IMG/VR virus record: IMGVR_UViG_3300047478_000138
Span: 1-64,000 of that record
Length of the DNA: 64,000 nt
Reading direction: 5' to 3' (one strand)
DNA from: a virus
The notes under the pieces were generated by a model that searched no databases, was not told the DNA's origin, and saw only the letters and a list, made by a program, of their open reading frames with translations. A program made the translations under genes and the position numbers. Positions 1 through 64,000 of this stretch are shown one piece after another. Position 1 is the stretch's first letter. Each line of letters begins with the position of its first letter.

Positions 1-2
1 CT

Positions 3-2021
3 GCTACTGAAACACTAACAAATAAGACTATAGATAACATATTAAATACTGTAGGCGCAGACCATGTACACTACAAAGTAAGAAATAGTACTGGTTCCAC
101 TATAAATATAGGAACAGTAGTATACGCTAGTAGTACTCAACCTGGAACAGACTATGTACTAATAGAACCAGTAACAGATCCACAAACACAAATAGCAATA
201 GGTATAGTACACAATACACTGTTAAATAATGATATAGGACTAGTAGTAAATACTGGTGTAAAAGATGGCGTAAACACAGATGCGTTCACTGTAGGAACTA
301 TACTATATCCAAACACTACTGGTGGATTCACAAGCACTAAGCCTACTAGTGGTATGTATCAAACATGTGCATATGTTCTAAGACAACACTCATCTAGTGG
401 CACACTACTATGTGAGTTTAGTGAACCAAACCCAATAGCTAGCACAACACAAAGTGGGTATGTGCAACTAAATGATACACTTACTAGTACGAGTACAGTT
501 CAGGCACTAACTGCTGCACAAGGCAAGGTGCTTAATGATCGACTAGATACTGTAGAAAATGGAACAGTACAAGAAGGTGATAGCGTAACACTAACTGGAG
601 ATGTATCTGGTACAGCTACGTTTGATGTAAGTGGAAATATAAGTATTGCTACTACCGTTGCAGATGATAGTCATACGCATACAATATCTACGTTAACTGG
701 ATTGCAGACTGCACTAGATACTAAAGTAGATGAGAACCTAGCGATAGTTGCTGGAACTGCTACCAAGATAACATATGACGCAAAAGGACTCGTCACTACT
801 GGCGATACGTTGGCTGCTGCTGATATACCTGTATTGGATGCAAGCAAGATAACAACTGGAACCCTACCAGTACTCCGTGGTGGCACAGGTGCAACCACAA
901 GTACTGGAACAGGAAGCGTGGTTCTAAGTACTTCTCCTACATTAGTAACTCCTTCAATCGGAGTAGCTACTGGGACAAGTTTTAATGCTATCACTGGACT
1001 AGCCTCTGTAGCTCCACTAGCTGATGGTGTTGCTGCAGTTGGAACGAATACAGAGGCTGCGAGGCAAGACCATGTGCACCCCTCTGATACAAGTAAGGCA
1101 AATTTAGATACAAGTGTTCAAAAGGATAGTAATACTGGTGCTGCGTATATACCAAGTGGCACAACTGCTCAACGCCCAGTAGCTCCAGCTAGTGGTTATA
1201 TGCGTTTCAATACAACTCTATCTAGTGCAGAAGTATGGAATGGGACTACTTGGGGAGCTATAACTGATGTTGCCAATGCTATCAATTCAGCCATGACAAA
1301 AACAACTCCAGCTGATGCAGATGAATTTGCAATAGCTGATAGTGCCGCAACCTTTGGATTAAAAAAGCTAACTTGGGCGAATACAAAAGCAACTTTAAAA
1401 ACTTATTTTGACACAATATACGCTACTTTAGCAAGTCCTGCTTTTACAGGAACACCAACAGCACCAAACTTTTCGTATAAGCCAACACCAGTAACAGTTA
1501 CATCATGGAGCTATGTCACCACAACTATCACACTCAATGTAGCATCTCATACTTTTGTAGCAGGTGATTACATTGAAGTAGGCGGATTAACAGCTACAAC
1601 AAATATTCCTAATGGTGTACATCTAGTAACAAGTGTAACAGCCACTACTATTGTGTTTACCTATGCACTAACCCCAACTGGAACTGCTGGAGTATCAAGT
1701 GCTACAGTTAAAGGGTATATGACTACTAATGGTAGAGTAGAGAGTATTGGCGTAGGACAGACTTGGCAGGATGTAACTGCTAGTAGAGTGCTAGGGACTA
1801 CTTATACAAATAGCACTGGTAAGGCTATATTAATAAGCGTATCAACCCCTAACACATCTACACCATCATCTAATGCCCTGACTGTTAATGGTACTATAGT
1901 GGCAAATAATTATACTGAAACTGGGGTGTTTGGAACAAATTTGCAGACAGTAGTACCAATTCTAGGTAAATACTCTTACGCAAGTAATAAATCAATAGCT
2001 AAATGGACGGAATTAAGATAA
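3..2021 (+). CDS. Tail fibre protein (5' end lies upstream of the window)
   Basis: Frame is open from nt 3 (ATETLTNKTIDN...) into the 354..2021 ORF. Contains fibre repeat 'ASTTQSGYVQLNDTLTSTSTVQALTAAQGKVL', a Thr/Ala/Gly-rich shaft and the common fibre C-terminus 'GVGQTWQDVTASRVLGTTYTNSTGK...WTELR'. Confidence 0.85.
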   Translation, partial: ATETLTNKTIDNILNTVGADHVHYKVRNSTGSTINIGTVVYASSTQPGTDYVLIEPVTDPQTQIAIGIVHNTLLNNDIGLVVNTGVKDGVNTDAFTVGTILYPNTTGGFTSTKPTSGMYQTCAYVLRQHSSSGTLLCEFSEPNPIASTTQSGYVQLNDTLTSTSTVQALTAAQGKVLNDRLDTVENGTVQEGDSVTLTGDVSGTATFDVSGNISIATTVADDSHTHTISTLTGLQTALDTKVDENLAIVAGTATKITYDAKGLVTTGDTLAAADIPVLDASKITTGTLPVLRGGTGATTSTGTGSVVLSTSPTLVTPSIGVATGTSFNAITGLASVAPLADGVAAVGTNTEAARQDHVHPSDTSKANLDTSVQKDSNTGAAYIPSGTTAQRPVAPASGYMRFNTTLSSAEVWNGTTWGAITDVANAINSAMTKTTPADADEFAIADSAATFGLKKLTWANTKATLKTYFDTIYATLASPAFTGTPTAPNFSYKPTPVTVTSWSYVTTTITLNVASHTFVAGDYIEVGGLTATTNIPNGVHLVTSVTATTIVFTYALTPTGTAGVSSATVKGYMTTNGRVESIGVGQTWQDVTASRVLGTTYTNSTGKAILISVSTPNTSTPSSNALTVNGTIVANNYTETGVFGTNLQTVVPILGKYSYASNKSIAKWTELR

Positions 2022-2383
2022 TGAAATACTATAAACAAAACAACGAAGTATATGCCTATGAATTAGATGGTTCACAAGACCATCTAATAGGCGATAAAGT
2101 AGCTATGACAGTAGAAGAAGTTGAGGCACATTTGAATCCTCCAGTAGTGGTAATTGCACCAACTGTAATCACACCACTACAAGCTAGATTAGCTCTATCA
2201 CAGATAGGGCTTAGACATCAGATAGAAGACTCAATGCTAACAGCAACTCAGGATATTAAAGACTTCTATGAGTTTGCTTTAGAGTGGAGACGTGATAATG
2301 CACAGTTAATGGCAATGGCAACATCACTAGGTATGGATAGTGTAGCTATTGATAACTTCTTTTTGTTGGCTAGTACGCTATGA
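2021..2383 (+). CDS. Tail fibre assembly/chaperone-like protein
   Basis: TAATG overlap with the fibre stop (MKYYKQNNEVYAYELDGSQD). C-terminal 'ITPLQARLAL...IDNFFLLAS' motif is typical of genes following fibres. Confidence 0.65.
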   Translation: MKYYKQNNEVYAYELDGSQDHLIGDKVAMTVEEVEAHLNPPVVVIAPTVITPLQARLALSQIGLRHQIEDSMLTATQDIKDFYEFALEWRRDNAQLMAMATSLGMDSVAIDNFFLLASTL

Positions 2384-2793
2384 TGTTTAAAACAGACCTT
2401 ATCACTAAACGAAATGTAGCTAAAGACAACTGTTGGATAGTAGAGCAACCGTTGATATGGGAAGATGATAAGTATGAAGTCAGAGTGCTAAAAGGATTCG
2501 ACTTCGACTTTGCTTCAATCCCGACTATTATCACTAACATAATGCCCAGCAATGGTCAAGAGTACGACAGAGCAGCTTGTTTACATGATGCTCTTTATTC
2601 TAGTCATTGGCTACCTAAAGCTATATGTGACAAGATCTTCTATGACGCTATGATAGATGATGGTGTATCTAAAATTAAAGCACGAAGTATGTATTTAGCT
2701 GTTAAATGGTTTGGTGATAGTGCATATAAAAACGACAACAAGAAAGAAGTTGAAATGTATAAACGTCTTGTAATTGTAGGAGTAAAGAAATGA
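2380..2793 (+). CDS. DUF1353-family protein
   Basis: GFxFDFASIP...AACLHDALY...CDKIF..AM...GV...MYLAVKWFG signature. Confidence 0.8.
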   Translation: MMFKTDLITKRNVAKDNCWIVEQPLIWEDDKYEVRVLKGFDFDFASIPTIITNIMPSNGQEYDRAACLHDALYSSHWLPKAICDKIFYDAMIDDGVSKIKARSMYLAVKWFGDSAYKNDNKKEVEMYKRLVIVGVKK

Positions 2794-2924
2794 TTGAAAT
2801 AATTGTAGCAGTATTGCTCGCAATAGGCGGTGCAGTTGTTGAGAGAGAAACTAACGGTGCAGTGACGATAAATATCGGATATTCAGATAGTAATTTGAGT
2901 GAATGCAAAGAAAATAAGATATAA
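2790..2924 (+). CDS. Small protein with N-terminal hydrophobic helix (44 aa, not in ORF track)
   Basis: ATGA overlap with the upstream stop, AGGAG RBS, MIEIIVAVLLAIGGAVVERE... Confidence 0.5.
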   Translation: MIEIIVAVLLAIGGAVVERETNGAVTINIGYSDSNLSECKENKI

Positions 2925-2950
2925 TATAAAAAATGGTTTAAAGGTTTCGG

Positions 2951-3262
2951 ATGGATGTTGATGTAAAGCTAATATGGCTCTTTTTGATAGGTACGTTTTT
3001 GGCATTTCTTTTTTACGTTGAGGAGATGATAACTGAGAACACTTTAGTTGAAAAACTTGGAGTAGTCAAAGCGACTTTATTAGTCTTCATAAACTCCGTA
3101 ATCGGTGGCGTTGTAATGGTAACTGTTTACTATGCAATGGTGCAATTCTGCTCAGACTGGCACGAATACCTAAAAGTAGGAATAGCTGGAACTACTGCAA
3201 TGCTAGGTAAAGATATGATACGCTTATACTATAAGTTTGTAGCGATAAGGGTTGAAAAATGA
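2951..3262 (+). CDS. Putative holin (about 3 TM helices)
   Basis: Three hydrophobic segments and a basic C-terminus; lies upstream of the endolysin. Confidence 0.55.
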   Translation: MDVDVKLIWLFLIGTFLAFLFYVEEMITENTLVEKLGVVKATLLVFINSVIGGVVMVTVYYAMVQFCSDWHEYLKVGIAGTTAMLGKDMIRLYYKFVAIRVEK

Positions 3263-3561
3263 GTGTGTTATTTGGCGTTCAGATTTTCATAATTTTATCT
3301 TTTATTTTCTCCTTGAGGATGAGAGTTTGGCGAACGAGTTTGAATAGCTTTATCTTCATTTGTGGACTTTTTATCTTAACCATCAGTAGAGAGTTTCAAT
3401 ATCTTAGAGACGTATGGGAAGACTATCACATTAGTGTGATGGGTCTCACTTTGTTTCTAGTTATGTCAAGGGTAGCATATCAATCATTTAGTAAAAAATA
3501 CAAAGAGATGTTGTGTAGTGGGTGCACCAATTATAGTCGTAGATTGACAGATAAGAAATGA
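3259..3561 (+). CDS. Membrane protein of the lysis cassette (holin/antiholin-like)
   Basis: Three hydrophobic segments, basic tail, ATGA-coupled to the previous gene. Confidence 0.5.
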   Translation: MSVLFGVQIFIILSFIFSLRMRVWRTSLNSFIFICGLFILTISREFQYLRDVWEDYHISVMGLTLFLVMSRVAYQSFSKKYKEMLCSGCTNYSRRLTDKK

Positions 3562-3677
3562 AAAACGAATTATTAATAATTGGCATAATAATTTCTATAT
3601 TGTTCATAGGGTATCTTGATTATATATCTATACCATTATTAGATATCAGAAATACGCAAACATTTAGTAAGGAATAA
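3558..3677 (+). CDS. Small single-TM protein (39 aa, not in ORF track)
   Basis: ATGA overlap; MKNELLIIGIIISILFIGYLDY...; fills the gap before the endolysin. Confidence 0.5.
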   Translation: MKNELLIIGIIISILFIGYLDYISIPLLDIRNTQTFSKE

Positions 3678-3679
3678 AT

Positions 3680-4108
3680 ATGGGTGACTTAACAAAAAAC
3701 TTAAGTAGAAAAGAATTTGAGTGTGAGTGTGGATGCGGGTTTGACACGGTAGATTATGAGCTTGTAGTAATGATTCAAGATGCAGCGGATAGTCTTGCGG
3801 TAGAGTATAAGTCTAACATAATGGTAGAAATTACAGGTGGCGACAGATGTCAAAAACATAATGAAGAGGTACAAAAGCAAGAAGTAAAAAACTATGTTCC
3901 ATTTAGTTCAAAATCTACGCACATAGAAGCTAAAGCAGCCGACCATAAATTCTTTTACTACAAAGACGGAATAAAAACACAAATACCCCCTAAAAAAGTA
4001 TACGATTACTATGATAAAAAATACCCTACAAGTAAAGGTGTCGGCTTATATAGTAACAGAACTCATGTTGATTCAAGAGCCGTAAAAGCTAGATGGGGGC
4101 TTAAATAG
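3680..4108 (+). CDS. Endolysin, peptidase M15A family
   Basis: NLSRKEFECECGCG, GxRC..HN, S.H...AAD and GVGLY..RTHVD.R motifs. Confidence 0.85.
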   Translation: MGDLTKNLSRKEFECECGCGFDTVDYELVVMIQDAADSLAVEYKSNIMVEITGGDRCQKHNEEVQKQEVKNYVPFSSKSTHIEAKAADHKFFYYKDGIKTQIPPKKVYDYYDKKYPTSKGVGLYSNRTHVDSRAVKARWGLK

Positions 4109-4181
4109 AAGCTAACTATCGAAATAGTTTGTTTTTCTTGATATTATGCTATAATTATAAAATTAAAACAAAGGATTCGAA

Positions 4182-4340
4182 ATGGCTTTAGTAGCTACAG
4201 ACTGGACATTTACAACAATTTACCATTCACCTATAACACTATTTGCTAGAGTATGTGCTGGTGGTGTTAGCCCTATTAAAACGTTCGAGAATACAGTTGC
4301 CCTTGGTGGTTCTATTAGCGCTATAAGAACAGCAGACTAA
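4182..4340 (+). CDS. 52-aa ORF with its own promoter, RBS and terminator; possible deletion remnant of a virion protein
   Basis: TGCTATAAT at ~4147, AAGGA RBS, MALVATDWTFTTIYHSPITLFARVCAGGVSPIKTFENTVALGGSISAIRTAD, hairpin at ~4349-4364. Confidence 0.55.
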   Translation: MALVATDWTFTTIYHSPITLFARVCAGGVSPIKTFENTVALGGSISAIRTAD

Positions 4341-4391
4341 GATTATCGTCTCCTTCTAGGAGGGGATTATTAAATCTATAAAAGGAAACAT

Positions 4392-4601
4392 ATGATAACA
4401 ACTGTTGGAAAATTAGTCATCATTGACTTAGGAAAAGAGACTGCCCAATACTTTTGGAATGGCTCGGCTATGGGTTATATTGCTGGAGTATTCGTCTATA
4501 AAAAGACTAAGGTTACGTTGTACACAACTAATAAAAAAGAAATCCCATCAGCAGAGTTAATAGCAAATGGTATTCGTATTAAAGAGGTTAAAAATGTCTG
4601 A
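4392..4601 (+). CDS. Hypothetical protein
   Basis: AAGGA RBS, 69-aa ORF. Confidence 0.6.
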   Translation: MITTVGKLVIIDLGKETAQYFWNGSAMGYIAGVFVYKKTKVTLYTTNKKEIPSAELIANGIRIKEVKNV

Positions 4602-4815
4602 TTTTATTATGATTGCACCAGAAGGCTGGATTGTACTTAGCGTTGACTATGAAAACCAAGCGTTAATCACTCCTAATATGTTTAGTCAAATATCTACTCA
4701 CGAGATTATAGATATTGCAACGGTAGCAATGATTGAGCGTGGGGATATGCTAGTTGAACAAACTATAGAGGATATACGATTAATAAACTCAGAGTTTTGG
4801 GTAAAGCTAATCTAA
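4594..4815 (+). CDS. Hypothetical protein
   Basis: GAGG RBS before the ATG at 4594 (MSDFIMIAPEGW). Confidence 0.6.
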   Translation: MSDFIMIAPEGWIVLSVDYENQALITPNMFSQISTHEIIDIATVAMIERGDMLVEQTIEDIRLINSEFWVKLI

Positions 4816-4816
4816 C

Positions 4817-5305
4817 ATGAGTGCTGTATCAAATGGAGTAGTAACTTTTACTCCTCAGCAGCTATGGACTGAGTATATAGACTGGTACCTCACGGGGGAT
4901 AATTCTAAATATGGGGAAGCCTTTAGAACAATTGGTGGTGACATAGTTAATTCTCAAACTGGTGAAGCTGTAGGTATATATCTATTTATGCGAAATGATT
5001 TAGGTTGGAGAGGAGTTCCTCCAACTATAGATGGTGTAGCTGTAGTTATTAACGGAGCGTTCTATGCTCAGGACTCTACACTTCCAGTAATGGAGAATAA
5101 TGTAGGACAAGAAACTGACCTAGTTATAAATAGATCGGTTATTAATACTGCAATAGTCTCAAGTGGCTCTGGAGTATCATATACACTAGCTCAAATAGCT
5201 GATGCTGTATGGAGTAGAGACAATAGAGAATTGACTAATGTGATAGAGAGTGGACCGACAAAAGAAGAAATTGCTGATGCTGTGTGGAATAAGGTATTAC
5301 CATGA
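4817..5305 (+). CDS. Virion structural protein with two IADAVW motifs
   Basis: LAQIADAVWSR ... EEIADAVWNK repeat; located in the structural block. Confidence 0.6.
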   Translation: MSAVSNGVVTFTPQQLWTEYIDWYLTGDNSKYGEAFRTIGGDIVNSQTGEAVGIYLFMRNDLGWRGVPPTIDGVAVVINGAFYAQDSTLPVMENNVGQETDLVINRSVINTAIVSSGSGVSYTLAQIADAVWSRDNRELTNVIESGPTKEEIADAVWNKVLP

Positions 5306-5550
5306 CAGTAGGTGAATGGTTAGTAGAAAATTCACTGGCTGCTACAGGAAGCACAGCATTAAAAATGCTTAGAACAATTGGTGGAATAATATATTTGCCT
5401 ATGAGTCAAATTGATGCAGACATAATAATTGATGAGTATGATGTAATTGTGCAAACAGATTTGATTGAATGTGATATAATAGTACAAGAATTAGAAGCAG
5501 ATATAATAATTGATGTTATATATGCAGATGTAAAAATCATAGAGGAGTGA
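5302..5550 (+). CDS. Hypothetical acidic, Ile-rich repeat protein
   Basis: ATGA overlap; ~9-aa periodic ADIII/DVIV/CDIIV/ADIII repeats. Confidence 0.55.
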   Translation: MTVGEWLVENSLAATGSTALKMLRTIGGIIYLPMSQIDADIIIDEYDVIVQTDLIECDIIVQELEADIIIDVIYADVKIIEE

Positions 5551-5553
5551 GCA

Positions 5554-5856
5554 ATGTTAGTAAGAGTAAGAGGAGACTTATATCCTATAGAGGCATCATT
5601 AAGCATAAATGGAGAACCTGTTAACTTAACAAATGCAGTAGTAAAATTTGGGTACATAAAGGATAATACTAAATTAGCCAACATAATAATTGGTGTAGTA
5701 ACTGATCCACTAGCTGGAAAAGTAAGGTTTCAACCAACAGCAGCAGACTTTAAAGAAGCTGGTGAATTTACATTTGACATAGAAGCAGTGGTAAATGAAA
5801 TACCAACTACGTATAAAGTGGATAGACTTAGAATAAAAGAAGATGTAAGTAAATAA
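5554..5856 (+). CDS. BppU N-terminal-like fibre/baseplate adaptor domain protein
   Basis: RGD...L...G.P.NLT.A.V....DP..GKV.F......AGEF.FDIE pattern. Confidence 0.6.
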   Translation: MLVRVRGDLYPIEASLSINGEPVNLTNAVVKFGYIKDNTKLANIIIGVVTDPLAGKVRFQPTAADFKEAGEFTFDIEAVVNEIPTTYKVDRLRIKEDVSK

Positions 5857-5864
5857 AGATGCGA

Positions 5865-5886
5865 TTAAGTAAGTGTTGGATAAAAT
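5865..5886 (+). promoter_or_regulatory. Promoter upstream of portal
   Basis: TTAAG-taagtgttgga-TAAAAT. Confidence 0.55.
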
Positions 5887-5916
5887 AGCAACAATACTAA
5901 GCAATATACTATAGGA

Positions 5917-7896
5917 ATGCGGATGAAAGTCAATAAGAAAGAAATTTTAACAGCGCTTAAAGAAGATTTCAGATCATCTGAATCGCATCAACAAGAGTGG
6001 CAAGCTCAGAGAGAAGAGTGGAGAAGTCAATCAGTTGGTGAAGAGTATGGAAATGAAGTTGATGGAAAATCTCGCATAGTAAGTAAAGATATAGCAAAAC
6101 AAATATCATGGATGCTCCCATCATTGGCAGATCCATTCCTAAGTTCGCCTGATATAGTAAAAACTAACCCAGTAACTGAAGAAGATTTACCAGGAGCAAC
6201 TCAAAGCGAATTACTACTAAATACATTCTTCTGCAGAAAATTCCCAAGACATAACTTCATAATGAAAGCATTAAAAGTGCTATTAACTGAAGGTACTGTA
6301 GTAGTAAAAACTGGATGGGATTATGAAGATGACGAAATAGATATTCAAGCAGAATCTGTTGCAGTTGATGAGTATGGAAGAGAATTTATAGAAGTAATTG
6401 ATACAACAAAAATTAAAATACTTAAAAACGAACCAACTGCTGAAGTGTGTAGAAATGAAGACATATTCATTGACCCGACATGTATGGATGAATTAGATAA
6501 ATGCCAATTTGTAATACATAGATATGAAACAGATATGAGCACACTACGAAAAGATGGTAGATATAAAAACTTAGATAAGTTAGGTGATCAAATTGGAGAC
6601 ACTACAACTGATGCTGATGGATACTTATCCCAAGATCAAACTGGATTCAAATTCAATGATGAACCAAGACGTAAACTACTTGCATATGAATACTGGGGAT
6701 ACTACGATGTGGATGGTGATGGAGAAGTTGAGCCTATAGTATGTACATGGGTTAATAATACAATCATAAGATTACAAACAAATCCATATCCTGATAATAA
6801 GCCTCCATTCGTAATAGTCCCATTCAATAGCATACCATTCCAGATGTTTGGTGAAGCATTAGCTGAGATAATTGGTGATAATCAAAAAGTTAAGACTGCA
6901 ATTACTCGTGGTATAATTGATAACATGGCTAAATCAAATAATGGACAAATAGGATTTGCTAGAGGTGCCTTAGATGATAACAATAGACGTAAGTTCCTGA
7001 AAGGGGACAACTTCGAGTACAATGGTAATATGAGCCAATTCTGGCAAGGAAGTTATAATCAGATACCTGGTAGTGCATTTGATATGTTGGGTATGCAGAA
7101 CAATGAGATAGAAGCTCAAACTGGGGTTAAATCATTCAGTGGAGGAATTACAGGGTCTGCGCTTGGTGCAACTGCCACAGGTGCGCGAGGCGCATTAGAT
7201 GCTACGAGTGTGCGTAGAACTGCGTTGGTAAGAAACATAGCAGAGAATATGATAAAGCCACTAATGAGAAAGTGGTTGGCTTACTTCGGAGAGTTCATGG
7301 AACCTGAAGAAGTAATACGAATAACAAACACTCAATTTGCTCCTATACGTAGAGATGACTTAGCAGGAAACTTAGATATAGAGATTACAATAAGTACAGC
7401 AGAAGATAATTCAGCAAGAGCTGAACAATACTCATTCCTGTTACAAACACTTGGTAATAATATGCCATTTGAAATTACTCAAAAAGTACTTGCAAAAATT
7501 GCAAAGTTGGCTAGAGATCCTGAGATGGAAAAAGATATAAAAGAGTTCAAAAAAGAACCAGATCCAGCTGCTGAACAAATGAAACAAATACAATTAGAAA
7601 GAGCTCAGTTAGAAAATGATAAACTACGTGCTGAGATTGAGAGAGATAAAGCTAGAGCTGGTGAAGATAGAATTGATGCTCAAGTAAAAATGGCTAAAAT
7701 GGAATCTGAAAAAGCAAGAGCTAGAAAACTTAATAGTGATGCTGATATGGTTGACCTTAACTACGTTGATAAAGATCATGGGTTTAGTTCAATACATTCA
7801 GCGAACGAAAAAGAAAAAGATAGACAACATCAAGCCACATTAGCAGCAATGCAAATACGCGCTGGTGATAATAATGTTGGCATAGCAAGGAGCTAA
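5917..7896 (+). CDS. Portal protein (N4 gp59-like)
   Basis: 659 aa; GNEVDGKSRIVSKDI, YEYWG..DVDGDG.VEPIVCTW, NPYPDNKPPFV, TGVKSFSGGI motifs; coiled-coil C-terminus. Confidence 0.9.
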   Translation: MRMKVNKKEILTALKEDFRSSESHQQEWQAQREEWRSQSVGEEYGNEVDGKSRIVSKDIAKQISWMLPSLADPFLSSPDIVKTNPVTEEDLPGATQSELLLNTFFCRKFPRHNFIMKALKVLLTEGTVVVKTGWDYEDDEIDIQAESVAVDEYGREFIEVIDTTKIKILKNEPTAEVCRNEDIFIDPTCMDELDKCQFVIHRYETDMSTLRKDGRYKNLDKLGDQIGDTTTDADGYLSQDQTGFKFNDEPRRKLLAYEYWGYYDVDGDGEVEPIVCTWVNNTIIRLQTNPYPDNKPPFVIVPFNSIPFQMFGEALAEIIGDNQKVKTAITRGIIDNMAKSNNGQIGFARGALDDNNRRKFLKGDNFEYNGNMSQFWQGSYNQIPGSAFDMLGMQNNEIEAQTGVKSFSGGITGSALGATATGARGALDATSVRRTALVRNIAENMIKPLMRKWLAYFGEFMEPEEVIRITNTQFAPIRRDDLAGNLDIEITISTAEDNSARAEQYSFLLQTLGNNMPFEITQKVLAKIAKLARDPEMEKDIKEFKKEPDPAAEQMKQIQLERAQLENDKLRAEIERDKARAGEDRIDAQVKMAKMESEKARARKLNSDADMVDLNYVDKDHGFSSIHSANEKEKDRQHQATLAAMQIRAGDNNVGIARS

Positions 7897-7898
7897 AA

Positions 7899-8213
7899 AT
7901 GTACGATCCAATAATGAATGATGATACAATGTCAGGTGCTGCTCAAAGAGCAGAAGAAGATAGAAGCTACAGAGCAGTTGGAAAACAAGTAGTAGAAAAT
8001 CAAAAATTCGCTGCAAAAGCTGCTCCGTTAGTGACAGAGGCAAGAGCTACTGGTGAACAAGTTGGCGCACAAAAGCTTGCTGAACAAATCCAAGCTCAAA
8101 GAGTAGAAGCAATAAAAGCACAAGAAATGGCTGCAATGGCAGCAGAACAAGCACGTAGACAAGAAAATCCGTACGGATTAGCTGCATACGCACAAAATGA
8201 AGGAATGATATAA
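7899..8213 (+). CDS. Small Ala/Gln-rich head-region protein
   Basis: AGGAG RBS; lies between portal and scaffold. Confidence 0.6.
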   Translation: MYDPIMNDDTMSGAAQRAEEDRSYRAVGKQVVENQKFAAKAAPLVTEARATGEQVGAQKLAEQIQAQRVEAIKAQEMAAMAAEQARRQENPYGLAAYAQNEGMI

Positions 8214-8488
8214 TGGATGAAACAGGATTAGCAGCTTCAGCTGTACAACAACAAGCGCCAATAGCACAACAACAACAACAAGCACCAATTACGGTTGAAG
8301 AAATTGTACAGTTACTTAAACAAGGGATAACTCCTGAAGAATTAATACAAAATGGTGTTCCACAGGAACTAGTAGAACAAGCAGCAATGCTGATACAACA
8401 AGAAATGCAAGCTGGTAAAGCGCAACAACCTAGTGCTCAAGGGAGAGGTGGGTTAGCAGAAATGTATGTGGCTCAAGGCGCAGTGTAA
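8213..8488 (+). CDS. Small Gln-rich head-region protein
   Basis: TAATG coupling; ITVEEIVQLLKQGITPEELIQNGVP. Confidence 0.6.
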   Translation: MDETGLAASAVQQQAPIAQQQQQAPITVEEIVQLLKQGITPEELIQNGVPQELVEQAAMLIQQEMQAGKAQQPSAQGRGGLAEMYVAQGAV

Positions 8489-8539
8489 TTAACGTTAGAA
8501 AGAATAGACTTAGTATCAATCCAGTATGAGGAGTAAATG

Positions 8540-8593
8540 ATGGCATGTAAAACTAAAAAACCAACACCTAAACCAAAACCAAAAATGAAGTAG
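8540..8593 (+). CDS. Lys/Pro micro-peptide MACKTKKPTPKPKPKMK
   Basis: GAGGAG RBS at 8528-8533; near-identical peptide encoded at 35061..35102 (-). Confidence 0.55.
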   Translation: MACKTKKPTPKPKPKMK

Positions 8594-8601
8594 GTAGTTA
8601 A

Positions 8602-8949
8602 ATGGCGGAGTCTAAAAATAAAACTGAAGTAATCATAGACGAAACAGGGCAAAATGCTGCGGCAATAATACTTAGTAACATGAAACATAGACCAGACATG
8701 CTTGCAAAAAACTTAGTACAGACTGTTCCAGGAGCTGGAGCAGCCTTTACAGGATATTCTGCAGGTCAAGGAATAGCTGCTGCAAAAGACTTATACGGAC
8801 ATAATAATCCAGGATTAGCAGAGTATCTGGCAAGTGCAGCAGGCTCAGTTGGACAAGGATTAACCTTTGGAGTAATGTCTGCAGAAGATATTGCTAATAA
8901 AATAGTACCAATAAGTGTGGTAGATAGAGCTGAGTTGCTTAAAAAATAG
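8602..8949 (+). CDS. Hypothetical head-region protein
   Basis: 115-aa ORF; GVGQGLTFG-like glycine segment. Confidence 0.55.
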   Translation: MAESKNKTEVIIDETGQNAAAIILSNMKHRPDMLAKNLVQTVPGAGAAFTGYSAGQGIAAAKDLYGHNNPGLAEYLASAAGSVGQGLTFGVMSAEDIANKIVPISVVDRAELLKK

Positions 8950-8979
8950 GCAATAGACTGCTTAAAAAATAAGCAGCAA

Positions 8980-9001
8980 TTAAGTTATGAGAAGTTATAA
9001 T
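8980..9001 (+). promoter_or_regulatory. Promoter upstream of the scaffold/capsid operon
   Basis: TTAAG-ttatgagaagt-TATAAT. Confidence 0.6.
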
Positions 9002-9048
9002 AGCTAAAGTGGAATACACTAAAATCAACAATCGAAAGGAATCATAAT

Positions 9049-9360
9049 ATGATTAACCAAATGAATTCGACTGATTCAATGGAATTAGAGTTAGTAAAAG
9101 AGTCGTTACGTAAAGATGTGTCGTTAGCCGAGGACCTGGAAGGGCTACTCAAAGATGAAAGATTCCAGAGAGTATTCGTAAGAAACTTCTGTACAGATGT
9201 GGTGATTGAGGAAACTAAAAAGTTAATCAGTCCAAATGAAGTAATCAGAGAAAGTTCTCTTGAAAAGATAAAAGCTGCTAAATACTTAGAAGCATATATA
9301 GACTATGTAACAGATTGTGGAATTGCTGCTAAAGCTGATCTAGCTGAAGGAATAAGATAA
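9049..9360 (+). CDS. Conserved head-region protein (N4 gp58 position)
   Basis: L.KDERFQRVF helical protein just upstream of the scaffold; preceded by a promoter motif. Confidence 0.6.
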   Translation: MINQMNSTDSMELELVKESLRKDVSLAEDLEGLLKDERFQRVFVRNFCTDVVIEETKKLISPNEVIRESSLEKIKAAKYLEAYIDYVTDCGIAAKADLAEGIR

Positions 9361-10523
9361 TGAGTCCAGATACTATGACAGATGAAGAATTTTCAAGATG
9401 GATGGATACTACTGAATTTCCTGATACAGAAGAAGAAGAAGAAATTGAAGTAGATGGTACTGAAGAAGAGGAATTTACTGAAGAAGCTGAAGAGGCTGAA
9501 TTGGAACAACCTGAAGAGGAATCCGATAATAATGGTGATGAAGATGAACCAGAAGAAGCTGAAGAAGAAGGCTCCGAAGAAGCTGAAGAAGGTACCGACG
9601 GGGACCAAGAAGAGCAAGAAGAGGAAAAACCTGAAGATGAAACAAAACCTGCAGAGTTGGAGACACAACCAGTAGAAAGTAAAACATACAGATTTAAAGC
9701 AGACGGTGAAGAGTTCGAGTTTACTGAAAAGGAAATGATTGAACAATTTGGCGGAGTATTTGCAAAAGCTGTAAACTATACTAAGAAGACACAAGCTCTT
9801 CAGAAACACAGACCAATGATAGACACTATTGAGCAAGAGAAACTCACTCAACAAGACTTGAATTTCGCAGTGGATCTACTGAAAGGCAACAAAGAAGCGA
9901 TTGCAGAGTTAATTAAGAGACATGAGATAGATACATTGGAACTTGAAACTGATAATGCATCGAAATATGTGCCTAATAGTTATGGTCGGAGTGAAGTAGA
10001 ATTAAATATCCAAGAAATTACTAACGAAATTAGTAAAGATCCTGAATATGAAGTTACTCATAGAGTACTTACTAAGGATTGGGATGATGATTCATGGACA
10101 GAAATGACCAAGAAACCGCAGTTAATTAAGTTATTGCACAACGACATAAAGAATGGGGCATTTGCAAAAGTGAATCCGATTGCTAAAAAGTTAAGAATGC
10201 AAGATGAAGTTAAGTACGGACAAAACATGCGATCAGATATTGAGTACTATAAGCTTGCTGCTAATATACATTCTGCACAAACTGAGCAAGAAGCTCAAAG
10301 AGTGAATAAAGCAGAACAAGATGCACTTACTCAAAGAAAGATCGCTGAGGTAAAAAGCAGTGAAACTAGTAGAGATGCTACAAAGAAACTTGCCGATAAA
10401 CGAAAGGCTGCAGCACCAACCAAAAGTAATGCTGGAACAAAGAAATCCGTAAACTACTTGGAAGAAGCACTCAATATGAGTGATGATGACTACTTGAAGT
10501 GGATGGAAAAAAAGCTGAAATAA
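9360..10523 (+). CDS. Scaffolding-like protein (N4 gp57-like)
   Basis: Very acidic N-terminus, FKADG.E, NYTKKTQAL, C-terminal MSDDDY; directly upstream of the capsid gene. Confidence 0.75.
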   Translation: MSPDTMTDEEFSRWMDTTEFPDTEEEEEIEVDGTEEEEFTEEAEEAELEQPEEESDNNGDEDEPEEAEEEGSEEAEEGTDGDQEEQEEEKPEDETKPAELETQPVESKTYRFKADGEEFEFTEKEMIEQFGGVFAKAVNYTKKTQALQKHRPMIDTIEQEKLTQQDLNFAVDLLKGNKEAIAELIKRHEIDTLELETDNASKYVPNSYGRSEVELNIQEITNEISKDPEYEVTHRVLTKDWDDDSWTEMTKKPQLIKLLHNDIKNGAFAKVNPIAKKLRMQDEVKYGQNMRSDIEYYKLAANIHSAQTEQEAQRVNKAEQDALTQRKIAEVKSSETSRDATKKLADKRKAAAPTKSNAGTKKSVNYLEEALNMSDDDYLKWMEKKLK

Positions 10524-10541
10524 GCTAAATAAGGAACTTAA

Positions 10542-11765
10542 ATGAGTTACAACACAGGTACGACTGGCGCTCCGTCAGCGATAGATAAAAAAGCAGGTAA
10601 TGGTCAGTTAACTCAGTACCACTACAACAAAAAAGCAATCATCGACATTAAAGATGAGATGTACTTTTCCCAAATGTCAGGTACTATGGCAATGCCAAAG
10701 AACCAAGGTAAAGAAGTAGTTAAGCACAGATACATTCCTGTACTAGATGACCAAAATGAAGTTGCAAACTCAGGTTTAGACGCACTTGGTGTAGCATCAA
10801 ATGGTAACTTATATGGTTCAAGTCGTGGTATGGGATTCATTACTGCAAAACTTCCAGAATTGGGTGAAAATGCTACTCGTGTAAACAAAATTAGCTTCAG
10901 CCGTAAAGAAGTACGTGGTACAATCAAGAATCGTGGTTTCTTCTACGAGTGGACTAAAGACGAGATGAACTTTGATTCAGATGCTCAATTGAAAATGCAC
11001 ACAACTACTGAAGCAGTACGTGCGGCTAACCAAGTAAATGAAGATACACTTGCTATCGAGTTAATTAATGGTGCTGGCGTAGTTTACTATGCAGGTGATG
11101 CAACTACTGTAGCTACAGTTGATGAAACTTCGGTTCCAACAATTCGTGACTTGATCAGAATTGACACAGAACTTGATAATAACAAATGTCCAAAAGACAC
11201 TACAGTTATCGTTGGTTCAAACATGACAGATACACGTACAGTACAAGCTGCTCGTTATATGTTCATTAGTCCAGATATGAAAATGGATTACATGTCAATC
11301 AAAGCATTGAATGGTACAGATGATGCGTTCGTATCAGTAGAGCAATATGCTGCTGCTAATAAAAACGGTAAATATGTAACTGCAATTCATGGTGAAATTG
11401 GTAAAGTTGGACCATTCCGTATAGTTGTACACCCTAAAATGGTTAAATACTCAAGTGTTACTGGTGCTGCATCAGGTAAAGCATGGGTTTCTGCAGTTGG
11501 TACAGATGAGTTCAGAAATGATGGTACTAAATTCGAGGTTTACGCAAACTTAGTAATTGGTTCAGGTTCATTCACACACATCGGTTTCGAGTTTGGTGCA
11601 GGTACACAAGGTAAATTCAACATTCAACACAAGACTCCAGAGTCTCTACGTACTCGTGAAAACCCATACGCTAAGTTTGGTATGACAATCATTGAATACT
11701 GGAATGGCGTCCTCATCGAACGTCCTGAGCATATAGCAAATTATGTAACTGCTTCTAAATACTAA
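10542..11765 (+). CDS. Major capsid protein (N4 gp56-like)
   Basis: MPKNQGK...YIPVLDD.N...GLDA.G...GNLYGSS, LPELGEN..RVN, HGEIGKVG.FRIV, .ERPE. motifs; codon style of a highly expressed gene. Confidence 0.93.
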   Translation: MSYNTGTTGAPSAIDKKAGNGQLTQYHYNKKAIIDIKDEMYFSQMSGTMAMPKNQGKEVVKHRYIPVLDDQNEVANSGLDALGVASNGNLYGSSRGMGFITAKLPELGENATRVNKISFSRKEVRGTIKNRGFFYEWTKDEMNFDSDAQLKMHTTTEAVRAANQVNEDTLAIELINGAGVVYYAGDATTVATVDETSVPTIRDLIRIDTELDNNKCPKDTTVIVGSNMTDTRTVQAARYMFISPDMKMDYMSIKALNGTDDAFVSVEQYAAANKNGKYVTAIHGEIGKVGPFRIVVHPKMVKYSSVTGAASGKAWVSAVGTDEFRNDGTKFEVYANLVIGSGSFTHIGFEFGAGTQGKFNIQHKTPESLRTRENPYAKFGMTIIEYWNGVLIERPEHIANYVTASKY

Positions 11766-11819
11766 GGTTGGTTGAAGGTCCACTACGGTATAGTGTTCAT
11801 AAAAGATTAGGAGTCAATT

Positions 11820-12659
11820 ATGAGTCATTATACTTACGTGGTATTCGATCCAAGTTCAGATATGAAGTACATAGGAGTAAGATCCTGTGAATGTCCTGTA
11901 GATGAGGACCCTTATATGGGTTCCTCATACGCAATGACAAATGAAGATAGAGCTAGATGCGATAAACTTGTGTTGAGTATATTCCCTACAAGAGAAGAAG
12001 CTTTAGCTGAAGAAATTAGGCTACATGCAGTTCATGAAGTACATAAAAATCCAGAATTCTGGAATATGGTTAAGCAAACTTCAACTAAATTCGTGAGTGA
12101 TAGAAAAGGCCATAAACTAACTGAAGAACATAAACGTAAATGTGGTGAAGCACTAACAGGCAGAAAGATGAAGCCTTTTACAGAAGAGCATAGACAAAGG
12201 CTTGCTAGAGCAAAGTTAGGAACTAAAGCATCAAGAGAGACTAGAGCCAAACTATCAGAAATGCGTAAAGGTACAGGCAATAGTAGGTACAAACATAGTT
12301 CTGTATATGAGTGGATGTCAAGAGAAGGTGCTGTATTTATAGGCACTCCTTTAGAGCTTAAAGAGGATAAAAACTTAGATGGTTCACATGTATACGCAAC
12401 GGTTGCCGGAAAACGAAATTACGCACACGGTTGGAGAATAGTCAAAAATATAACTAGTGGTTGTGCTACAACAGATAGATTATATATAGACAGCTATACT
12501 TGGGTGCATGTAGATGGCAGAGAATTCTGCGGCAGAATAGAGGAATTTAGAGACTTCCTAGGAGTTGCTAATATGTCCAATATAAAAAAGTTAGTAAGAA
12601 AAGACATTGGCTCATCCAAAGGGTGGTCAATAAAGTGGTATATACCAAGTAGAGCTTAA
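11820..12659 (+). CDS. Free-standing GIY-YIG-type homing endonuclease with NUMOD3 repeats
   Basis: HYTY...YIG...YMGS, E..EIRLH, N; KLTEEHKRK and PFTEEHRQR NUMOD3-like repeats. Confidence 0.8.
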   Translation: MSHYTYVVFDPSSDMKYIGVRSCECPVDEDPYMGSSYAMTNEDRARCDKLVLSIFPTREEALAEEIRLHAVHEVHKNPEFWNMVKQTSTKFVSDRKGHKLTEEHKRKCGEALTGRKMKPFTEEHRQRLARAKLGTKASRETRAKLSEMRKGTGNSRYKHSSVYEWMSREGAVFIGTPLELKEDKNLDGSHVYATVAGKRNYAHGWRIVKNITSGCATTDRLYIDSYTWVHVDGREFCGRIEEFRDFLGVANMSNIKKLVRKDIGSSKGWSIKWYIPSRA

Positions 12660-12677
12660 GCTCCACTCTGCTAAAAT
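12656..12677 (+). promoter_or_regulatory. Promoter upstream of the gp55-like gene
   Basis: TTAAG-ctccactctgc-TAAAAT. Confidence 0.55.
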
Positions 12678-12739
12678 ACGAATTAAAAGTCATAGAGTAT
12701 CACCTCGGACTATAAAATTAAAGATAAGGAGTCATAAAA

Positions 12740-13243
12740 ATGACTTACACAGAACTAAAAGATAGAGCAAAAGAGTTGAATGTAGAATTCAAAGGGCAAA
12801 TTGCCAAGGAAGAGTTGGAAGCATTAGTTGCGTCAGCAGAAGAAGAGCTGGAAATGCAAAGTAAAGCAGAAGGTTATGAAAAACCAATTCCTGCAGTAGT
12901 TGAAACAGCAAAGAAAAAAGTTAATGCACGTCAAGCTGCGATGTTAATGCGTAAAGTGAAGATTACTCCACTTGAAGAAAGAATGAGAGGATTGCCCTCT
13001 GAGTTCTACTCAGTTGGAAACGGCTCAATTGGGTTCGTAAAAAAAGTAGTAAGATTTAATGTTCCTACATGGGAGCCACAAGTATTGTTGGACATGCTTG
13101 CTGAAAAAACTATGTTAATTCAAGAAGAAACTACAGTAAATGGTAAAGAAGTTACAATTGTACGTAGTACAGAAGCTTACTCAATAGTTGATGTCCCACT
13201 AACCCAAGAAGAAAAAGCTGAATTAGCTGCTTCAAAAAAGTAA
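12740..13243 (+). CDS. N4 gp55-like protein
   Basis: LKDRAKELNV N-terminus, SVGN, and C-terminal PLTQEEKAELA; follows the capsid gene as in N4-like phages. Confidence 0.65.
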   Translation: MTYTELKDRAKELNVEFKGQIAKEELEALVASAEEELEMQSKAEGYEKPIPAVVETAKKKVNARQAAMLMRKVKITPLEERMRGLPSEFYSVGNGSIGFVKKVVRFNVPTWEPQVLLDMLAEKTMLIQEETTVNGKEVTIVRSTEAYSIVDVPLTQEEKAELAASKK

Positions 13244-13248
13244 CTATA

Positions 13249-13272
13249 TAGTGAGCTCTAAGGAGCTTACTA
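13249..13272 (+). terminator. Stem-loop after the gp55-like gene
   Basis: TAGTGAGCTC-TAAG-GAGCTTACTA inverted repeat. Confidence 0.45.
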
Positions 13273-13293
13273 ATATACGTACAAAGGATTACT

Positions 13294-13719
13294 ATGGCAG
13301 ATTTCATTATACCTCAGGGGGAAGAGTTTAAGTTTACTATGAAAGTCATCACTAATGATAGCTTTCTGCCACAATCGGTTGCAGACTTAGTTGATATTGG
13401 TGTAGCAGAAAGTGCTACAAAAGTAAAACTACAAAATAGAGACACACTAGCTTGCTTAGTTAGTACAGGAGTCACTATAGAAAAAATACCAGATGATGTT
13501 GAAGCTATACCATTAACTTACCTAAATGGGATGCTTAGTGTAACACTGCCAAGTACATTAACTGCACAAATGGTATCTGATAGAGCTGATAAAATAGATG
13601 ATTACTACTTAAAACCAACATACCAAATGCTGATTACATTAGACTTCAATGATGTGTATCCAACACGAACTGCGATGATAAAAGATGTATTTGTACTACC
13701 AACTACCTGTGTGGCATAG
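13294..13719 (+). CDS. Structural protein (adaptor-like)
   Basis: 141-aa ORF with AAGGA RBS in the structural block. Confidence 0.55.
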   Translation: MADFIIPQGEEFKFTMKVITNDSFLPQSVADLVDIGVAESATKVKLQNRDTLACLVSTGVTIEKIPDDVEAIPLTYLNGMLSVTLPSTLTAQMVSDRADKIDDYYLKPTYQMLITLDFNDVYPTRTAMIKDVFVLPTTCVA

Positions 13720-13722
13720 CAC

Positions 13723-15441
13723 ATGGTAGAAATAAAAGCACCAACTACTCCAGTAAAAACTCAGAAAACTGAGATAATAACTGCTAATAGCAATGCTGCT
13801 GTAAGTATACTAGGCTCAAGTAAGTTACAAGTTACACCTGCGGATTACGTAATTGCACAAAGTACATATGATGGAAATGTACCAAAAGGTATATCACAAT
13901 GGATACAAAATGAGATAGCGTTATCGGTTGAAAGTGGTAATATTGGAACTGCAATAGAAAATATAAGAACTACATTAATGAATGCAATTAGTAGTGGGGT
14001 AAACCAATACATAGAAACATTAACCACAGATTATGTGTCACAATCGGCGCTAACTACTACACTAGGATCTGCGATAGGAGCGGTTGATGCAAAAATACTC
14101 AATGTACAGCAAACGTTTGCTACAGAAAATGAAGCATTTGCAACTGAGATAGCAGTATTAAGAGCAAAACTTGGTGATGATGGAAGTCCAGGAGCAATAG
14201 AAGCATATATAGGCAATATAGCAATCGCTGCAGCAACTGATGAATTTGCGTCAGCTACAGATATGACAAGCTTAGTAGCAGTATACAATGAGCAAACACT
14301 TAGAATAGATACATTAGATAATGTAACTGTAACACCTGAAGGATGGACATTAGGTGCTAGTAAGTTAGCTACTACACCAGATAATAGCATAGTTGGTTGG
14401 TCATTCAGTGATGGAAGTAATGAAGTAAGTGAATTCAAGATAAATGCACAGAAATTCAGTGTAAGTGATGGAGTAACTGGGTATACGCCGTTTAGTATAA
14501 CAGGTAGTAACATTCTGTTTAATGGCGTAGTGGATTTCACTAGTACGAATAACTATGGAACTACTACTATTGATGGTGATAATATTACTACTGGTAGTAT
14601 AACAGCTGGGCAGATAGCGGCGAATACGATTACAGCTGATAAAATACAATCTGTATACATAAACGGGTATACTATTGAAGGTGCTGTTATCAGAGGAGCT
14701 TCGATTGAAGGATCTGTTATCAAGAGTTCATGGATAGATTACACCACCACTGGAGATTTGACTAACTGGCAATACTATACAACTTCAACTATCCCAAGTG
14801 CATATGAGGCTAACTTTGCACATGACAATGTTACCGGCGCTTTAATAGTAGATAGTCTAGGCTATGTGCGTCTTCCAGGTGTAGTGCGTCTATTTTCGCA
14901 ATCGTACTCTTCAACTGCGTCTGGCACTAGAAGTCTTAGCCAATATGATTTAATTTTTCCATATTCGTCATATACACAGTCTAATGCTAGAAGATCTGTA
15001 TCTGATAACCCATTGATAGTAAAAGACTCTGCGTCATATATATTTAATTTTGAATGGGGCAGCTGTACCCCATACTTTACTTTTAAAATATTGAATGACA
15101 CGTATGTTATTATGTTTGGTGCGTATTTTTATTTCACTTTAGAATCACTATCATTGATCGTGAAGAAAAATGGGACACAAGTATATAATTCAGGTACTGG
15201 AACTACTACAGTAAAAACTTACACATTTACCAGCGGAATTTTTTCCTTTACAGCAGAATGGAACGGATCTGTGGGGTTTGTACGAATGAATGCTATTACC
15301 GCAGTGCTGAGTACTCTTTCATCATATCCTTCGATTTTTTCAAATTTTACTGTTGGTCTTCAAGGGTCAGTAACGTTAGCGTCGTGCTCTGATATCGGAA
15401 GTACTACGATGTCTATACCGTCATTTTTAGTGCAATCGTGA
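13723..15441 (+). CDS. Tail fibre/spike protein with DUF1983-like central region and variable C-terminus
   Basis: Coiled-coil N-terminal half; GW...SEFKINAQKFSV...PFSI; TTIDGDNITTGSITA repeats; Ser/Thr/aromatic beta-rich C-terminus. Confidence 0.7.
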   Translation: MVEIKAPTTPVKTQKTEIITANSNAAVSILGSSKLQVTPADYVIAQSTYDGNVPKGISQWIQNEIALSVESGNIGTAIENIRTTLMNAISSGVNQYIETLTTDYVSQSALTTTLGSAIGAVDAKILNVQQTFATENEAFATEIAVLRAKLGDDGSPGAIEAYIGNIAIAAATDEFASATDMTSLVAVYNEQTLRIDTLDNVTVTPEGWTLGASKLATTPDNSIVGWSFSDGSNEVSEFKINAQKFSVSDGVTGYTPFSITGSNILFNGVVDFTSTNNYGTTTIDGDNITTGSITAGQIAANTITADKIQSVYINGYTIEGAVIRGASIEGSVIKSSWIDYTTTGDLTNWQYYTTSTIPSAYEANFAHDNVTGALIVDSLGYVRLPGVVRLFSQSYSSTASGTRSLSQYDLIFPYSSYTQSNARRSVSDNPLIVKDSASYIFNFEWGSCTPYFTFKILNDTYVIMFGAYFYFTLESLSLIVKKNGTQVYNSGTGTTTVKTYTFTSGIFSFTAEWNGSVGFVRMNAITAVLSTLSSYPSIFSNFTVGLQGSVTLASCSDIGSTTMSIPSFLVQS

Positions 15442-15463
15442 TAATCAACAAAGGAGAAATAAA

Positions 15464-15685
15464 ATGTACATAGATGTATTAATAGGGTTTGTTATAGGAT
15501 TATTCATCCTAATAGCAAGAGAAACTATAAACTATAAAAGAAACAAAGAGGCTGATATAGCTATAACAAACTACCAGGCTAGAGGTCGTGAAATAACTTC
15601 ATTAAAAGAGCAACTTACTCTAGCTAATAAGACTATAGTAGGACTAGAAGAACAGTTAGAAGGAGAAATAAATGGCAACATGTGA
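15464..15685 (+). CDS. TM plus coiled-coil protein
   Basis: AAGGAG RBS; N-terminal TM helix followed by heptads. Confidence 0.55.
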   Translation: MYIDVLIGFVIGLFILIARETINYKRNKEADIAITNYQARGREITSLKEQLTLANKTIVGLEEQLEGEINGNM

Positions 15686-15740
15686 AGTTACACTACCACT
15701 AGCATCTAGACATCTGTGCGATAATTCGTATAACAATTAA
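15672..15740 (+). CDS. Micro-ORF MATCEVTLPLASRHLCDNSYNN
   Basis: AAGGAG RBS at ~15660-15665; similar start to the next micro-ORF. Confidence 0.35.
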   Translation: MATCEVTLPLASRHLCDNSYNN

Positions 15741-15751
15741 GGAGTCTGATA

Positions 15752-15811
15752 ATGGCATGTACAAATACACTACCGATGGTAGTACTAGCTGATGGAACAC
15801 TTATGCTATAA
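15752..15811 (+). CDS. Micro-ORF MACTNTLPMVVLADGTLML
   Basis: AAGGAG RBS at 15739-15744. Confidence 0.35.
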   Translation: MACTNTLPMVVLADGTLML

Positions 15812-15842
15812 TACGTTAATTGAATAAAATAAAGGAATAAAA

Positions 15843-16661
15843 ATGGCAGCAACAGCAATGGAATATAATCCAGGACTACCAAGAGATTTAGATGTAACAC
15901 CGATATTTACAGACTTGATGAAAGCGGCTACAGGACAGAGTAGTATCTACCTGAAAGCAAAAGCAACAGTATTAGACTATGTAGAAAAAGGTCACTTGAC
16001 TGAGGTGCAAAAAGCAGAAGTATTGGCTAAAACAATAACTGACTTAGCAAGTGGAATGACTGCACAAGCGCTACAAGCTGCAGTGGAAATAGCTAAAGAA
16101 AATAGAGATGCTCCAGTAGTGTACTTGAAAGCAATAGAAGATACAAAATTGATTAATGCACAAATGCAAAAAACAATAATAGATGCTAATAAAGCTGATA
16201 TGGAAACAGACTTGACATTGATGGCAATAAAGAAAGCTCAAGCAGAATTGACAATAGACTACGGAGTAACTGCACTTGCAGCAATGCCAGATTGGACAGT
16301 AGCACTAGCATATAATGCATCAGGTACTAAACATGAGTCAATTAAAATGGCACAAGCTAATGTATATAATGGGTATGCAACAGCGTATAGACAAAATGGA
16401 ATTGTACTGCCAGTAATTGACTCAGTAGGTTGGTTAACATCAGGAACATCAGCTGATGAGGTTGGATTAAACTATTGGCAAACGAAAGTTGCTGAGAGAC
16501 AAGAAAAAGGATTTGATGATAATACTAGACAGCATGTGGCTAATAGTTCTGCTACAATGGTAAGTATGTTGTTAAGCTCTGAAGAGGCTGCATTGGTTGA
16601 TGATGCATCTGCTGCATTAGCTAAGTGGACTGCGGCTGTTGATTATTTGAATAACGCATAA
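15843..16661 (+). CDS. Virion structural protein (N4 gp54-like)
   Basis: IFTDLMKA...KG.L...AEV, QTKVAERQEKGFDDN motifs; synteny. Confidence 0.65.
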   Translation: MAATAMEYNPGLPRDLDVTPIFTDLMKAATGQSSIYLKAKATVLDYVEKGHLTEVQKAEVLAKTITDLASGMTAQALQAAVEIAKENRDAPVVYLKAIEDTKLINAQMQKTIIDANKADMETDLTLMAIKKAQAELTIDYGVTALAAMPDWTVALAYNASGTKHESIKMAQANVYNGYATAYRQNGIVLPVIDSVGWLTSGTSADEVGLNYWQTKVAERQEKGFDDNTRQHVANSSATMVSMLLSSEEAALVDDASAALAKWTAAVDYLNNA

Positions 16662-16675
16662 TTAAGGAGTAGCAG

Positions 16676-18424
16676 ATGTATATTGAAAGTGACTTCGTAA
16701 ACACTGCTACGCTGGATTTACAAGCCAATAGGAAAATGCATAATAGAATATTGAAGTATTGGCCTACTACAGTGCTTAATGGGGTTACTGTTATGGCTAA
16801 CCTCAATCTATATGCTGGTGGTGCTGTACAAGAGAGTCATGCGTATAAGCGATTGTACAACATACTTGGCATTAGTGTAGAAGATTTAAAGAAAGAAAAA
16901 TGGGTAGGTATAGAAGAGTACTACTTATATTTTAATCCTGTGCAAGGCACGTATGATGATATAAGTAACGAACAATTAACTACGTATTTAGAGTTTCAAG
17001 CTCCATTTACTGTAGAAAATGTACCAGTAGTACCACCATTATTACCGGTGTATGATAGGTCTGCATGGTTTACAGCGGAGATAAGCTATGAGCCATTGTT
17101 CGTTAATAGCGATGCAAATGTGCTAAGTGATGCTAGTATTATAGATGCAATTAAAGCCGATCCTTATATAGTTGAATACAGTATTGCAGATGAGCATGTA
17201 CTTACTGCATTGGCATTGCTGGATCGTAACGAGGTTATATTTGAGAGAGAGTTTAAGGTAACACATAGAAATCTTACAAATGTTACAGCTATAGCACAGA
17301 CAGATAGAACAAATACTGCTAGCTTTTTGAAAGAGGTTAATATTGAATTTAAGTTTAGACGCAAACCTTTTATATCACAGATTACGTATGATGTGTATTT
17401 GAATACTATACGTAGTGCTGTTTATAATTCAGTTAATAGTTTTCCTAACTCAGTTAAATTACAATTGCTAGAAGTATATCATGGTATAGTGCCGTTTATT
17501 GACAATGAGATATTATATCAAGGCAGATACCGATTAGATGGGCTACTGGCTATGAAGAGTAAAGAGTTTAATAAGACTATTACTGCCAGGATTAAGACTG
17601 GGTATAAGAAAAAGAAAGTTAGTACTTGGAAGAAGCTTGTCACTATAGTCTTAACTATAATAATAATAGTGGTAGCTGTACTAGTCGCTATACCTACAGG
17701 TGGGGGTTCTATAGCCTGGGCTAGTGCAGCTATGGTACTAACTGTTGGCTCACTGGCTATGATGGGATTATCAATAATACTTGCTAAGAAGGACCCTGCT
17801 TGGGCTGCATATATGGGAAAAGCCTCCCAAGTGTTGGGAATAGCTGCAGCTATAGTAGGAATAACTGCTATAGTGCAAAGTATGGCACGCGCTGCTGCTG
17901 CTGGTGCTACAGCGACGAAAGAAGCGGCTACACAATCACTAATAGCTGCGGGTAAAGAAGTAACAGTAGAGTCATTAAAAGCAGAGGCATTAGTAGTGGC
18001 TGGTAGAATGAGCTTTGTGGAATCACTAAAAGAGATAACACTTGAAAGTATGGGTGATATGCTCATAGACTATGTAAAAAACGCAGTCAGTACTACTACT
18101 TCCACTAATATGCAGAGTATGCTTAATGCAGCTACTAAAGGATTCCAACTATATGTTAAGCATATAGACCCTCCTGCTGATGGACTAGATTATATGACTA
18201 GACAGATAGAAGAACAAGAGCAGCAATTAGAGGACTTATCTAGTGCAGGACTAAAAGATAAAATGGACTATACATTCAGTAGTCCGTTTTACAATATCTA
18301 TGATTTCAATGAGATAATGCAGGCAGTTCCACATAGGATGACCCAAGGTAAGATTGATGATACGTTCAATAAATACTATGATGGTATAACAAGTAAAGTT
18401 ACTTATCGAGGATACTTAGGTTAA
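16676..18424 (+). CDS. Virion protein with TM helices (N4 gp53-like)
   Basis: YKKKKVSTWKK followed by long hydrophobic segments; no cysteine; synteny upstream of the ejection proteins. Confidence 0.6.
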   Translation: MYIESDFVNTATLDLQANRKMHNRILKYWPTTVLNGVTVMANLNLYAGGAVQESHAYKRLYNILGISVEDLKKEKWVGIEEYYLYFNPVQGTYDDISNEQLTTYLEFQAPFTVENVPVVPPLLPVYDRSAWFTAEISYEPLFVNSDANVLSDASIIDAIKADPYIVEYSIADEHVLTALALLDRNEVIFEREFKVTHRNLTNVTAIAQTDRTNTASFLKEVNIEFKFRRKPFISQITYDVYLNTIRSAVYNSVNSFPNSVKLQLLEVYHGIVPFIDNEILYQGRYRLDGLLAMKSKEFNKTITARIKTGYKKKKVSTWKKLVTIVLTIIIIVVAVLVAIPTGGGSIAWASAAMVLTVGSLAMMGLSIILAKKDPAWAAYMGKASQVLGIAAAIVGITAIVQSMARAAAAGATATKEAATQSLIAAGKEVTVESLKAEALVVAGRMSFVESLKEITLESMGDMLIDYVKNAVSTTTSTNMQSMLNAATKGFQLYVKHIDPPADGLDYMTRQIEEQEQQLEDLSSAGLKDKMDYTFSSPFYNIYDFNEIMQAVPHRMTQGKIDDTFNKYYDGITSKVTYRGYLG

Positions 18425-18489
18425 GTTAAAGCTTTATTAGATATAATGAGTGTATTTAAGTGCACACAAATACAAAATAGGAGATTACA

Positions 18490-18993
18490 ATGGCAGTTCA
18501 AATGGGATATAAACAAGATGGCACATATGGAATACTAGATGCAGGAGATATAATGGCAACAAATCAATCCGCATTTGCAACTACTAATCAAATAGGTTCT
18601 GTGGCAGTTGAGCCAGTAGGGCCTGCACAAACAGTAGAGTACAATGGTAATATATACGGAATGGATCCAGGATCAGTGAAATTGATGCAAAATGATGCAG
18701 AATTTGAAGGTATGAAAGGAATTCCAGATAGTACTACAGATACCTCTAAAGATCTGCTGGGAATGAATCCAGATCAGTGGGGTAGTGCTATGAAAATGGG
18801 ACAAATCGGAATTGGTGCTGGGCAATTAGGGCTAGGATTAGCCAGCTACTTCCAAAATAAAGGATTGGCTGATAAACAAAAAGAATTGCTTGGGCAACAA
18901 ATTGAGAGTAATAGGTCCGAAATTGATGCAAGAAAGAACTATAGAAGTGCACTAGATGGCTTCGGTTCACAATCACAACCGACAAGGATATAG
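18490..18993 (+). CDS. Ejection/internal virion protein (N4 gp52-like)
   Basis: Gly-rich GIGAGQLGLGLASY segment plus coiled coil; no cysteine; synteny. Confidence 0.6.
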   Translation: MAVQMGYKQDGTYGILDAGDIMATNQSAFATTNQIGSVAVEPVGPAQTVEYNGNIYGMDPGSVKLMQNDAEFEGMKGIPDSTTDTSKDLLGMNPDQWGSAMKMGQIGIGAGQLGLGLASYFQNKGLADKQKELLGQQIESNRSEIDARKNYRSALDGFGSQSQPTRI

Positions 18994-18994
18994 T

Positions 18995-20722
18995 ATGGCT
19001 AAGTATCAAGTAGACTTCTCTGGAGCTAGAAATATAATTGATCCACTAGAAGGTGTAAGAAACTCACTACAGCAAACTAGTACTACACTAGGTCAAATGA
19101 TTGGTCAAGATGAACAACGTGCAGAGAGATTGCGTGATGAAGCATATAGACGAGATGCACTAGCACTACAACAAACTGCTGCTAAAAGAGATGCTGATAA
19201 ATACAATCAAGAGTTAGCTGATAGAACATTTGCACAAAAGACATTTGCTGCATACAATCAAACTCCAACAAGAGATTATTCAGCATTGCCTACACAATTA
19301 ACTGACACAGAAAAAGGTAAATCAGTAATTAATGATATGTCACTAACATCTGAAGAATTGGCTAATCCAACAATGCCATCTGCAATTGCAAAGATGAAAA
19401 ATCAACAGATACTGTCGGACGTACACGACAAATCTGGGCAAACATTACTTGAATCAGAAAGGTTCAAAGCTGCAATGGCTTCTACTGCTAAAGGTGCTGA
19501 TGGAATGATACCATTAAGTATGCAAGAGAAGTTGCTTGGAATGGAGTCTGCAGAACGATCTGCAATGACTGCTAAAAGTGAACGTGCTCAAAAAGCTGCT
19601 GAATTGCTGTCTAAAGATAGAAGTGAACTGCAAAGAGCTGGATTAAAGGATGCTACAACATTGGCTGCAGCTGAGATTAGAGCTGCTGAAGGAAAAGGTA
19701 GTGGTAATAAAAAGGATAAAAAAGATGATACTCCTAAATGGAAGGACTATGAAACACTTAAAGAAGGGTTAAATAGCAAATATAGTTTCTGGAAATTTGG
19801 GGATGCAGAAAATGTAGCAGCTGTAACTTCCGCAGCAGCTGCTGCAAAAATGAGTCCTGATGAGTTATATGGAATAGTTAGTGGGTTAGAAGAAAGAGGA
19901 TTAGATAATACATTTAATAGAGATAAAGTGCTTACTACAATAGCTGCTAAAAAACCTGTATTGACAGGATCTGAGGGCACAGGATCTACTACAAAAACTC
20001 CTGGAAAGTTTGCTTCACTAAACCCAATGGCTGGGTATGATGAATTGCTGAAACAGAAAGATGCTGCGTATAGACAAGCAGTGGCAAATACAGCTAATAC
20101 ACCCCTAACACAAGCAGATGTACTTGCTGCAAGAAGTGCCAAAGGAGCAACACAGTTAGACGAGTTGATTGCTAAACTGGGAAGAACTGCTGGCAAAGCT
20201 GAAGTTCAACCGGAAGTTAAGAATACTGCTGTGATGCCTTCACCAGAGGTTAAAAAAGAGGAATCTAATACTGCCAAAAATGAAACTGCAGGCACTAAAA
20301 AAGAGGTTAATATTAAGGAATTATTCGCAACTGTACCTGATAAAAAAGAAGCTGATAATAAAACAAAGACATTAATAGATGTATTAGGAATACCTCAGAC
20401 TAATGTGCCTACGGGTCAAACTAGTAATGAATCGGCACAAACTCCATTAGTTAATCCGAGTTGGTCAGAGAAATCAGCTATGGCTAAACAAATAATGGAA
20501 GATCAGAACCTGTCGTGGGAAAAATCATGGGCACAAGTTGAACAAAAAGTACGAGATGCACAAGTAGTTACTGGAGTATCTGCTGCGGCTAAAGAATTAG
20601 CCCAAAAAGAAGGAATACCATATGAACTAGCTGTGCAGAAACTTGCTGATTTGACAAATATGAGAAATCCAAGCACTACACTACAAACTACTGCAAGCCC
20701 AATAATGAGACAAGGTAGATAA
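18995..20722 (+). CDS. Ejection/internal virion protein (N4 gp51-like)
   Basis: Start at MAKYQVDF after an AAGGA RBS; Ala/Lys/Gln-rich, no cysteine; directly upstream of vRNAP. Confidence 0.6.
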   Translation: MAKYQVDFSGARNIIDPLEGVRNSLQQTSTTLGQMIGQDEQRAERLRDEAYRRDALALQQTAAKRDADKYNQELADRTFAQKTFAAYNQTPTRDYSALPTQLTDTEKGKSVINDMSLTSEELANPTMPSAIAKMKNQQILSDVHDKSGQTLLESERFKAAMASTAKGADGMIPLSMQEKLLGMESAERSAMTAKSERAQKAAELLSKDRSELQRAGLKDATTLAAAEIRAAEGKGSGNKKDKKDDTPKWKDYETLKEGLNSKYSFWKFGDAENVAAVTSAAAAAKMSPDELYGIVSGLEERGLDNTFNRDKVLTTIAAKKPVLTGSEGTGSTTKTPGKFASLNPMAGYDELLKQKDAAYRQAVANTANTPLTQADVLAARSAKGATQLDELIAKLGRTAGKAEVQPEVKNTAVMPSPEVKKEESNTAKNETAGTKKEVNIKELFATVPDKKEADNKTKTLIDVLGIPQTNVPTGQTSNESAQTPLVNPSWSEKSAMAKQIMEDQNLSWEKSWAQVEQKVRDAQVVTGVSAAAKELAQKEGIPYELAVQKLADLTNMRNPSTTLQTTASPIMRQGR

Positions 20723-20738
20723 ATACAGCAAACAAATA

Positions 20739-20760
20739 TTAAGCCAAACACTGCTATAAT
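20739..20760 (+). promoter_or_regulatory. Promoter upstream of vRNAP
   Basis: TTAAG-ccaaacactgc-TATAAT. Confidence 0.65.
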
Positions 20761-20790
20761 GAGTAAAATATAGCAGTATAAGGTAATATA

Positions 20791-23700
20791 ATGAGCATAG
20801 ATAACTACTTAATAGACTTAGCTAAAAGTACAGCAACTGATGTGAGTACTGACTTAGCATCCGCACTAACCCCTAAAATAGAGCCAGTTGAAGAATCTGC
20901 ATTCAGTAAAGTTGGTTTGCTACAAGGAAGAACTCAACAAAAACTTGCAAACTTAAGTAGTAAAAGTACATTAGTAGATCCGCTAAAATACAATCCTGTA
21001 CAAACAAGCGTACAATCAATGACTGTTACAGATGCAGATACGGTAAACCTTAGTGGCACAGGTGCAATGCGTGTACTAAATGCAAATGCATACGAGACAA
21101 CTAAACAAGATAAATGGTTCGAAGAGCCACGTAATGTGCTACGTATGGAAAAACAACGAAATGAGTTGGCAGGTGAGTTGGGTGTTCCTGCGGCACAAGT
21201 AACAAATGATATGGTGTTCAAAGTTGGTGAACAACAAAAACAAAATGTACAAAATACTATGCAAGGCACGGTAAGAGATAGTGAGGGAAAATTGCTACCA
21301 TCACTAGTAAGTGCTGATGTAGCAACTAATAGAACTGGATTAGTAGAACCAACAAATAATTATGGTAGGGACTTGGGAGCTGTAACAAAACTTGGTGGAA
21401 TGTATAGTACAATAGATGCTGCTGGAAATATAACAGGTGAAAATAATGGTGTAGTAAAATTAGGAGATACTCCAAATAAAATGAATATTGACACAGCACT
21501 TATAAACTTAAGAAATGCTCTACGTACAAGAGAGTCAAGTGATGACTATAGTTCAGTAAATAAACTGGGTTATACAGGAGCATACCAATTCGGTGCTGCT
21601 AGATTAGCAGACTTAGGAATGGTGAAACCTGGCACTACAAATAAACAATTAAATGAACCTTCCGCATGGACTGGTAAGTATGGTGTTGCAAATAAAGAAC
21701 AATTCCTGCAAAACCCAGAAGTACAAGATGCTGTAATGAATGAACATCTAAAAGATTATGCTAAAAAATTGTCCCCAGAAGCTACAAGTATGGAAGATCT
21801 AACAGGCAAGATAGCTGCTGCACACTTGCTTGGAGTAGAAGGTGCAAAAGACTTAAATGCAATGGATGCTAATAAGACAACTGGTAAAGAATACTATGAG
21901 TTAGGAAAATTAGCAGGTATGAGTATTGAAGATAGACTGCGTGCTGAGACTAATAAAAAGCATGCGGGTAGTGCAAGTGAATATGTAGACAGAGTACAAG
22001 GTTCATTAGCAAAAGTAGGTGCTGATGCTGCTAATATGATTGAGAAGTTGGTAGGAAAAGAAAATATAGATAAATATAACACATTTGCAAGTGATGTTGA
22101 GAAGTACTTTGGCGGAGATGGAGATGTTGGGTATATAATAGGTGCAAAAGGTGAGATTAAAGGCACTGATAAAAATATACAAGACTTCAGAAACAGAGAA
22201 GTTGCTGCTATAGAAATGGGGGTTACACAAGAGACCCTAGACAAGCATAATGCAGCTATGACAAGTGGGTTAAAAGATTGGGAAAAAGCTGAAAGTGTAA
22301 CAGATTATATAAAAGTAATGGCTAGAATGGTTCCAGAGGTTCCAGGAATACTTGCAGATAGTGCTGGTGAGATGGCTGGATTAATGATTCCAGGAGGAAT
22401 TGGGTTAGTTGCTGCAACAAGAACATCAAATTATGCTGAAGAGTTCAAAAAGAATAATGATAGAGACATGACTCCAGGAGAACTGGCTAGAACATTCTTC
22501 GGTGAATTGGCTGTACTCGCACCAGAAAAAGTGCTTATAAAGACTGGGGTTGCTGGAGTATTCGGTAACTTATCAAAAGGTGGTAGAGCGACTAAGATTG
22601 CAACTGCTGCAGGTGGAGAGGGATTACAAGAACTTGCTGAAGGCACTACTGAGAAGTATGCTACTCAAAAAGTTGGTGATAAAACACTACTTGAAATAGC
22701 AACAGATCCAGAACAAACCTTCGGAGCTGCATTGGGAGTAATAAGTGGTGGAGGACTAGCTAGTACTGGTATAGTGAAAGATGTGGTATCTGCAGTACCT
22801 GGCACAGTTAAAAAAGGCATAGGATTAGCAACTGAAATACCGCTGCAAAAAGATACATTAGCAAACACAAGTGAAGATATAGAAGAGCCAATTGACTTGA
22901 AAGCAAAAATGTCAAACATAATGAGTAGAGTAGCTGAAAATGGTGTGATAAGCACAGCAGACATGACATCAATTAAAAAGATGGAAGAGCAATTAATATC
23001 TACACCAGAAGAGGCACAAGAGCAAAAATTAGCTACAATTAATAGCTTAAAAGATAAATACAAAGCTCAATTGCTAGACCCAGAAAATGATACAGTAGTG
23101 CTAAAGTCAAAACGTGACTTGATGTATGCAATGCAAGACATTGGTGAAGTAGATGATGCTGTAGATGAAGTGCTATATGCTAAAGCAGTAAAAGCAGGAA
23201 TAGTTAAAGATAAAGAAGAGTACATAAAAGTCAAAAAAGACTTTGCAGTAGTTGATGCAGAAGCTAAAAGTGGACGAATTGGGTACCTAACATTAACCCG
23301 AGACTTAGAAAATTTGCTTGATGCAAGTTCACCAAATACTGGTAAAGTAGACAAGTTAGTAAAACGATTAATAAACTACGAGAAAACTCAGCAAGATTAC
23401 TTAAATAAAGGCACTGAGCTATACAACAGAGTGCAAAAAGAGATTGAAGCATACAATGCACCTAATGAAACAAATCTGCCAAGAAAAACTCCTAAAAGTG
23501 CTTCATCAGTAGAGATGGATAATGGATACAAATTCACTGTATATACAGAACTAGATGCTAATGGTAAAGTGCAGATAAAATCAAATAAAGCACTGCAAGA
23601 TATACTAGAAGCTAAAAGATTAAACATAGTTGGAATCAAAGAAGGATTACAGAGTGTAGCAGGTAAATTAGATAGTATAGGGCTTAGTGCAGCTGATACA

Positions 23701-26700
23701 GGAGTTACCAATAAACCAATAATAAATGCTAAAGGCAACAAATGGTTAGACGCATTTGCTAAAGACTTAAAAGGCTCAGAAAGTACTCCAGAAGCAACTC
23801 ATATATACGCGATTGGCTCAGGTAAGCGTGCAACAGCAATTAAAGAAAGTAACCTAAGCGGAACAAACTTGACTGACTACACAAAAGATAGTGTAGTATA
23901 CATGACAATGGATAAAGCAACAACACAAGATGATGTTGATAAACTAAGAAAAGAGTTGTCAAATAAAAAGAGCGATTTACATAAAGCAATAGAAGCCGCA
24001 AAAGAAGCTGGTGCGACAATACGATTAGATGCTACACTAAGACCTAAATCAAAAGATAAGGCAGGCAATGCCGTTAAAGATCCACATGCACTAGAAGCAC
24101 TAAGATTACTGCAAGAAGCATTAACAAACTACGGTAATGAATACAGATCAGTACCAAGTGAAACAAGTAACTTCTCGTTCACATTCAAGCCTAAAGCTGA
24201 AGCAGAGACCCTAAAAGAATCTGCTAAAAAGGTGAAAGAAGCAAAAGAAGCTGTAACTAAGAAAGTTGATGTGGAAGGATACAAAGAATACAGAAACCTT
24301 GATAGTGTAAAAGCACAAGAAGCTTATGCAAAAAACTTATGGAATTCAGATGAAGCCATACAAGCTCAATACAAAAGTACTGATACTAAAGAAGGATGGG
24401 AGAAATTACTAAATAGATTCCATACAATTAGTGCAAATAGTGTGAAAGAAATATCTGCTGAATTAAGTAAAGCAAATGACTTAGAAAAACAGATTAAAGA
24501 TACCACTGGATTGACTGGAGTTGATAAAACTCAAGCAGTTATGTTCAATGAAGATATAGAAAATCAAATAGCTGAATTAAAAGCTACTATAGATAAAAAG
24601 TATGCTAAAAAGGACTATGTAATTGCTGAAACTAATGCAAAAGAAACATCAAAACACTTAGAGTCAATTGGTGACATAATCCAAGAGATAAAAGAGATTG
24701 CACAAAATACAAACTTAGATGAAGAAGCTAAAGCTGCTGCAATACAAGAATTGCTAAAAGATGTTGATGGAGATGTGGCTAAAACAATACTAGACACAAG
24801 TATATCAAAAGGTAAGAAAACAGATACATACAAAAATTACATAGTACCCTTGGATATAAACAACATAGTAAAAGTTGGTAAAAATACTGTGCTAAGTGTG
24901 GCTCCAGTGGAATACTTGTTCAAAAAATTAGCAAATCATCCAGAAATGAGTAGTGTAAGATACATAGATGATATGAAAAAAGCATTCGAGAAACTGTTCG
25001 TAGTGAATGCTGATAAACCATACGTTAAAGGTGAAGGTGGCACATTAGAATTGCAACTAAGAACAGAATCTGCTGTAGGGTTATTCTACAATAAAGCTGG
25101 TGAGTTAAATGATACTATGCTGATGGCTGGACAACTTGCGTTAGATGAGTATATGGCTAATAATGGTGAAATGCTAAATCCCGCATATAAAAGTAGAGAA
25201 AACATAGCACAAATGCTTGGTGTTATAGAGTCACAGTTAGGAAAAAATCAAGAAAAACTGCTCCGAGACAAAGGTATGTTCTATAAAACAGCGGCTAATA
25301 AAGTCGGTAAAGCAGCACTACAAAAGATGGGATATGTGCTTAAAAAAGAGGCTACTGATGTAGAACGCGAGGCATATGATAGATTAGCTGCTGATGTAGG
25401 CAATAGAATACTATTGGCTGGTGTTGCTAATGGAATACTTGAAAGAGATTCAATTTCCTCAAATGAATATGGTGAAGCAATTGCTAAAGATTCACAAAAA
25501 TCGACAGCAAAAAGATCTGAGTTCGTTGATTCAGATGCTGACATAGCATTCATTAAATTCACTAAAAAGTTTATTGCAAAGAACAAAGATGAGGTTAGTA
25601 AAAGAAATGTGAGAGCTGATGTGTACAGAGAAATACACTCATTAATTGGGGATGAAAATTCATTCAGAAAAATGCCTAGCGAGAATCCAATTAAAACTCC
25701 AAGATATAAGAAAGAGCAAGTTGCTAAAGACATTGCCGGAATGCAAATACCTGGAATGGTAAATACAGATAAAGATAAAAAGACTCCGGCACAATTCATG
25801 GAACACTTAGTAGGTATTAAATGGGAAGTAAATAATGCATTGATAGCTAAAATGCTAAAAGATGTGAACATAGATGTACTAAAAATGCACTTAGGTTATG
25901 CATCAGCTGAAGACTTAAATAACATGAGCTTCGATAGTAAAGAATCTGCAGAAGCTAAGAATATGGACATAGAGAAAAGTATAGAAGAGTTAAAAATGTT
26001 CGTGGATGAAAAAGGTCAAATGAATGCAGAATTGTACTTCGACTGGTTCTACTCAAGTAATGGTAGATATATGATGGATAGTAATACATTAAATCCACAA
26101 ACTGATAAGTTACATAGATTCCTAATACAACCAGCAGAGCATAAATTGAAATACACTGTAAAGGATGGTAAGTTCACTAAAAAGTCAATGGAATCATTGG
26201 TCAACTATGCGATAGCACAAGCATTTGGATTTAAAGTAGATAAAAAGTCTACGGTTAAAATAATGAAAGCTGGTGAATTGCTAAGAAAAGCTGATCCTAA
26301 AGCATTAAGTGAAGTGTTATTCGGAAGTAAAGGTAAAAATGGTGTTAAAGATGTGCATACACACTTCAAACTAACAGAGGATGGTACAATAATACTACCA
26401 ACTACAGAAGGATACAAAGAGAATCCTGCAATGGAGTTCGAACCAGATCACATATCACATACGCTACAAGCAATTGACATGCTTGAAAAGATTAAAAAAG
26501 GCGGAACATTCACATCATCCCTAACAGCAGAGTTCGATGCGTTAACAAGTGGATTCGGATTAAAATTACTACAAATACCAATCATAGGTAATGAATTGGT
26601 TGGGTTGTGGGATTGGCTAAATAAAGTGGGTGTACTAGAAAAAGGTAAAGCAACTGCAAATAGCATGAATGACATACTGGACGGTTCAGGACAAAAGTTC

Positions 26701-28284
26701 TACGATAGTTACCAAACATTGGCTAAAGAAGTTGCGGTAACTGAAGAAAGTGTACAAGAAGCAATAGCGAATAAAGGCAAAAACTACAAAAAACTAAGTG
26801 CAAATGTAGTAAATAGCTTGTGGAATGATGCTGGATTAGGTGCGCTTATGCCAAAAGTTAGTGATGATGGCACGGTAACATCTGCACTACGTTCATTGTT
26901 CAAAGACCCGTTTATGACATTCAACTACAGTGCTGGAATAGCATCAATTAAACGTAGCTTGGCTGGTGTACTAACAAGTGGGTTAATAGATAGAATAGTT
27001 GCCGGAGAAAAAGGTACAGAACAACCTGTTAAAGCATTGATGGGATTGATAACTGCTGATAAAAATAATTCATACAAAGTACCTAAAACAATTGAAGAAT
27101 TCCAACAATTGCTAAAAGAGGTTCCATTAGATAGAATCAAAGTGAAATCCAAGAATTTGCATACATTAGAAGAGTACTTGAATGAAGTAATGGACTTAAC
27201 TTACGGACACTCAGTTGAGACAATAATGAAAGAACACTTCCAAGAATTTATGGATGTGCATGATACAGTTAATAGTGCATTCAAAATCATGTTCACTGCT
27301 TGGAAACAAGAGTATGATAAAGAAGTAAAACAAGTGCCAATAGGTAAGTTAAATGATGATAAAGTAAAAGAGATACTGGACAGATTAAAAGATAAGTTCC
27401 CATTAATAAAAAGTCCATTGTCAGACGAGTTGAATGAAGGTGTTGCAATATACAAAAGCTCAAGCTTAACACCAAGTGACGAAGAAGTCAGATACATGCC
27501 TTCAAGAGCTACTACAGATGCTACAGCAATGAAAAGCATTGGAGTAAAAAATAAAGAGACTGGTGAAGGAGTAGCTTCAGTTAAAGTGCGTCACATGATT
27601 AGAACATTCGAAGCAGCGATAAGTTCAGGTTCAGTTGTGCCAATACACTATATAGACGGTGCGTTGATGGCTCAATTAAATGGTGAAGCAGTAACAGCAA
27701 TACATGATGCGATTATGCCTCCACTGAACAAGTCACTAGAAACAATTAAAAAGTACAATCAAGCAATGTTTGATATATCGAAGTCGTATAGTTGGATAAA
27801 AGAAATCAATGAAATGCTCAAACGATTGGATGTAAACACATTGGATAATACTGTAAAAGTAGAGGTTAAAGAGAAAGCAGATGGTAAAACAACTTATCTA
27901 GAGAAAGGGTTAAAAGATGCTGTTGAAGAGATGCAGAGTAAATTAGAAGCATTGACTGAGAGAGTAACAACTGCTAGAGAAGATGTGTTTGCTCAAATAG
28001 GCGCAATAGGACATATGGTGGGATTACCTGGCAGTATGTGGACAGCTGAGGGAGTTAAGTTAGTTAAAGTAGTAAATAAGCAAGAAACTAGTACAATTGA
28101 TGAAGAGAAAGTTATACTTGCTGTGTCAATAATAGCTAAAGAATGGCTTAGTAAGAATGATTCAAGATTAAGTGCTCCTGTAAAAAATAAAATTAAAACA
28201 ATAATTACAGAGGCATATGGTAAAGCAGATGGGAAACAAGCACATACTAAGCTTGCTACATTAATAGAAGAAACTTGTAAATAA
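20791..28284 (+). CDS. Virion-encapsidated RNA polymerase, segment 1 (SNase-like + lysozyme-like + T7/N4-type RNAP core)
   Basis: SSNGRYMM, NPQTDKLHR, motif A EFDALTSG, motif B RSLFKDPFMTFNY, PIHYIDG and motif C IHDAI; 2497 aa; single Cys at the penultimate residue. Confidence 0.88.
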   Translation: MSIDNYLIDLAKSTATDVSTDLASALTPKIEPVEESAFSKVGLLQGRTQQKLANLSSKSTLVDPLKYNPVQTSVQSMTVTDADTVNLSGTGAMRVLNANAYETTKQDKWFEEPRNVLRMEKQRNELAGELGVPAAQVTNDMVFKVGEQQKQNVQNTMQGTVRDSEGKLLPSLVSADVATNRTGLVEPTNNYGRDLGAVTKLGGMYSTIDAAGNITGENNGVVKLGDTPNKMNIDTALINLRNALRTRESSDDYSSVNKLGYTGAYQFGAARLADLGMVKPGTTNKQLNEPSAWTGKYGVANKEQFLQNPEVQDAVMNEHLKDYAKKLSPEATSMEDLTGKIAAAHLLGVEGAKDLNAMDANKTTGKEYYELGKLAGMSIEDRLRAETNKKHAGSASEYVDRVQGSLAKVGADAANMIEKLVGKENIDKYNTFASDVEKYFGGDGDVGYIIGAKGEIKGTDKNIQDFRNREVAAIEMGVTQETLDKHNAAMTSGLKDWEKAESVTDYIKVMARMVPEVPGILADSAGEMAGLMIPGGIGLVAATRTSNYAEEFKKNNDRDMTPGELARTFFGELAVLAPEKVLIKTGVAGVFGNLSKGGRATKIATAAGGEGLQELAEGTTEKYATQKVGDKTLLEIATDPEQTFGAALGVISGGGLASTGIVKDVVSAVPGTVKKGIGLATEIPLQKDTLANTSEDIEEPIDLKAKMSNIMSRVAENGVISTADMTSIKKMEEQLISTPEEAQEQKLATINSLKDKYKAQLLDPENDTVVLKSKRDLMYAMQDIGEVDDAVDEVLYAKAVKAGIVKDKEEYIKVKKDFAVVDAEAKSGRIGYLTLTRDLENLLDASSPNTGKVDKLVKRLINYEKTQQDYLNKGTELYNRVQKEIEAYNAPNETNLPRKTPKSASSVEMDNGYKFTVYTELDANGKVQIKSNKALQDILEAKRLNIVGIKEGLQSVAGKLDSIGLSAADTGVTNKPIINAKGNKWLDAFAKDLKGSESTPEATHIYAIGSGKRATAIKESNLSGTNLTDYTKDSVVYMTMDKATTQDDVDKLRKELSNKKSDLHKAIEAAKEAGATIRLDATLRPKSKDKAGNAVKDPHALEALRLLQEALTNYGNEYRSVPSETSNFSFTFKPKAEAETLKESAKKVKEAKEAVTKKVDVEGYKEYRNLDSVKAQEAYAKNLWNSDEAIQAQYKSTDTKEGWEKLLNRFHTISANSVKEISAELSKANDLEKQIKDTTGLTGVDKTQAVMFNEDIENQIAELKATIDKKYAKKDYVIAETNAKETSKHLESIGDIIQEIKEIAQNTNLDEEAKAAAIQELLKDVDGDVAKTILDTSISKGKKTDTYKNYIVPLDINNIVKVGKNTVLSVAPVEYLFKKLANHPEMSSVRYIDDMKKAFEKLFVVNADKPYVKGEGGTLELQLRTESAVGLFYNKAGELNDTMLMAGQLALDEYMANNGEMLNPAYKSRENIAQMLGVIESQLGKNQEKLLRDKGMFYKTAANKVGKAALQKMGYVLKKEATDVEREAYDRLAADVGNRILLAGVANGILERDSISSNEYGEAIAKDSQKSTAKRSEFVDSDADIAFIKFTKKFIAKNKDEVSKRNVRADVYREIHSLIGDENSFRKMPSENPIKTPRYKKEQVAKDIAGMQIPGMVNTDKDKKTPAQFMEHLVGIKWEVNNALIAKMLKDVNIDVLKMHLGYASAEDLNNMSFDSKESAEAKNMDIEKSIEELKMFVDEKGQMNAELYFDWFYSSNGRYMMDSNTLNPQTDKLHRFLIQPAEHKLKYTVKDGKFTKKSMESLVNYAIAQAFGFKVDKKSTVKIMKAGELLRKADPKALSEVLFGSKGKNGVKDVHTHFKLTEDGTIILPTTEGYKENPAMEFEPDHISHTLQAIDMLEKIKKGGTFTSSLTAEFDALTSGFGLKLLQIPIIGNELVGLWDWLNKVGVLEKGKATANSMNDILDGSGQKFYDSYQTLAKEVAVTEESVQEAIANKGKNYKKLSANVVNSLWNDAGLGALMPKVSDDGTVTSALRSLFKDPFMTFNYSAGIASIKRSLAGVLTSGLIDRIVAGEKGTEQPVKALMGLITADKNNSYKVPKTIEEFQQLLKEVPLDRIKVKSKNLHTLEEYLNEVMDLTYGHSVETIMKEHFQEFMDVHDTVNSAFKIMFTAWKQEYDKEVKQVPIGKLNDDKVKEILDRLKDKFPLIKSPLSDELNEGVAIYKSSSLTPSDEEVRYMPSRATTDATAMKSIGVKNKETGEGVASVKVRHMIRTFEAAISSGSVVPIHYIDGALMAQLNGEAVTAIHDAIMPPLNKSLETIKKYNQAMFDISKSYSWIKEINEMLKRLDVNTLDNTVKVEVKEKADGKTTYLEKGLKDAVEEMQSKLEALTERVTTAREDVFAQIGAIGHMVGLPGSMWTAEGVKLVKVVNKQETSTIDEEKVILAVSIIAKEWLSKNDSRLSAPVKNKIKTIITEAYGKADGKQAHTKLATLIEETCK

Positions 28285-28294
28285 GGATGTGTAA

Positions 28295-29521
28295 ATGGGA
28301 TGCATAATTGACGAACTTAAAGAATTGATTGAAGAAGGTACAAAAGAAGTACTGAATAAAACTGCAAAGACTCAAATAGAGAGCTTTATAAAAGCATTAG
28401 AGGCTGCTAAACCTAAGATTGATCCAGAAACTCTACAACTTAATATGGATTATGATGATAGTAAGATAGAAGAAGCTAGAGTAGTTAACTCTAATAGAAC
28501 AGCTCAAATGAATGCTCGAAACGAAAGAATTGAAGAGTCAAAAGATAGTTTAGGTTGGAGTAAATATAAAGAAAAATTAGAATCTGTAAATGGAAAATAT
28601 AACAATTACTACGGAGCAATGGAAAAAGTAATAATAGATTTAGTAAATCCAAAAGTAATACCTAATGTAGTTGGGTTAATGCTAGAAGAAGTATTTAATG
28701 GTAAATTTGATGTAATAGTAGCTGGAGATTATGATCCAGATACACATACTGTGCAAATAGCTGGAAAACCTAGTCAGTTAGAAGTAGAATTTGCTGTAAA
28801 GGAAGGGTTAGAAACTGTTGGATTAGAGTTATTTGAAATGACAGAGGATAACTTAGACCACTTACATCCATTACTAAAAGAATTTGTTGATATAAATACT
28901 GCTAAAGTACTCACTAAAATAGTGGCTGATATAGAGTCAATTAATGGAGGACATACAGTAACTCATGAAATGATTCATGCTGGTGCATTAAGCTTCATGA
29001 GAAATAACCCAGAACATGAAGCAACTATACGAATAAATGAACTATATAAAGAAGCTATGGATAATGCAGATAACATACGAAGTATGGTTCGTGAAAATGG
29101 GGTGTATAGTACATACTGGCAAAAGAATGTAGAAGAATTTCTAGCAGAAGCACTAAGCAATCCAGGATTAATGTATGCCCTAAGTAACATTAAAACAGTA
29201 GGTAAAGAAAAGCTTAGTAAAGGTTTGCTACATGAATTAGTAAAAACATTAATAGAAATGCTTGGCTTAAATAAAAAAACTGAGGATAACTTGTTAGAAT
29301 TTACAATGGATGGATTTGCAGCAATAATGGAAGCTCAAGCTGTAAAAGCAAGTGTACCAGTAGATAAAGAATTGCGCCAATTGGTAAAATCTAGACATGA
29401 GGTACAAAACACTAAAGAATCACTTATAGTTACTAAAGCTGAGAAAGAGGTTAAAGCTGGTACAATGTCAGTAGAAGATATAAAAAAACTAGCTATGGAA
29501 GTGGCTAAGGAGTGTAAGTAA
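28295..29521 (+). CDS. vRNAP-locus segment 2: zincin-like metallopeptidase module
   Basis: HEMIH...EEFLAEALSNP; begins MGC and ends CK. Confidence 0.7.
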   Translation: MGCIIDELKELIEEGTKEVLNKTAKTQIESFIKALEAAKPKIDPETLQLNMDYDDSKIEEARVVNSNRTAQMNARNERIEESKDSLGWSKYKEKLESVNGKYNNYYGAMEKVIIDLVNPKVIPNVVGLMLEEVFNGKFDVIVAGDYDPDTHTVQIAGKPSQLEVEFAVKEGLETVGLELFEMTEDNLDHLHPLLKEFVDINTAKVLTKIVADIESINGGHTVTHEMIHAGALSFMRNNPEHEATIRINELYKEAMDNADNIRSMVRENGVYSTYWQKNVEEFLAEALSNPGLMYALSNIKTVGKEKLSKGLLHELVKTLIEMLGLNKKTEDNLLEFTMDGFAAIMEAQAVKASVPVDKELRQLVKSRHEVQNTKESLIVTKAEKEVKAGTMSVEDIKKLAMEVAKECK

Positions 29522-32500
29522 TGCCATGTGATATAGATAAAAAAGCTAGATTAATGAGATTGGCTCAAGAAAAGTTAGAGATGCTAAAAGAATTGCAAGA
29601 AGATGGCTATGAAGAGTATTATTCACAAGGCGAGGATATATACTCTGTAGAAACTGAAATAGCTAACATGCAAGCTATACTAGAAGAAGATATTGATAAC
29701 CTAGTAATGAATGTCAGATTAGCTGATACTAATAAATCTGTTAAACGCAGAGACTACTCTACTATAAGAAGAACTACTAATGGCCATAAATCAGCAATAA
29801 ATGCGTATAAAGTAGAGGTAAAAGATAATGGAGATTATGTAGTAAGTTATCAAACTGCTAAAACTGCTAAGGATAAAACAATTACAATCCCTAAAAATGG
29901 TACTATGAAAAATGGTACTCAGTACAATGTATATGATATAAAAGACATGCTAGCAAAAAATGATGTGCTAGGAGCTAAAGCCAGTAAAGAAAAACCAAGC
30001 TTCGACAAGTTCACAGAATTAGAAGCTGATATACATGGAAATCCAGAGAAGATGGTAGACTTGCTCAATAAAATTAATGAGTTAGATGCATCTCCAGAAA
30101 CTGAAGAGCATATGGAGTACTTGAGAGGATTGATTAAACAGTTAAATCCAGACTTCATGCGTAAAGCTAAAACATACATACTAGAAAGTGCGATAGAAAA
30201 TGGTGGTATGGTAATTGGTAAAGACATAGGTGTAATGGTTGGTAGAAATGCAAAAACAGCAGGCAATCAACAGAGTGCAGCTGAAGCATATGCGCATGAA
30301 GTAATACATGCGTATACAAAGTTTGCGGTAAAGTTGGCTAAAGATGGTGATGTAGAGGCACGTAAAATACTACGTGAATTGCAATATGTAAAGAAAGTTG
30401 CAATGGAAAATATGACATGGAAAGACTTTCTGCCAAAAGACAGCATAGACGCAACTAAAGAAGAGGCTGAAGCTAAAGAAAGATATGACTACATATTCGA
30501 TGTAAACACAAGAGGATTAAAGGACTGGAAGCCTCACGGACACTCAGAAGATGAGTTCATGGCACATATATTGACTAACCCAATAGTAAGTAAAAAAGCT
30601 AAGTTCATAAAATTGAAAGAACAACATAAAGAGATGACATTATGGGAACAGGCAAAAGAACTGTTCGACACAATAACTGGATGGTTGTTGGGAGACTTCA
30701 GATTCAAAGATAGAACTAAAAATGTGCAAGAGTTAACACTTGAATTGGTTGGAATGTTTGCAGAGTTCAATAATAAAGCAGTGACAGAAGCTCGTAAAAA
30801 AGAGAATGTAATTGAGAAGCTAAAAGATCAATTCGATAGTATAGAAGAAGATACATCAGCATGGATAGGTGAACAGTTAGATAAAATACTCCCGAAAGAG
30901 GCTAGAATTGGACCTAAGCCAAGTAATCCATTGGCACAAACAAAATGGTATGCAACCGCATTCGCTAAATTGATGCTAACACCAATAGGTAGAAAAGAGT
31001 TGTCAAAACTGTTAAAAGCTATGGGAATGCCAATGTATGGGTCAGTGCAATCAATAATCAGAGACTTCGTAGAATCAGATCAATTAGAGAAAACAATAGA
31101 TTGGTTAGCACTGCAATCTGATAAAGTAGATCAATCAAAAATGAACATAATAGGCACAGTAAAACAACACTTAAAAGACGCATTCACAAAACCGTTAAGT
31201 GATTATGAAGAAGAAGCAATAACAAAAGTTCTGCTAGATACAGATTTGCAAAGCATCAGTAAAGAATATACAAACTTGCAGTTAAGAAATATGCTAACAG
31301 ATGAAGAGACATTGCAAAAAGAAATAAGTAAAGCTAAACATGAGCTAAAAATGCTAGATGAAAAGAATTACAACTGGCATACAGATCAAGCAACTGGATT
31401 AGGATACTACTTAGCCACTGGTAAAGGACACTTAGCACAAAATACAAGTGTGCTTGGAATTGCTAAAGGACACTTAGGTGCAGAGTATAGACGTGGATGG
31501 AAGCATAAGAAAGGTGACTTAGAATTGCTGCTAAACAAAGTAAGTACGCTAGTAGCATTGGCATATACAGGAAAACAAGAGAAAGCTAAGATAGCAGAAT
31601 TGCTAAAAACTGAGCGTAAGGGAGTAACAACAGTATTAGATACTGCTAGATTCCTAGAGAAAGAAGCTAAAGAAACAATATTCAAAGATCAAGAGTTATT
31701 CATGGTTAAGGGATATACAAAAGAATTGTTCGATGATAGTATGACAATGGAGATAGTACCAGTAAGTAAACATGATGAAATGGTAAAAAGAGGATTCAAG
31801 AAGATAAAAGATATGGAGTCACATTCATTAGTTAGAACTAAAGAGAAGTATGCAATGTATGTGTCAAACGCATTCGCAACAAATGAGTGGCATAGAACAG
31901 CAACTAGATTAACTAAGATGCAGACGAAAGGTACTAGCTTGAAAGAGCTATACTATAATGAGCAAGATAGTTACTCTGAGAAAAGACACTTGATAAACAA
32001 GTTAAAAATAGATCAAGCTAGATATGCAATAGTAAAATCCCAGTTAGATGGCACATTCGACATAAACTCAATTGAGTATGGGTTAATGCCATTGCTAGAC
32101 GAGTATGGTGAAGTTGTAGACTACAGATACATGATGGAGAAAGATGCTAAGAAAGACTTGCTAAAACAAGACACAGGAATGAGTAATGTGCTTGGTGCAA
32201 CTAGAGGTGCAATACTAGATAAGCAAGACACAATAGAGCATAATAAGAATGTGCTGAAGTTGATAAAAGAGGATGCAAAAGAGAATTACATAGAAGGTAG
32301 TGACATAGGTAAAAATAGTATGGCATACATACTACTAACACCGAATAGCATAAACACACACATAAAAGATCTGTGGGAAGTGCTTCCAAAAGAGTTCAAG
32401 AAAGAGGCAATGAGAAATAGTTACAAAGGATTGGCTGTAAGAGAGGATATGCTGACTAACTACTTCGGATATAGACACTTAAGCATCACAAATGTAAACT

Positions 32501-33591
32501 GGCTAAAAGCGATAACACCAGGATTCATACTAAACATGGTAAAAATAGCTGAAGCAATGTGGATTGAGTTCATAAAAATAACTAAAGTGGACATACTAAT
32601 AAAAATGCCATTTGTAATAGTGGGGAATATAATAAGTAACATAATGTACGGAATTAGTACAGGCAGTGATCCGATGGAAATACTAAGAATGTACAGAGAA
32701 AGTACGATAGATGTACGAAAGTACTTAAGTAAGCATAGAGAGTTGATTAAGTTAGAAGAAGCCGGCAAGATTGGAAAAATTAGCCAACATGATAAGAATA
32801 GAATTGAAGTGCTAAAACAAGAGTTGAAAAAAAGTCCGATACATGAGTTATATGAATTGGGAATCTATCAAGCGATAGTAGAGGATGTGAGTCAAGAGGA
32901 ATTAAGTAGTTCAAATAAGCTTAAAAAAGAGTACAAAAAAAGAACTTCAGCAATACCTAAAGTCATAAAAGATGGGATGAATTGGATTTACTTAACAGAA
33001 GAAACTCAGTACTACAAAGTAATGACTGAAGTGCTACAGATGTCAGACTTGGTTGCAAGAGATATAGAAAATCGTAAGTTAAAAAAGGTAATAGAACAAC
33101 AAGCAAAAGGTGAGAAAAAGATACCAATGTGGTATGTGAATTATGTGGAAAATGCGAAGGATGAAGTAGCTACGAGACTGCAGGCTACAATGGTGTGGAA
33201 GGATAGAAATAGAAAGATGGATGCAGAGGAGAGAGCATACTTCAGGGAAGCTGCTAAGAACTACAGGCTAAACAATGTGCTAAATGCCTTCGTAAACTAC
33301 AATAAGCCATCTGGCAGCATGGAAGAATACTTAAATAAGATGGGGTTCATAATGTTTACAAAATATGCGAAAAGAATACAGAGAGTAATAGCACAAACTG
33401 GAGCAAGATATCCAATACGTACATTAATGTTGCTGTTGACAGATGCATATGTGCTCGATATGGATACAATACAGGATCAGAGCATATTCACTAAGAGTTG
33501 GTACAATTTGACTCCACAGTGGCCATTAGAGCGTATAATGGATGTGTTCGTACCACCAATTATACAACCTTCGACTTATCGTATAATTTAG
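29521..33591 (+). CDS. vRNAP-locus segment 3: zincin module plus N4 vRNAP C-terminal-like region
   Basis: HEVIH...DEFMAHILTNP; VREDML..YFGYR, SPIHEL...G, FVNY..P, GF.MFTKY..RIQRV motifs resembling vRNAP C-termini; begins MPC. Confidence 0.75.
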   Translation: MPCDIDKKARLMRLAQEKLEMLKELQEDGYEEYYSQGEDIYSVETEIANMQAILEEDIDNLVMNVRLADTNKSVKRRDYSTIRRTTNGHKSAINAYKVEVKDNGDYVVSYQTAKTAKDKTITIPKNGTMKNGTQYNVYDIKDMLAKNDVLGAKASKEKPSFDKFTELEADIHGNPEKMVDLLNKINELDASPETEEHMEYLRGLIKQLNPDFMRKAKTYILESAIENGGMVIGKDIGVMVGRNAKTAGNQQSAAEAYAHEVIHAYTKFAVKLAKDGDVEARKILRELQYVKKVAMENMTWKDFLPKDSIDATKEEAEAKERYDYIFDVNTRGLKDWKPHGHSEDEFMAHILTNPIVSKKAKFIKLKEQHKEMTLWEQAKELFDTITGWLLGDFRFKDRTKNVQELTLELVGMFAEFNNKAVTEARKKENVIEKLKDQFDSIEEDTSAWIGEQLDKILPKEARIGPKPSNPLAQTKWYATAFAKLMLTPIGRKELSKLLKAMGMPMYGSVQSIIRDFVESDQLEKTIDWLALQSDKVDQSKMNIIGTVKQHLKDAFTKPLSDYEEEAITKVLLDTDLQSISKEYTNLQLRNMLTDEETLQKEISKAKHELKMLDEKNYNWHTDQATGLGYYLATGKGHLAQNTSVLGIAKGHLGAEYRRGWKHKKGDLELLLNKVSTLVALAYTGKQEKAKIAELLKTERKGVTTVLDTARFLEKEAKETIFKDQELFMVKGYTKELFDDSMTMEIVPVSKHDEMVKRGFKKIKDMESHSLVRTKEKYAMYVSNAFATNEWHRTATRLTKMQTKGTSLKELYYNEQDSYSEKRHLINKLKIDQARYAIVKSQLDGTFDINSIEYGLMPLLDEYGEVVDYRYMMEKDAKKDLLKQDTGMSNVLGATRGAILDKQDTIEHNKNVLKLIKEDAKENYIEGSDIGKNSMAYILLTPNSINTHIKDLWEVLPKEFKKEAMRNSYKGLAVREDMLTNYFGYRHLSITNVNWLKAITPGFILNMVKIAEAMWIEFIKITKVDILIKMPFVIVGNIISNIMYGISTGSDPMEILRMYRESTIDVRKYLSKHRELIKLEEAGKIGKISQHDKNRIEVLKQELKKSPIHELYELGIYQAIVEDVSQEELSSSNKLKKEYKKRTSAIPKVIKDGMNWIYLTEETQYYKVMTEVLQMSDLVARDIENRKLKKVIEQQAKGEKKIPMWYVNYVENAKDEVATRLQATMVWKDRNRKMDAEERAYFREAAKNYRLNNVLNAFVNYNKPSGSMEEYLNKMGFIMFTKYAKRIQRVIAQTGARYPIRTLMLLLTDAYVLDMDTIQDQSIFTKSWYNLTPQWPLERIMDVFVPPIIQPSTYRII

Positions 33592-33730
33592 AGAGATTAG
33601 AAAATACGAAAATGGATAGGATTAGAAGCAATCCTATGCCAATTAAATATGATGCGTACATAGTTAGTACAGCAAAGACCACTAGAACAAGTAGCATAAA
33701 AGTAATGCCAAAACCTTTGACAATATGCAT
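33560..33730 (-). CDS. Small 2-TM membrane protein (56 aa, not in ORF track)
   Basis: TAATG coupling to 33730..34014; MHIVKGFGITFMLLVLVVFAVLTMYASYLIGIGLLLILSIFVFSNLSK... Confidence 0.55.
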   Translation of the reverse strand: MHIVKGFGITFMLLVLVVFAVLTMYASYLIGIGLLLILSIFVFSNLSKLYDKSKVV

Positions 33731-34014
33731 TAATACCTCCTTGAAAAACGTTGCTTGAGATCCTCTAAATCAATGTTAATAGTAGATTCAGGTAACTTAG
33801 GAAGATTTGGTGGATTGGCATAAAGATAAATACTGATAACTAAAGATGCAATAGTACCAACAACTAATGCCCCATAAGACCCGCTAAAGATGATGGTGAC
33901 CACAATGAGCAATATGAAGTCAAGAGTGGCATCTGGATAACGCTTTCGTTCATACTTGAATAAGATAAAAATGATGTTAGCAGCTACTGCTAAACCGATT
34001 AAAATAAACTCCAT
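33730..34014 (-). CDS. Membrane protein (3 TM)
   Basis: Hydrophobic segments; TAATG-coupled. Confidence 0.65.
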   Translation of the reverse strand: MEFILIGLAVAANIIFILFKYERKRYPDATLDFILLIVVTIIFSGSYGALVVGTIASLVISIYLYANPPNLPKLPESTINIDLEDLKQRFSRRY

Positions 34015-34235
34015 TAGTTTGGTTCCTTAAGTTCAGATAAAAGAGATTGATTAAATTTAATAGCACGATGAATGTTTGCTATACGTTCGTAGTCGCGTAT
34101 TGAATAATGTGGTACTAGTAGTTTAGCTAAAAGCACATTAGCGGAGGAAAGTTTATATTCAAGAGCTTGCTTGTACTGCATATCTGCTAATACCGTTGGG
34201 TTTATATCATATAAATATGCGGTTGATTTTGCCAT
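34014..34235 (-). CDS. Hypothetical protein
   Basis: Probable start MAKSTAYLY after an AAGGA RBS. Confidence 0.55.
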   Translation of the reverse strand: MAKSTAYLYDINPTVLADMQYKQALEYKLSSANVLLAKLLVPHYSIRDYERIANIHRAIKFNQSLLSELKEPN

Positions 34236-34236
34236 A

Positions 34237-34584
34237 TTAAATACGTCCTTTGGTTCGATAATAAAGTAATTCCTCAAGTAACTGAGTTGCAAGAGTTGGT
34301 TCAGTAAATGCTAGATGATGTGCTAAATACTCTGGATGTACTGCGAATGCCGTAGTAACAAGTTCCATAGATAGATTACCGTTCTCCACATTGTCAGAGA
34401 TAAAGTACTTATTAGATAGTGCAATTACCTCTGCATCTTCCGGTAATATATGTTGTTTAGCAAAATCCTGGCGATGCAATATAAAATCAGAGCATTCGAA
34501 TATGATGTTTAATGCTTCCTGCTCATCTGCATCATTTACTGATGTTGTGTCATAGAAGGCTTGTACGAGTTGTGGTAAGTTCAT
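34237..34584 (-). CDS. Hypothetical protein
   Basis: AAGGA RBS, 115 aa. Confidence 0.6.
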   Translation of the reverse strand: MNLPQLVQAFYDTTSVNDADEQEALNIIFECSDFILHRQDFAKQHILPEDAEVIALSNKYFISDNVENGNLSMELVTTAFAVHPEYLAHHLAFTEPTLATQLLEELLYYRTKGRI

Positions 34585-34643
34585 GGTTGGTTCCTTGTGA
34601 ATAAGTTAGTTATATACAACTAGCAATAGTTAGTAATTATGCA

Positions 34644-34665
34644 GAACACTTCCGAAGAAGTGCTC
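34644..34665 (-). terminator. cUUCGg tetraloop hairpin
   Basis: GAGCACTTC-TTCG-GAAGTGTTC on the - strand right after the MazG-like stop. Confidence 0.6.
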
Positions 34666-34667
34666 AA

Positions 34668-35057
34668 TTAATTACTTGGTAACTTGCAGGTTGAATAGTC
34701 TGCAGTGTACAAAGTTGATTGTGGTTGAGAAGGATTCTTCAGCCACTTCTCTCCAGGTTGTTTGTTGTCTGTGGCCCAACGAGCAGCTTGCTCAGGACAT
34801 TGAAGACGTGAAGAGATTTCCTTCACAGTCTGCTTGAGGCATAACTCAGGATTGAATCCAAGCTTAACGATTTCCCCTGCTGCAATTACGATGATGTCTG
34901 CTAATGCATCCACCATCTCGTGAGTGTCGGCTTTGGTGAAGCCTTCACTAAATTCGTCTAATTCCTCTTGGAGTTTACTCATTGCCTTGTTAAAGTCGAA
35001 AGTAGTTCCATAACGAGTCTGGTTGAGTGACATGATGTCAAGTAAAGGTTTACTCAT
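34668..35057 (-). CDS. MazG-like/all-alpha NTP pyrophosphohydrolase
   Basis: KLQEELDEF...EMVDALADIIV motif. Confidence 0.75.
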   Translation of the reverse strand: MSKPLLDIMSLNQTRYGTTFDFNKAMSKLQEELDEFSEGFTKADTHEMVDALADIIVIAAGEIVKLGFNPELCLKQTVKEISSRLQCPEQAARWATDNKQPGEKWLKNPSQPQSTLYTADYSTCKLPSN

Positions 35058-35060
35058 ATG

Positions 35061-35102
35061 TTACTTCTTTGGTTTAGGTGGTTTAGTTGTTTTGCAAGCC
35101 AT
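35061..35102 (-). CDS. Lys/Pro micro-peptide MACKTTKPPKPKK
   Basis: TAATG-coupled to the upstream ORF; fills the gap before the MazG-like gene; paralogue at 8540..8593. Confidence 0.55.
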   Translation of the reverse strand: MACKTTKPPKPKK

Positions 35103-35500
35103 TAGCAATCTCCTAACATTTGTTTAAGATGAGCTAACTTGAGCATGTTGTCACACGAGTATGTTGAAAGTTGTCCTTCCTGCAATAGTGTGTTGTTGAT
35201 GATTTGGTCAATTAACATGATGTTGTGGCAAGTGATACAATAGTCCTCTTCTTCAAAAATTGAGGGCTCCTCTGTAAGTGATTGCATATTATCTGCCGCA
35301 GCTTGTAATTGCTCTTCAGTAACATCTACTTCAACTAGTTCAGTAGGACTTACAATCTGGAATGTCATATTATCAGATGACTTGATAAATGAGTATTCCT
35401 CAGAGTATGCGAAGTTAATATCTGCCTCAAAGTGCATTTGCTGGCGTTTAGTAGCTTCTGGTGAAGCCGGGAATTTGGAGATGTAGATAAATTGTGACAT
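35102..35500 (-). CDS. Hypothetical acidic protein
   Basis: AAGGA RBS, 132 aa. Confidence 0.6.
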   Translation of the reverse strand: MSQFIYISKFPASPEATKRQQMHFEADINFAYSEEYSFIKSSDNMTFQIVSPTELVEVDVTEEQLQAAADNMQSLTEEPSIFEEEDYCITCHNIMLIDQIINNTLLQEGQLSTYSCDNMLKLAHLKQMLGDC

Positions 35501-35564
35501 AAGGTTCCTTTAAAATTTGAGATTAAATCGTCATGCATTATGCAATTGGATAAACGCGGTTTGT

Positions 35565-35903
35565 TTACTTTGTATTGGAAGCATTAGTTAAATTAAGTTG
35601 TAATCTAACAAAATAATGAATTGCTTGTGCGTTAAACATAAGAGCTGCTCCATGTTGTAATCCACTGTCAGAATCAATCAATAAAGAAAAATCTTCATCT
35701 ACTACAGATTTCTTTATTTCTGCCAGATGGCGTTCTAATGCAGATATATAACGCTCAATGTCTCCAAGTTTCCAATTTCCAGGGGCATACTTTTTTGCTC
35801 CAAAAGTCATAACCTTGGCAAGATCCTCATAGGCATATGGATCTACTAACGAATACATAGGTTTGTCATTATCAAATTTCATAAAGTTGCTATTTTGGTT
35901 CAT
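35565..35903 (-). CDS. dATP/dGTP diphosphohydrolase domain protein (DUF5664)
   Basis: KFDNDKP.YSL...LAKVMTFGAKKY..GNWK...A.ERHL...DSDSGL.H motif. Confidence 0.8.
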   Translation of the reverse strand: MNQNSNFMKFDNDKPMYSLVDPYAYEDLAKVMTFGAKKYAPGNWKLGDIERYISALERHLAEIKKSVVDEDFSLLIDSDSGLQHGAALMFNAQAIHYFVRLQLNLTNASNTK

Positions 35904-36018
35904 GAAGTTTCCTATAATGAATGTACCAACGTGTTTGTAAAACTGCATTCCAAGTAGTGGCTATTGCACTGATTAGTATGAGTGGAGTTGCTATTAGATA
36001 GTAAAGTTCTGGTGTCAT
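35890..36018 (-). CDS. Small single-TM protein
   Basis: MTPELYYLIATPLILISAIATTWN; the real start is probably internal to the track ORF 35890..36153. Confidence 0.45.
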   Translation of the reverse strand: MTPELYYLIATPLILISAIATTWNAVLQTRWYIHYRKLHEPK

Positions 36019-36034
36019 GGTGCTAGGGAGTTCC

Positions 36035-36199
36035 CTAGCAAGATGGACAAGATTGAGATTCGGTAAAGAACTGACGTTCCTTGTGCTCTCCCTGCTTGCC
36101 GATGTTGAAGCGTTCCACAGGTACTGTGTAACCCATAACTCTACTGTAAACAATTGGTTTAGTGCGCTCAGTTGAATGAGCTGATAAAATGCTTGACAT
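36035..36199 (-). CDS. nrdD: Stand-alone glycyl-radical domain of class III RNR (54 aa, not in ORF track)
   Basis: MSSILSAHSTERTKPIVYSRVMGYTVPVERFNIGKQGEHKERQFF...CPSC, carrying the YSRxxGY glycyl-radical motif; AAGGAG RBS. Confidence 0.85.
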   Translation of the reverse strand: MSSILSAHSTERTKPIVYSRVMGYTVPVERFNIGKQGEHKERQFFTESQSCPSC

Positions 36200-36250
36200 A
36201 AGATCTCCTTAAAATGGTGCAGGACTTACACTTGCGATGCCTGTTAGTAA

Positions 36251-38083
36251 TTAACAGTCGTTGCTGCAGCTTGGTTGGTACTTCTGTATGATTTCCTCGT
36301 CACATTTAGGGCAGAAATCATGCTCTCCATTAAGGTATCCATGTTTAGGGCATACAGAAAATACTGGAGTAATTGTAATGTAAGGCAACTTATAATTTGA
36401 TATAACTGACTTAACCAATGCCTTACAAGTATCTGCTGATTTTAGGCGCTCATTCATGTATAAGTGGAGAACTGTTCCGCCTGTGTATTTACACTGGAGG
36501 TTATCCTGTAGGTTAAGGGCTTCAAAGGCGTCCTTGGTGTGTCCTGCTGGGATCTGGGAAGAATTAGTGTAATAGATGTTCTCTCCGAATCCTGCTTGCA
36601 AAATGTCTGGGTAACGTTTCTTGTCCTCTTTGGCAAATCTGTAAGTTGTTCCCTCTGCAGGAGTTGCTTCAAGATTATAAAGGTTTCCAGTTGCTTCTTG
36701 AAACTCAACCATACGAGAACGGATATGTTCTAGGATTTCAATAGCAAAGGACTCACCTACTTCTGTAGTGATGTCTAGTGAATCATCGGAGAAGTTGCGT
36801 GCCATTTCGTTAAGTCCATTTACCCCAATAGTAGAAAAGTGATTACGGAAGTGTGGTAAGTAGCGTTTGGTGTATGGGTATAGTCCACGATCATACATTT
36901 CCTGTACAAATACACGTTTCTTCTCAAGAGTTGATTTAGCCATTTCCATTAGTTCATCAAGACGTTTATACAATGCTGGTAAATCTCCTTTGTAGAGATA
37001 TCCTAGGCGAGCCATATTTATAGTGACAACGCCGATAGATCCTGTCATTTCAGCAGAGCCGAATAGTCCGCCGCCACGCTTGAGTAGTTCACGGAGATCG
37101 AGTTGCAAACGGCAGCACATTGAACGGACATGTCCAGGTTTATATGCTTCGTCGTTAGGCACTAGTTTACCTTCTGCGTTACGCTTGTATTGCGAACCTA
37201 TAAAATTTTGGAAATAAGATGAGCCAACTTTTGCTGTGTTCTCAAATAAAACATCAGTGTTCGGACCATCCCAATCAAAGTCCTCTGTAATGTTTACAGT
37301 TGGAATAGGGAAAGTGAAGGGATTCCCTACTGCATCACCCTCGGTTAATACTTCGTAGAATGCACGGTCAATTATTTGCATCTCTGGATGAAAGTCTCCA
37401 TAAGTTGCATCAGTAAGTGATTCAATAGATGATCTGCGATTCTTCAATTCGGATAGAAGTTCTCTAGAGTTCATGCCAAGGAATAGGTGCTTCTGCTCAC
37501 AAGTAGGGATTTGCGGAGCTAGATCAGTTGGTACAGTCCAGTCAATTGTAACATTCGTAAATGGAGATTGTCCCCATCTAGCCGGTACATTGAGGTTATA
37601 TACAAATTGACGTATTGCCTTCTTTACTTCAACAAATGGCAGTTGATCTTTGAAGATATAGGGTGCAAGATACGTATCAAATGAGCTAAATGCTTGAGCC
37701 CCTGCCCATTCGCTTTGCAAGATACCTAAGAAATTTGCCATCTGTCCGAGTGCTTCGCGGAAGTGGCGGGGTGCGCGAGATTCAACTCTGCCACGGACAC
37801 CATTAAAGCCCTCGTCAAGTAATGCGCGAAGCGACCATCCTGCGCAGTATCCTGTAAGACAGTCGAGATCGTGGATGTGATAGTCACCCTCACGATGTGC
37901 CTCTCCCTCTGGTTTGTTATATACTACATCAAGCCAATAATTAGCTATTGGTTTGCCTGCAAGGTTATTTACAAGTCCTGCGTTTGTGTAGTCTGTGTTA
38001 GCATTGGCATTAATACGCCAGTCTGCTTTAAGTACGTACTCTTCAACTGCTGTTGTAGAGTTAATCATTGTAGTTCGTTTCAT
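36251..38083 (-). CDS. nrdD: Anaerobic (class III) ribonucleoside-triphosphate reductase, catalytic part
   Basis: HIHDL, GYCAGWS, QSEWAGAQAF, SMCCRL, EATPAEG, YTGGT and CPKH...CPKC Zn site; no ATP cone; ends before the glycyl motif. Confidence 0.92.
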   Translation of the reverse strand: MKRTTMINSTTAVEEYVLKADWRINANANTDYTNAGLVNNLAGKPIANYWLDVVYNKPEGEAHREGDYHIHDLDCLTGYCAGWSLRALLDEGFNGVRGRVESRAPRHFREALGQMANFLGILQSEWAGAQAFSSFDTYLAPYIFKDQLPFVEVKKAIRQFVYNLNVPARWGQSPFTNVTIDWTVPTDLAPQIPTCEQKHLFLGMNSRELLSELKNRRSSIESLTDATYGDFHPEMQIIDRAFYEVLTEGDAVGNPFTFPIPTVNITEDFDWDGPNTDVLFENTAKVGSSYFQNFIGSQYKRNAEGKLVPNDEAYKPGHVRSMCCRLQLDLRELLKRGGGLFGSAEMTGSIGVVTINMARLGYLYKGDLPALYKRLDELMEMAKSTLEKKRVFVQEMYDRGLYPYTKRYLPHFRNHFSTIGVNGLNEMARNFSDDSLDITTEVGESFAIEILEHIRSRMVEFQEATGNLYNLEATPAEGTTYRFAKEDKKRYPDILQAGFGENIYYTNSSQIPAGHTKDAFEALNLQDNLQCKYTGGTVLHLYMNERLKSADTCKALVKSVISNYKLPYITITPVFSVCPKHGYLNGEHDFCPKCDEEIIQKYQPSCSNDC

Positions 38084-38553
38084 TAGTCCTCCCAAAATTT
38101 GTGTGTAATATCTGTATGTGTGAGTAAATCATACATACGCTGATTAGTTGTTCGATTTGTCAATCCACCCATACTTGATACATAAGGTCCAGTCTTGATA
38201 TAACGACATACATTAAGTATCTCTGGATGCACATCAGATAACTCAGCTCCTGTGTATAGGCATACTTGCAAATTCAGTGAGTTAACAAAAGTTGCTAGTT
38301 CAATAAATTCCTTGTGATGCTGTTCACCACCAAAAAAGACTACACAAGTTACTGTGTATGCTCCTGTGTGAGGCGATTGGTACTTATTAAGAAGCTTCAA
38401 CAATACATCAGAAGTAAGAGGATATCCAACATCAGTTTGTAAGTATGCTGAATGACATCCACTACAACGGAATGGGCAATTAGATATGCTGATTGCAAAA
38501 GATGTCTCTCCTGGGACTTCCTGAAAAGAAAGTGTGTAGCCTGTGTATTTCAT
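38083..38553 (-). CDS. nrdG: Class III RNR activase (radical SAM)
   Basis: FQEVPGE...CPFRCSGCHS, GGE, LYTG, KTGPY...TNQR. Confidence 0.9.
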   Translation of the reverse strand: MKYTGYTLSFQEVPGETSFAISISNCPFRCSGCHSAYLQTDVGYPLTSDVLLKLLNKYQSPHTGAYTVTCVVFFGGEQHHKEFIELATFVNSLNLQVCLYTGAELSDVHPEILNVCRYIKTGPYVSSMGGLTNRTTNQRMYDLLTHTDITHKFWED

Positions 38554-38586
38554 GTGGTCCTTAGGTAACAAGTGTGGTTGGATAAT

Positions 38587-38647
38587 AAAGCAAGTGAATG
38601 CTTCAAGTTGAACAAAGTCGAACCTGAATCATAGCACTCACTTGCTT
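38587..38647. other. Intergenic long hairpin
   Basis: AAGCAAGTGAATGCT ... AGCACTCACTTGCTT inverted repeat upstream of nrdG. Confidence 0.45.
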
Positions 38648-38664
38648 AAAGTTAGCTACTGTGC

Positions 38665-38820
38665 TTAGTTAAAGTCATCAATATCTCCCTCAGCTGCTAT
38701 GGCTTGATGCTGTGCAATCCATTGAGCATCAAGTGCTTCAATTGCTGCTTGCTTGACCTCATAAGATGCTTCCGACAATTCGTAATTCCTGCGTTTAGTT
38801 AAGTAATCAGATTCGGTCAT
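38665..38820 (-). CDS. Hypothetical 51-aa protein (not in ORF track)
   Basis: ATGA overlap with the nrdB stop; MTESDYLTKRRNYELSEASYE... Confidence 0.5.
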   Translation of the reverse strand: MTESDYLTKRRNYELSEASYEVKQAAIEALDAQWIAQHQAIAAEGDIDDFN

Positions 38821-39224
38821 GGTAAGTTGCTCCAAAATTCAGGTGTTGTGTTAGTATCCACAATTCCAAGTAAATAGTTACCTGAAGTCTTCTCTTTCTG
38901 TGCTGTTTGCACATTAGATGGACGAGTATACTTATTAGCCCATACACAAGGATTTGGCACCTTGTCAACAATTGGAGGTTGTCCAACTGATGTCATAACA
39001 GAATGCAGATTATGTGTAACATACTGCTTAAGAACTGCGTTGTTCACGCCTAACAGGCGTGTGTCAGCATCGTAACAATAATCAATCCAATCAAAGTCTG
39101 CTTCTATAGCATCTCTATACAATTGATCAATAACTTCAGAATGCTCGTGAAAGATATAGGCCCAGTCAGGATCCTTACGTAAACGATTCAATAGAGTTAT
39201 GGTCATAGCATAATGCCCGGCTTC
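38817..39224 (-). CDS. nrdB: Class Ia RNR beta subunit, exon 2
   Basis: Begins EAGHYAMT, completing the D|ExxH iron-ligand motif; W.DY; C-terminal VQTAQKE..SGNY. Confidence 0.88.
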   Translation of the reverse strand, partial: EAGHYAMTITLLNRLRKDPDWAYIFHEHSEVIDQLYRDAIEADFDWIDYCYDADTRLLGVNNAVLKQYVTHNLHSVMTSVGQPPIVDKVPNPCVWANKYTRPSNVQTAQKEKTSGNYLLGIVDTNTTPEFWSNLP

Positions 39225-40322
39225 CGTTATATTCGAATAAGTTCGTTAAACTTATTCCGAGAGTTCTATAGTACTCTCTGCTATATGTTTCCATATAGAC
39301 TAGACTATATCATAGCCTCCACCATAATGTGGTAAGGCTCCTTCCGTTTCCAACTCACTTGAGCTGTACTCTACTTGCTTCCTATTAATATTCTTTCAAT
39401 TAATGGTGCTTTCGATAGTCGTTAAACTCGGAAATTATAAGTATTTTTCAATAAATGGTTTAAAGTAAGAGGGGCACTTTTTACTAATATTTCTGATATG
39501 GCATATTAAACTAGCATCACATCCAAATTCCTCTGCTATATCAGCGTTAGATCTTGTCGTTGTGTATGCTACTTTAGTGATTGTAGCAGCAATATCAATA
39601 TATTTACCTTTAAGTTTCTTACTTACTGGAGCAGAAACATTAGGAAATTTGGTATCCCATAAATGCTTCCATCTTTTTTGATGTCTAATAAGAGAAACAT
39701 ACCTAGAATGTAGTTCATACTTATGGGCTATATCTTCATTTGATGCACCATTTAGTATTAAATTAATAATATCAATAGCATCTTGGTTAGATAATTTAGC
39801 TGAAACATGGTCTTCACCTTGGATACGGTCTTGTAAACCTGTCTCAAACGCATGTAATTGGTTTTCTGCTCTAGTACACCACTCTAAGTTAGAGAAGTGA
39901 TTATTTTGCTTATTTCCATCAATGTGGTTTATTTGAGGTTTATTATCCTTATTAGGTATAAAAGCTTGTGCAACTAGTCTATGTACTAGGAAAGGTTTAG
40001 ACTGTCCTTGTGTATAAACTAATGATACATGTACATAACCACAGTTAGTAGTCACTGTAGCCATTTTATGACCGTTTGCTTTCTTACCTTTATATGAGAA
40101 TATGTCTCCGTTTTCATTTATTGTGTACCCTGGTAATCCAGGCACTGGTTTTTCGTTCATAATGCTCCTTTGCATCTATAATTTAAGTATGGATGAATTA
40201 TAACATTATGTAACTTATAATTGCCTTAGTAATTGATTGTCTTCACCATTATGTGTTAAGAGGTCCCAATTTTAGAAAGGTTATTCGACAGATATTTCTA
40301 CCTGAAGGGACAATTTGTGTTT
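39225..40322 (-). mobile_element. Group I intron in nrdB
   Basis: 5' splice after U (GAU|) with P1 GGAU/GUCC; terminal G; P7 GACUA/UAGUC (TTAACGACTATC ... GATATAGTCTAG); splicing restores AQD-EAGH. Confidence 0.88.
39435..40160 (-). CDS. Intron-encoded HNH homing endonuclease (NUMOD4-like + HNH + HTH repeats)
   Basis: VHRLVAQAFIPN...QINHIDGNKQNN..SNLEWCT..EN..HA; AAGGAG RBS and its own promoter motif. Confidence 0.88.
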   Translation of the reverse strand: MNEKPVPGLPGYTINENGDIFSYKGKKANGHKMATVTTNCGYVHVSLVYTQGQSKPFLVHRLVAQAFIPNKDNKPQINHIDGNKQNNHFSNLEWCTRAENQLHAFETGLQDRIQGEDHVSAKLSNQDAIDIINLILNGASNEDIAHKYELHSRYVSLIRHQKRWKHLWDTKFPNVSAPVSKKLKGKYIDIAATITKVAYTTTRSNADIAEEFGCDASLICHIRNISKKCPSYFKPFIEKYL

Positions 40323-41009
40323 ATCCTGTGCGATTTTGCTAATGATGTCTGCAGTTACTGAGAATAAACCATTTTCCTTAAAAGCAAAGCTTGTAAGGAA
40401 TGATGACTTGAACAGAATAGCTTCAAGAATGTTTAATGCAAATAGTGACATAACAATAGAAACTTTGTGTGCTTCTATATCATATGTTGATGTTTGCAAA
40501 ATCATGTGGGAATTGTGTTGTACAGTATCATCGAAGCAAGCTACAATTGAGCTTGCACGCTTGAGTATTGCTGGATTGACCATAATATCATCAAAGATTG
40601 CTTTAGCATCAACAGGCAAGCCCTTGAGAATGTCTGCATACGATTGGCTATGAATGTTACCTTCAAAGAATGCATGTTGATACCACCAGACTTCCAATTG
40701 TGGGTTAGTAGTTACTGGAATAAATACTTCAGCAACTGATCTAGCAGCAAGTGAGTCAAGTAAGGTCTGGAATTTCAAATTCTTCATATATAGTTGTTGG
40801 AGTTTAGGCCCACAACTAATGTAGTCCTTGCCATCCTTAGATGGTGAGAAATCTCCTGGGAACCACATCTTCCCAATAGCAGCTGCAGTTGCAGCACTAA
40901 TATGAGCTTCGATAGATAAATCAAGTCGGGATATATTACGACCATTCGGATCCAAAAATAGTGAGGACTTAGTAAAATCTACTGGATTAGGATTAAATAA
41001 ATGACTCAT
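40323..41009 (-). CDS. nrdB: Class Ia RNR beta subunit, exon 1
   Basis: WFP.DF, NLKFQTLLDS, FFEGNIHSQSY (radical Tyr), NILEAILF..SF...FAF. Confidence 0.88.
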
Positions 41010-43228
41010 ACTGAACAACCTCCGCCTTGGCATGTAGAAGTAAGTTCCTGTTCATCTGGAAGCTTAACATTCATATAATATCTCCCTTTGCAACCGTAAT
41101 ACTTCGCTAGAAATAAGTCACTAATAACTGATGTTGATAGCACTTTCCCGCCATTCAATTCAGGATTGTAGAATGTATTTGCTGATATGCCCTTGTCGAT
41201 CCACTTCTGCGTAACTGCAACGTGCTTGATGAAGTCAGCATTAATGTCCCTATCGTATGCAAAGTCATATTTATCTGCTAATCGAATACAATCAGGTGCG
41301 AATTGTTTGTAATTCACTCCAGATTTGTCCTTGATTGTCATCAAATTACGAATTGGCTCAAGACCGGTTGTCTGATTAGATGGACCGGCAGAGGTTTCTG
41401 CAGGAGGTACCATCATTAGACCGACATTATACATACCATGTCGGAGAATTTGCGTGTCTAACCATTCCCAATCACAATAAGTTGCTGATGAAACAAGTTC
41501 GTCAACATTGCGATTGTAACGATTGATAGGCAATAACTTGTCATGATAGATAAAGCCTGGAGCTGCTCCAAGTTCTTGTGCAAGTTGCATAGATGCTACA
41601 TGACAGTCAAATGAGAAATTCTCCATCCATTCGTTATGTGCTTCAAGTGCTGCTGAATTGCCGTATCTCCAACCGTGATGAGCCAACCAAAATGCATGAT
41701 TAGATAATCCAAGACCAATATCACGATAAGTAGCTACATAGGCGTTTGCTTGAGATGTAGGGTGTACTTGTCGTTGCATGATATGCGATTGTGCGCGAAC
41801 CAATAGATTAGTGACGTGTGGTAATTGGTCAATGGAAACAAGTCCCTGATTGACGTTACCAAGTACACATACACCAATATCAGGATTGTCAGGTTGCTTC
41901 GGATCAAGGGGTTGCACACTAGTCATAAACTCAATACAAATGTTTGCCATATTAATAGGACGAGGAATACAAGAGTTTGCATTCATTTCATCAATATTCA
42001 ATATGTAGTATGATGAAGTTTCCGTGGATTCAACTGCAACTAAACGATTCCAGAAGTCCTGTGCATCAATCTGTCCGCTATAAAGCTCTGCTGCTTCACA
42101 TTCCTCATAATACTTTGTAAATGAATCAACATCTGCTGAGTAAAATAACTCAAGCATGCGTGGACACTTACGAGTAGAGAATAGTGAAATAGGTCTACCA
42201 TCCTTGGCACGATCATATACAAGTTGGTTGACTTTGATACCATAAGATAAATCGTTAACACGATCCTCTACCGGCATACGAGGTGACTTAAGTGCAAAGA
42301 TAGTTTCTATCTCTGGGTCAAAGAAATTCAGATATGGAGTAGCTGATCCGCGTCTGCCGTTCTGGGAGGCTTTGCTGATGTTTGCATCAATTGATTTGAT
42401 AATAGGTAACTTACCAGAATGAGATATTCTGCCTTGCTTAACCTTATCCCCAATTGAGGCTAAATCTGCAATATCCTCACCAATGCCGGCTGATGCTACT
42501 GTATGCAATACTAAAGCCTTGTCACATTCAACCCATGAATCAATAGAGTCTCCTCTACGAAAAACTATACATGAAGCATAATCAGTTGATATTGTGCGAA
42601 GAGACTTCATTTCCGGGGTTGGAAGAGTGATATGAAATAGTGATAAAGCATTGTAAAAGTCAATAATGTACTGGGTTGGGTTAATATGATAGTCATGAAA
42701 TGTGTCAATAGCAATTGCCATAAACATAAATTGTGGGGTTTCATACTTGCAAACACCATACCCATTAACTAAAGCATCAAGTCCAGATGAGGTGAAAGTA
42801 AAATCACGTGAGTGATTAATTGCTTGCTCAAGTGCTTGTATGTCAATTCCATTATAAATTAATCTAGGTGGAGATAATTCTGGTGAATAATGTCCAGCTA
42901 GAACTCGTTCAGTTAAGAATTCAGTTAAACTAGGTGGATTGATTGACTTGAAAACATGCTTGTACAATTTCTGCAACTTGAGATTGCGTGCTACTGTATC
43001 GTAATTGGGATTACGCAAGTCTGCTAAATCATCACATGTCTTGATAAAAATATCAGTGATATAACTAGTATGGATTCCGTCAAATAAATGTAATTTTGAC
43101 TGAATCTCTATATCAGACACTGATACTCCTGATACTCCATTAACAGCCCACTCAAGACTTGCTGTTGCTTTAGATATGTCCAAAGGTTCCAGCTTCCCAG
43201 AGTGCTTAACTACATGAATAGTGGACAT
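41006..43228 (-). CDS. nrdA: Class Ia RNR alpha subunit with ATP cone
   Basis: VVKHSG..EP ATP cone, YETPQF, LPTP, ASC, QNGRRGS, NICIE, PPAETS, RYY and C-terminal CQGGGC. Confidence 0.93.
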   Translation of the reverse strand: MSTIHVVKHSGKLEPLDISKATASLEWAVNGVSGVSVSDIEIQSKLHLFDGIHTSYITDIFIKTCDDLADLRNPNYDTVARNLKLQKLYKHVFKSINPPSLTEFLTERVLAGHYSPELSPPRLIYNGIDIQALEQAINHSRDFTFTSSGLDALVNGYGVCKYETPQFMFMAIAIDTFHDYHINPTQYIIDFYNALSLFHITLPTPEMKSLRTISTDYASCIVFRRGDSIDSWVECDKALVLHTVASAGIGEDIADLASIGDKVKQGRISHSGKLPIIKSIDANISKASQNGRRGSATPYLNFFDPEIETIFALKSPRMPVEDRVNDLSYGIKVNQLVYDRAKDGRPISLFSTRKCPRMLELFYSADVDSFTKYYEECEAAELYSGQIDAQDFWNRLVAVESTETSSYYILNIDEMNANSCIPRPINMANICIEFMTSVQPLDPKQPDNPDIGVCVLGNVNQGLVSIDQLPHVTNLLVRAQSHIMQRQVHPTSQANAYVATYRDIGLGLSNHAFWLAHHGWRYGNSAALEAHNEWMENFSFDCHVASMQLAQELGAAPGFIYHDKLLPINRYNRNVDELVSSATYCDWEWLDTQILRHGMYNVGLMMVPPAETSAGPSNQTTGLEPIRNLMTIKDKSGVNYKQFAPDCIRLADKYDFAYDRDINADFIKHVAVTQKWIDKGISANTFYNPELNGGKVLSTSVISDLFLAKYYGCKGRYYMNVKLPDEQELTSTCQGGGCSV

Positions 43229-43229
43229 G

Positions 43230-43490
43230 CTAGTTAAGTACTCGTTTAAGTGCTGCTGAAGGGCTGAACTTAACTGTCTTAGTTGTATACGGATTGCCTG
43301 TACCAGGTGCTTTACCAGAACGTGTGACTGGTTTGAAGATACCAAATGTACTGCTAATAGTAACAGAATTGCCTGCTGCAAGTTGCTTACCTATAGTAGA
43401 TTCTAAATGATTCAAGATTGCTGAAGCAGCTTTCTGTGACTTAACTTCTGGGCAATTTGCCAACTCGATTAATAGTTCTTTTCTAGTCAT
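43230..43490 (-). CDS. hup: HU-like DNA-binding protein
   Basis: MTRKEL...FGIFKPVTRSGKAPGTG...VKFSPSAALKR. Confidence 0.85.
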   Translation of the reverse strand: MTRKELLIELANCPEVKSQKAASAILNHLESTIGKQLAAGNSVTISSTFGIFKPVTRSGKAPGTGNPYTTKTVKFSPSAALKRVLN

Positions 43491-43542
43491 GTGTGACTCC
43501 TGTAAAATAAAGTTTGAAGTTTATCCACATTACGGTGGTGTG

Positions 43543-43992
43543 TCAACTGCAATTGTATAAATAGTAAGCTGTTCCGTTTACTGTTTCGGTATACTCATTC
43601 CCATCTCGGGATGCTATGACTGATCCTCTATCAGAATCGTATATGTAGTCTTCTAAGTATTGTTCAGTGTCAAAATACTGTTTAATAACTTCGTTAACTC
43701 CATATAATACGTCATCAAGTGAGTATTCCGCATAGTTTGCTACCTGTTCATCAGCTTCCTCATCAGTTAATACTAGCCACTCATGATTGTCTATAGCTCG
43801 ATCGCAATCCGAAAACATGTCTCCTGTGTGTTGCATAAGAGCAAGTACTCGTTCATCAATATCAGATTCAATTTCATCAAGATAGAATTGCTCAAGGTTG
43901 GTGTTATCTGGATCCATTTGCCATATGAAGTACTCCTTGGAATAGCGTTCGTCAGAATCAATTAAGTCCTGAATTTGCTCTTCTGAAATCAT
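43543..43992 (-). CDS. Hypothetical acidic phage protein
   Basis: WLVLTDEEADE...DRG..IAS.DG.E motif. Confidence 0.6.
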   Translation of the reverse strand: MISEEQIQDLIDSDERYSKEYFIWQMDPDNTNLEQFYLDEIESDIDERVLALMQHTGDMFSDCDRAIDNHEWLVLTDEEADEQVANYAEYSLDDVLYGVNEVIKQYFDTEQYLEDYIYDSDRGSVIASRDGNEYTETVNGTAYYLYNCS

Positions 43993-44120
43993 AAAACTTC
44001 TTTCAATAAGATAATAGCAACTGTTGCAAATATAACAAATAAGAGTGCTTTAAATTGCAAATCTGGTGGAATTGGAATGAACCCGTTGAGTTTAATAAGT
44101 TTGTAGGAATTTGGTATCAT
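43989..44120 (-). CDS. Small TM protein (43 aa, not in ORF track)
   Basis: AGGA RBS; MIPNSYKLIKLNG...ALLFVIFATVAIILLKEVL; ATGA overlap downstream. Confidence 0.45.
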   Translation of the reverse strand: MIPNSYKLIKLNGFIPIPPDLQFKALLFVIFATVAIILLKEVL

Positions 44121-44128
44121 GTAATGTC

Positions 44129-45217
44129 CTATACTAACGGTTTGCCGTCTGGTGTACAGTCACGGAGTCCGATGAAAATTGGTTTAAGAGGCTTAAGGTC
44201 GTTAGACAGTACCTCGAATTCACACGTAGCCCATTTGCCAATATATGATTGCGGATCAAGAGATTCAACAAATGCGTGTGTACCGACTGGTTTAGCCTTG
44301 AAAGTTAATGGTGGAGTTGTATGTGTATTCAAATGGAATACTGGGTGATTTCGTTTATCAAGCTCATACCCAACAATTAAGAATTCTGCTGATTGTGCTT
44401 TCTTGTACTTGAACATATCGGATGAACGAACGTTGTGCTTATATAATGCTGATGTATTCTTTACAACTGTGCCTTCATACCCAAAAGTAGTACACTCCAT
44501 GTAATGATGGTCAATAGCTTCTGTAGATAAACAAGTTACATTATAAATAACTGCTACAGTAGAATGAATAGTTGTGTCAAAGTTGTTGTATGAGTGCATC
44601 AACATAGCGCGTTCATAGAACTGTTCAGTGGAGTCTGCTATATCAAATATGCAGAAACTAAGTAATGAGGAATTGTCATTAGTTTTGATTACTGCTGATG
44701 TGATATCTTGCAACGCAAAGCCGTGAATATACAATTCACCATTAAGTTCATTGGAGTTAAATAAATCCATAGCCTGATGTACTAGTGGCTCAAGATGTGG
44801 GATTGGTGGATACAATTCACCTCCACGAGAATATAGGCGGAGAGTCCCATTAGTACGTTTGTATATGCCATTAACTCCGTTAAGCTTTGAGGAACTAAAG
44901 CATGGAAACTTAACGTTGTGTAGTTGGTCCTGATAGGACTTGACTTTCATCGGAAGTTGCACAGTAACTGGTGCGGAGGGATCAGTTGAATATCCGGACT
45001 TGAGTTTCTTTGCAACAAGAGCTGCTGCTTCAAGTTCTGCTTGCTGATTAGCCGACGTCTCATTGGATTTGCCAAGATGTTTGCTTGTACAAGTAGTAAC
45101 TGCAGTTTGCATAGCTCCATCAACTTGGCCAAATTGCACGGTATAAGTATCCTCAAAAGTTGATACTGACCATTGCTGGATTGAGCCGTTCTTGTTAGAT
45201 TTGAATAATGTTGTCAT
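44129..45217 (-). CDS. ATP-dependent DNA ligase with WGR-like N-terminus
   Basis: KLNG adenylation motif, YSRGG, LNGELY, IFD, YEGTVVK, RS..MFKYK and an OB-fold C-terminus. Confidence 0.88.
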   Translation of the reverse strand: MTTLFKSNKNGSIQQWSVSTFEDTYTVQFGQVDGAMQTAVTTCTSKHLGKSNETSANQQAELEAAALVAKKLKSGYSTDPSAPVTVQLPMKVKSYQDQLHNVKFPCFSSSKLNGVNGIYKRTNGTLRLYSRGGELYPPIPHLEPLVHQAMDLFNSNELNGELYIHGFALQDITSAVIKTNDNSSLLSFCIFDIADSTEQFYERAMLMHSYNNFDTTIHSTVAVIYNVTCLSTEAIDHHYMECTTFGYEGTVVKNTSALYKHNVRSSDMFKYKKAQSAEFLIVGYELDKRNHPVFHLNTHTTPPLTFKAKPVGTHAFVESLDPQSYIGKWATCEFEVLSNDLKPLKPIFIGLRDCTPDGKPLV

Positions 45218-45218
45218 A

Positions 45219-45407
45219 TTAATCCTTTAAATGTTTTGCTGCAAGATAAAATTGCATAATTTCTGATTTGTCTTCTATATTCTGTAGTGAGCCATATTCA
45301 AAATTGTCGATCATAGACGGTTCTAAGTGCCGATAAACTGCTTCTGCTATTTCATATGGAAGCAGTTCAGATTCATTCAGTACAGTAACCAGTTGTTCGA
45401 TATCCAT
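45219..45407 (-). CDS. Hypothetical protein
   Basis: AAGGA RBS, 62 aa. Confidence 0.55.
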   Translation of the reverse strand: MDIEQLVTVLNESELLPYEIAEAVYRHLEPSMIDNFEYGSLQNIEDKSEIMQFYLAAKHLKD

Positions 45408-45542
45408 AGATATTTCCTTATAAAAATTTGCAGTTTAGTAGTTGGTGACGATGCCTACTACAACTCACATTTGGACGACTTAAACTTGGTTTAATCAATT
45501 GCATGATATAATCTCCTATGAAAATAAGTAAAAAGGCCCTAT

Positions 45543-46499
45543 ATGAGAGTTTGTAGAACCTGTAAAGTAGAAAAAGATGAAAGTGAATTTTCTGTTAACA
45601 AACGTAATAAAGACAATTTAGAATATCATTGTAAAGAGTGTATTAAAGTATCTACTAAGGTGCAAAGAAACAAAAGATTAGCCGATAGTAGATTTGCCAA
45701 AATAGAAAAAAAGAAACAGGATTTACTGGATAGGCAAAATGCCGCTGAAAAAGTTTGCTACACATGCAAAATTACTAAACCTTTAGGTGAATTTAATAAA
45801 AATAAACATGCAGTAGATGGATTATATCCTTCATGTACAGAATGTAAAAATTATAAAGCTAAAGAACGTCGTAAATTAGACATTGAATCAGCTAGAGCAA
45901 GAGATCGTGAATATAGGCATAAAAATAAAGACAAAAAAGCTTTATCAGATAAAAAATACCGAGAAACTAATATAGAAACTCTAAAAATTAAGAAACAAGA
46001 GTATTATAAAGAAAATCGAGAAATATTAAGTTATAAAAATAAGCTTCGTAGAATAAACTTACCTCAATCAGATAAGTTAAACTTAAAGACTAAATCTCAT
46101 AATCGTTATAAGAATCGTTCTGAAAAAGAAAAAGAAAATAGAAAAGAGTATGGTAAACACTATCATAAAACTCCAACTGGAATGTTATCAAGCAGAAATA
46201 ATAGAGGAAAAAGACGTGCTAATATACTGTCAGGTTCAGATGGAACAGTGACTTCACAAGCACTTGAAACGCTTAAAGAAAAGCAAAATAATAAATGCTA
46301 TCATTGTGAAGTAGAATTAGACTTTAGTATAAAAGGCACTGTAAATTTAGATCATTATATACCCTTATCTAAAGGAGGCTTACATTCCATAACAAATGTT
46401 GTATGGAGTTGTGCTTCCTGTAATAAGAGTAAAGGTAATAAAATGCCTGAAACTGTTTTAAACTTTAATAAATTTAAGGTAGAAACCTTGCCCCAATGA
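45543..46499 (+). CDS. Free-standing HNH endonuclease with two N-terminal Zn-finger repeats
   Basis: CRTC...CKEC and CYTC...CTEC; C-terminal CYHC...LDHYIPLSKGGLH...NVV.SCASCNKSK; opposite strand to its neighbours. Confidence 0.85.
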   Translation: MRVCRTCKVEKDESEFSVNKRNKDNLEYHCKECIKVSTKVQRNKRLADSRFAKIEKKKQDLLDRQNAAEKVCYTCKITKPLGEFNKNKHAVDGLYPSCTECKNYKAKERRKLDIESARARDREYRHKNKDKKALSDKKYRETNIETLKIKKQEYYKENREILSYKNKLRRINLPQSDKLNLKTKSHNRYKNRSEKEKENRKEYGKHYHKTPTGMLSSRNNRGKRRANILSGSDGTVTSQALETLKEKQNNKCYHCEVELDFSIKGTVNLDHYIPLSKGGLHSITNVVWSCASCNKSKGNKMPETVLNFNKFKVETLPQ

Positions 46500-46644
46500 G
46501 TTGATGTCTATGCCTAGTCATAGCAACAAAAGCTAAACATAGTTCAGCATGAGTTGATGGTGTAGGGAGAGTTTGGTGTGCTTCAATGGCTTCGATAATT
46601 GACTCGTTCAAATCGTTGTCAAGTTCAACAATATCCCATGTTCC
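46474..46644 (-). CDS. SF1 (UvrD/Rep-like) helicase, exon 2 (not in ORF track)
   Basis: GTWDIVELDND...ELCLAFVAMTRHRHQL: the remainder of motif V plus motif VI (VAxTR). Confidence 0.85.
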   Translation of the reverse strand, partial: GTWDIVELDNDLNESIIEAIEAHQTLPTPSTHAELCLAFVAMTRHRHQLIGARFLP

Positions 46645-47943
46645 CTTATATGTTCAAGTGCACCTCGTTAATGTGCATTCTGGTAATTTAATACCAACTA
46701 TATGTCTCCATATAGAACAGACCATATCTTCATCCAATAATGGATGCTCACTATTTCGGATCACTTGATCCTACTCCCTCGCGGGATGGTCGTTGAGGGT
46801 TCAACAGTAAATTAATACTACGTTGCTTCCCTGCTGATTGTCCATAGCTTATAGATTTTCAGGGTTCGCTATCTACTTTCGTGATAGTATCCTACTATAA
46901 GATTGACTGGAGTTTCCAGCATAAAAATGAGTTTGCATATGCAGATTACTCTGCATAGGGGCAATTAAATTTAATTATTATACATTATTGCTATAACACC
47001 ACTTATAACCATAACTTGTTTTTTGTCTATTTCTGCAGGTACTTGTAATACTATCTCCAGAAAGAGCGCCTACAAATTCCGCTGCTTCTATAGCAGAATT
47101 AAAAGATCTTAAATACACTCCATCAAGAGTGAGTTGATCAATTTTACGTCCACAAGCTTCTCTAGTATTAATTGAAGAAGACACAAAAGAAATTGTGTGC
47201 GGAGCATATACTGCAGGAGATATTCCAAGTTCTCTACATTTGATATCCTTATCAATTTCAAGGCCTTTAGCCCATCCATTTGAAGTACACCATGTTATAA
47301 ATGCTACTGGATCATCTATCCATTCAGGTGCCATAGTCACGCCTTTACCACCATAATTATGATAGTCCTTACGTAGAGGAGAGTAGCAACGTTGTTTAAT
47401 TCCGTTCCATATAGGATATAAAGGATGAGTATGCATTCGTTTATTCTCAGAAGCACAAGTAATACACTTAGTTTGGGACTTTGCTGTAGTCCCTGTTGCT
47501 CGTGCTTTAAAATGTGCTTTACATTCAGTACATTCAAATATGGCATATCTTGCTATATTCGTAGAAGAGTCTGAGGCAGTAGTCATTCCTAAATCTTCAA
47601 TAATAGTCATCTGAAATTCAGATTGTATTAATGGTTTAGTTATAGCTTTCTGTTGAGACTCTTTTGCACATTCTGTACAGTATAAACTTTTCTTTGCATT
47701 TTGCACATCTCGTTCAATGTGCTTTGCACAAACTGTACATGCAAATATTGCATAACGTTTAGGGGACTTCATTCCTGGTTTATGTATTGTTCCAAGATCC
47801 TGTATAATAAGCATTTTATACTCTGCTTGATTTAGTGGTTTTCGTGATGTATGTTTCATATAAGCTCCTTTATGATTTGTTAGTATAACTAAACAAAGTT
47901 AATAGTTTGCTTAAATGAGCGGTGTGTATAATAATTAAAATTT
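46645..47943 (-). mobile_element. Group I intron in SF1 helicase motif V
   Basis: 5' splice after U (AAGGGU|); IGS GCCCC after the ORF; P ATGCTGGAAA, Q AATCAGCAGG, P7 GACCA/TGGTC (CTCAACGACCATC ... GAAGATATGGTCTG); terminal G. Confidence 0.85.
46978..47859 (-). CDS. Intron-encoded endonuclease (2x Zn-ribbon repeat + HNH-variant + NUMOD1)
   Basis: Duplicated KPL.Q.E..M.II.DLG...YAIF.C..C; LY.IW.GIKQRC...YGGKGV...W...F..W...EIDKD; C-terminal F.SA.EAA...YGYKW. Confidence 0.75.
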   Translation of the reverse strand: MKHTSRKPLNQAEYKMLIIQDLGTIHKPGMKSPKRYAIFACTVCAKHIERDVQNAKKSLYCTECAKESQQKAITKPLIQSEFQMTIIEDLGMTTASDSSTNIARYAIFECTECKAHFKARATGTTAKSQTKCITCASENKRMHTHPLYPIWNGIKQRCYSPLRKDYHNYGGKGVTMAPEWIDDPVAFITWCTSNGWAKGLEIDKDIKCRELGISPAVYAPHTISFVSSSINTREACGRKIDQLTLDGVYLRSFNSAIEAAEFVGALSGDSITSTCRNRQKTSYGYKWCYSNNV

Positions 47944-49233
47944 ACCCTTAGAAGTGTGGGCAGTTAACAAATACAAGTTAGATGCTACCATAGTTTGCTC
48001 TTTGGCATGATTGTATGCGTTGAGAATGTCGTCAGATCCGTGATTAAGTACTAATTGAATAGCTGACTTAAGTCGTGCATCCTCCGGATTTGCTTGTAAT
48101 AAGTACTTATACAAGCTGATAGATTCACGTTTCTTCGCTGATAGTGAACCCCAATCATCAATGTCGTGTTGTAAATGCTTCAGTTCAAAGTCCTTCTGAT
48201 CAAACGCTGGTTTAGCAAAGATTAGAGCACGTGGAAGCTTGAAAATTTGGTCAAGTTTGGTTTTGTGTGATAGATGATATGTCAGGTTTGCTTTGTTGTA
48301 CTCAATCATCTTGCCAATAAGAGTGTTGTTATTACGTACAAGATATGCTTTGGTAACAGATTTGACTTTAGTTGGATATTCCATGCCTTCAAATACTGCG
48401 TCAGGATCAAGGTAAGTTTGCAAGAAAGTCTCAATTGCTGGTGCATAGGATTGATCAACTCGGAAGGATTTACTGAGTTGCAATACCTTCGCATCAGGAT
48501 AAAACTGAAAACCATCCTTCAGATTAAGGAATTCGAAAATTGATTGATTAGAATCACCAACGAATATCTTCTGCGTTGCTGGAATTGCATCAATGATGTC
48601 AAGTGCCATACCTGACATATCCTGAAATTCATCCACAAGTAAGCGGTCTACTGACGGTAATTGGATAGTTCCATTCATAACAAATATGTGAAATAACTTG
48701 AGGTAAAATGAATGGGTGATAGGCATTCCCCCAGAAGCCATTTGGTTCAGCAGTTGCTTCAGTAATGGTACAAGGCGATAATTAAACTCAGGATTGTCGT
48801 GATTAGCGTTAGAGTAAGCATCGACTGATGTGAAGTCGGATAAACAGTACTGCTCAATCATTTGGATCAATTCAAAATCAGAACCAAAAGGTCGCTTGAT
48901 AGACTTAGGTAGATCACGCCAAGTAAGAAATGGACGGACCATACCAAGTGAGTACTGCTTCACAGTGTACGAGTATGCAAATGCATGTAAGGTGGATACA
49001 ATTGAATTGCTGCCAAACTCGCGTTTAGCCTCTGCTGCAGCCATAGATCCGAAGATTAAATAACGACAAGTAGCTTCAGGATAAATTGATTTGTAGCGTC
49101 GAATAGCTTCCACAAGAGATGATGATTTAGCGGCTCCAGCGACTGCCTTAATAAGAACGATTGGAGAAGTTGGATTGATAACCTCATCAAAGATTGCTAC
49201 TTGCTGTGGGGAGTATGAAAATAAATTGCTCAT
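47944..49233 (-). CDS. SF1 (UvrD/Rep-like) helicase, exon 1
   Basis: SPQQ Q-motif, AVAGAAKS Walker A, STLHAFA, LVDEFQD, VGDSNQSIF, LSKSFR, TAHTSKG. Confidence 0.88.
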
Positions 49234-49592
49234 TGCATTCCTAATAAAATTGGTTGAAGTTTCTCTGGAGCTGTATATGCACTTGCAGTCCACATAATTG
49301 GATCACTAGTAAATATATGACGAAATTCAGATTGAATCCAGTCTATAAGAAATGGAGTTACGGTAATCGCACCAGGATTGTGCCAGATAAAACCAATTGG
49401 TCTACTCCCACCTCTACTAATTCCTCTTGCTAGAGTACGTGTAGATTGAGCTAATAACTTAATAGCCAGTCCACTTCCATCAGGAAATCGGAGTTCAATC
49501 CATGAGACAGATTTACGTCGAATTGGATGTCGTTCAAATTCCTGTTCAAGTACTGATAAGTGACTTATAGATCCTGTAGTAATAAATGACAT
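49230..49592 (-). CDS. Hypothetical protein
   Basis: 120-aa ORF, ATGA-coupled to the helicase. Confidence 0.5.
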   Translation of the reverse strand: MSFITTGSISHLSVLEQEFERHPIRRKSVSWIELRFPDGSGLAIKLLAQSTRTLARGISRGGSRPIGFIWHNPGAITVTPFLIDWIQSEFRHIFTSDPIMWTASAYTAPEKLQPILLGMQ

Positions 49593-49619
49593 GAGAAAGC
49601 CTTAATAAAATTGGTTGGA

Positions 49620-49672
49620 GTAGTTGGTTCAACAGGTACAAAGGACTAACAAAGACCTGCTGAACCAACTAC
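49620..49672. other. Intergenic long hairpin
   Basis: GTAGTTGGTTCAACAGGT ... ACCTGCTGAACCAACTAC inverted repeat. Confidence 0.5.
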
Positions 49673-49695
49673 TATATACTAGTAGTTGGCGTAGA

Positions 49696-50043
49696 TTACT
49701 CTACGTAAGCTGGAGATTCAGACTCTTCATCTTCATATGGAGGTTGTGTATCTATCGATTCATAATCAGTAGACTCCTCTTCGATGACGCCTGCTGAAGG
49801 TTTAACTGCAGTAGTTGATTGCTTAGGTTGTCTAAGTACAACAGTAGTGATTCCATCTGCATCTGTATCGCCTAAAGTGATGGTAGTGAATGTTGGGAAC
49901 TGAGTGAATGAACTTGCTAAAAATGGGTTAAGGATACGCTTGATAGCGTTCGATGCTAATGGATCAGTCATAGCTTCTGCGATGATTGAGTTTAGCTCAG
50001 ATTTAGTTAATTCGATGTTAATTTGTGGTTTAATGATTTCCAA
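49696..50043 (-). CDS. Hypothetical protein with acidic tail
   Basis: Likely TTG start after AAAGGA; acidic C-terminus. Confidence 0.55.
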   Translation of the reverse strand: MEIIKPQINIELTKSELNSIIAEAMTDPLASNAIKRILNPFLASSFTQFPTFTTITLGDTDADGITTVVLRQPKQSTTAVKPSAGVIEEESTDYESIDTQPPYEDEESESPAYVE

Positions 50044-50074
50044 TTGGATTCCTTTCTGGAGTTGATGTAAAAAT

Positions 50075-50281
50075 TTAGTTTGCTGGATCATTACTGATCA
50101 CCAATAGTTTCTCATTAGTGAGTAACTCTTTACGAAGTTGAGTTGACATGTTGTCAAGATGCTTAGAGCACTCACGAATGACTCTGCTAGATTCACGAGA
50201 TTGTACTAATGAATGTGCTGCAATAGCACCTAGAGCGGACTCTAGTGCTGATTGATACTGGTTGAGAGTAGACTCATCCAT
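50075..50281 (-). CDS. Hypothetical helical protein
   Basis: TAATG-coupled to the SSB gene. Confidence 0.55.
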   Translation of the reverse strand: MDESTLNQYQSALESALGAIAAHSLVQSRESSRVIRECSKHLDNMSTQLRKELLTNEKLLVISNDPAN

Positions 50282-51069
50282 TAGAATGGCTTAACTGCTG
50301 CTCCAGCTGCAGCTCCACCAGTAGTTGCTGATTCAGTTGCAGGAATAGTTCCACCTGATTGAATTATCTTTAATTCCTGTATACAAGCACGATTAGTTCT
50401 GTCATTGTACTTGATAGATGCAGCTGCTTTGGCTTTCTTCACTGCTTCAACGATTGCTATTGGTTCAGTTTTGCCTGCTTCAACTTCTGCGAGAGAAAGT
50501 CTATTAACATTGAATAGTGCATCCATGTTAAGTTCCTGGTTTCTCCAGCATTTATTTGCATCTTTGCCATCTGCTGAGATTACGTAAGATGAAATACCTG
50601 TGAATTGCTTGCCAATAAGTGCTGTCCATGATTCAACTGCTACTTGACCTTTCTCTGGGAAAGTTACTGTTGCTGGTTTAATACCTGCACCGAATTGATT
50701 TGCATCAAGGCCTACTACTTTCCATAGGTTGTTAAGTTGACCGATTGCGCGTACGTTGTCGTATTCTGCACCTTCCGTGTCAAGGTATGTTTTCACACCG
50801 TTAACTGAGTATTCTCCAGCTTTAACAACGCCTTTATCGTCTTTGCCGACTTTCTGCTTCAAGAAGCCTGTCCAGTCGATTGTCTTGCCTTCAGCATCTT
50901 CCATCTTCAATACGAAACGTGGATATGTTCCGTTCTCTGAAGCGATTTCGTATGCTTCTTTGATAGTTAACTTGTGCTCTCCGTCAGAGTTCACTTTAAC
51001 ACCTGATTTGCCTAATTTTGCCTTGTCTTCTGCTGACATGTTAGTTAATATGTTTGCGATAATACTCAA
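50281..51069 (-). CDS. Single-stranded DNA-binding protein (N4 gp45 position)
   Basis: OB-like N-terminus (GEHKLTIKEAY), flexible Gly/Ala tail ending PF, near the Sak4-like ATPase; TTG start. Confidence 0.65.
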   Translation of the reverse strand: MSIIANILTNMSAEDKAKLGKSGVKVNSDGEHKLTIKEAYEIASENGTYPRFVLKMEDAEGKTIDWTGFLKQKVGKDDKGVVKAGEYSVNGVKTYLDTEGAEYDNVRAIGQLNNLWKVVGLDANQFGAGIKPATVTFPEKGQVAVESWTALIGKQFTGISSYVISADGKDANKCWRNQELNMDALFNVNRLSLAEVEAGKTEPIAIVEAVKKAKAAASIKYNDRTNRACIQELKIIQSGGTIPATESATTGGAAAGAAVKPF

Positions 51070-51143
51070 ATTGTATCCTTTATGATTTAATTAAATTGTT
51101 ACTACTTACGTAGTGCCTCTGGTTAAATGTTGTGCAGTTATAG

Positions 51144-51374
51144 TCAGGCTGACAAAGCTCTAAGAGCTGTAACTAATGCTTTAACTTGTTCGTCTGTGCA
51201 AGTTTCTAGTAAATGCTTGAGACGTTTGCCGTTCGATTCAGTTGATTGCATGTCTATGTCAAGATCATCCACTAAGTCCTCAAATTCTGCTCTAGTTAGG
51301 TTAAGCACATAACCCGCACTTGGAGAGAATTCAGCCATGTAAGACTTGATTTGCTTATGAGTTAGTGAGTTCAC
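51144..51374 (-). CDS. Hypothetical protein
   Basis: 76 aa; GYVLN.TR..F...SNGKRLK.LL resembles an AbiJ-NTD-like helical domain (weak). Confidence 0.5.
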   Translation of the reverse strand: MNSLTHKQIKSYMAEFSPSAGYVLNLTRAEFEDLVDDLDIDMQSTESNGKRLKHLLETCTDEQVKALVTALRALSA

Positions 51375-51546
51375 TTAATAGCTCCGTTTCGTCTGTGAGT
51401 TCGTATTCCGCAGAATCTACTACATAATTCCAATCATGCTCAGAGTAATTCTCCTCTGCAAGACGTTCTGCTTCTAGTACAGAATTTGCTTCTATGTCTG
51501 CATATTCATATTCTTTACGAATATAAAATACTCTATAAGTTGCCAT
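51355..51546 (-). CDS. Hypothetical protein (DpnD/PcfM-like)
   Basis: YRV......IEANS..EAERLAEE pattern. Confidence 0.5.
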   Translation of the reverse strand: MATYRVFYIRKEYEYADIEANSVLEAERLAEENYSEHDWNYVVDSAEYELTDETELLSELTNS

Positions 51547-51547
51547 A

Positions 51548-52294
51548 CTAAATCTCTACTAACTTGCCATCAACAACGTGCTTACGCTTGGATAAAACTT
51601 GTTCGAGATCATCTACCGATACACGAGGGATCTTAAAATGCCCTGCTGCAAGTTTAGTCTTCGTAGTGTTTGCTGGATCGAATACATCAGATTCAAAATA
51701 GAATTGACGATCTTCAAGGACTGTCTCTACAACTGTTGAGAATGACTCCTCAATGATGTTAGTATGCTCCTTGCCTTTCGTGGTTACGTATCGCTTCTCG
51801 TTAACATTGTGACCAAGTTTCGGCGGATAGTGTGCTGACACGTATGTGAACTTACCATAAGTAAGTGTGCAAGATTTGATAGTTTCCAAAATTTTCGTGA
51901 TTGAGTTGTTATAACCGTTCCAAATATCAAAGCCCTTGAACTGCGCTGCTGCCCAACGGTTAAGTAACTTAGTCATAAGAGTAAATGTATCTAGAAAAAT
52001 TCTATCACATCCGTCATATGCTGCTACTGAAATGATGTCCTTGCAGATGTTGTCTACCATATCGTAATCATCTATATTGAAGTCACGGTATACCTTTGCA
52101 AATACTGCATCGTCATCCTCATCCTCACAAATTGCTTTGTTGTCGAAGTTAAAGATAACTGTACGCTTACGCTCCTCATCAGATAACTGTGAGAATGCAT
52201 AAGACTTTCCTGAACCGGTTTCACTTGCTAGTAAAACTGGGTAATGTGATGTTAATCGCTTACGGTCAGTAAGGGTTAAACCTGATAAATTCAT
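51548..52294 (-). CDS. Sak4-like AAA ATPase (N4 gp44-like)
   Basis: SETGSGKS Walker A, IFLDTFT, AH, KGK...IEESFSTVV. Confidence 0.8.
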   Translation of the reverse strand: MNLSGLTLTDRKRLTSHYPVLLASETGSGKSYAFSQLSDEERKRTVIFNFDNKAICEDEDDDAVFAKVYRDFNIDDYDMVDNICKDIISVAAYDGCDRIFLDTFTLMTKLLNRWAAAQFKGFDIWNGYNNSITKILETIKSCTLTYGKFTYVSAHYPPKLGHNVNEKRYVTTKGKEHTNIIEESFSTVVETVLEDRQFYFESDVFDPANTTKTKLAAGHFKIPRVSVDDLEQVLSKRKHVVDGKLVEI

Positions 52295-52401
52295 TGTAAT
52301 TCCTTTCCTGTAAAATAGATTGCTAATCCTGCAACTGCCAAATCAGCACTTCCTGCTAATCCTGCAATAGTTGTTGTACCTAATAAAATAAAGTTAATCA
52401 T
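52291..52401 (-). CDS. Small hydrophobic ORF (36 aa, not in ORF track)
   Basis: MINFILLGTTTIAGLAGSADLAVAGLAIYFTGKELQ; ATGA overlap. Confidence 0.4.
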   Translation of the reverse strand: MINFILLGTTTIAGLAGSADLAVAGLAIYFTGKELQ

Positions 52402-52411
52402 TTTATAATAT

Positions 52412-53203
52412 TTACTCATGTGTGATCCTTTGTTGTTTGATAAAATTAAGTACACGACGGGATAGTTCCTGTTGGGACTTAGGGATTAAGAACAAGGAGT
52501 TAACATAATTAACTACCTGTTCCACTTGAGAATAGGATAAACCCATCTCCATTGCTTTATATGCAGCGCTAAGTAATGACTTAGTGCGCCTGCCTTTCGT
52601 TGCATGCTGATACGAGTTGAACTCATGCAATAGCTCAGATATATCCTCCGTAGGACTAGTGGTTCGGTACTCCGGTAAAGATAAATCAACTAGATAATCC
52701 TCAACAATTAATGGTGATTCAGTAAAGTTAAATAGTACTAGTGAACCAGCATAGGAATAGTACTTTTGTGCGGGCTTAGACGATGCCGTATCCATATCGG
52801 AGATTAATCCATTCACACGAATCCCAGTGACTACTGAGCGATACTCCGTTGAATCAACAGATCGACTAAGTGGGATTAACACACGATACTTATATAAATT
52901 GTTGGTGTTTGATGTTGTTGCTATAATACACTCCAAATCCTCATCAATGAGTTGTTGCAAACGATCATAAATCGACAATGATGTCGAGTCAACATCAATA
53001 ATTACGAATTGTGCATCCGAACAAATGTTGAATGTTCCTTGTTCATATCCGATGTAATTGAATGGTGAGAACATATAGTCCTTCACCAAAAGTTCAGTTA
53101 AGTCAGTAAAATTACACTCTACAAAGCGTTCGTAGTGCTTAATCCACTGACGTTCATCCTTGGAGTAATTGGGTAGTTCACGTACTGAAAGAGTTACTTG
53201 CAT
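52412..53203 (-). CDS. Primase (AEP/prim-pol catalytic domain plus PriCT-like helix bundle)
   Basis: FSPF, FVIIDVD (DxD), IATTS...KYRVLIPLSR, KPAQ.YY, G.R...L..AA. Confidence 0.7.
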   Translation of the reverse strand: MQVTLSVRELPNYSKDERQWIKHYERFVECNFTDLTELLVKDYMFSPFNYIGYEQGTFNICSDAQFVIIDVDSTSLSIYDRLQQLIDEDLECIIATTSNTNNLYKYRVLIPLSRSVDSTEYRSVVTGIRVNGLISDMDTASSKPAQKYYSYAGSLVLFNFTESPLIVEDYLVDLSLPEYRTTSPTEDISELLHEFNSYQHATKGRRTKSLLSAAYKAMEMGLSYSQVEQVVNYVNSLFLIPKSQQELSRRVLNFIKQQRITHE

Positions 53204-53682
53204 GGCTTTGACTCAGCCCACACACGTTCAAAATATGCTGTTTGCTCTCCATGCATAATAAAAAAGTCAGGATTAAACATATATTGATGTCTGCGCACTC
53301 TGCGTACAAGATCCTCCTTACATAGAAGGTTAAATCCCTTCAAGAATGTTTCGTATTTAATAGAACCATGTGCTGCTGGATCAAAGAATGCTGAATCAGG
53401 GGCTAAGGTTGCTATATAATTTAATGAATTTAGTTCCTTATCCCATATAATTGAGTCCTTGATGAATTTAATGACAGTACGTTCATTGTTGCTAATGCGA
53501 GTCACCACATCAATGAAATCTATTCCAGTAAATTGCCAATCTGCTTTCTGGCCTTCTTCTGCTACGTTATTCCATGATTCTCTACCAACCATATAAAATC
53601 CTCTGTTTGATTTCTGTTTAGTGCGCTTAATAAGCTCTTCATTAGCTCTTAAGGTAACCTGTACTATACTTTGCTTGTCCAT
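53194..53682 (-). CDS. RepL-like winged-helix replication/regulatory protein
   Basis: C-terminal KGF..L...DLVRRV....YMFNPDF motif; has its own promoter. Confidence 0.6.
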   Translation of the reverse strand: MDKQSIVQVTLRANEELIKRTKQKSNRGFYMVGRESWNNVAEEGQKADWQFTGIDFIDVVTRISNNERTVIKFIKDSIIWDKELNSLNYIATLAPDSAFFDPAAHGSIKYETFLKGFNLLCKEDLVRRVRRHQYMFNPDFFIMHGEQTAYFERVWAESKPCK

Positions 53683-53717
53683 ATAAAATCCCTTTGCATG
53701 ATTTGTTTCGCAAGTAA

Positions 53718-53739
53718 ATTATAGCAAAGGACTACTTAA
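53718..53739 (-). promoter_or_regulatory. Promoter upstream of the RepL-like gene
   Basis: TTAAG-tagtcctttgc-TATAAT on the - strand. Confidence 0.6.
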
Positions 53740-53868
53740 ACTCCGCATAAATCATGCACAAAATCAAGAAATTCTTCCTAAATTATGCTTAAATTAACAT
53801 GGTAAAAGTCCTGAAATAGGGAGTTAATTGCATGTTGCTACATTATATAATATACTATACGGAAAGAG

Positions 53869-54099
53869 TTACTTGCACGATTCGAAACTGTTGCATCCGA
53901 AAGTGGTAAATGTTGCTTCTGGATCTACTTGCAGAATTGAGTCCTGTACAGAACATCCATAACCATCATGTTTACAATTCGTACAAGTCTGCTGTTCAAA
54001 GTTATCATAAATACGATCTACTGCATGTTTAAGGTTCTGATAATCATATGAATTAATTGTACAATTGGTTACTAATGCTATTGCATCATTTCGTGTCAT
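53869..54099 (-). CDS. Small Cys-rich hypothetical protein
   Basis: CTNCKH...C...FGCNSFE. Confidence 0.55.
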   Translation of the reverse strand: MTRNDAIALVTNCTINSYDYQNLKHAVDRIYDNFEQQTCTNCKHDGYGCSVQDSILQVDPEATFTTFGCNSFESCK

Positions 54100-54108
54100 T
54101 TGCTACTC

Positions 54109-56388
54109 CTATAAATTTATAAATGGTTCGATTAGATATTCCTGCTTAACAGATTCTCCAAAAGAAACATTAAGTGAAGCGTTAATTGAATCAATAGTTT
54201 CTGCAACTCGTGCTGAATCAACCCCATGAACCACCATATCATACACAATAGATGCTGCTAGAAGTAATGGTGTATTCGACACGTTCAACATATCCACAAT
54301 AATTGCTTGATTATCAAGTATCTCAGACTGCAAATACTTGTCAATCTGCTGCTTAGTTGGCTTAACCTCAGGCTTAGTTGCCAATAATGGAATTGGAGTT
54401 TGCGATGCTATGTTACCAAGAATTGCGCTAATATCAAATGCAGTTGCTGGTTCGGTGTGAGTTAGCAGTGATGAATTAGCATATCCATGATGATTGTTCT
54501 CGTATTCACAATGCTCAGGAGCTATGCGTAACATAAGTTGATTAGCAATTGACATAGTGACATACTTATACTCAGAAGGCTTGATAGCTGAACTGATTGG
54601 TAAATTAAGCACAAAGGCATGATGATTAGTTGGATCGGATGAGGTTGCTATAAAGTGCTTGATGTTACTTAAGTACTTGCTAATCTGCTGCATTGACAAG
54701 AATGAATCTGTCACGGTTAAAACTACAAAAGTTGCTTCGTTTCCGCCAAATGGATTGAATGAGGAATTGACTTTCAGCAATTCACCAAGCATCTCAATAG
54801 GCTTGTCCTTGGAGATGTTGGCGATTGGGCGAGTCGATACATGTCCACCACAAGCTCGGTAAGTATACGTGAGTTCAGTGTTCTTCACAACTGGCACAAA
54901 TATGAAACAATTGGACTTGTCCGAATAGCTTACAGTTGCAACACCCTCCAAGCGAGAATTAACGGGTTTGAGAAAGTTGTTGATTGATTGGGAGTTAAGC
55001 GACTTAACATTGATGTAACCTCTGATAATAGCTTCATCAAGTGGTAAGACATTACTAAAAAAACCTTGTTGCCAGTCTGCAATAAATAGTTCGTAGTCCT
55101 TCATATTTAAAGTATCTGAAAAACGTAATAAATGCTGTGCTGTATAGTCTGCAAAATAAATTGCTGCAATAATAGTTTCCTTCGTGATACGCGTTTCGCC
55201 AGATGCCATAGCCCAAATTGCTGCTATACGACCTATCTTAAATGCACGACCTGACATTTCTATGCCTTCTACAGAATCGCCATTACGTAGTAATAGTGCT
55301 TTGCTATAGTAGTAGTTGTACTTCTTGTAGTCTGCATAGATCTGTCCAGCTTCGTCAGTGAACATAAGTATACGATTCTCGTCAATTTGCTTAACACAAT
55401 TGAGAAAATGAGTGTTCAAATTTCGTGTAGATTCTTCTAGAACTTGGCGTTGCTTGGCTTCGAACATACGATCCTCTGCTGGAGTTGATGGTATATACTC
55501 GTTTTCAAATTCCTCTTTAGCGTTGCTGAATACGATTGTAGTACGACGTGCTAGTGAAGTAAGTAGCATAGGAATTAACAACTTCCGGACATTGCCTTCA
55601 GTGTAGAATGGTGCCGGGCTAGAGATGCCAAGTAAATTGGGAAACATACCTGTAACAGATTCTTCCTTGGCTTCCTCGGTTTTAAACTCAGGTGCAACTG
55701 ATTGACCCATATCGTAGAGGATTGAGAATAACTCAAGGACATCAACTATGTTAGAATTAGATTGAATTGCCATACCAAGTTCAGATGAAAATAAAGATTT
55801 AGTTCCATATGAAGCTTTAGCCATGCGATTAAGAGATGTAGTTAATCCTCCACGAGTTGAGGCAAGTGAAGTAATTGGGATTTCAAGCTTTGCAACATAC
55901 TCCAGATAATCTGATAATTGTACTGCTGATTCGTCAAATTCCGGATTGCCTTTCTTCATATCCTTGACATACTTAGTACGTGCAAGTTCCTGTGCTTCAA
56001 GTGCAGTTTGCTCACTGATAAAATCTGCTGCAAGTTGAGTTGCCTTTGTAAGAGCTTGATAAGTTGAGTCCTTACCACCTCCAGAACGCGCGATAACAAT
56101 TGAGTAAGTGTTTATGCCTATCTCGTCATCCGAGTACATAGGATCGTTTATACGAGGTCGTAGTTGACCGAATAGATGACCTAATACAAAGTTAGCCACA
56201 GCTAAAGCAGAGATGTTGGAAAATGATGGTGTTTTAGCGATGGCTAGTTGAATCATTTGCTGAATGACTGGTGGTAAAAGTGTGACATCAAATGAAGTCA
56301 TACTGCGATTCTGTAAGAAAGTTAGTTCAGATTTGTACTGATTGCTAAGGCTTTCTAGTTGGCTAATTATTTGATCTTCTTGTTTCAT
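54109..56388 (-). CDS. Primase-associated helicase (DUF3987-like P-loop) with degenerate AEP C-terminus (N4 gp43-like)
   Basis: IARSGGGKD Walker A, SELG, LYD.G, LARR arginine finger; the C-terminus aligns by eye with 52412..53203. Confidence 0.7.
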   Translation of the reverse strand: MKQEDQIISQLESLSNQYKSELTFLQNRSMTSFDVTLLPPVIQQMIQLAIAKTPSFSNISALAVANFVLGHLFGQLRPRINDPMYSDDEIGINTYSIVIARSGGGKDSTYQALTKATQLAADFISEQTALEAQELARTKYVKDMKKGNPEFDESAVQLSDYLEYVAKLEIPITSLASTRGGLTTSLNRMAKASYGTKSLFSSELGMAIQSNSNIVDVLELFSILYDMGQSVAPEFKTEEAKEESVTGMFPNLLGISSPAPFYTEGNVRKLLIPMLLTSLARRTTIVFSNAKEEFENEYIPSTPAEDRMFEAKQRQVLEESTRNLNTHFLNCVKQIDENRILMFTDEAGQIYADYKKYNYYYSKALLLRNGDSVEGIEMSGRAFKIGRIAAIWAMASGETRITKETIIAAIYFADYTAQHLLRFSDTLNMKDYELFIADWQQGFFSNVLPLDEAIIRGYINVKSLNSQSINNFLKPVNSRLEGVATVSYSDKSNCFIFVPVVKNTELTYTYRACGGHVSTRPIANISKDKPIEMLGELLKVNSSFNPFGGNEATFVVLTVTDSFLSMQQISKYLSNIKHFIATSSDPTNHHAFVLNLPISSAIKPSEYKYVTMSIANQLMLRIAPEHCEYENNHHGYANSSLLTHTEPATAFDISAILGNIASQTPIPLLATKPEVKPTKQQIDKYLQSEILDNQAIIVDMLNVSNTPLLLAASIVYDMVVHGVDSARVAETIDSINASLNVSFGESVKQEYLIEPFINL

Positions 56389-56389
56389 G

Positions 56390-56599
56390 TTAATCCTTTG
56401 TAGACAGTATAGAAAGTATAGTCATATGTCTACTTATAAACTCTAAATACTCTGTGCGATTATTATACACCTTCCAAGTTGCTTTTACTGCATACTGATT
56501 TGCTGTTCTACTAGCTTTATCAACTCCTAGATGCAGGTTCTCGAGCTTAATAACTGAGTAAATCAGTCTATATACTTGTGTTTGTGTGTATGATTTCAT
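56390..56599 (-). CDS. Hypothetical protein
   Basis: AAGGA RBS, 69 aa. Confidence 0.55.
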   Translation of the reverse strand: MKSYTQTQVYRLIYSVIKLENLHLGVDKASRTANQYAVKATWKVYNNRTEYLEFISRHMTILSILSTKD

Positions 56600-56626
56600 G
56601 TGTTGTCCTTTGTAAAATTAAAATTA

Positions 56627-56730
56627 TGTAATCTATCTGAGAGCATTACTGGGCCGGTAGCACTGAGGATGAATCCTGCTGCAGGCGGCTTCATTCCTGT
56701 CTTATAAGTAATGCTCTGAGATAGATTATA
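56627..56730. ncRNA. Candidate structured RNA downstream of DNA polymerase
   Basis: About 24-bp closing stem (TAATCTATCTGAGAGCATTACT / AGTAATGCTCTGAGATAGATTA) enclosing a GC-rich inner hairpin. Confidence 0.4.
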
Positions 56731-56740
56731 CATTAACAGA

Positions 56741-59407
56741 TTACTCTGCTAATGTTGCTAATTTAGCTTCAATAGTAGCTAAATCTGCATGGTTTGGTAA
56801 AGTTACCATGTGGGATTGATCGTATCCAAAATCACACTCCGCTCGTAAGTGTACTGTTTGGTCATGTAGAAAGTCCTGTACCATAATTGGTATAAGATGA
56901 TCGTTCAACCACTTGATTGCTTCTGGTGTGTCATCCAATTCATAGTAAAGAGCGTCATGAATAATGTTCAGTCCCTGGATATTGTGTGGATTGCCGTTAG
57001 CTAAGTATGCATTACGAAAGTTAATTGCCGCAATTAAAGTTAAGTCAGAATACCCCTGAAAGTTAGCGTTGTTCAATGCTAATAAGTCTCGCTTAGGATC
57101 GTCCGAGTAAACTCGTAGACCCCAATTAAGGTGCAGATACTTCTGTTTACGAGAAGTTGGTATCACATACTCGTCACGAAATTGTGCTACTCCAGGATAT
57201 AGTTCCCCATGATAACGGTCAAATATCTCTTGTGTGATAGAACCTCCCTTATGTGCATCAGGAAAACCCCCATAAGCGAGTTTGAAGGTGCAGGGTTTGC
57301 TGTCATTACGCAATTGCTTCGCTCGTTTATTGGTATCTGTTAAATCGTAGCAAAGTTTATTGTACTGTATAGTATTCTCAAATGGTTGCTGTGTTGTGTC
57401 TTCCCACTGCTCTTTGAAAAAGATAGTTGAATGAAGAGTGTGCATATCCCACATAAGTCCAGTTTCTGGGTCAGAACTTAATAACTTGATAGTTGTTGGG
57501 TCCTTGGTTAGACAAGCATTGATGTGGTTCTCTAATCCATTATAATCAACTGCTGCAAGTATACGTCCAGGAGGTGCTATGAACATAGACTTAACTGTCT
57601 TGCCATATACTTTGTGTCCAACAGGTTGTGTAACTCCATTAGCTCCTAGTTGATGCTTAACTGATTCGTCTAGTTTGTCTCCACCGGCTTTGCCAGATAA
57701 GCGTCCGGTGAAAGTTCCAAAAAGCTTAAGTGCATAATGTAATCGTCCATCTACAGTTGATCCGAAATACTTCGGAATATACTGAGTAATCATGTTCTTC
57801 GATTGTGCAATTTCCAGATAGTGCTTGATGATCTGCTGTACGTCGCCAGTAGTGGTGTGTTGCAAGCGCTCAAGTACCTTGCCTGAAAATGATGGTTGGC
57901 CGGTATCCTTAGAGATTTCATCAGATTCAAGTCCAAAATTCATCCACATCTTCGTAAGTTGTGAGTAATTCCATGGATTGAATCCAAGAGTTAGATAATT
58001 CTGTGGATTGGCTACTTTGTCAATACGATTGTTATCTAGATTTTGCTGATGTGCCTTCTGTTCTGCGAAAAGATTGCATGCCACTACAATGTTTGGATGA
58101 TCGTACTGCTTGTTAATGAGTGGTTGTACTAGCGGATCTGTAATAGACTTCAATTCCTTGTCAGATAATGTTGTATAAGTAGATCCGGTTAAATGGTTTA
58201 CTACAAATGCTCGCATCGCTGGATTAGATTGATAGCCTATATACTTAGGATGCGCCCAAACTTTATGAATAGGGGCAAGGAATTTATCTATGCGTTCCTG
58301 ATCAATTACTGATTGAAAGTCCTGTACAAGTTTGTATGAGTTAATTGATTCAAGAGTAAGCTTATTGAATGCTTCAACCTCTCCTAATAGCTTAGTAACT
58401 TTAGCCAAATCAATTGCTTGACCTGTGTTCAACATCTCTATAATAACTGGTATTGCAGGCTTGAGAATGAAGTCGTAGTAATAACGTTGGTTAAATTGCT
58501 CAGTGTTGTGTCTAGGTTCGCTAGTCTGCGAGATCCATTCGGTCGGATATGCCGGTTCAAAGTCGTACTTAGACCAAACTAGGTGTGTAGCACATGCGTC
58601 AATTCCACAATAATAAATTAATGGTAGATTGTACATGTATGGAGTTGGATTAGAGCCAACATAATGCAAATTAGTATTTACATAATCAGAGGAATCAACA
58701 TACAAATCAAAAGAGGACTTATCTGTAGCCCAATCGAGATATGGGTACTTGGCAAGTTGCTTCAGACCGGTCTTGCGTTTGTCCGGATTAACATGATTAT
58801 GGTAAACTGCAGCAAGTAGCTGGGAGTCCTCGATGTTGTGCGGTAATTTGCCAGTATGGTAAATCAAAAAACGTGTGTCAAAAACGGCGTTGTGATATAC
58901 TTGTCGACACTGAGTGGTTACTAACCAATTCAGTACAAAATCACGAATGATGTCGTCTTTAAATACAATAACAACAGACTTAGTAAGATTCCATCCAATA
59001 GTTACCATAGTCAAATGATTGAACTGAGGTAAGGTAAGATCGCGTGCTTCAAAGTCTACTGCAATAGTTGTGTATGCTTGCTCAATGCCAATTAGCCATT
59101 CTGCTGCTATTGAAATATCATCAGTCCATGTTATCTGTGGTTTGATGTGCTGTGAAGCGATGACATCTGCAATAACTGATGCATTCGATATATCATCAAC
59201 ATACATACAGGAGTCTTTTAGTGGATAGTAATCCGTGATACACATATCCTTCAAATGATATGTGGAGTATCCTGATTCATTCCTTGGTAAGTCTCGTATG
59301 AAGCGTGTTGAAATCTCTATACCAGTTAGGTTGTAGCGATGCTGTAATTGAGCATGGACTTGCTGAATAATTCCAGGGATATGTTCTGTGAGGAGTAAGA
59401 TAGCCAT
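56741..59407 (-). CDS. DNA polymerase, family A (3'-5' exonuclease + polymerase)
   Basis: ExoI DFE, ExoII HNAVFD, ExoIII YCGIDA; TFTGRLS; motif A DYNGLE, motif B RNDSKPCTFKLAYG, motif C IHDALY. Confidence 0.93.
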   Translation of the reverse strand: MAILLLTEHIPGIIQQVHAQLQHRYNLTGIEISTRFIRDLPRNESGYSTYHLKDMCITDYYPLKDSCMYVDDISNASVIADVIASQHIKPQITWTDDISIAAEWLIGIEQAYTTIAVDFEARDLTLPQFNHLTMVTIGWNLTKSVVIVFKDDIIRDFVLNWLVTTQCRQVYHNAVFDTRFLIYHTGKLPHNIEDSQLLAAVYHNHVNPDKRKTGLKQLAKYPYLDWATDKSSFDLYVDSSDYVNTNLHYVGSNPTPYMYNLPLIYYCGIDACATHLVWSKYDFEPAYPTEWISQTSEPRHNTEQFNQRYYYDFILKPAIPVIIEMLNTGQAIDLAKVTKLLGEVEAFNKLTLESINSYKLVQDFQSVIDQERIDKFLAPIHKVWAHPKYIGYQSNPAMRAFVVNHLTGSTYTTLSDKELKSITDPLVQPLINKQYDHPNIVVACNLFAEQKAHQQNLDNNRIDKVANPQNYLTLGFNPWNYSQLTKMWMNFGLESDEISKDTGQPSFSGKVLERLQHTTTGDVQQIIKHYLEIAQSKNMITQYIPKYFGSTVDGRLHYALKLFGTFTGRLSGKAGGDKLDESVKHQLGANGVTQPVGHKVYGKTVKSMFIAPPGRILAAVDYNGLENHINACLTKDPTTIKLLSSDPETGLMWDMHTLHSTIFFKEQWEDTTQQPFENTIQYNKLCYDLTDTNKRAKQLRNDSKPCTFKLAYGGFPDAHKGGSITQEIFDRYHGELYPGVAQFRDEYVIPTSRKQKYLHLNWGLRVYSDDPKRDLLALNNANFQGYSDLTLIAAINFRNAYLANGNPHNIQGLNIIHDALYYELDDTPEAIKWLNDHLIPIMVQDFLHDQTVHLRAECDFGYDQSHMVTLPNHADLATIEAKLATLAE

Positions 59408-59643
59408 TACATTCCTCTCTTACGAAGTTCTTCTTCAAAATAAGGAATTGCTTCTATTCTCCGGTTGTCGCGTTTACACTTTGCAAGAGAAAATTGTATA
59501 TGAGATGTTTGCATATCTTCTATATACATTTCTCTGCCGTCTTTAGTTTCCCAAATTGGTTTAGCTTGTTTAAACGGTTGCTTTGGACAACTCATATAAT
59601 ATTCAAATTCGTTTGCTAAAGCTAATTCTGCATATTCTCCCAT
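59407..59643 (-). CDS. Hypothetical protein (WxTxDG...I.DM...H family)
   Basis: MGEYAE start; WETKDGREMYIEDMQTSHI. Confidence 0.6.
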   Translation of the reverse strand: MGEYAELALANEFEYYMSCPKQPFKQAKPIWETKDGREMYIEDMQTSHIQFSLAKCKRDNRRIEAIPYFEEELRKRGM

Positions 59644-59646
59644 TAC

Positions 59647-59865
59647 TTACTCCTCAAAATCAGGACTGTTGTAAAACTCAAGCAATTGTTCAAATTGCTG
59701 TGTGCCAATTGTGTTAATGAACTCTTGATAAGATACTGCATCAAATAATTGATTTAGTAAATTGTTGAGTAATTCATCATCACTTGAAATAGTGAGCATT
59801 AAGTTGCCTCCAGATTTCACTGATAAGTGTACATCTGAATATTTATAAGGTATTAATAATTGCAT
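59647..59865 (-). CDS. Hypothetical protein
   Basis: 72-aa ORF within a tightly packed operon. Confidence 0.55.
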   Translation of the reverse strand: MQLLIPYKYSDVHLSVKSGGNLMLTISSDDELLNNLLNQLFDAVSYQEFINTIGTQQFEQLLEFYNSPDFEE

Positions 59866-59868
59866 AAC

Positions 59869-60069
59869 TTATCTTTCATAATTAGAATTCTCTTGGATGA
59901 ATCCAAAATGTATTGCGAATCTAAGTAGTCGCATTGCGTCTTCTACCTCCATAGATTCATCATCAATAATTGAGTACATGATGTCTGTAAATAATAAATC
60001 GCTATTCTTGCATAATCGTACTGCATCTTGCCAATTTCCGTTGATGATGTTTGATTTAATGTCTTCCAT
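59869..60069 (-). CDS. Hypothetical protein
   Basis: INGNWQDA motif; 66 aa. Confidence 0.55.
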   Translation of the reverse strand: MEDIKSNIINGNWQDAVRLCKNSDLLFTDIMYSIIDDESMEVEDAMRLLRFAIHFGFIQENSNYER

Positions 60070-60078
60070 AAAATACTT

Positions 60079-61074
60079 CTATAAAGGTTGTGTACAAATT
60101 GTGTTGAACTGACAAAAATTGCATAAAACATATCTAGCAGGTTGAATGACTTCCTGGTCTCCAGGCTTGCCAGATTTGCGAATGAATGCACGGAACTCAG
60201 ATTCGTTGCTGAACTTAGAGCCACGTACAGTTGACATAGTGCCATTAGTTGGTGATACGCGCTGCAATTTGAATTCAGCAGGAATGTAGCCACGTTCGGA
60301 ATCGCTGCAATCAGGTAATGTGCCGTTTGCTAAATGCTCATGCAATTCGTTAGTATGCTCAATTAAGAATTCCTCTATCTCTTCATAAGGCAATAGTGGA
60401 AATCGGTGGAAGTTATCGATTGGATAGCGTTCCATGCCTCCACCGTCGTTGAGCATAAAGATAATGTCCCCCCAAGGATTGAGGTTAAGAGCGGAATTAA
60501 GCCAACGATAAACTGATAATTGAAATTGAAACTTAGTGTAAGTTGGAATAACTTGAAAACGTTCCTTCAGAGTTAATGAATTGTCTAGTGAATCAAGTAA
60601 CTTAATGTCATCCATGAGTTTCTTGTATGCATAATTGCTTACGTTCTTTAAATCCTTGATGGTGTTTACTTCATTATCAATTAAGTCAAATTTGCCATGA
60701 ACTAGGACTTCATTGATAAGTTTCTCAGAACGGATTTCCTGTGTGTATCCTCCATACCATGCTAATGCTTGCTCCAAAACTGAGTGCATTGCAGTACCTT
60801 TAGAAGACTTCATGATAGTTGCTACATCAATAGGTTCAGATGATGCGGAAGTTGGGTACTGGATCTTGTAAATGAGTTTACGCATAGGCGTCATAAAATC
60901 AGACACAGAAATGAAATTTGCAGTAGTCTGCTTGCCGTCATATTGAGCCGCGCAAAATATTGCAAAAATGGCTAATTCTCGTGGTATATTGGAGTTGTTT
61001 GTAAACCTTTGTCCATTAGGACCTATAAGTAAGTTAGATTGTTGTCCCTGTGACATTTGTGTTAGTGTGCTCAT
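60079..61074 (-). CDS. PD-(D/E)XK / Cas4-like exonuclease (N4 gp42-like)
   Basis: FTNNSNIP..LA, ISVS, GTAMHS, EIR, GKFDLI, DLK, Q.S.Y.WL, LPDC...CNFC.F..IC.Q. Confidence 0.85.
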   Translation of the reverse strand: MSTLTQMSQGQQSNLLIGPNGQRFTNNSNIPRELAIFAIFCAAQYDGKQTTANFISVSDFMTPMRKLIYKIQYPTSASSEPIDVATIMKSSKGTAMHSVLEQALAWYGGYTQEIRSEKLINEVLVHGKFDLIDNEVNTIKDLKNVSNYAYKKLMDDIKLLDSLDNSLTLKERFQVIPTYTKFQFQLSVYRWLNSALNLNPWGDIIFMLNDGGGMERYPIDNFHRFPLLPYEEIEEFLIEHTNELHEHLANGTLPDCSDSERGYIPAEFKLQRVSPTNGTMSTVRGSKFSNESEFRAFIRKSGKPGDQEVIQPARYVLCNFCQFNTICTQPL

Positions 61075-61087
61075 GTGAGTCCTTGGT

Positions 61088-61264
61088 TTATAATTTAATT
61101 TTAAACATCTTTTCTATACTACGTTTATGACGCTCTGACAAATCTTTTATTGGAATTGATTTACCATCTCGGGTTATCCATATTCCGTTATCTATATTTC
61201 GTTGAATAAAAGATTTATTGCTATAGTGTTCTGGTTGAGGCTCTCTATCAGATCCTAGACTCAT
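61088..61264 (-). CDS. 58-aa paralogue of 59407..59643 (not in ORF track)
   Basis: WITRDGKSIPIKDLSERHK; AAGGA RBS. Confidence 0.55.
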   Translation of the reverse strand: MSLGSDREPQPEHYSNKSFIQRNIDNGIWITRDGKSIPIKDLSERHKRSIEKMFKIKL

Positions 61265-61751
61265 GTAAGTCCTTTAAATAGTTAAAAATTGTATACATAA
61301 ATTCCGTTAAAGTTGAATTTAACTTAATTTTATGTTGATTTGCTTCGTAATAAGATTGTGCTGTTCCTCCAAATTTATATGACATCGCAGTCCAATCAAT
61401 TATCATATGAAGTACATCAAGTTCGGTAGTTGCTGATTCCCAATGATGTGTGTTGACTATGTAATGATGTTTCCAAGCTTGTTCAAAATCGGTTACATGG
61501 GATTGGTCATCAATTAATGGAAAGAATTTATTACGATATTGTGTGAATTCTTCTACTGAGAATTTGCTAATATCGTGATATCGAACTGCTTGATGTAGTC
61601 TTTGATAATTGTCTTCATTAGCAAAACATGGTGATTGTTTGCATGCTTCTGTAACTTCCTCGAATGCTTTAGCAATGTTTATGAAGTGCTCTTCCAAATA
61701 ATCACAATATGCTCGTGTTTGCTTGATATATTCATGTCCAATTAGTTGCAT
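61248..61751 (-). CDS. HD-superfamily protein (DUF5662-like)
   Basis: H...HDISKFS.EEF..Y...AWKHHY..N.HHWE...MIIDW.AMS. Confidence 0.75.
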   Translation of the reverse strand: MQLIGHEYIKQTRAYCDYLEEHFINIAKAFEEVTEACKQSPCFANEDNYQRLHQAVRYHDISKFSVEEFTQYRNKFFPLIDDQSHVTDFEQAWKHHYIVNTHHWESATTELDVLHMIIDWTAMSYKFGGTAQSYYEANQHKIKLNSTLTEFMYTIFNYLKDLHESRI

Positions 61752-61752
61752 G

Positions 61753-61992
61753 TTATTCCTTATTAACACATTGTATTGGGGGATGTACACATGCTTCAGT
61801 CCAAGATGAGTAATTATAACATACTGGTTGTTCTACAAAATTAGTGTTATCTGGGCTTATAATTTTTTCTACAAGTACATTGTGTTTACATATTATTTCC
61901 ACTTTATATCCTTTAGATAATATGTTGTTATAGTTCCACTTAGTTGCAAATAGTGCTGGGGTTAATAATAATAATAATAATACATATTTCAT
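61753..61992 (-). CDS. Small secreted protein with four Cys
   Basis: Signal peptide MKYVLLLLLLTPALFA. Confidence 0.55.
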   Translation of the reverse strand: MKYVLLLLLLTPALFATKWNYNNILSKGYKVEIICKHNVLVEKIISPDNTNFVEQPVCYNYSSWTEACVHPPIQCVNKE

Positions 61993-61993
61993 G

Positions 61994-62650
61994 TTAGTCC
62001 TTTAAAGTGTTTATAAATTCAAGTGGATATATTTCTTGAAACCAAGTTTCTATAGATTTAGCCCAATGCTTATCACCCTCAGTTTCTTCAAATTGGTCTA
62101 CTATATAATGCGATTCATCAATATCTTTAAATACACACCATTCGTTAGGCTTAGGAGACCAAAGTTTAACGATACTTCTGTCAAATTTTGGTATATGGAA
62201 TTTGGTTCCAGATAACATTTCAACATTTTCATAGTCTAATGATTTATTCCATTCAGGTAAGTCTTTAGTAAATCTTTTGAATTGATGAGGTCTTCCATCA
62301 TTTACTGTTACCCAATCCCCAACTTTAAATGTGGGTTCTTCTGGTTTGATACGCATAATGTCTGCTGTGTATAAATTAAACATTTTACCGGTTTGATCAC
62401 AAACGTCTATCCAATGCTCATAAGATTTATTGTAATTTGAATTCCATTGAATAATTTTACCTTCAGCCAATGCTTTACGAAATTCTACGTATTCATCGTT
62501 GATAATGTATATTGCTGTATCATCTTTCCATTTTACACCTATTGCAGGTACAAATTCTCCATGTGTTTCTGGGTATTTTGCTAATAGTTCTCCACCATTT
62601 AACCAGTAGTCAAATTCAGTTTTGTACTTTTTAATTAGTTCTTTGTTCAT
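61994..62650 (-). CDS. Hypothetical phage protein
   Basis: 218 aa; KPEEPTFKVGDWV, W.PKPNEWC.F. Confidence 0.6.
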   Translation of the reverse strand: MNKELIKKYKTEFDYWLNGGELLAKYPETHGEFVPAIGVKWKDDTAIYIINDEYVEFRKALAEGKIIQWNSNYNKSYEHWIDVCDQTGKMFNLYTADIMRIKPEEPTFKVGDWVTVNDGRPHQFKRFTKDLPEWNKSLDYENVEMLSGTKFHIPKFDRSIVKLWSPKPNEWCVFKDIDESHYIVDQFEETEGDKHWAKSIETWFQEIYPLEFINTLKD

Positions 62651-62665
62651 TATTTATTCCTTAGG

Positions 62666-62881
62666 TTATACACGTTTTAGATAATCTATAATTATTGCAA
62701 GCATACTTTTTTGACCTTGCAGATATAGAGTTGATTCATTCATAGAGTGTGTGCTAAAGTTATTATATACTTCTTGCAATTCTATAATAATTGAATCTAT
62801 ATCTTTTAAGTTACCGGCTAGTGAACATGCATGATTATCTGCTATTGAGTACCCGTAATTATCTAATATGTGTTCATTCAT
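62666..62881 (-). CDS. Hypothetical protein
   Basis: 71-aa ORF. Confidence 0.5.
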   Translation of the reverse strand: MNEHILDNYGYSIADNHACSLAGNLKDIDSIIIELQEVYNNFSTHSMNESTLYLQGQKSMLAIIIDYLKRV

Positions 62882-62882
62882 G

Positions 62883-63998
62883 TTAATCCTTTGGTTGTAA
62901 TTTGCTAAAATATTTAATCAATTGTGAACGATCAATTTGGTTAGAATTAAGAAAGTTGAGGGTTGCTTTCTGATTGTCGTCAGTTACATTCTTCATATTC
63001 ATGTAAGTGTATCCCGGTTTCATACCGAAGAAGGATACTAGCTCAGATAACTTGGCTTTGATTAAGTGGCGAATGAAACCTTTGTTGTCCGATTCCCACT
63101 TGATTGCTGGTTCAGCAGCTAGAAGTGACTTATCTACTGATACATTAGGCAACTTAGGCATAGCATGAGATGCTAGGATTTGGAACGGCTTAGATTTGAA
63201 AAAATCGCAAGCTTGTTTATACAGTTCCTCAGATGAATCAAACATAAGTATGCGATACTTAGAAGTTGTGATATCATCAAATACTGCTAATGCTTTGTGA
63301 TGTTCAGGCGAATAAATGATTGATACAGTGTTCATTGGTTTACTGTCGTCATATACCTGAATAAGTTCAACTGGATCAGTGAGTGTCTTCACATCGTAAA
63401 AAGTTACGCAACCACAGTTGCATTTGCTCCATTTGCGAATTAAACCAAGCGAGATGTCCTGTGATTTATACTCATATTCCCAAACCGGTCTACTTTCCAT
63501 GCATGGAACACCCTCAAATACTGTGTAATTGCTGATGTAGGGATTGTCAGTTAGGCTTGGTGATAATTTGCCGATACAAGGTACAAGAATTGGGTTAGAT
63601 GTACACGACTCCATACAGAAGTACTGTGCTAATAGATCATCTGGGTATTGCTTAATACACTGGTCTTTGCAAGATAGCTTATATTTAGCCCATTCATTAC
63701 TATACGGATTAACTTTATTCAGCATGCCGGAATAATCATATACAGTTGCTTGCTTGTTCCCGTACTTAGTAGATGCACGAAAGATAGATTGTAAGAATAA
63801 TGAATGAATCATAGTAGGAAGTAAATAAATAACAGTATCTGCTGATGGTATGTCCACACCAACAGTAAGCATACGACAATTTACAATAATTCCGTGGTCA
63901 GTTGATTCAAACCATTGTCTAACAGATTCAAGTTCGATTTTACTAAGCTTAGAATGAATTGCACGTACATTGGATGAATTAAAAGCAGTTACAATGCG
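62883..63998 (-). CDS. SF2 (RadD/YejH-like) helicase, C-terminal part; runs off the window
   Basis: Frame open to the window end: AIHSKL...IVNCRMLTVGVDIP...LFLQSIFRAS...VYDY.G, followed by a Cys-rich region. Confidence 0.8.
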   Translation of the reverse strand, partial: RIVTAFNSSNVRAIHSKLSKIELESVRQWFESTDHGIIVNCRMLTVGVDIPSADTVIYLLPTMIHSLFLQSIFRASTKYGNKQATVYDYSGMLNKVNPYSNEWAKYKLSCKDQCIKQYPDDLLAQYFCMESCTSNPILVPCIGKLSPSLTDNPYISNYTVFEGVPCMESRPVWEYEYKSQDISLGLIRKWSKCNCGCVTFYDVKTLTDPVELIQVYDDSKPMNTVSIIYSPEHHKALAVFDDITTSKYRILMFDSSEELYKQACDFFKSKPFQILASHAMPKLPNVSVDKSLLAAEPAIKWESDNKGFIRHLIKAKLSELVSFFGMKPGYTYMNMKNVTDDNQKATLNFLNSNQIDRSQLIKYFSKLQPKD

Positions 63999-64000
63999 TT

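Follow-up and report, generated by a model that had tools for sequence, protein, structure and literature searches.

N4-like phages pose the question of how a polymerase of 3500 residues gets out of the capsid through a tail of 35 Å (PMC13434306). At the locus described here the virion RNA polymerase (vRNAP) is encoded in three pieces, and its only cysteines lie at the termini where one piece meets the next. Do these cysteines join the pieces, and by what kind of link? The window, that is, the whole stretch of DNA analysed (64,000 nucleotides, positions 1 to 64,000 of IMG/VR virus record IMGVR_UViG_3300047478_000138), belongs to a distant N4-like phage, with 24 to 31% identity to known isolates. 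The split vRNAP genes sit in a virion module, together with portal and capsid genes. The features of the locus are as follows.

15843..20722, + strand: four cysteine-free ORFs (272, 582, 167 and 588 aa) directly upstream, by cysteine count; PHROG matches weak, to families of unknown function
20791..28284, + strand: piece 1 of the split vRNAP (2497 aa), N-terminal region and RNA polymerase domain; ORF with 98 homologues
21505..21963, + strand: lysozyme-like domain, piece 1 residues 239-391; phrog_27932 ('baseplate hub subunit and tail lysozyme'), E 1.8e-31
24103..28023, + strand: RNA polymerase domain, piece 1 residues 1105-2411; positions 823-1968 of phrog_2206 (virion RNA polymerase), E 5.8e-56
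28276..28278, + strand: TGT codon of Cys2496, residue -2 and sole cysteine of piece 1, tail half of proposed clasp 1; invariant column in 10 homologues
28283..28287, + strand: AAGGA ribosome-binding site, 7 nt ahead of the piece 2 ATG (28295), from the sequence
28295..29521, + strand: piece 2 (408 aa), middle module with HExxH and one cysteine per end; ORF with 25 homologues
28301..28303, + strand: TGC codon of piece 2 Cys3 (MGC), head half of proposed clasp 1; script count
28964..28978, + strand: HExxH of piece 2 (H224, E225, H228), invariant in piece 2 alignment A4
29513..29515, + strand: TGT codon of piece 2 Cys407 (the piece ends ECK, then stop), tail half of proposed clasp 2; script count
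29519..29523, + strand: TAATG stop/start overlap of pieces 2 and 3, from the sequence
29521..33591, + strand: piece 3 (1356 aa), a head of about 165 aa beginning MPC, then the vRNAP C-terminal domain; ORF
29527..29529, + strand: TGT codon of Cys3, sole cysteine of piece 3, head half of proposed clasp 2
30295..30309, + strand: HExxH of the C-terminal domain, piece 3 (H259, E260, H263), invariant in alignment A1

For the C-terminal domain, phrog_2206 covers piece 3 residues 186-1326 (E 1.9e-144), and profile A1 of this domain matches the N4 vRNAP structure 11fw_A with an E of 1e-38. For piece 1, a direct HMMER search of its profile against solved structures gave zero matches even at E 10. Several of its residues are invariant across 10 aligned homologues (D1916; K2038 and Y2046, eight apart; H2305-D2306), and we read them as the probable T7-type catalytic motifs A, B and C. 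Lysozyme family PF00959 was present in one piece 1 homologue, P0051. The piece closes with a poorly conserved tail of some 80 aa, ending in ETCK before the stop. Profile comparison of the HExxH region of piece 2 with the C-terminal domain shows weak similarity to the latter's C1 region (hhalign probability 64%, E 6.6e-5), and both HExxH modules are putative proteases. An AlphaFold2 model of piece 2, built on four sequences, had a mean pLDDT of 48 and placed terminal helices at residues 2-37 and 393-406 with low confidence; nothing significant came from comparing the piece 2 profile with solved structures. Phage records yielded zero matches to piece 2 by tblastn and zero to the junction region by nucleotide search, and the search for related loci returned nothing when run with piece 2 alone or with P0242 alone. 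From their position and their absence of cysteine, the four ORFs at 15843-20722 are candidates for co-ejected proteins.

The earlier note on this DNA had counted four cysteines in the three translations, all at the junctions, and had pointed to a ribosome-binding site at one junction, an overlap at the other, and cysteine-free neighbours upstream. A script count reproduced this exactly, coordinates and residues included: 4 cysteines in 4261 aa over three ORFs, all at internal termini (-2|3 and -2|3), and the outer ends, where piece 1 begins and piece 3 stops, are free of cysteine. Both signals, AAGGA and TAATG, are present, and all four upstream ORFs contain zero cysteines. The window's other ORFs hold 169 cysteines in 15097 residues (1.12%), a background that would put about 48 in the 4261 aa of the three pieces. 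For four cysteines to lie all within the 20 junction-terminal positions, the probability is about 5e-10.

Split vRNAP loci were collected, as the earlier note had proposed, and a cysteine was found on each side of the break at 16/16 junctions in 13 loci, at 25 to 45% identity. Among N-piece homologues, 95/98 had a cysteine in the last 4 residues, and of the 96 cysteines in their 236,077 residues, 95 were terminal. The C pieces mirror this: about 115 representatives had a single cysteine, at residue 3-7, and 124 of the 127 cysteines in 173,207 residues were N-terminal. For piece 2, 25 homologues were found, and the 19 complete ones carried cysteine at the two ends only. Heads and tails around the terminal cysteine are otherwise poorly conserved. 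Exceptions to this rule, which hundreds of split relatives keep, are few: one or two extra internal cysteines occur in some relatives (for example piece 1 of L013, P0092, P0159 and P0179), and the N-terminal cysteine is missing from a few C pieces, most of which appear truncated or mis-started. The same rule being kept in such distant loci, and the stop between the pieces having been verified by PCR in the cultured relative AltAD45 (PMC3821669), the view that the split has evolved, rather than arisen by assembly error, was borne out.

Fused relatives provide the natural controls. No cysteine was found anywhere in L012, L021, L022 and L024-L028, fused L019 has one at a distance from its linker, and at the linker of 15 fused-size representatives the count was zero. 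Mixed arrangements follow the same logic. In L004 middle module and C piece form one protein, and their junction is without cysteine. In L017 and L018 the chain is broken at the linker between N-terminal region and polymerase (NTD|RNAP), with the pair present there and absent from the fused linker between polymerase and C-terminal domain (RNAP|CTD); the pair is kept even though 1.8 to 2.4 kb of other genes lie between the pieces. No cultured phage with an NTD|RNAP split was found, a tblastn search of phage records with the L017 NTD piece giving zero matches. The solved N4 vRNAP contains two flexible linkers, and the two main break sites, RNAP|CTD and NTD|RNAP, coincide with them. Split and fused forms are interleaved on the tree, the cysteines being gained or lost with the break: among 8 independent split/fused pairs, they were concordant in about 7 and opposite in 0 (p about 0.016).

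We conclude from this sequence comparison that the terminal cysteines are under strong selection and track the breaks. Because they are present at every break examined, are absent from fused linkers, and follow splitting and fusion, pairing between the chains is strongly supported. The earlier note had proposed inter-chain disulfides or a metal bridge; what the comparison upholds is the existence of selected connectors that pair across the breaks, the disulfide being their simplest form, with an analogous structure in cyanophage A4 (see below).

Our preferred explanation, to which we give a probability of roughly 0.75 on the strength of the sequences and of this analogy, is that the pieces are joined head to tail in the virion by inter-chain disulfide clasps. 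Piece 1 holds the N-terminal region and the polymerase; the additional HExxH module is piece 2, and the C-terminal domain is piece 3. At each break the clasp would consist of an upstream cysteine 0-3 residues from the C-terminus and a downstream one at residue 3-6; the facing termini would dock, probably as terminal helices, and the thiols would oxidise to an inter-chain disulfide once the particle leaves the reducing cytoplasm. In the capsid, 1-S-S-2-S-S-3 could then behave like a single, almost linear chain whose stubs are no longer than 1-3 residues; where the undivided N4 enzyme has flexible peptide linkers, this phage would have the clasps. As a further step, the clasps may keep the loosely folded pieces from parting while they are packed, the leading N-terminal region may pull the remaining pieces through the tail, and the host cytoplasm may reduce the bonds, upon which the pieces would become separate proteins.

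Some points weigh against the disulfide. Phage assembly occurs in the reducing cytoplasm, so that the bond must form later. A Pfam scan of 20 further ORFs of the window found neither thiol oxidase nor thioredoxin. The phage encodes an anaerobic ribonucleotide reductase, so that spontaneous oxidation may often be slow in its surroundings. These points bear on a related proposal, that the pieces are held by a metal ion to which both cysteines of a pair bind, such as the zinc of a zinc hook, or by some other thiol link. A metal bridge could form in the reducing cytoplasm where assembly happens, the anaerobic reductase would suit it, and the comparative data fit any pairwise thiol chemistry. Yet there is one cysteine per terminus and, in the sequence logo, no conserved adjoining His, Asp or second Cys, so that a four-ligand site is not apparent; moreover, the single solved case of such a terminal-cysteine arrangement, that of cyanophage A4, is a disulfide. 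We therefore regard a metal or other thiol link as unlikely. The cysteines might also bind some other partner, such as the same piece in another vRNAP copy, the portal or an inner capsid protein, and thereby anchor the cargo: sequence alone leaves the partner unnamed, and about four vRNAP copies are packed by N4 (PMC13434306). That reading fits poorly with cysteines that stand on each side of every break, number exactly two in middle pieces and never occur at the outer chain ends, with neighbouring virion proteins that are cysteine-free, and with the cyanophage A4 bond, which connects the products of two adjacent genes; we hold it to be improbable.

Two further readings deserve hardly any credence. 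If the cysteine codons were the by-product of a nucleotide signal at the junction (one for translational coupling, a promoter, or a scar left by a mobile element), or were due to chance or assembly error, the sequence TGTAA[A/G]TAA, which both junctions of the window contain, would be its trace. However, across the 13 loci TGT and TGC codons are mixed, intergenic gaps range from -11 to +12 nt, and stops and the distance to stop or start vary too, while in L017 and L018 the pair survives the separation noted above; the placement probability speaks against chance, and the verified AltAD45 stop against an assembly error. As far as sequence can tell, the homologue cysteine counts and the variation in codon and spacing refute such an origin. 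Protein trans-splicing or peptide ligation through the terminal cysteines, yielding a single polypeptide, would be in keeping with the role of cysteine as an intein nucleophile, but the cysteines lie 1-3 residues inside the ends, without intein-sized flanks, and AltAD45 virions show two polypeptides on gels, of 270 and 175 kDa (PMC3821669; the paper's text does not give reductant use). As these pieces are separate on gels, no peptide ligation takes place there. At E 0.01, the Pfam scan found nothing in pieces 1 and 2 and two weak unrelated matches in piece 3, intein/Hint domains being absent; N and C intein fragments flanking the break, as in a split intein, are thus not found. Lipidation of the CaaX or lipobox type was rejected, since the cysteines are mostly at -2, signal peptides are absent and positions vary, as was exposure of an N-terminal cysteine by Met removal, since the residues preceding the cysteine are often not small.

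A broader reading extends the disulfide clasps to a portable connector grammar, in which terminal cysteine pairs re-link the pieces covalently in the capsid, into one thread that could be drawn through the tail, and then act as a redox trigger in the host cytoplasm. Giant injected proteins could then be encoded in pieces, and modules could be plugged in or moved, as the HExxH cassette with both connector types might illustrate; reduction could free the polymerase from an autoinhibitory C-terminal domain and from a membrane-anchored leading end. We put this forward tentatively, as a possibility with the odds against it. That many lineages cut vRNAP at linkers, always with one cysteine per cut end, suggests that chain continuity matters for packaging or ejection. 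For annotation, a terminal cysteine pair would serve as a rule to tell genuinely split vRNAP genes from frameshift errors.

How does the locus compare with known systems? In N4, vRNAP is presumed to be packed in a loosely folded form and then threaded N-terminal domain first, the contact between polymerase and C-terminal domain is weak in trans, and the C1 subdomain of the latter bears a conserved HExxH (PMC13434306). Among 191 fused vRNAP homologues the cysteine frequency is 0.00075%, and in N4-like phages the gene lies within an operon of cysteine-free ejection proteins (PMC11445570). Measured against this family (gp50, phrog_2206), the pieces share with coliphage N4 gp50 and with Schitoviridae such as Pseudomonas phage DEV (gp71) the polymerase domain, the HExxH C-terminal domain, the cysteine-free interior and the position among virion genes. 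The N4 and DEV proteins are one cysteine-free chain of about 3400-3500 aa, whereas here there are three chains, four terminal cysteines and an extra HExxH module; neither the single polypeptide of about 3500 aa nor the complete absence of cysteine is found. Packaging in the capsid and ejection into the host are supported indirectly, by the place of the genes in the virion module and by the two pieces seen on gels in the relative AltAD45.

The closest cultured relatives, at 31% identity, are Alteromonas phages vB_AmaP_AD45-P1 to P4 (PMC3821669). Their vRNAP is broken at the RNAP|CTD linker into 2481 and 1409 aa, with sole cysteines at -3 and 4; it has two pieces and lacks the middle module, compared with three pieces here. 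In 2013 its authors took the cysteines as a sign of non-injection and left their terminal positions unremarked (PMC3821669). The proposed disulfide clasps would correct that published interpretation.

The solved precedent comes from cyanophage A4 (Anabaena phage A-4L), where cryo-EM of the pre-ejectosome revealed a disulfide between Cys1715 of gp27 and Cys5 of gp26 (PNAS 2025, PMC12002296). The C-terminal helix of gp27 is docked into gp26 and locked by this bond in the map, which the paper gives as a structural detail, without a general rule (PMC12002296). The earlier note's statement that such a system is undescribed was thus too strong, given this 2025 structure and the mention of cysteines in a split vRNAP in the AltAD45 paper; we found no paper stating a terminal-cysteine rule for vRNAPs. 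In the cyanophage A4 genome (NC_024358) the two genes are adjacent, the sole cysteine of gp27 being at -3 and that of gp26 at 5. Common to both systems are giant internal or ejection proteins with facing, terminal, sole cysteines, C-terminal upstream and N-terminal downstream: here the upstream cysteine is at -2 in pieces 1 and 2, and the downstream one is Cys3 in pieces 2 and 3. The cyanophage A4 proteins are not vRNAP homologues (hhalign probability of gp26 against the C-terminal domain profile 0.6%; PHROGs differ), and no homology to gp26 or gp27 was found here. In cyanophage A4 there is a single junction, a polymerase is lacking, and the proteins form a folded pentameric ring instead of a loosely folded chain. 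The two systems resemble each other in mechanism and not through common descent, and the precedent is an analogy.

The split vRNAP (virion RNA polymerase) of this distant N4-like phage is encoded by three ORFs:

20791-28284, + strand, piece 1, 2497 aa, N-terminal region (NTD) and RNAP
28295-29521, + strand, piece 2, 408 aa, middle HExxH module
29521-33591, + strand, piece 3, 1356 aa, C-terminal domain (CTD)

The earlier note had reported that these products contain only four cysteines, all at the two internal junctions, and a script count over the 4261 residues bore this out in every detail. Piece 1 has Cys2496 alone and ends in ETCK-stop; piece 2 has Cys3 and Cys407 alone, starting with MGC and ending in ECK-stop; piece 3, which starts with MPC, has Cys3 alone. 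The outer chain ends (piece 1 N-terminus and piece 3 C-terminus) carry none. The translation signals it had described could both be read in the sequence, AAGGA lying 7 nt 5' of the piece 2 start and TAATG forming the overlap of the piece 2 and piece 3 genes, and its neighbouring cysteine-free virion genes, the four ORFs at 15843-20722 upstream of piece 1, indeed had a count of zero. Because the Cys content is 1.12% in the remaining ORFs of the window, approximately 48 cysteines would be expected in pieces 1-3. If four are given, the probability that all of them land in the 20 terminal positions of the two junctions is low (P ~5e-10).

PHROG family 2206 (virion RNA polymerase) matches piece 1 at residues 1105-2411 (profile positions 823-1968) and piece 3 at residues 186-1326 (profile positions 2272-3378). 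The solved N4 vRNAP 11fw_A was matched by the C-piece profile (E 1e-38), and a direct search of the piece 1 profile against solved structures gave no match. D1916, K2038, Y2046 and H2305-D2306 are invariant among piece 1 homologues; by our own reading, the contexts of D1916, K2038/Y2046 and H2305-D2306 would be T7-type motifs A, B and C. In piece 2, HExxH at residues 224-228 is followed by an EF.AE.LSNP-like stretch. At profile level this piece resembles the CTD's HExxH subdomain only weakly (probability 64%), and its AlphaFold2 model is of poor quality, so that a protease label for this piece is unsupported. Piece 1 also contains a lysozyme-like domain at residues 239-391 (window 21505-21963, + strand; phrog_27932, E 1.8e-31); this may enable the ejected chain to cleave peptidoglycan with its leading end. 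In many N pieces the conserved polymerase region closes, just ahead of the variable tail, with a short motif, H-M-[AV]-G-x-P-G/x-x-[MVY] (piece 1 ~2408-2420; window 28020-28090, + strand). Because protein P0133 opens with this motif, it appears to be a fragment of a protein in which this junction is fused, and which has no Cys.

Among cultured phages, the Alteromonas AD45 podoviruses are closest (31% identity). The vRNAP of one of them, AltAD45-P1, consists of two pieces, of 2481 aa with a sole Cys at -3 and of 1409 aa with a sole Cys at 4. In all, 13 distinct split loci with 16 junctions were found in IMG/VR. The expectation of the earlier note, that terminal cysteines accompany the split in relatives and are absent from fused linkers, proved correct: at 16/16 junctions, a Cys located 0-3 residues from the upstream C-terminus is paired with a Cys at downstream residue 3-6, and 15/15 fused-size proteins among the best 150 matches of a C-piece profile search (1.84 billion representatives) have no Cys near the linker, 11/15 having no Cys at all. 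About 115 of these best 150 matches, all C pieces, have a single Cys at residue 3-7. The junction codons of the split IMG/VR loci are TGT or TGC, stops vary, and intergenic gaps lie between -11 and +12 nt. The vRNAP is also in three pieces at two more loci, L003 and L013, with one Cys at each end of the middle piece; that of L013 has no relation to piece 2 of the window.

Among 98 piece 1 homologues, 95 have a Cys in the last four residues, with no other Cys in 94 of these 95; of the other three, two are of fused size and one is a fragment. Middle-piece homologues all end in Cys (25/25) and have no internal Cys (0/25), and each of the 19 that are complete has two in total, one at either end. 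In the tail set (236,077 residues) 95/96 cysteines are terminal, and in the head set (173,207 residues) 124/127. Apart from the Cys, the tails (~80 aa) and heads (~100-165 aa) are poorly conserved. The terminal cysteines of the three pieces are their only ones, are strongly selected, and are tied to chain breaks. Stray internal cysteines occur in a few relatives, and the purge is strong yet not absolute. The L013 N piece (36-7598) has an extra one at residue 1289, the homologue P0159 has two close together (residues 1091 and 1093), and the fused proteins P0249 and P0253 have 5-6.

Some relatives provide natural controls. At locus L004, the piece 2 homologue and the C piece form one protein, in which the junction of the two is without Cys. 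In protein P0041, ~1000 extra residues are fused to the N piece, and the sole Cys lies 4 residues from the C-terminus thus created. Loci L017 and L018 are split elsewhere, where the N-terminal region meets the polymerase: the upstream pieces (836 and 845 aa, phrog_2206 positions 31-736) have a sole Cys at -2, the downstream pieces (2338 and 2409 aa) a sole Cys at 6, and the polymerase-to-CTD linker, here fused, has none. The two vRNAP genes are separated by 1.8-2.4 kb with other ORFs. These number one or two (L017 7920-9224, L018 7327-9198), are unrelated (434 and 623 aa) and have no PHROG match, which indicates that the genes encoding a single functional chain can lie apart. The same two loci encode a virion-module protein of 741-745 aa (L018 813-3050, L017 1497-3722; phrog_2220) that starts with M-x-x-C, this being its only Cys in L018; it could be one half of another such pair, although no partner for it was found.

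A FastTree phylogeny was built for 140 proteins with a CTD, from their C-terminal 1000 residues; as a quick tree, it was used only for the count of independent pairs. Split and fused forms are intermixed, and the well-supported branches cannot be explained with fewer than 6-7 changes. For 8 phylogenetically independent pairs differing in split state, Cys near the break differed in the same direction in ~7 and in the opposite direction in 0 (sign test, p about 0.016).

A 2026 structure paper divides N4 gp50 into three folded units, with flexible linkers between them at residues 907-1007 and 2102-2123 (PMC13434306), and the NTD/RNAP and RNAP/CTD breaks of the split vRNAPs coincide with these linkers. 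In N4, RNAP and CTD bind each other weakly in trans, the polymerase is autoinhibited by the CTD, and gp50 is probably loosely folded inside the capsid, beads-on-a-string style; it follows gp51 out of the virion by way of a contact between gp51 and its own N-terminal region, and this region is then anchored in the inner membrane (PMC13434306). Fused vRNAPs are essentially Cys-free (0.00075% across 191 genomes; PMC11445570). A chain cut at its linkers would, in the loosely folded state, lose continuity unless re-tied, and a link joining residues 0-3 from one end to residues 3-6 of the other restores an almost linear chain. We consider it probable (roughly 0.75) that consecutive pieces dock by their facing termini, which become joined in an inter-chain disulfide after the particle has left the reducing cytoplasm, giving 1-S-S-2-S-S-3. 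With less confidence, we infer that the disulfides would hold the pieces to one another so that they are packaged jointly and ejected as a single thread, and that reduction in the cytoplasm would afterwards part them, which could relieve the polymerase of CTD autoinhibition.

Some observations weaken this reading, among them the stray internal cysteines of a few relatives. No thiol oxidase or thioredoxin was found among 20 further window ORFs scanned against Pfam, and the window encodes an anaerobic ribonucleotide reductase (RNR), which hints at a low-oxygen life of the phage. A metal site shared between the terminal cysteines is an unlikely alternative to the disulfide, and linkage of these cysteines to other partners is slightly less likely again. 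A DNA-level signal or chance behind the Cys codons is very improbable: the L017 and L018 pairs persist across 1.8-2.4 kb, which rules out an origin in translational coupling or a DNA motif. Trans-splicing of the pieces is equally improbable, and peptide ligation is disfavoured by AltAD45, in which the stop was confirmed by PCR and both polypeptides are visible on gels, whose conditions are not given (PMC3821669). The authors of that study interpreted the cysteines as evidence against injection of the protein (PMC3821669).

The window belongs to an 80.8-kb IMG/VR contig, with portal, capsid and tail genes upstream of the vRNAP locus and replication genes downstream. The regions 36251-38571 (- strand) and 41006-43381 (- strand) hold the anaerobic enzyme NrdD (E 1.4e-157), beside its probable activase, a 4Fe-4S protein, and a second RNR large subunit with RNR barrel domain and ATP cone; the two systems suggest hosts meeting both oxic and anoxic conditions. 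A homing-endonuclease-like gene (11820-12659, + strand; phrog_314, E 1.7e-20) lies directly 3' of the major capsid gene. A second one (39435-40175, - strand; HNH_3) adjoins a 129-aa ORF (38817-39206) that matches, below the Pfam cut-off, only the C-terminal part of the RNR small chain (positions 217-273), so that nrdB may be interrupted by the endonuclease gene.

In the cyanophage A4 (Anabaena phage A-4L), the adjacent genes for gp27 (1717 aa, sole Cys 1715) and gp26 (1114 aa, sole Cys 5) show the same terminal-Cys arrangement independently, and here cryo-EM reveals a disulfide between Cys1715 and Cys5 (PMC12002296). These proteins are not homologous to vRNAP. One published example of the chemistry, A4, was already known, given as a structural detail, and our literature search found no paper stating a terminal-Cys rule for split vRNAPs. 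Relative to the literature searched, what is new is a regular Cys connector in split virion polymerases, gained or lost with each split or fusion, and modules carrying both connector types.
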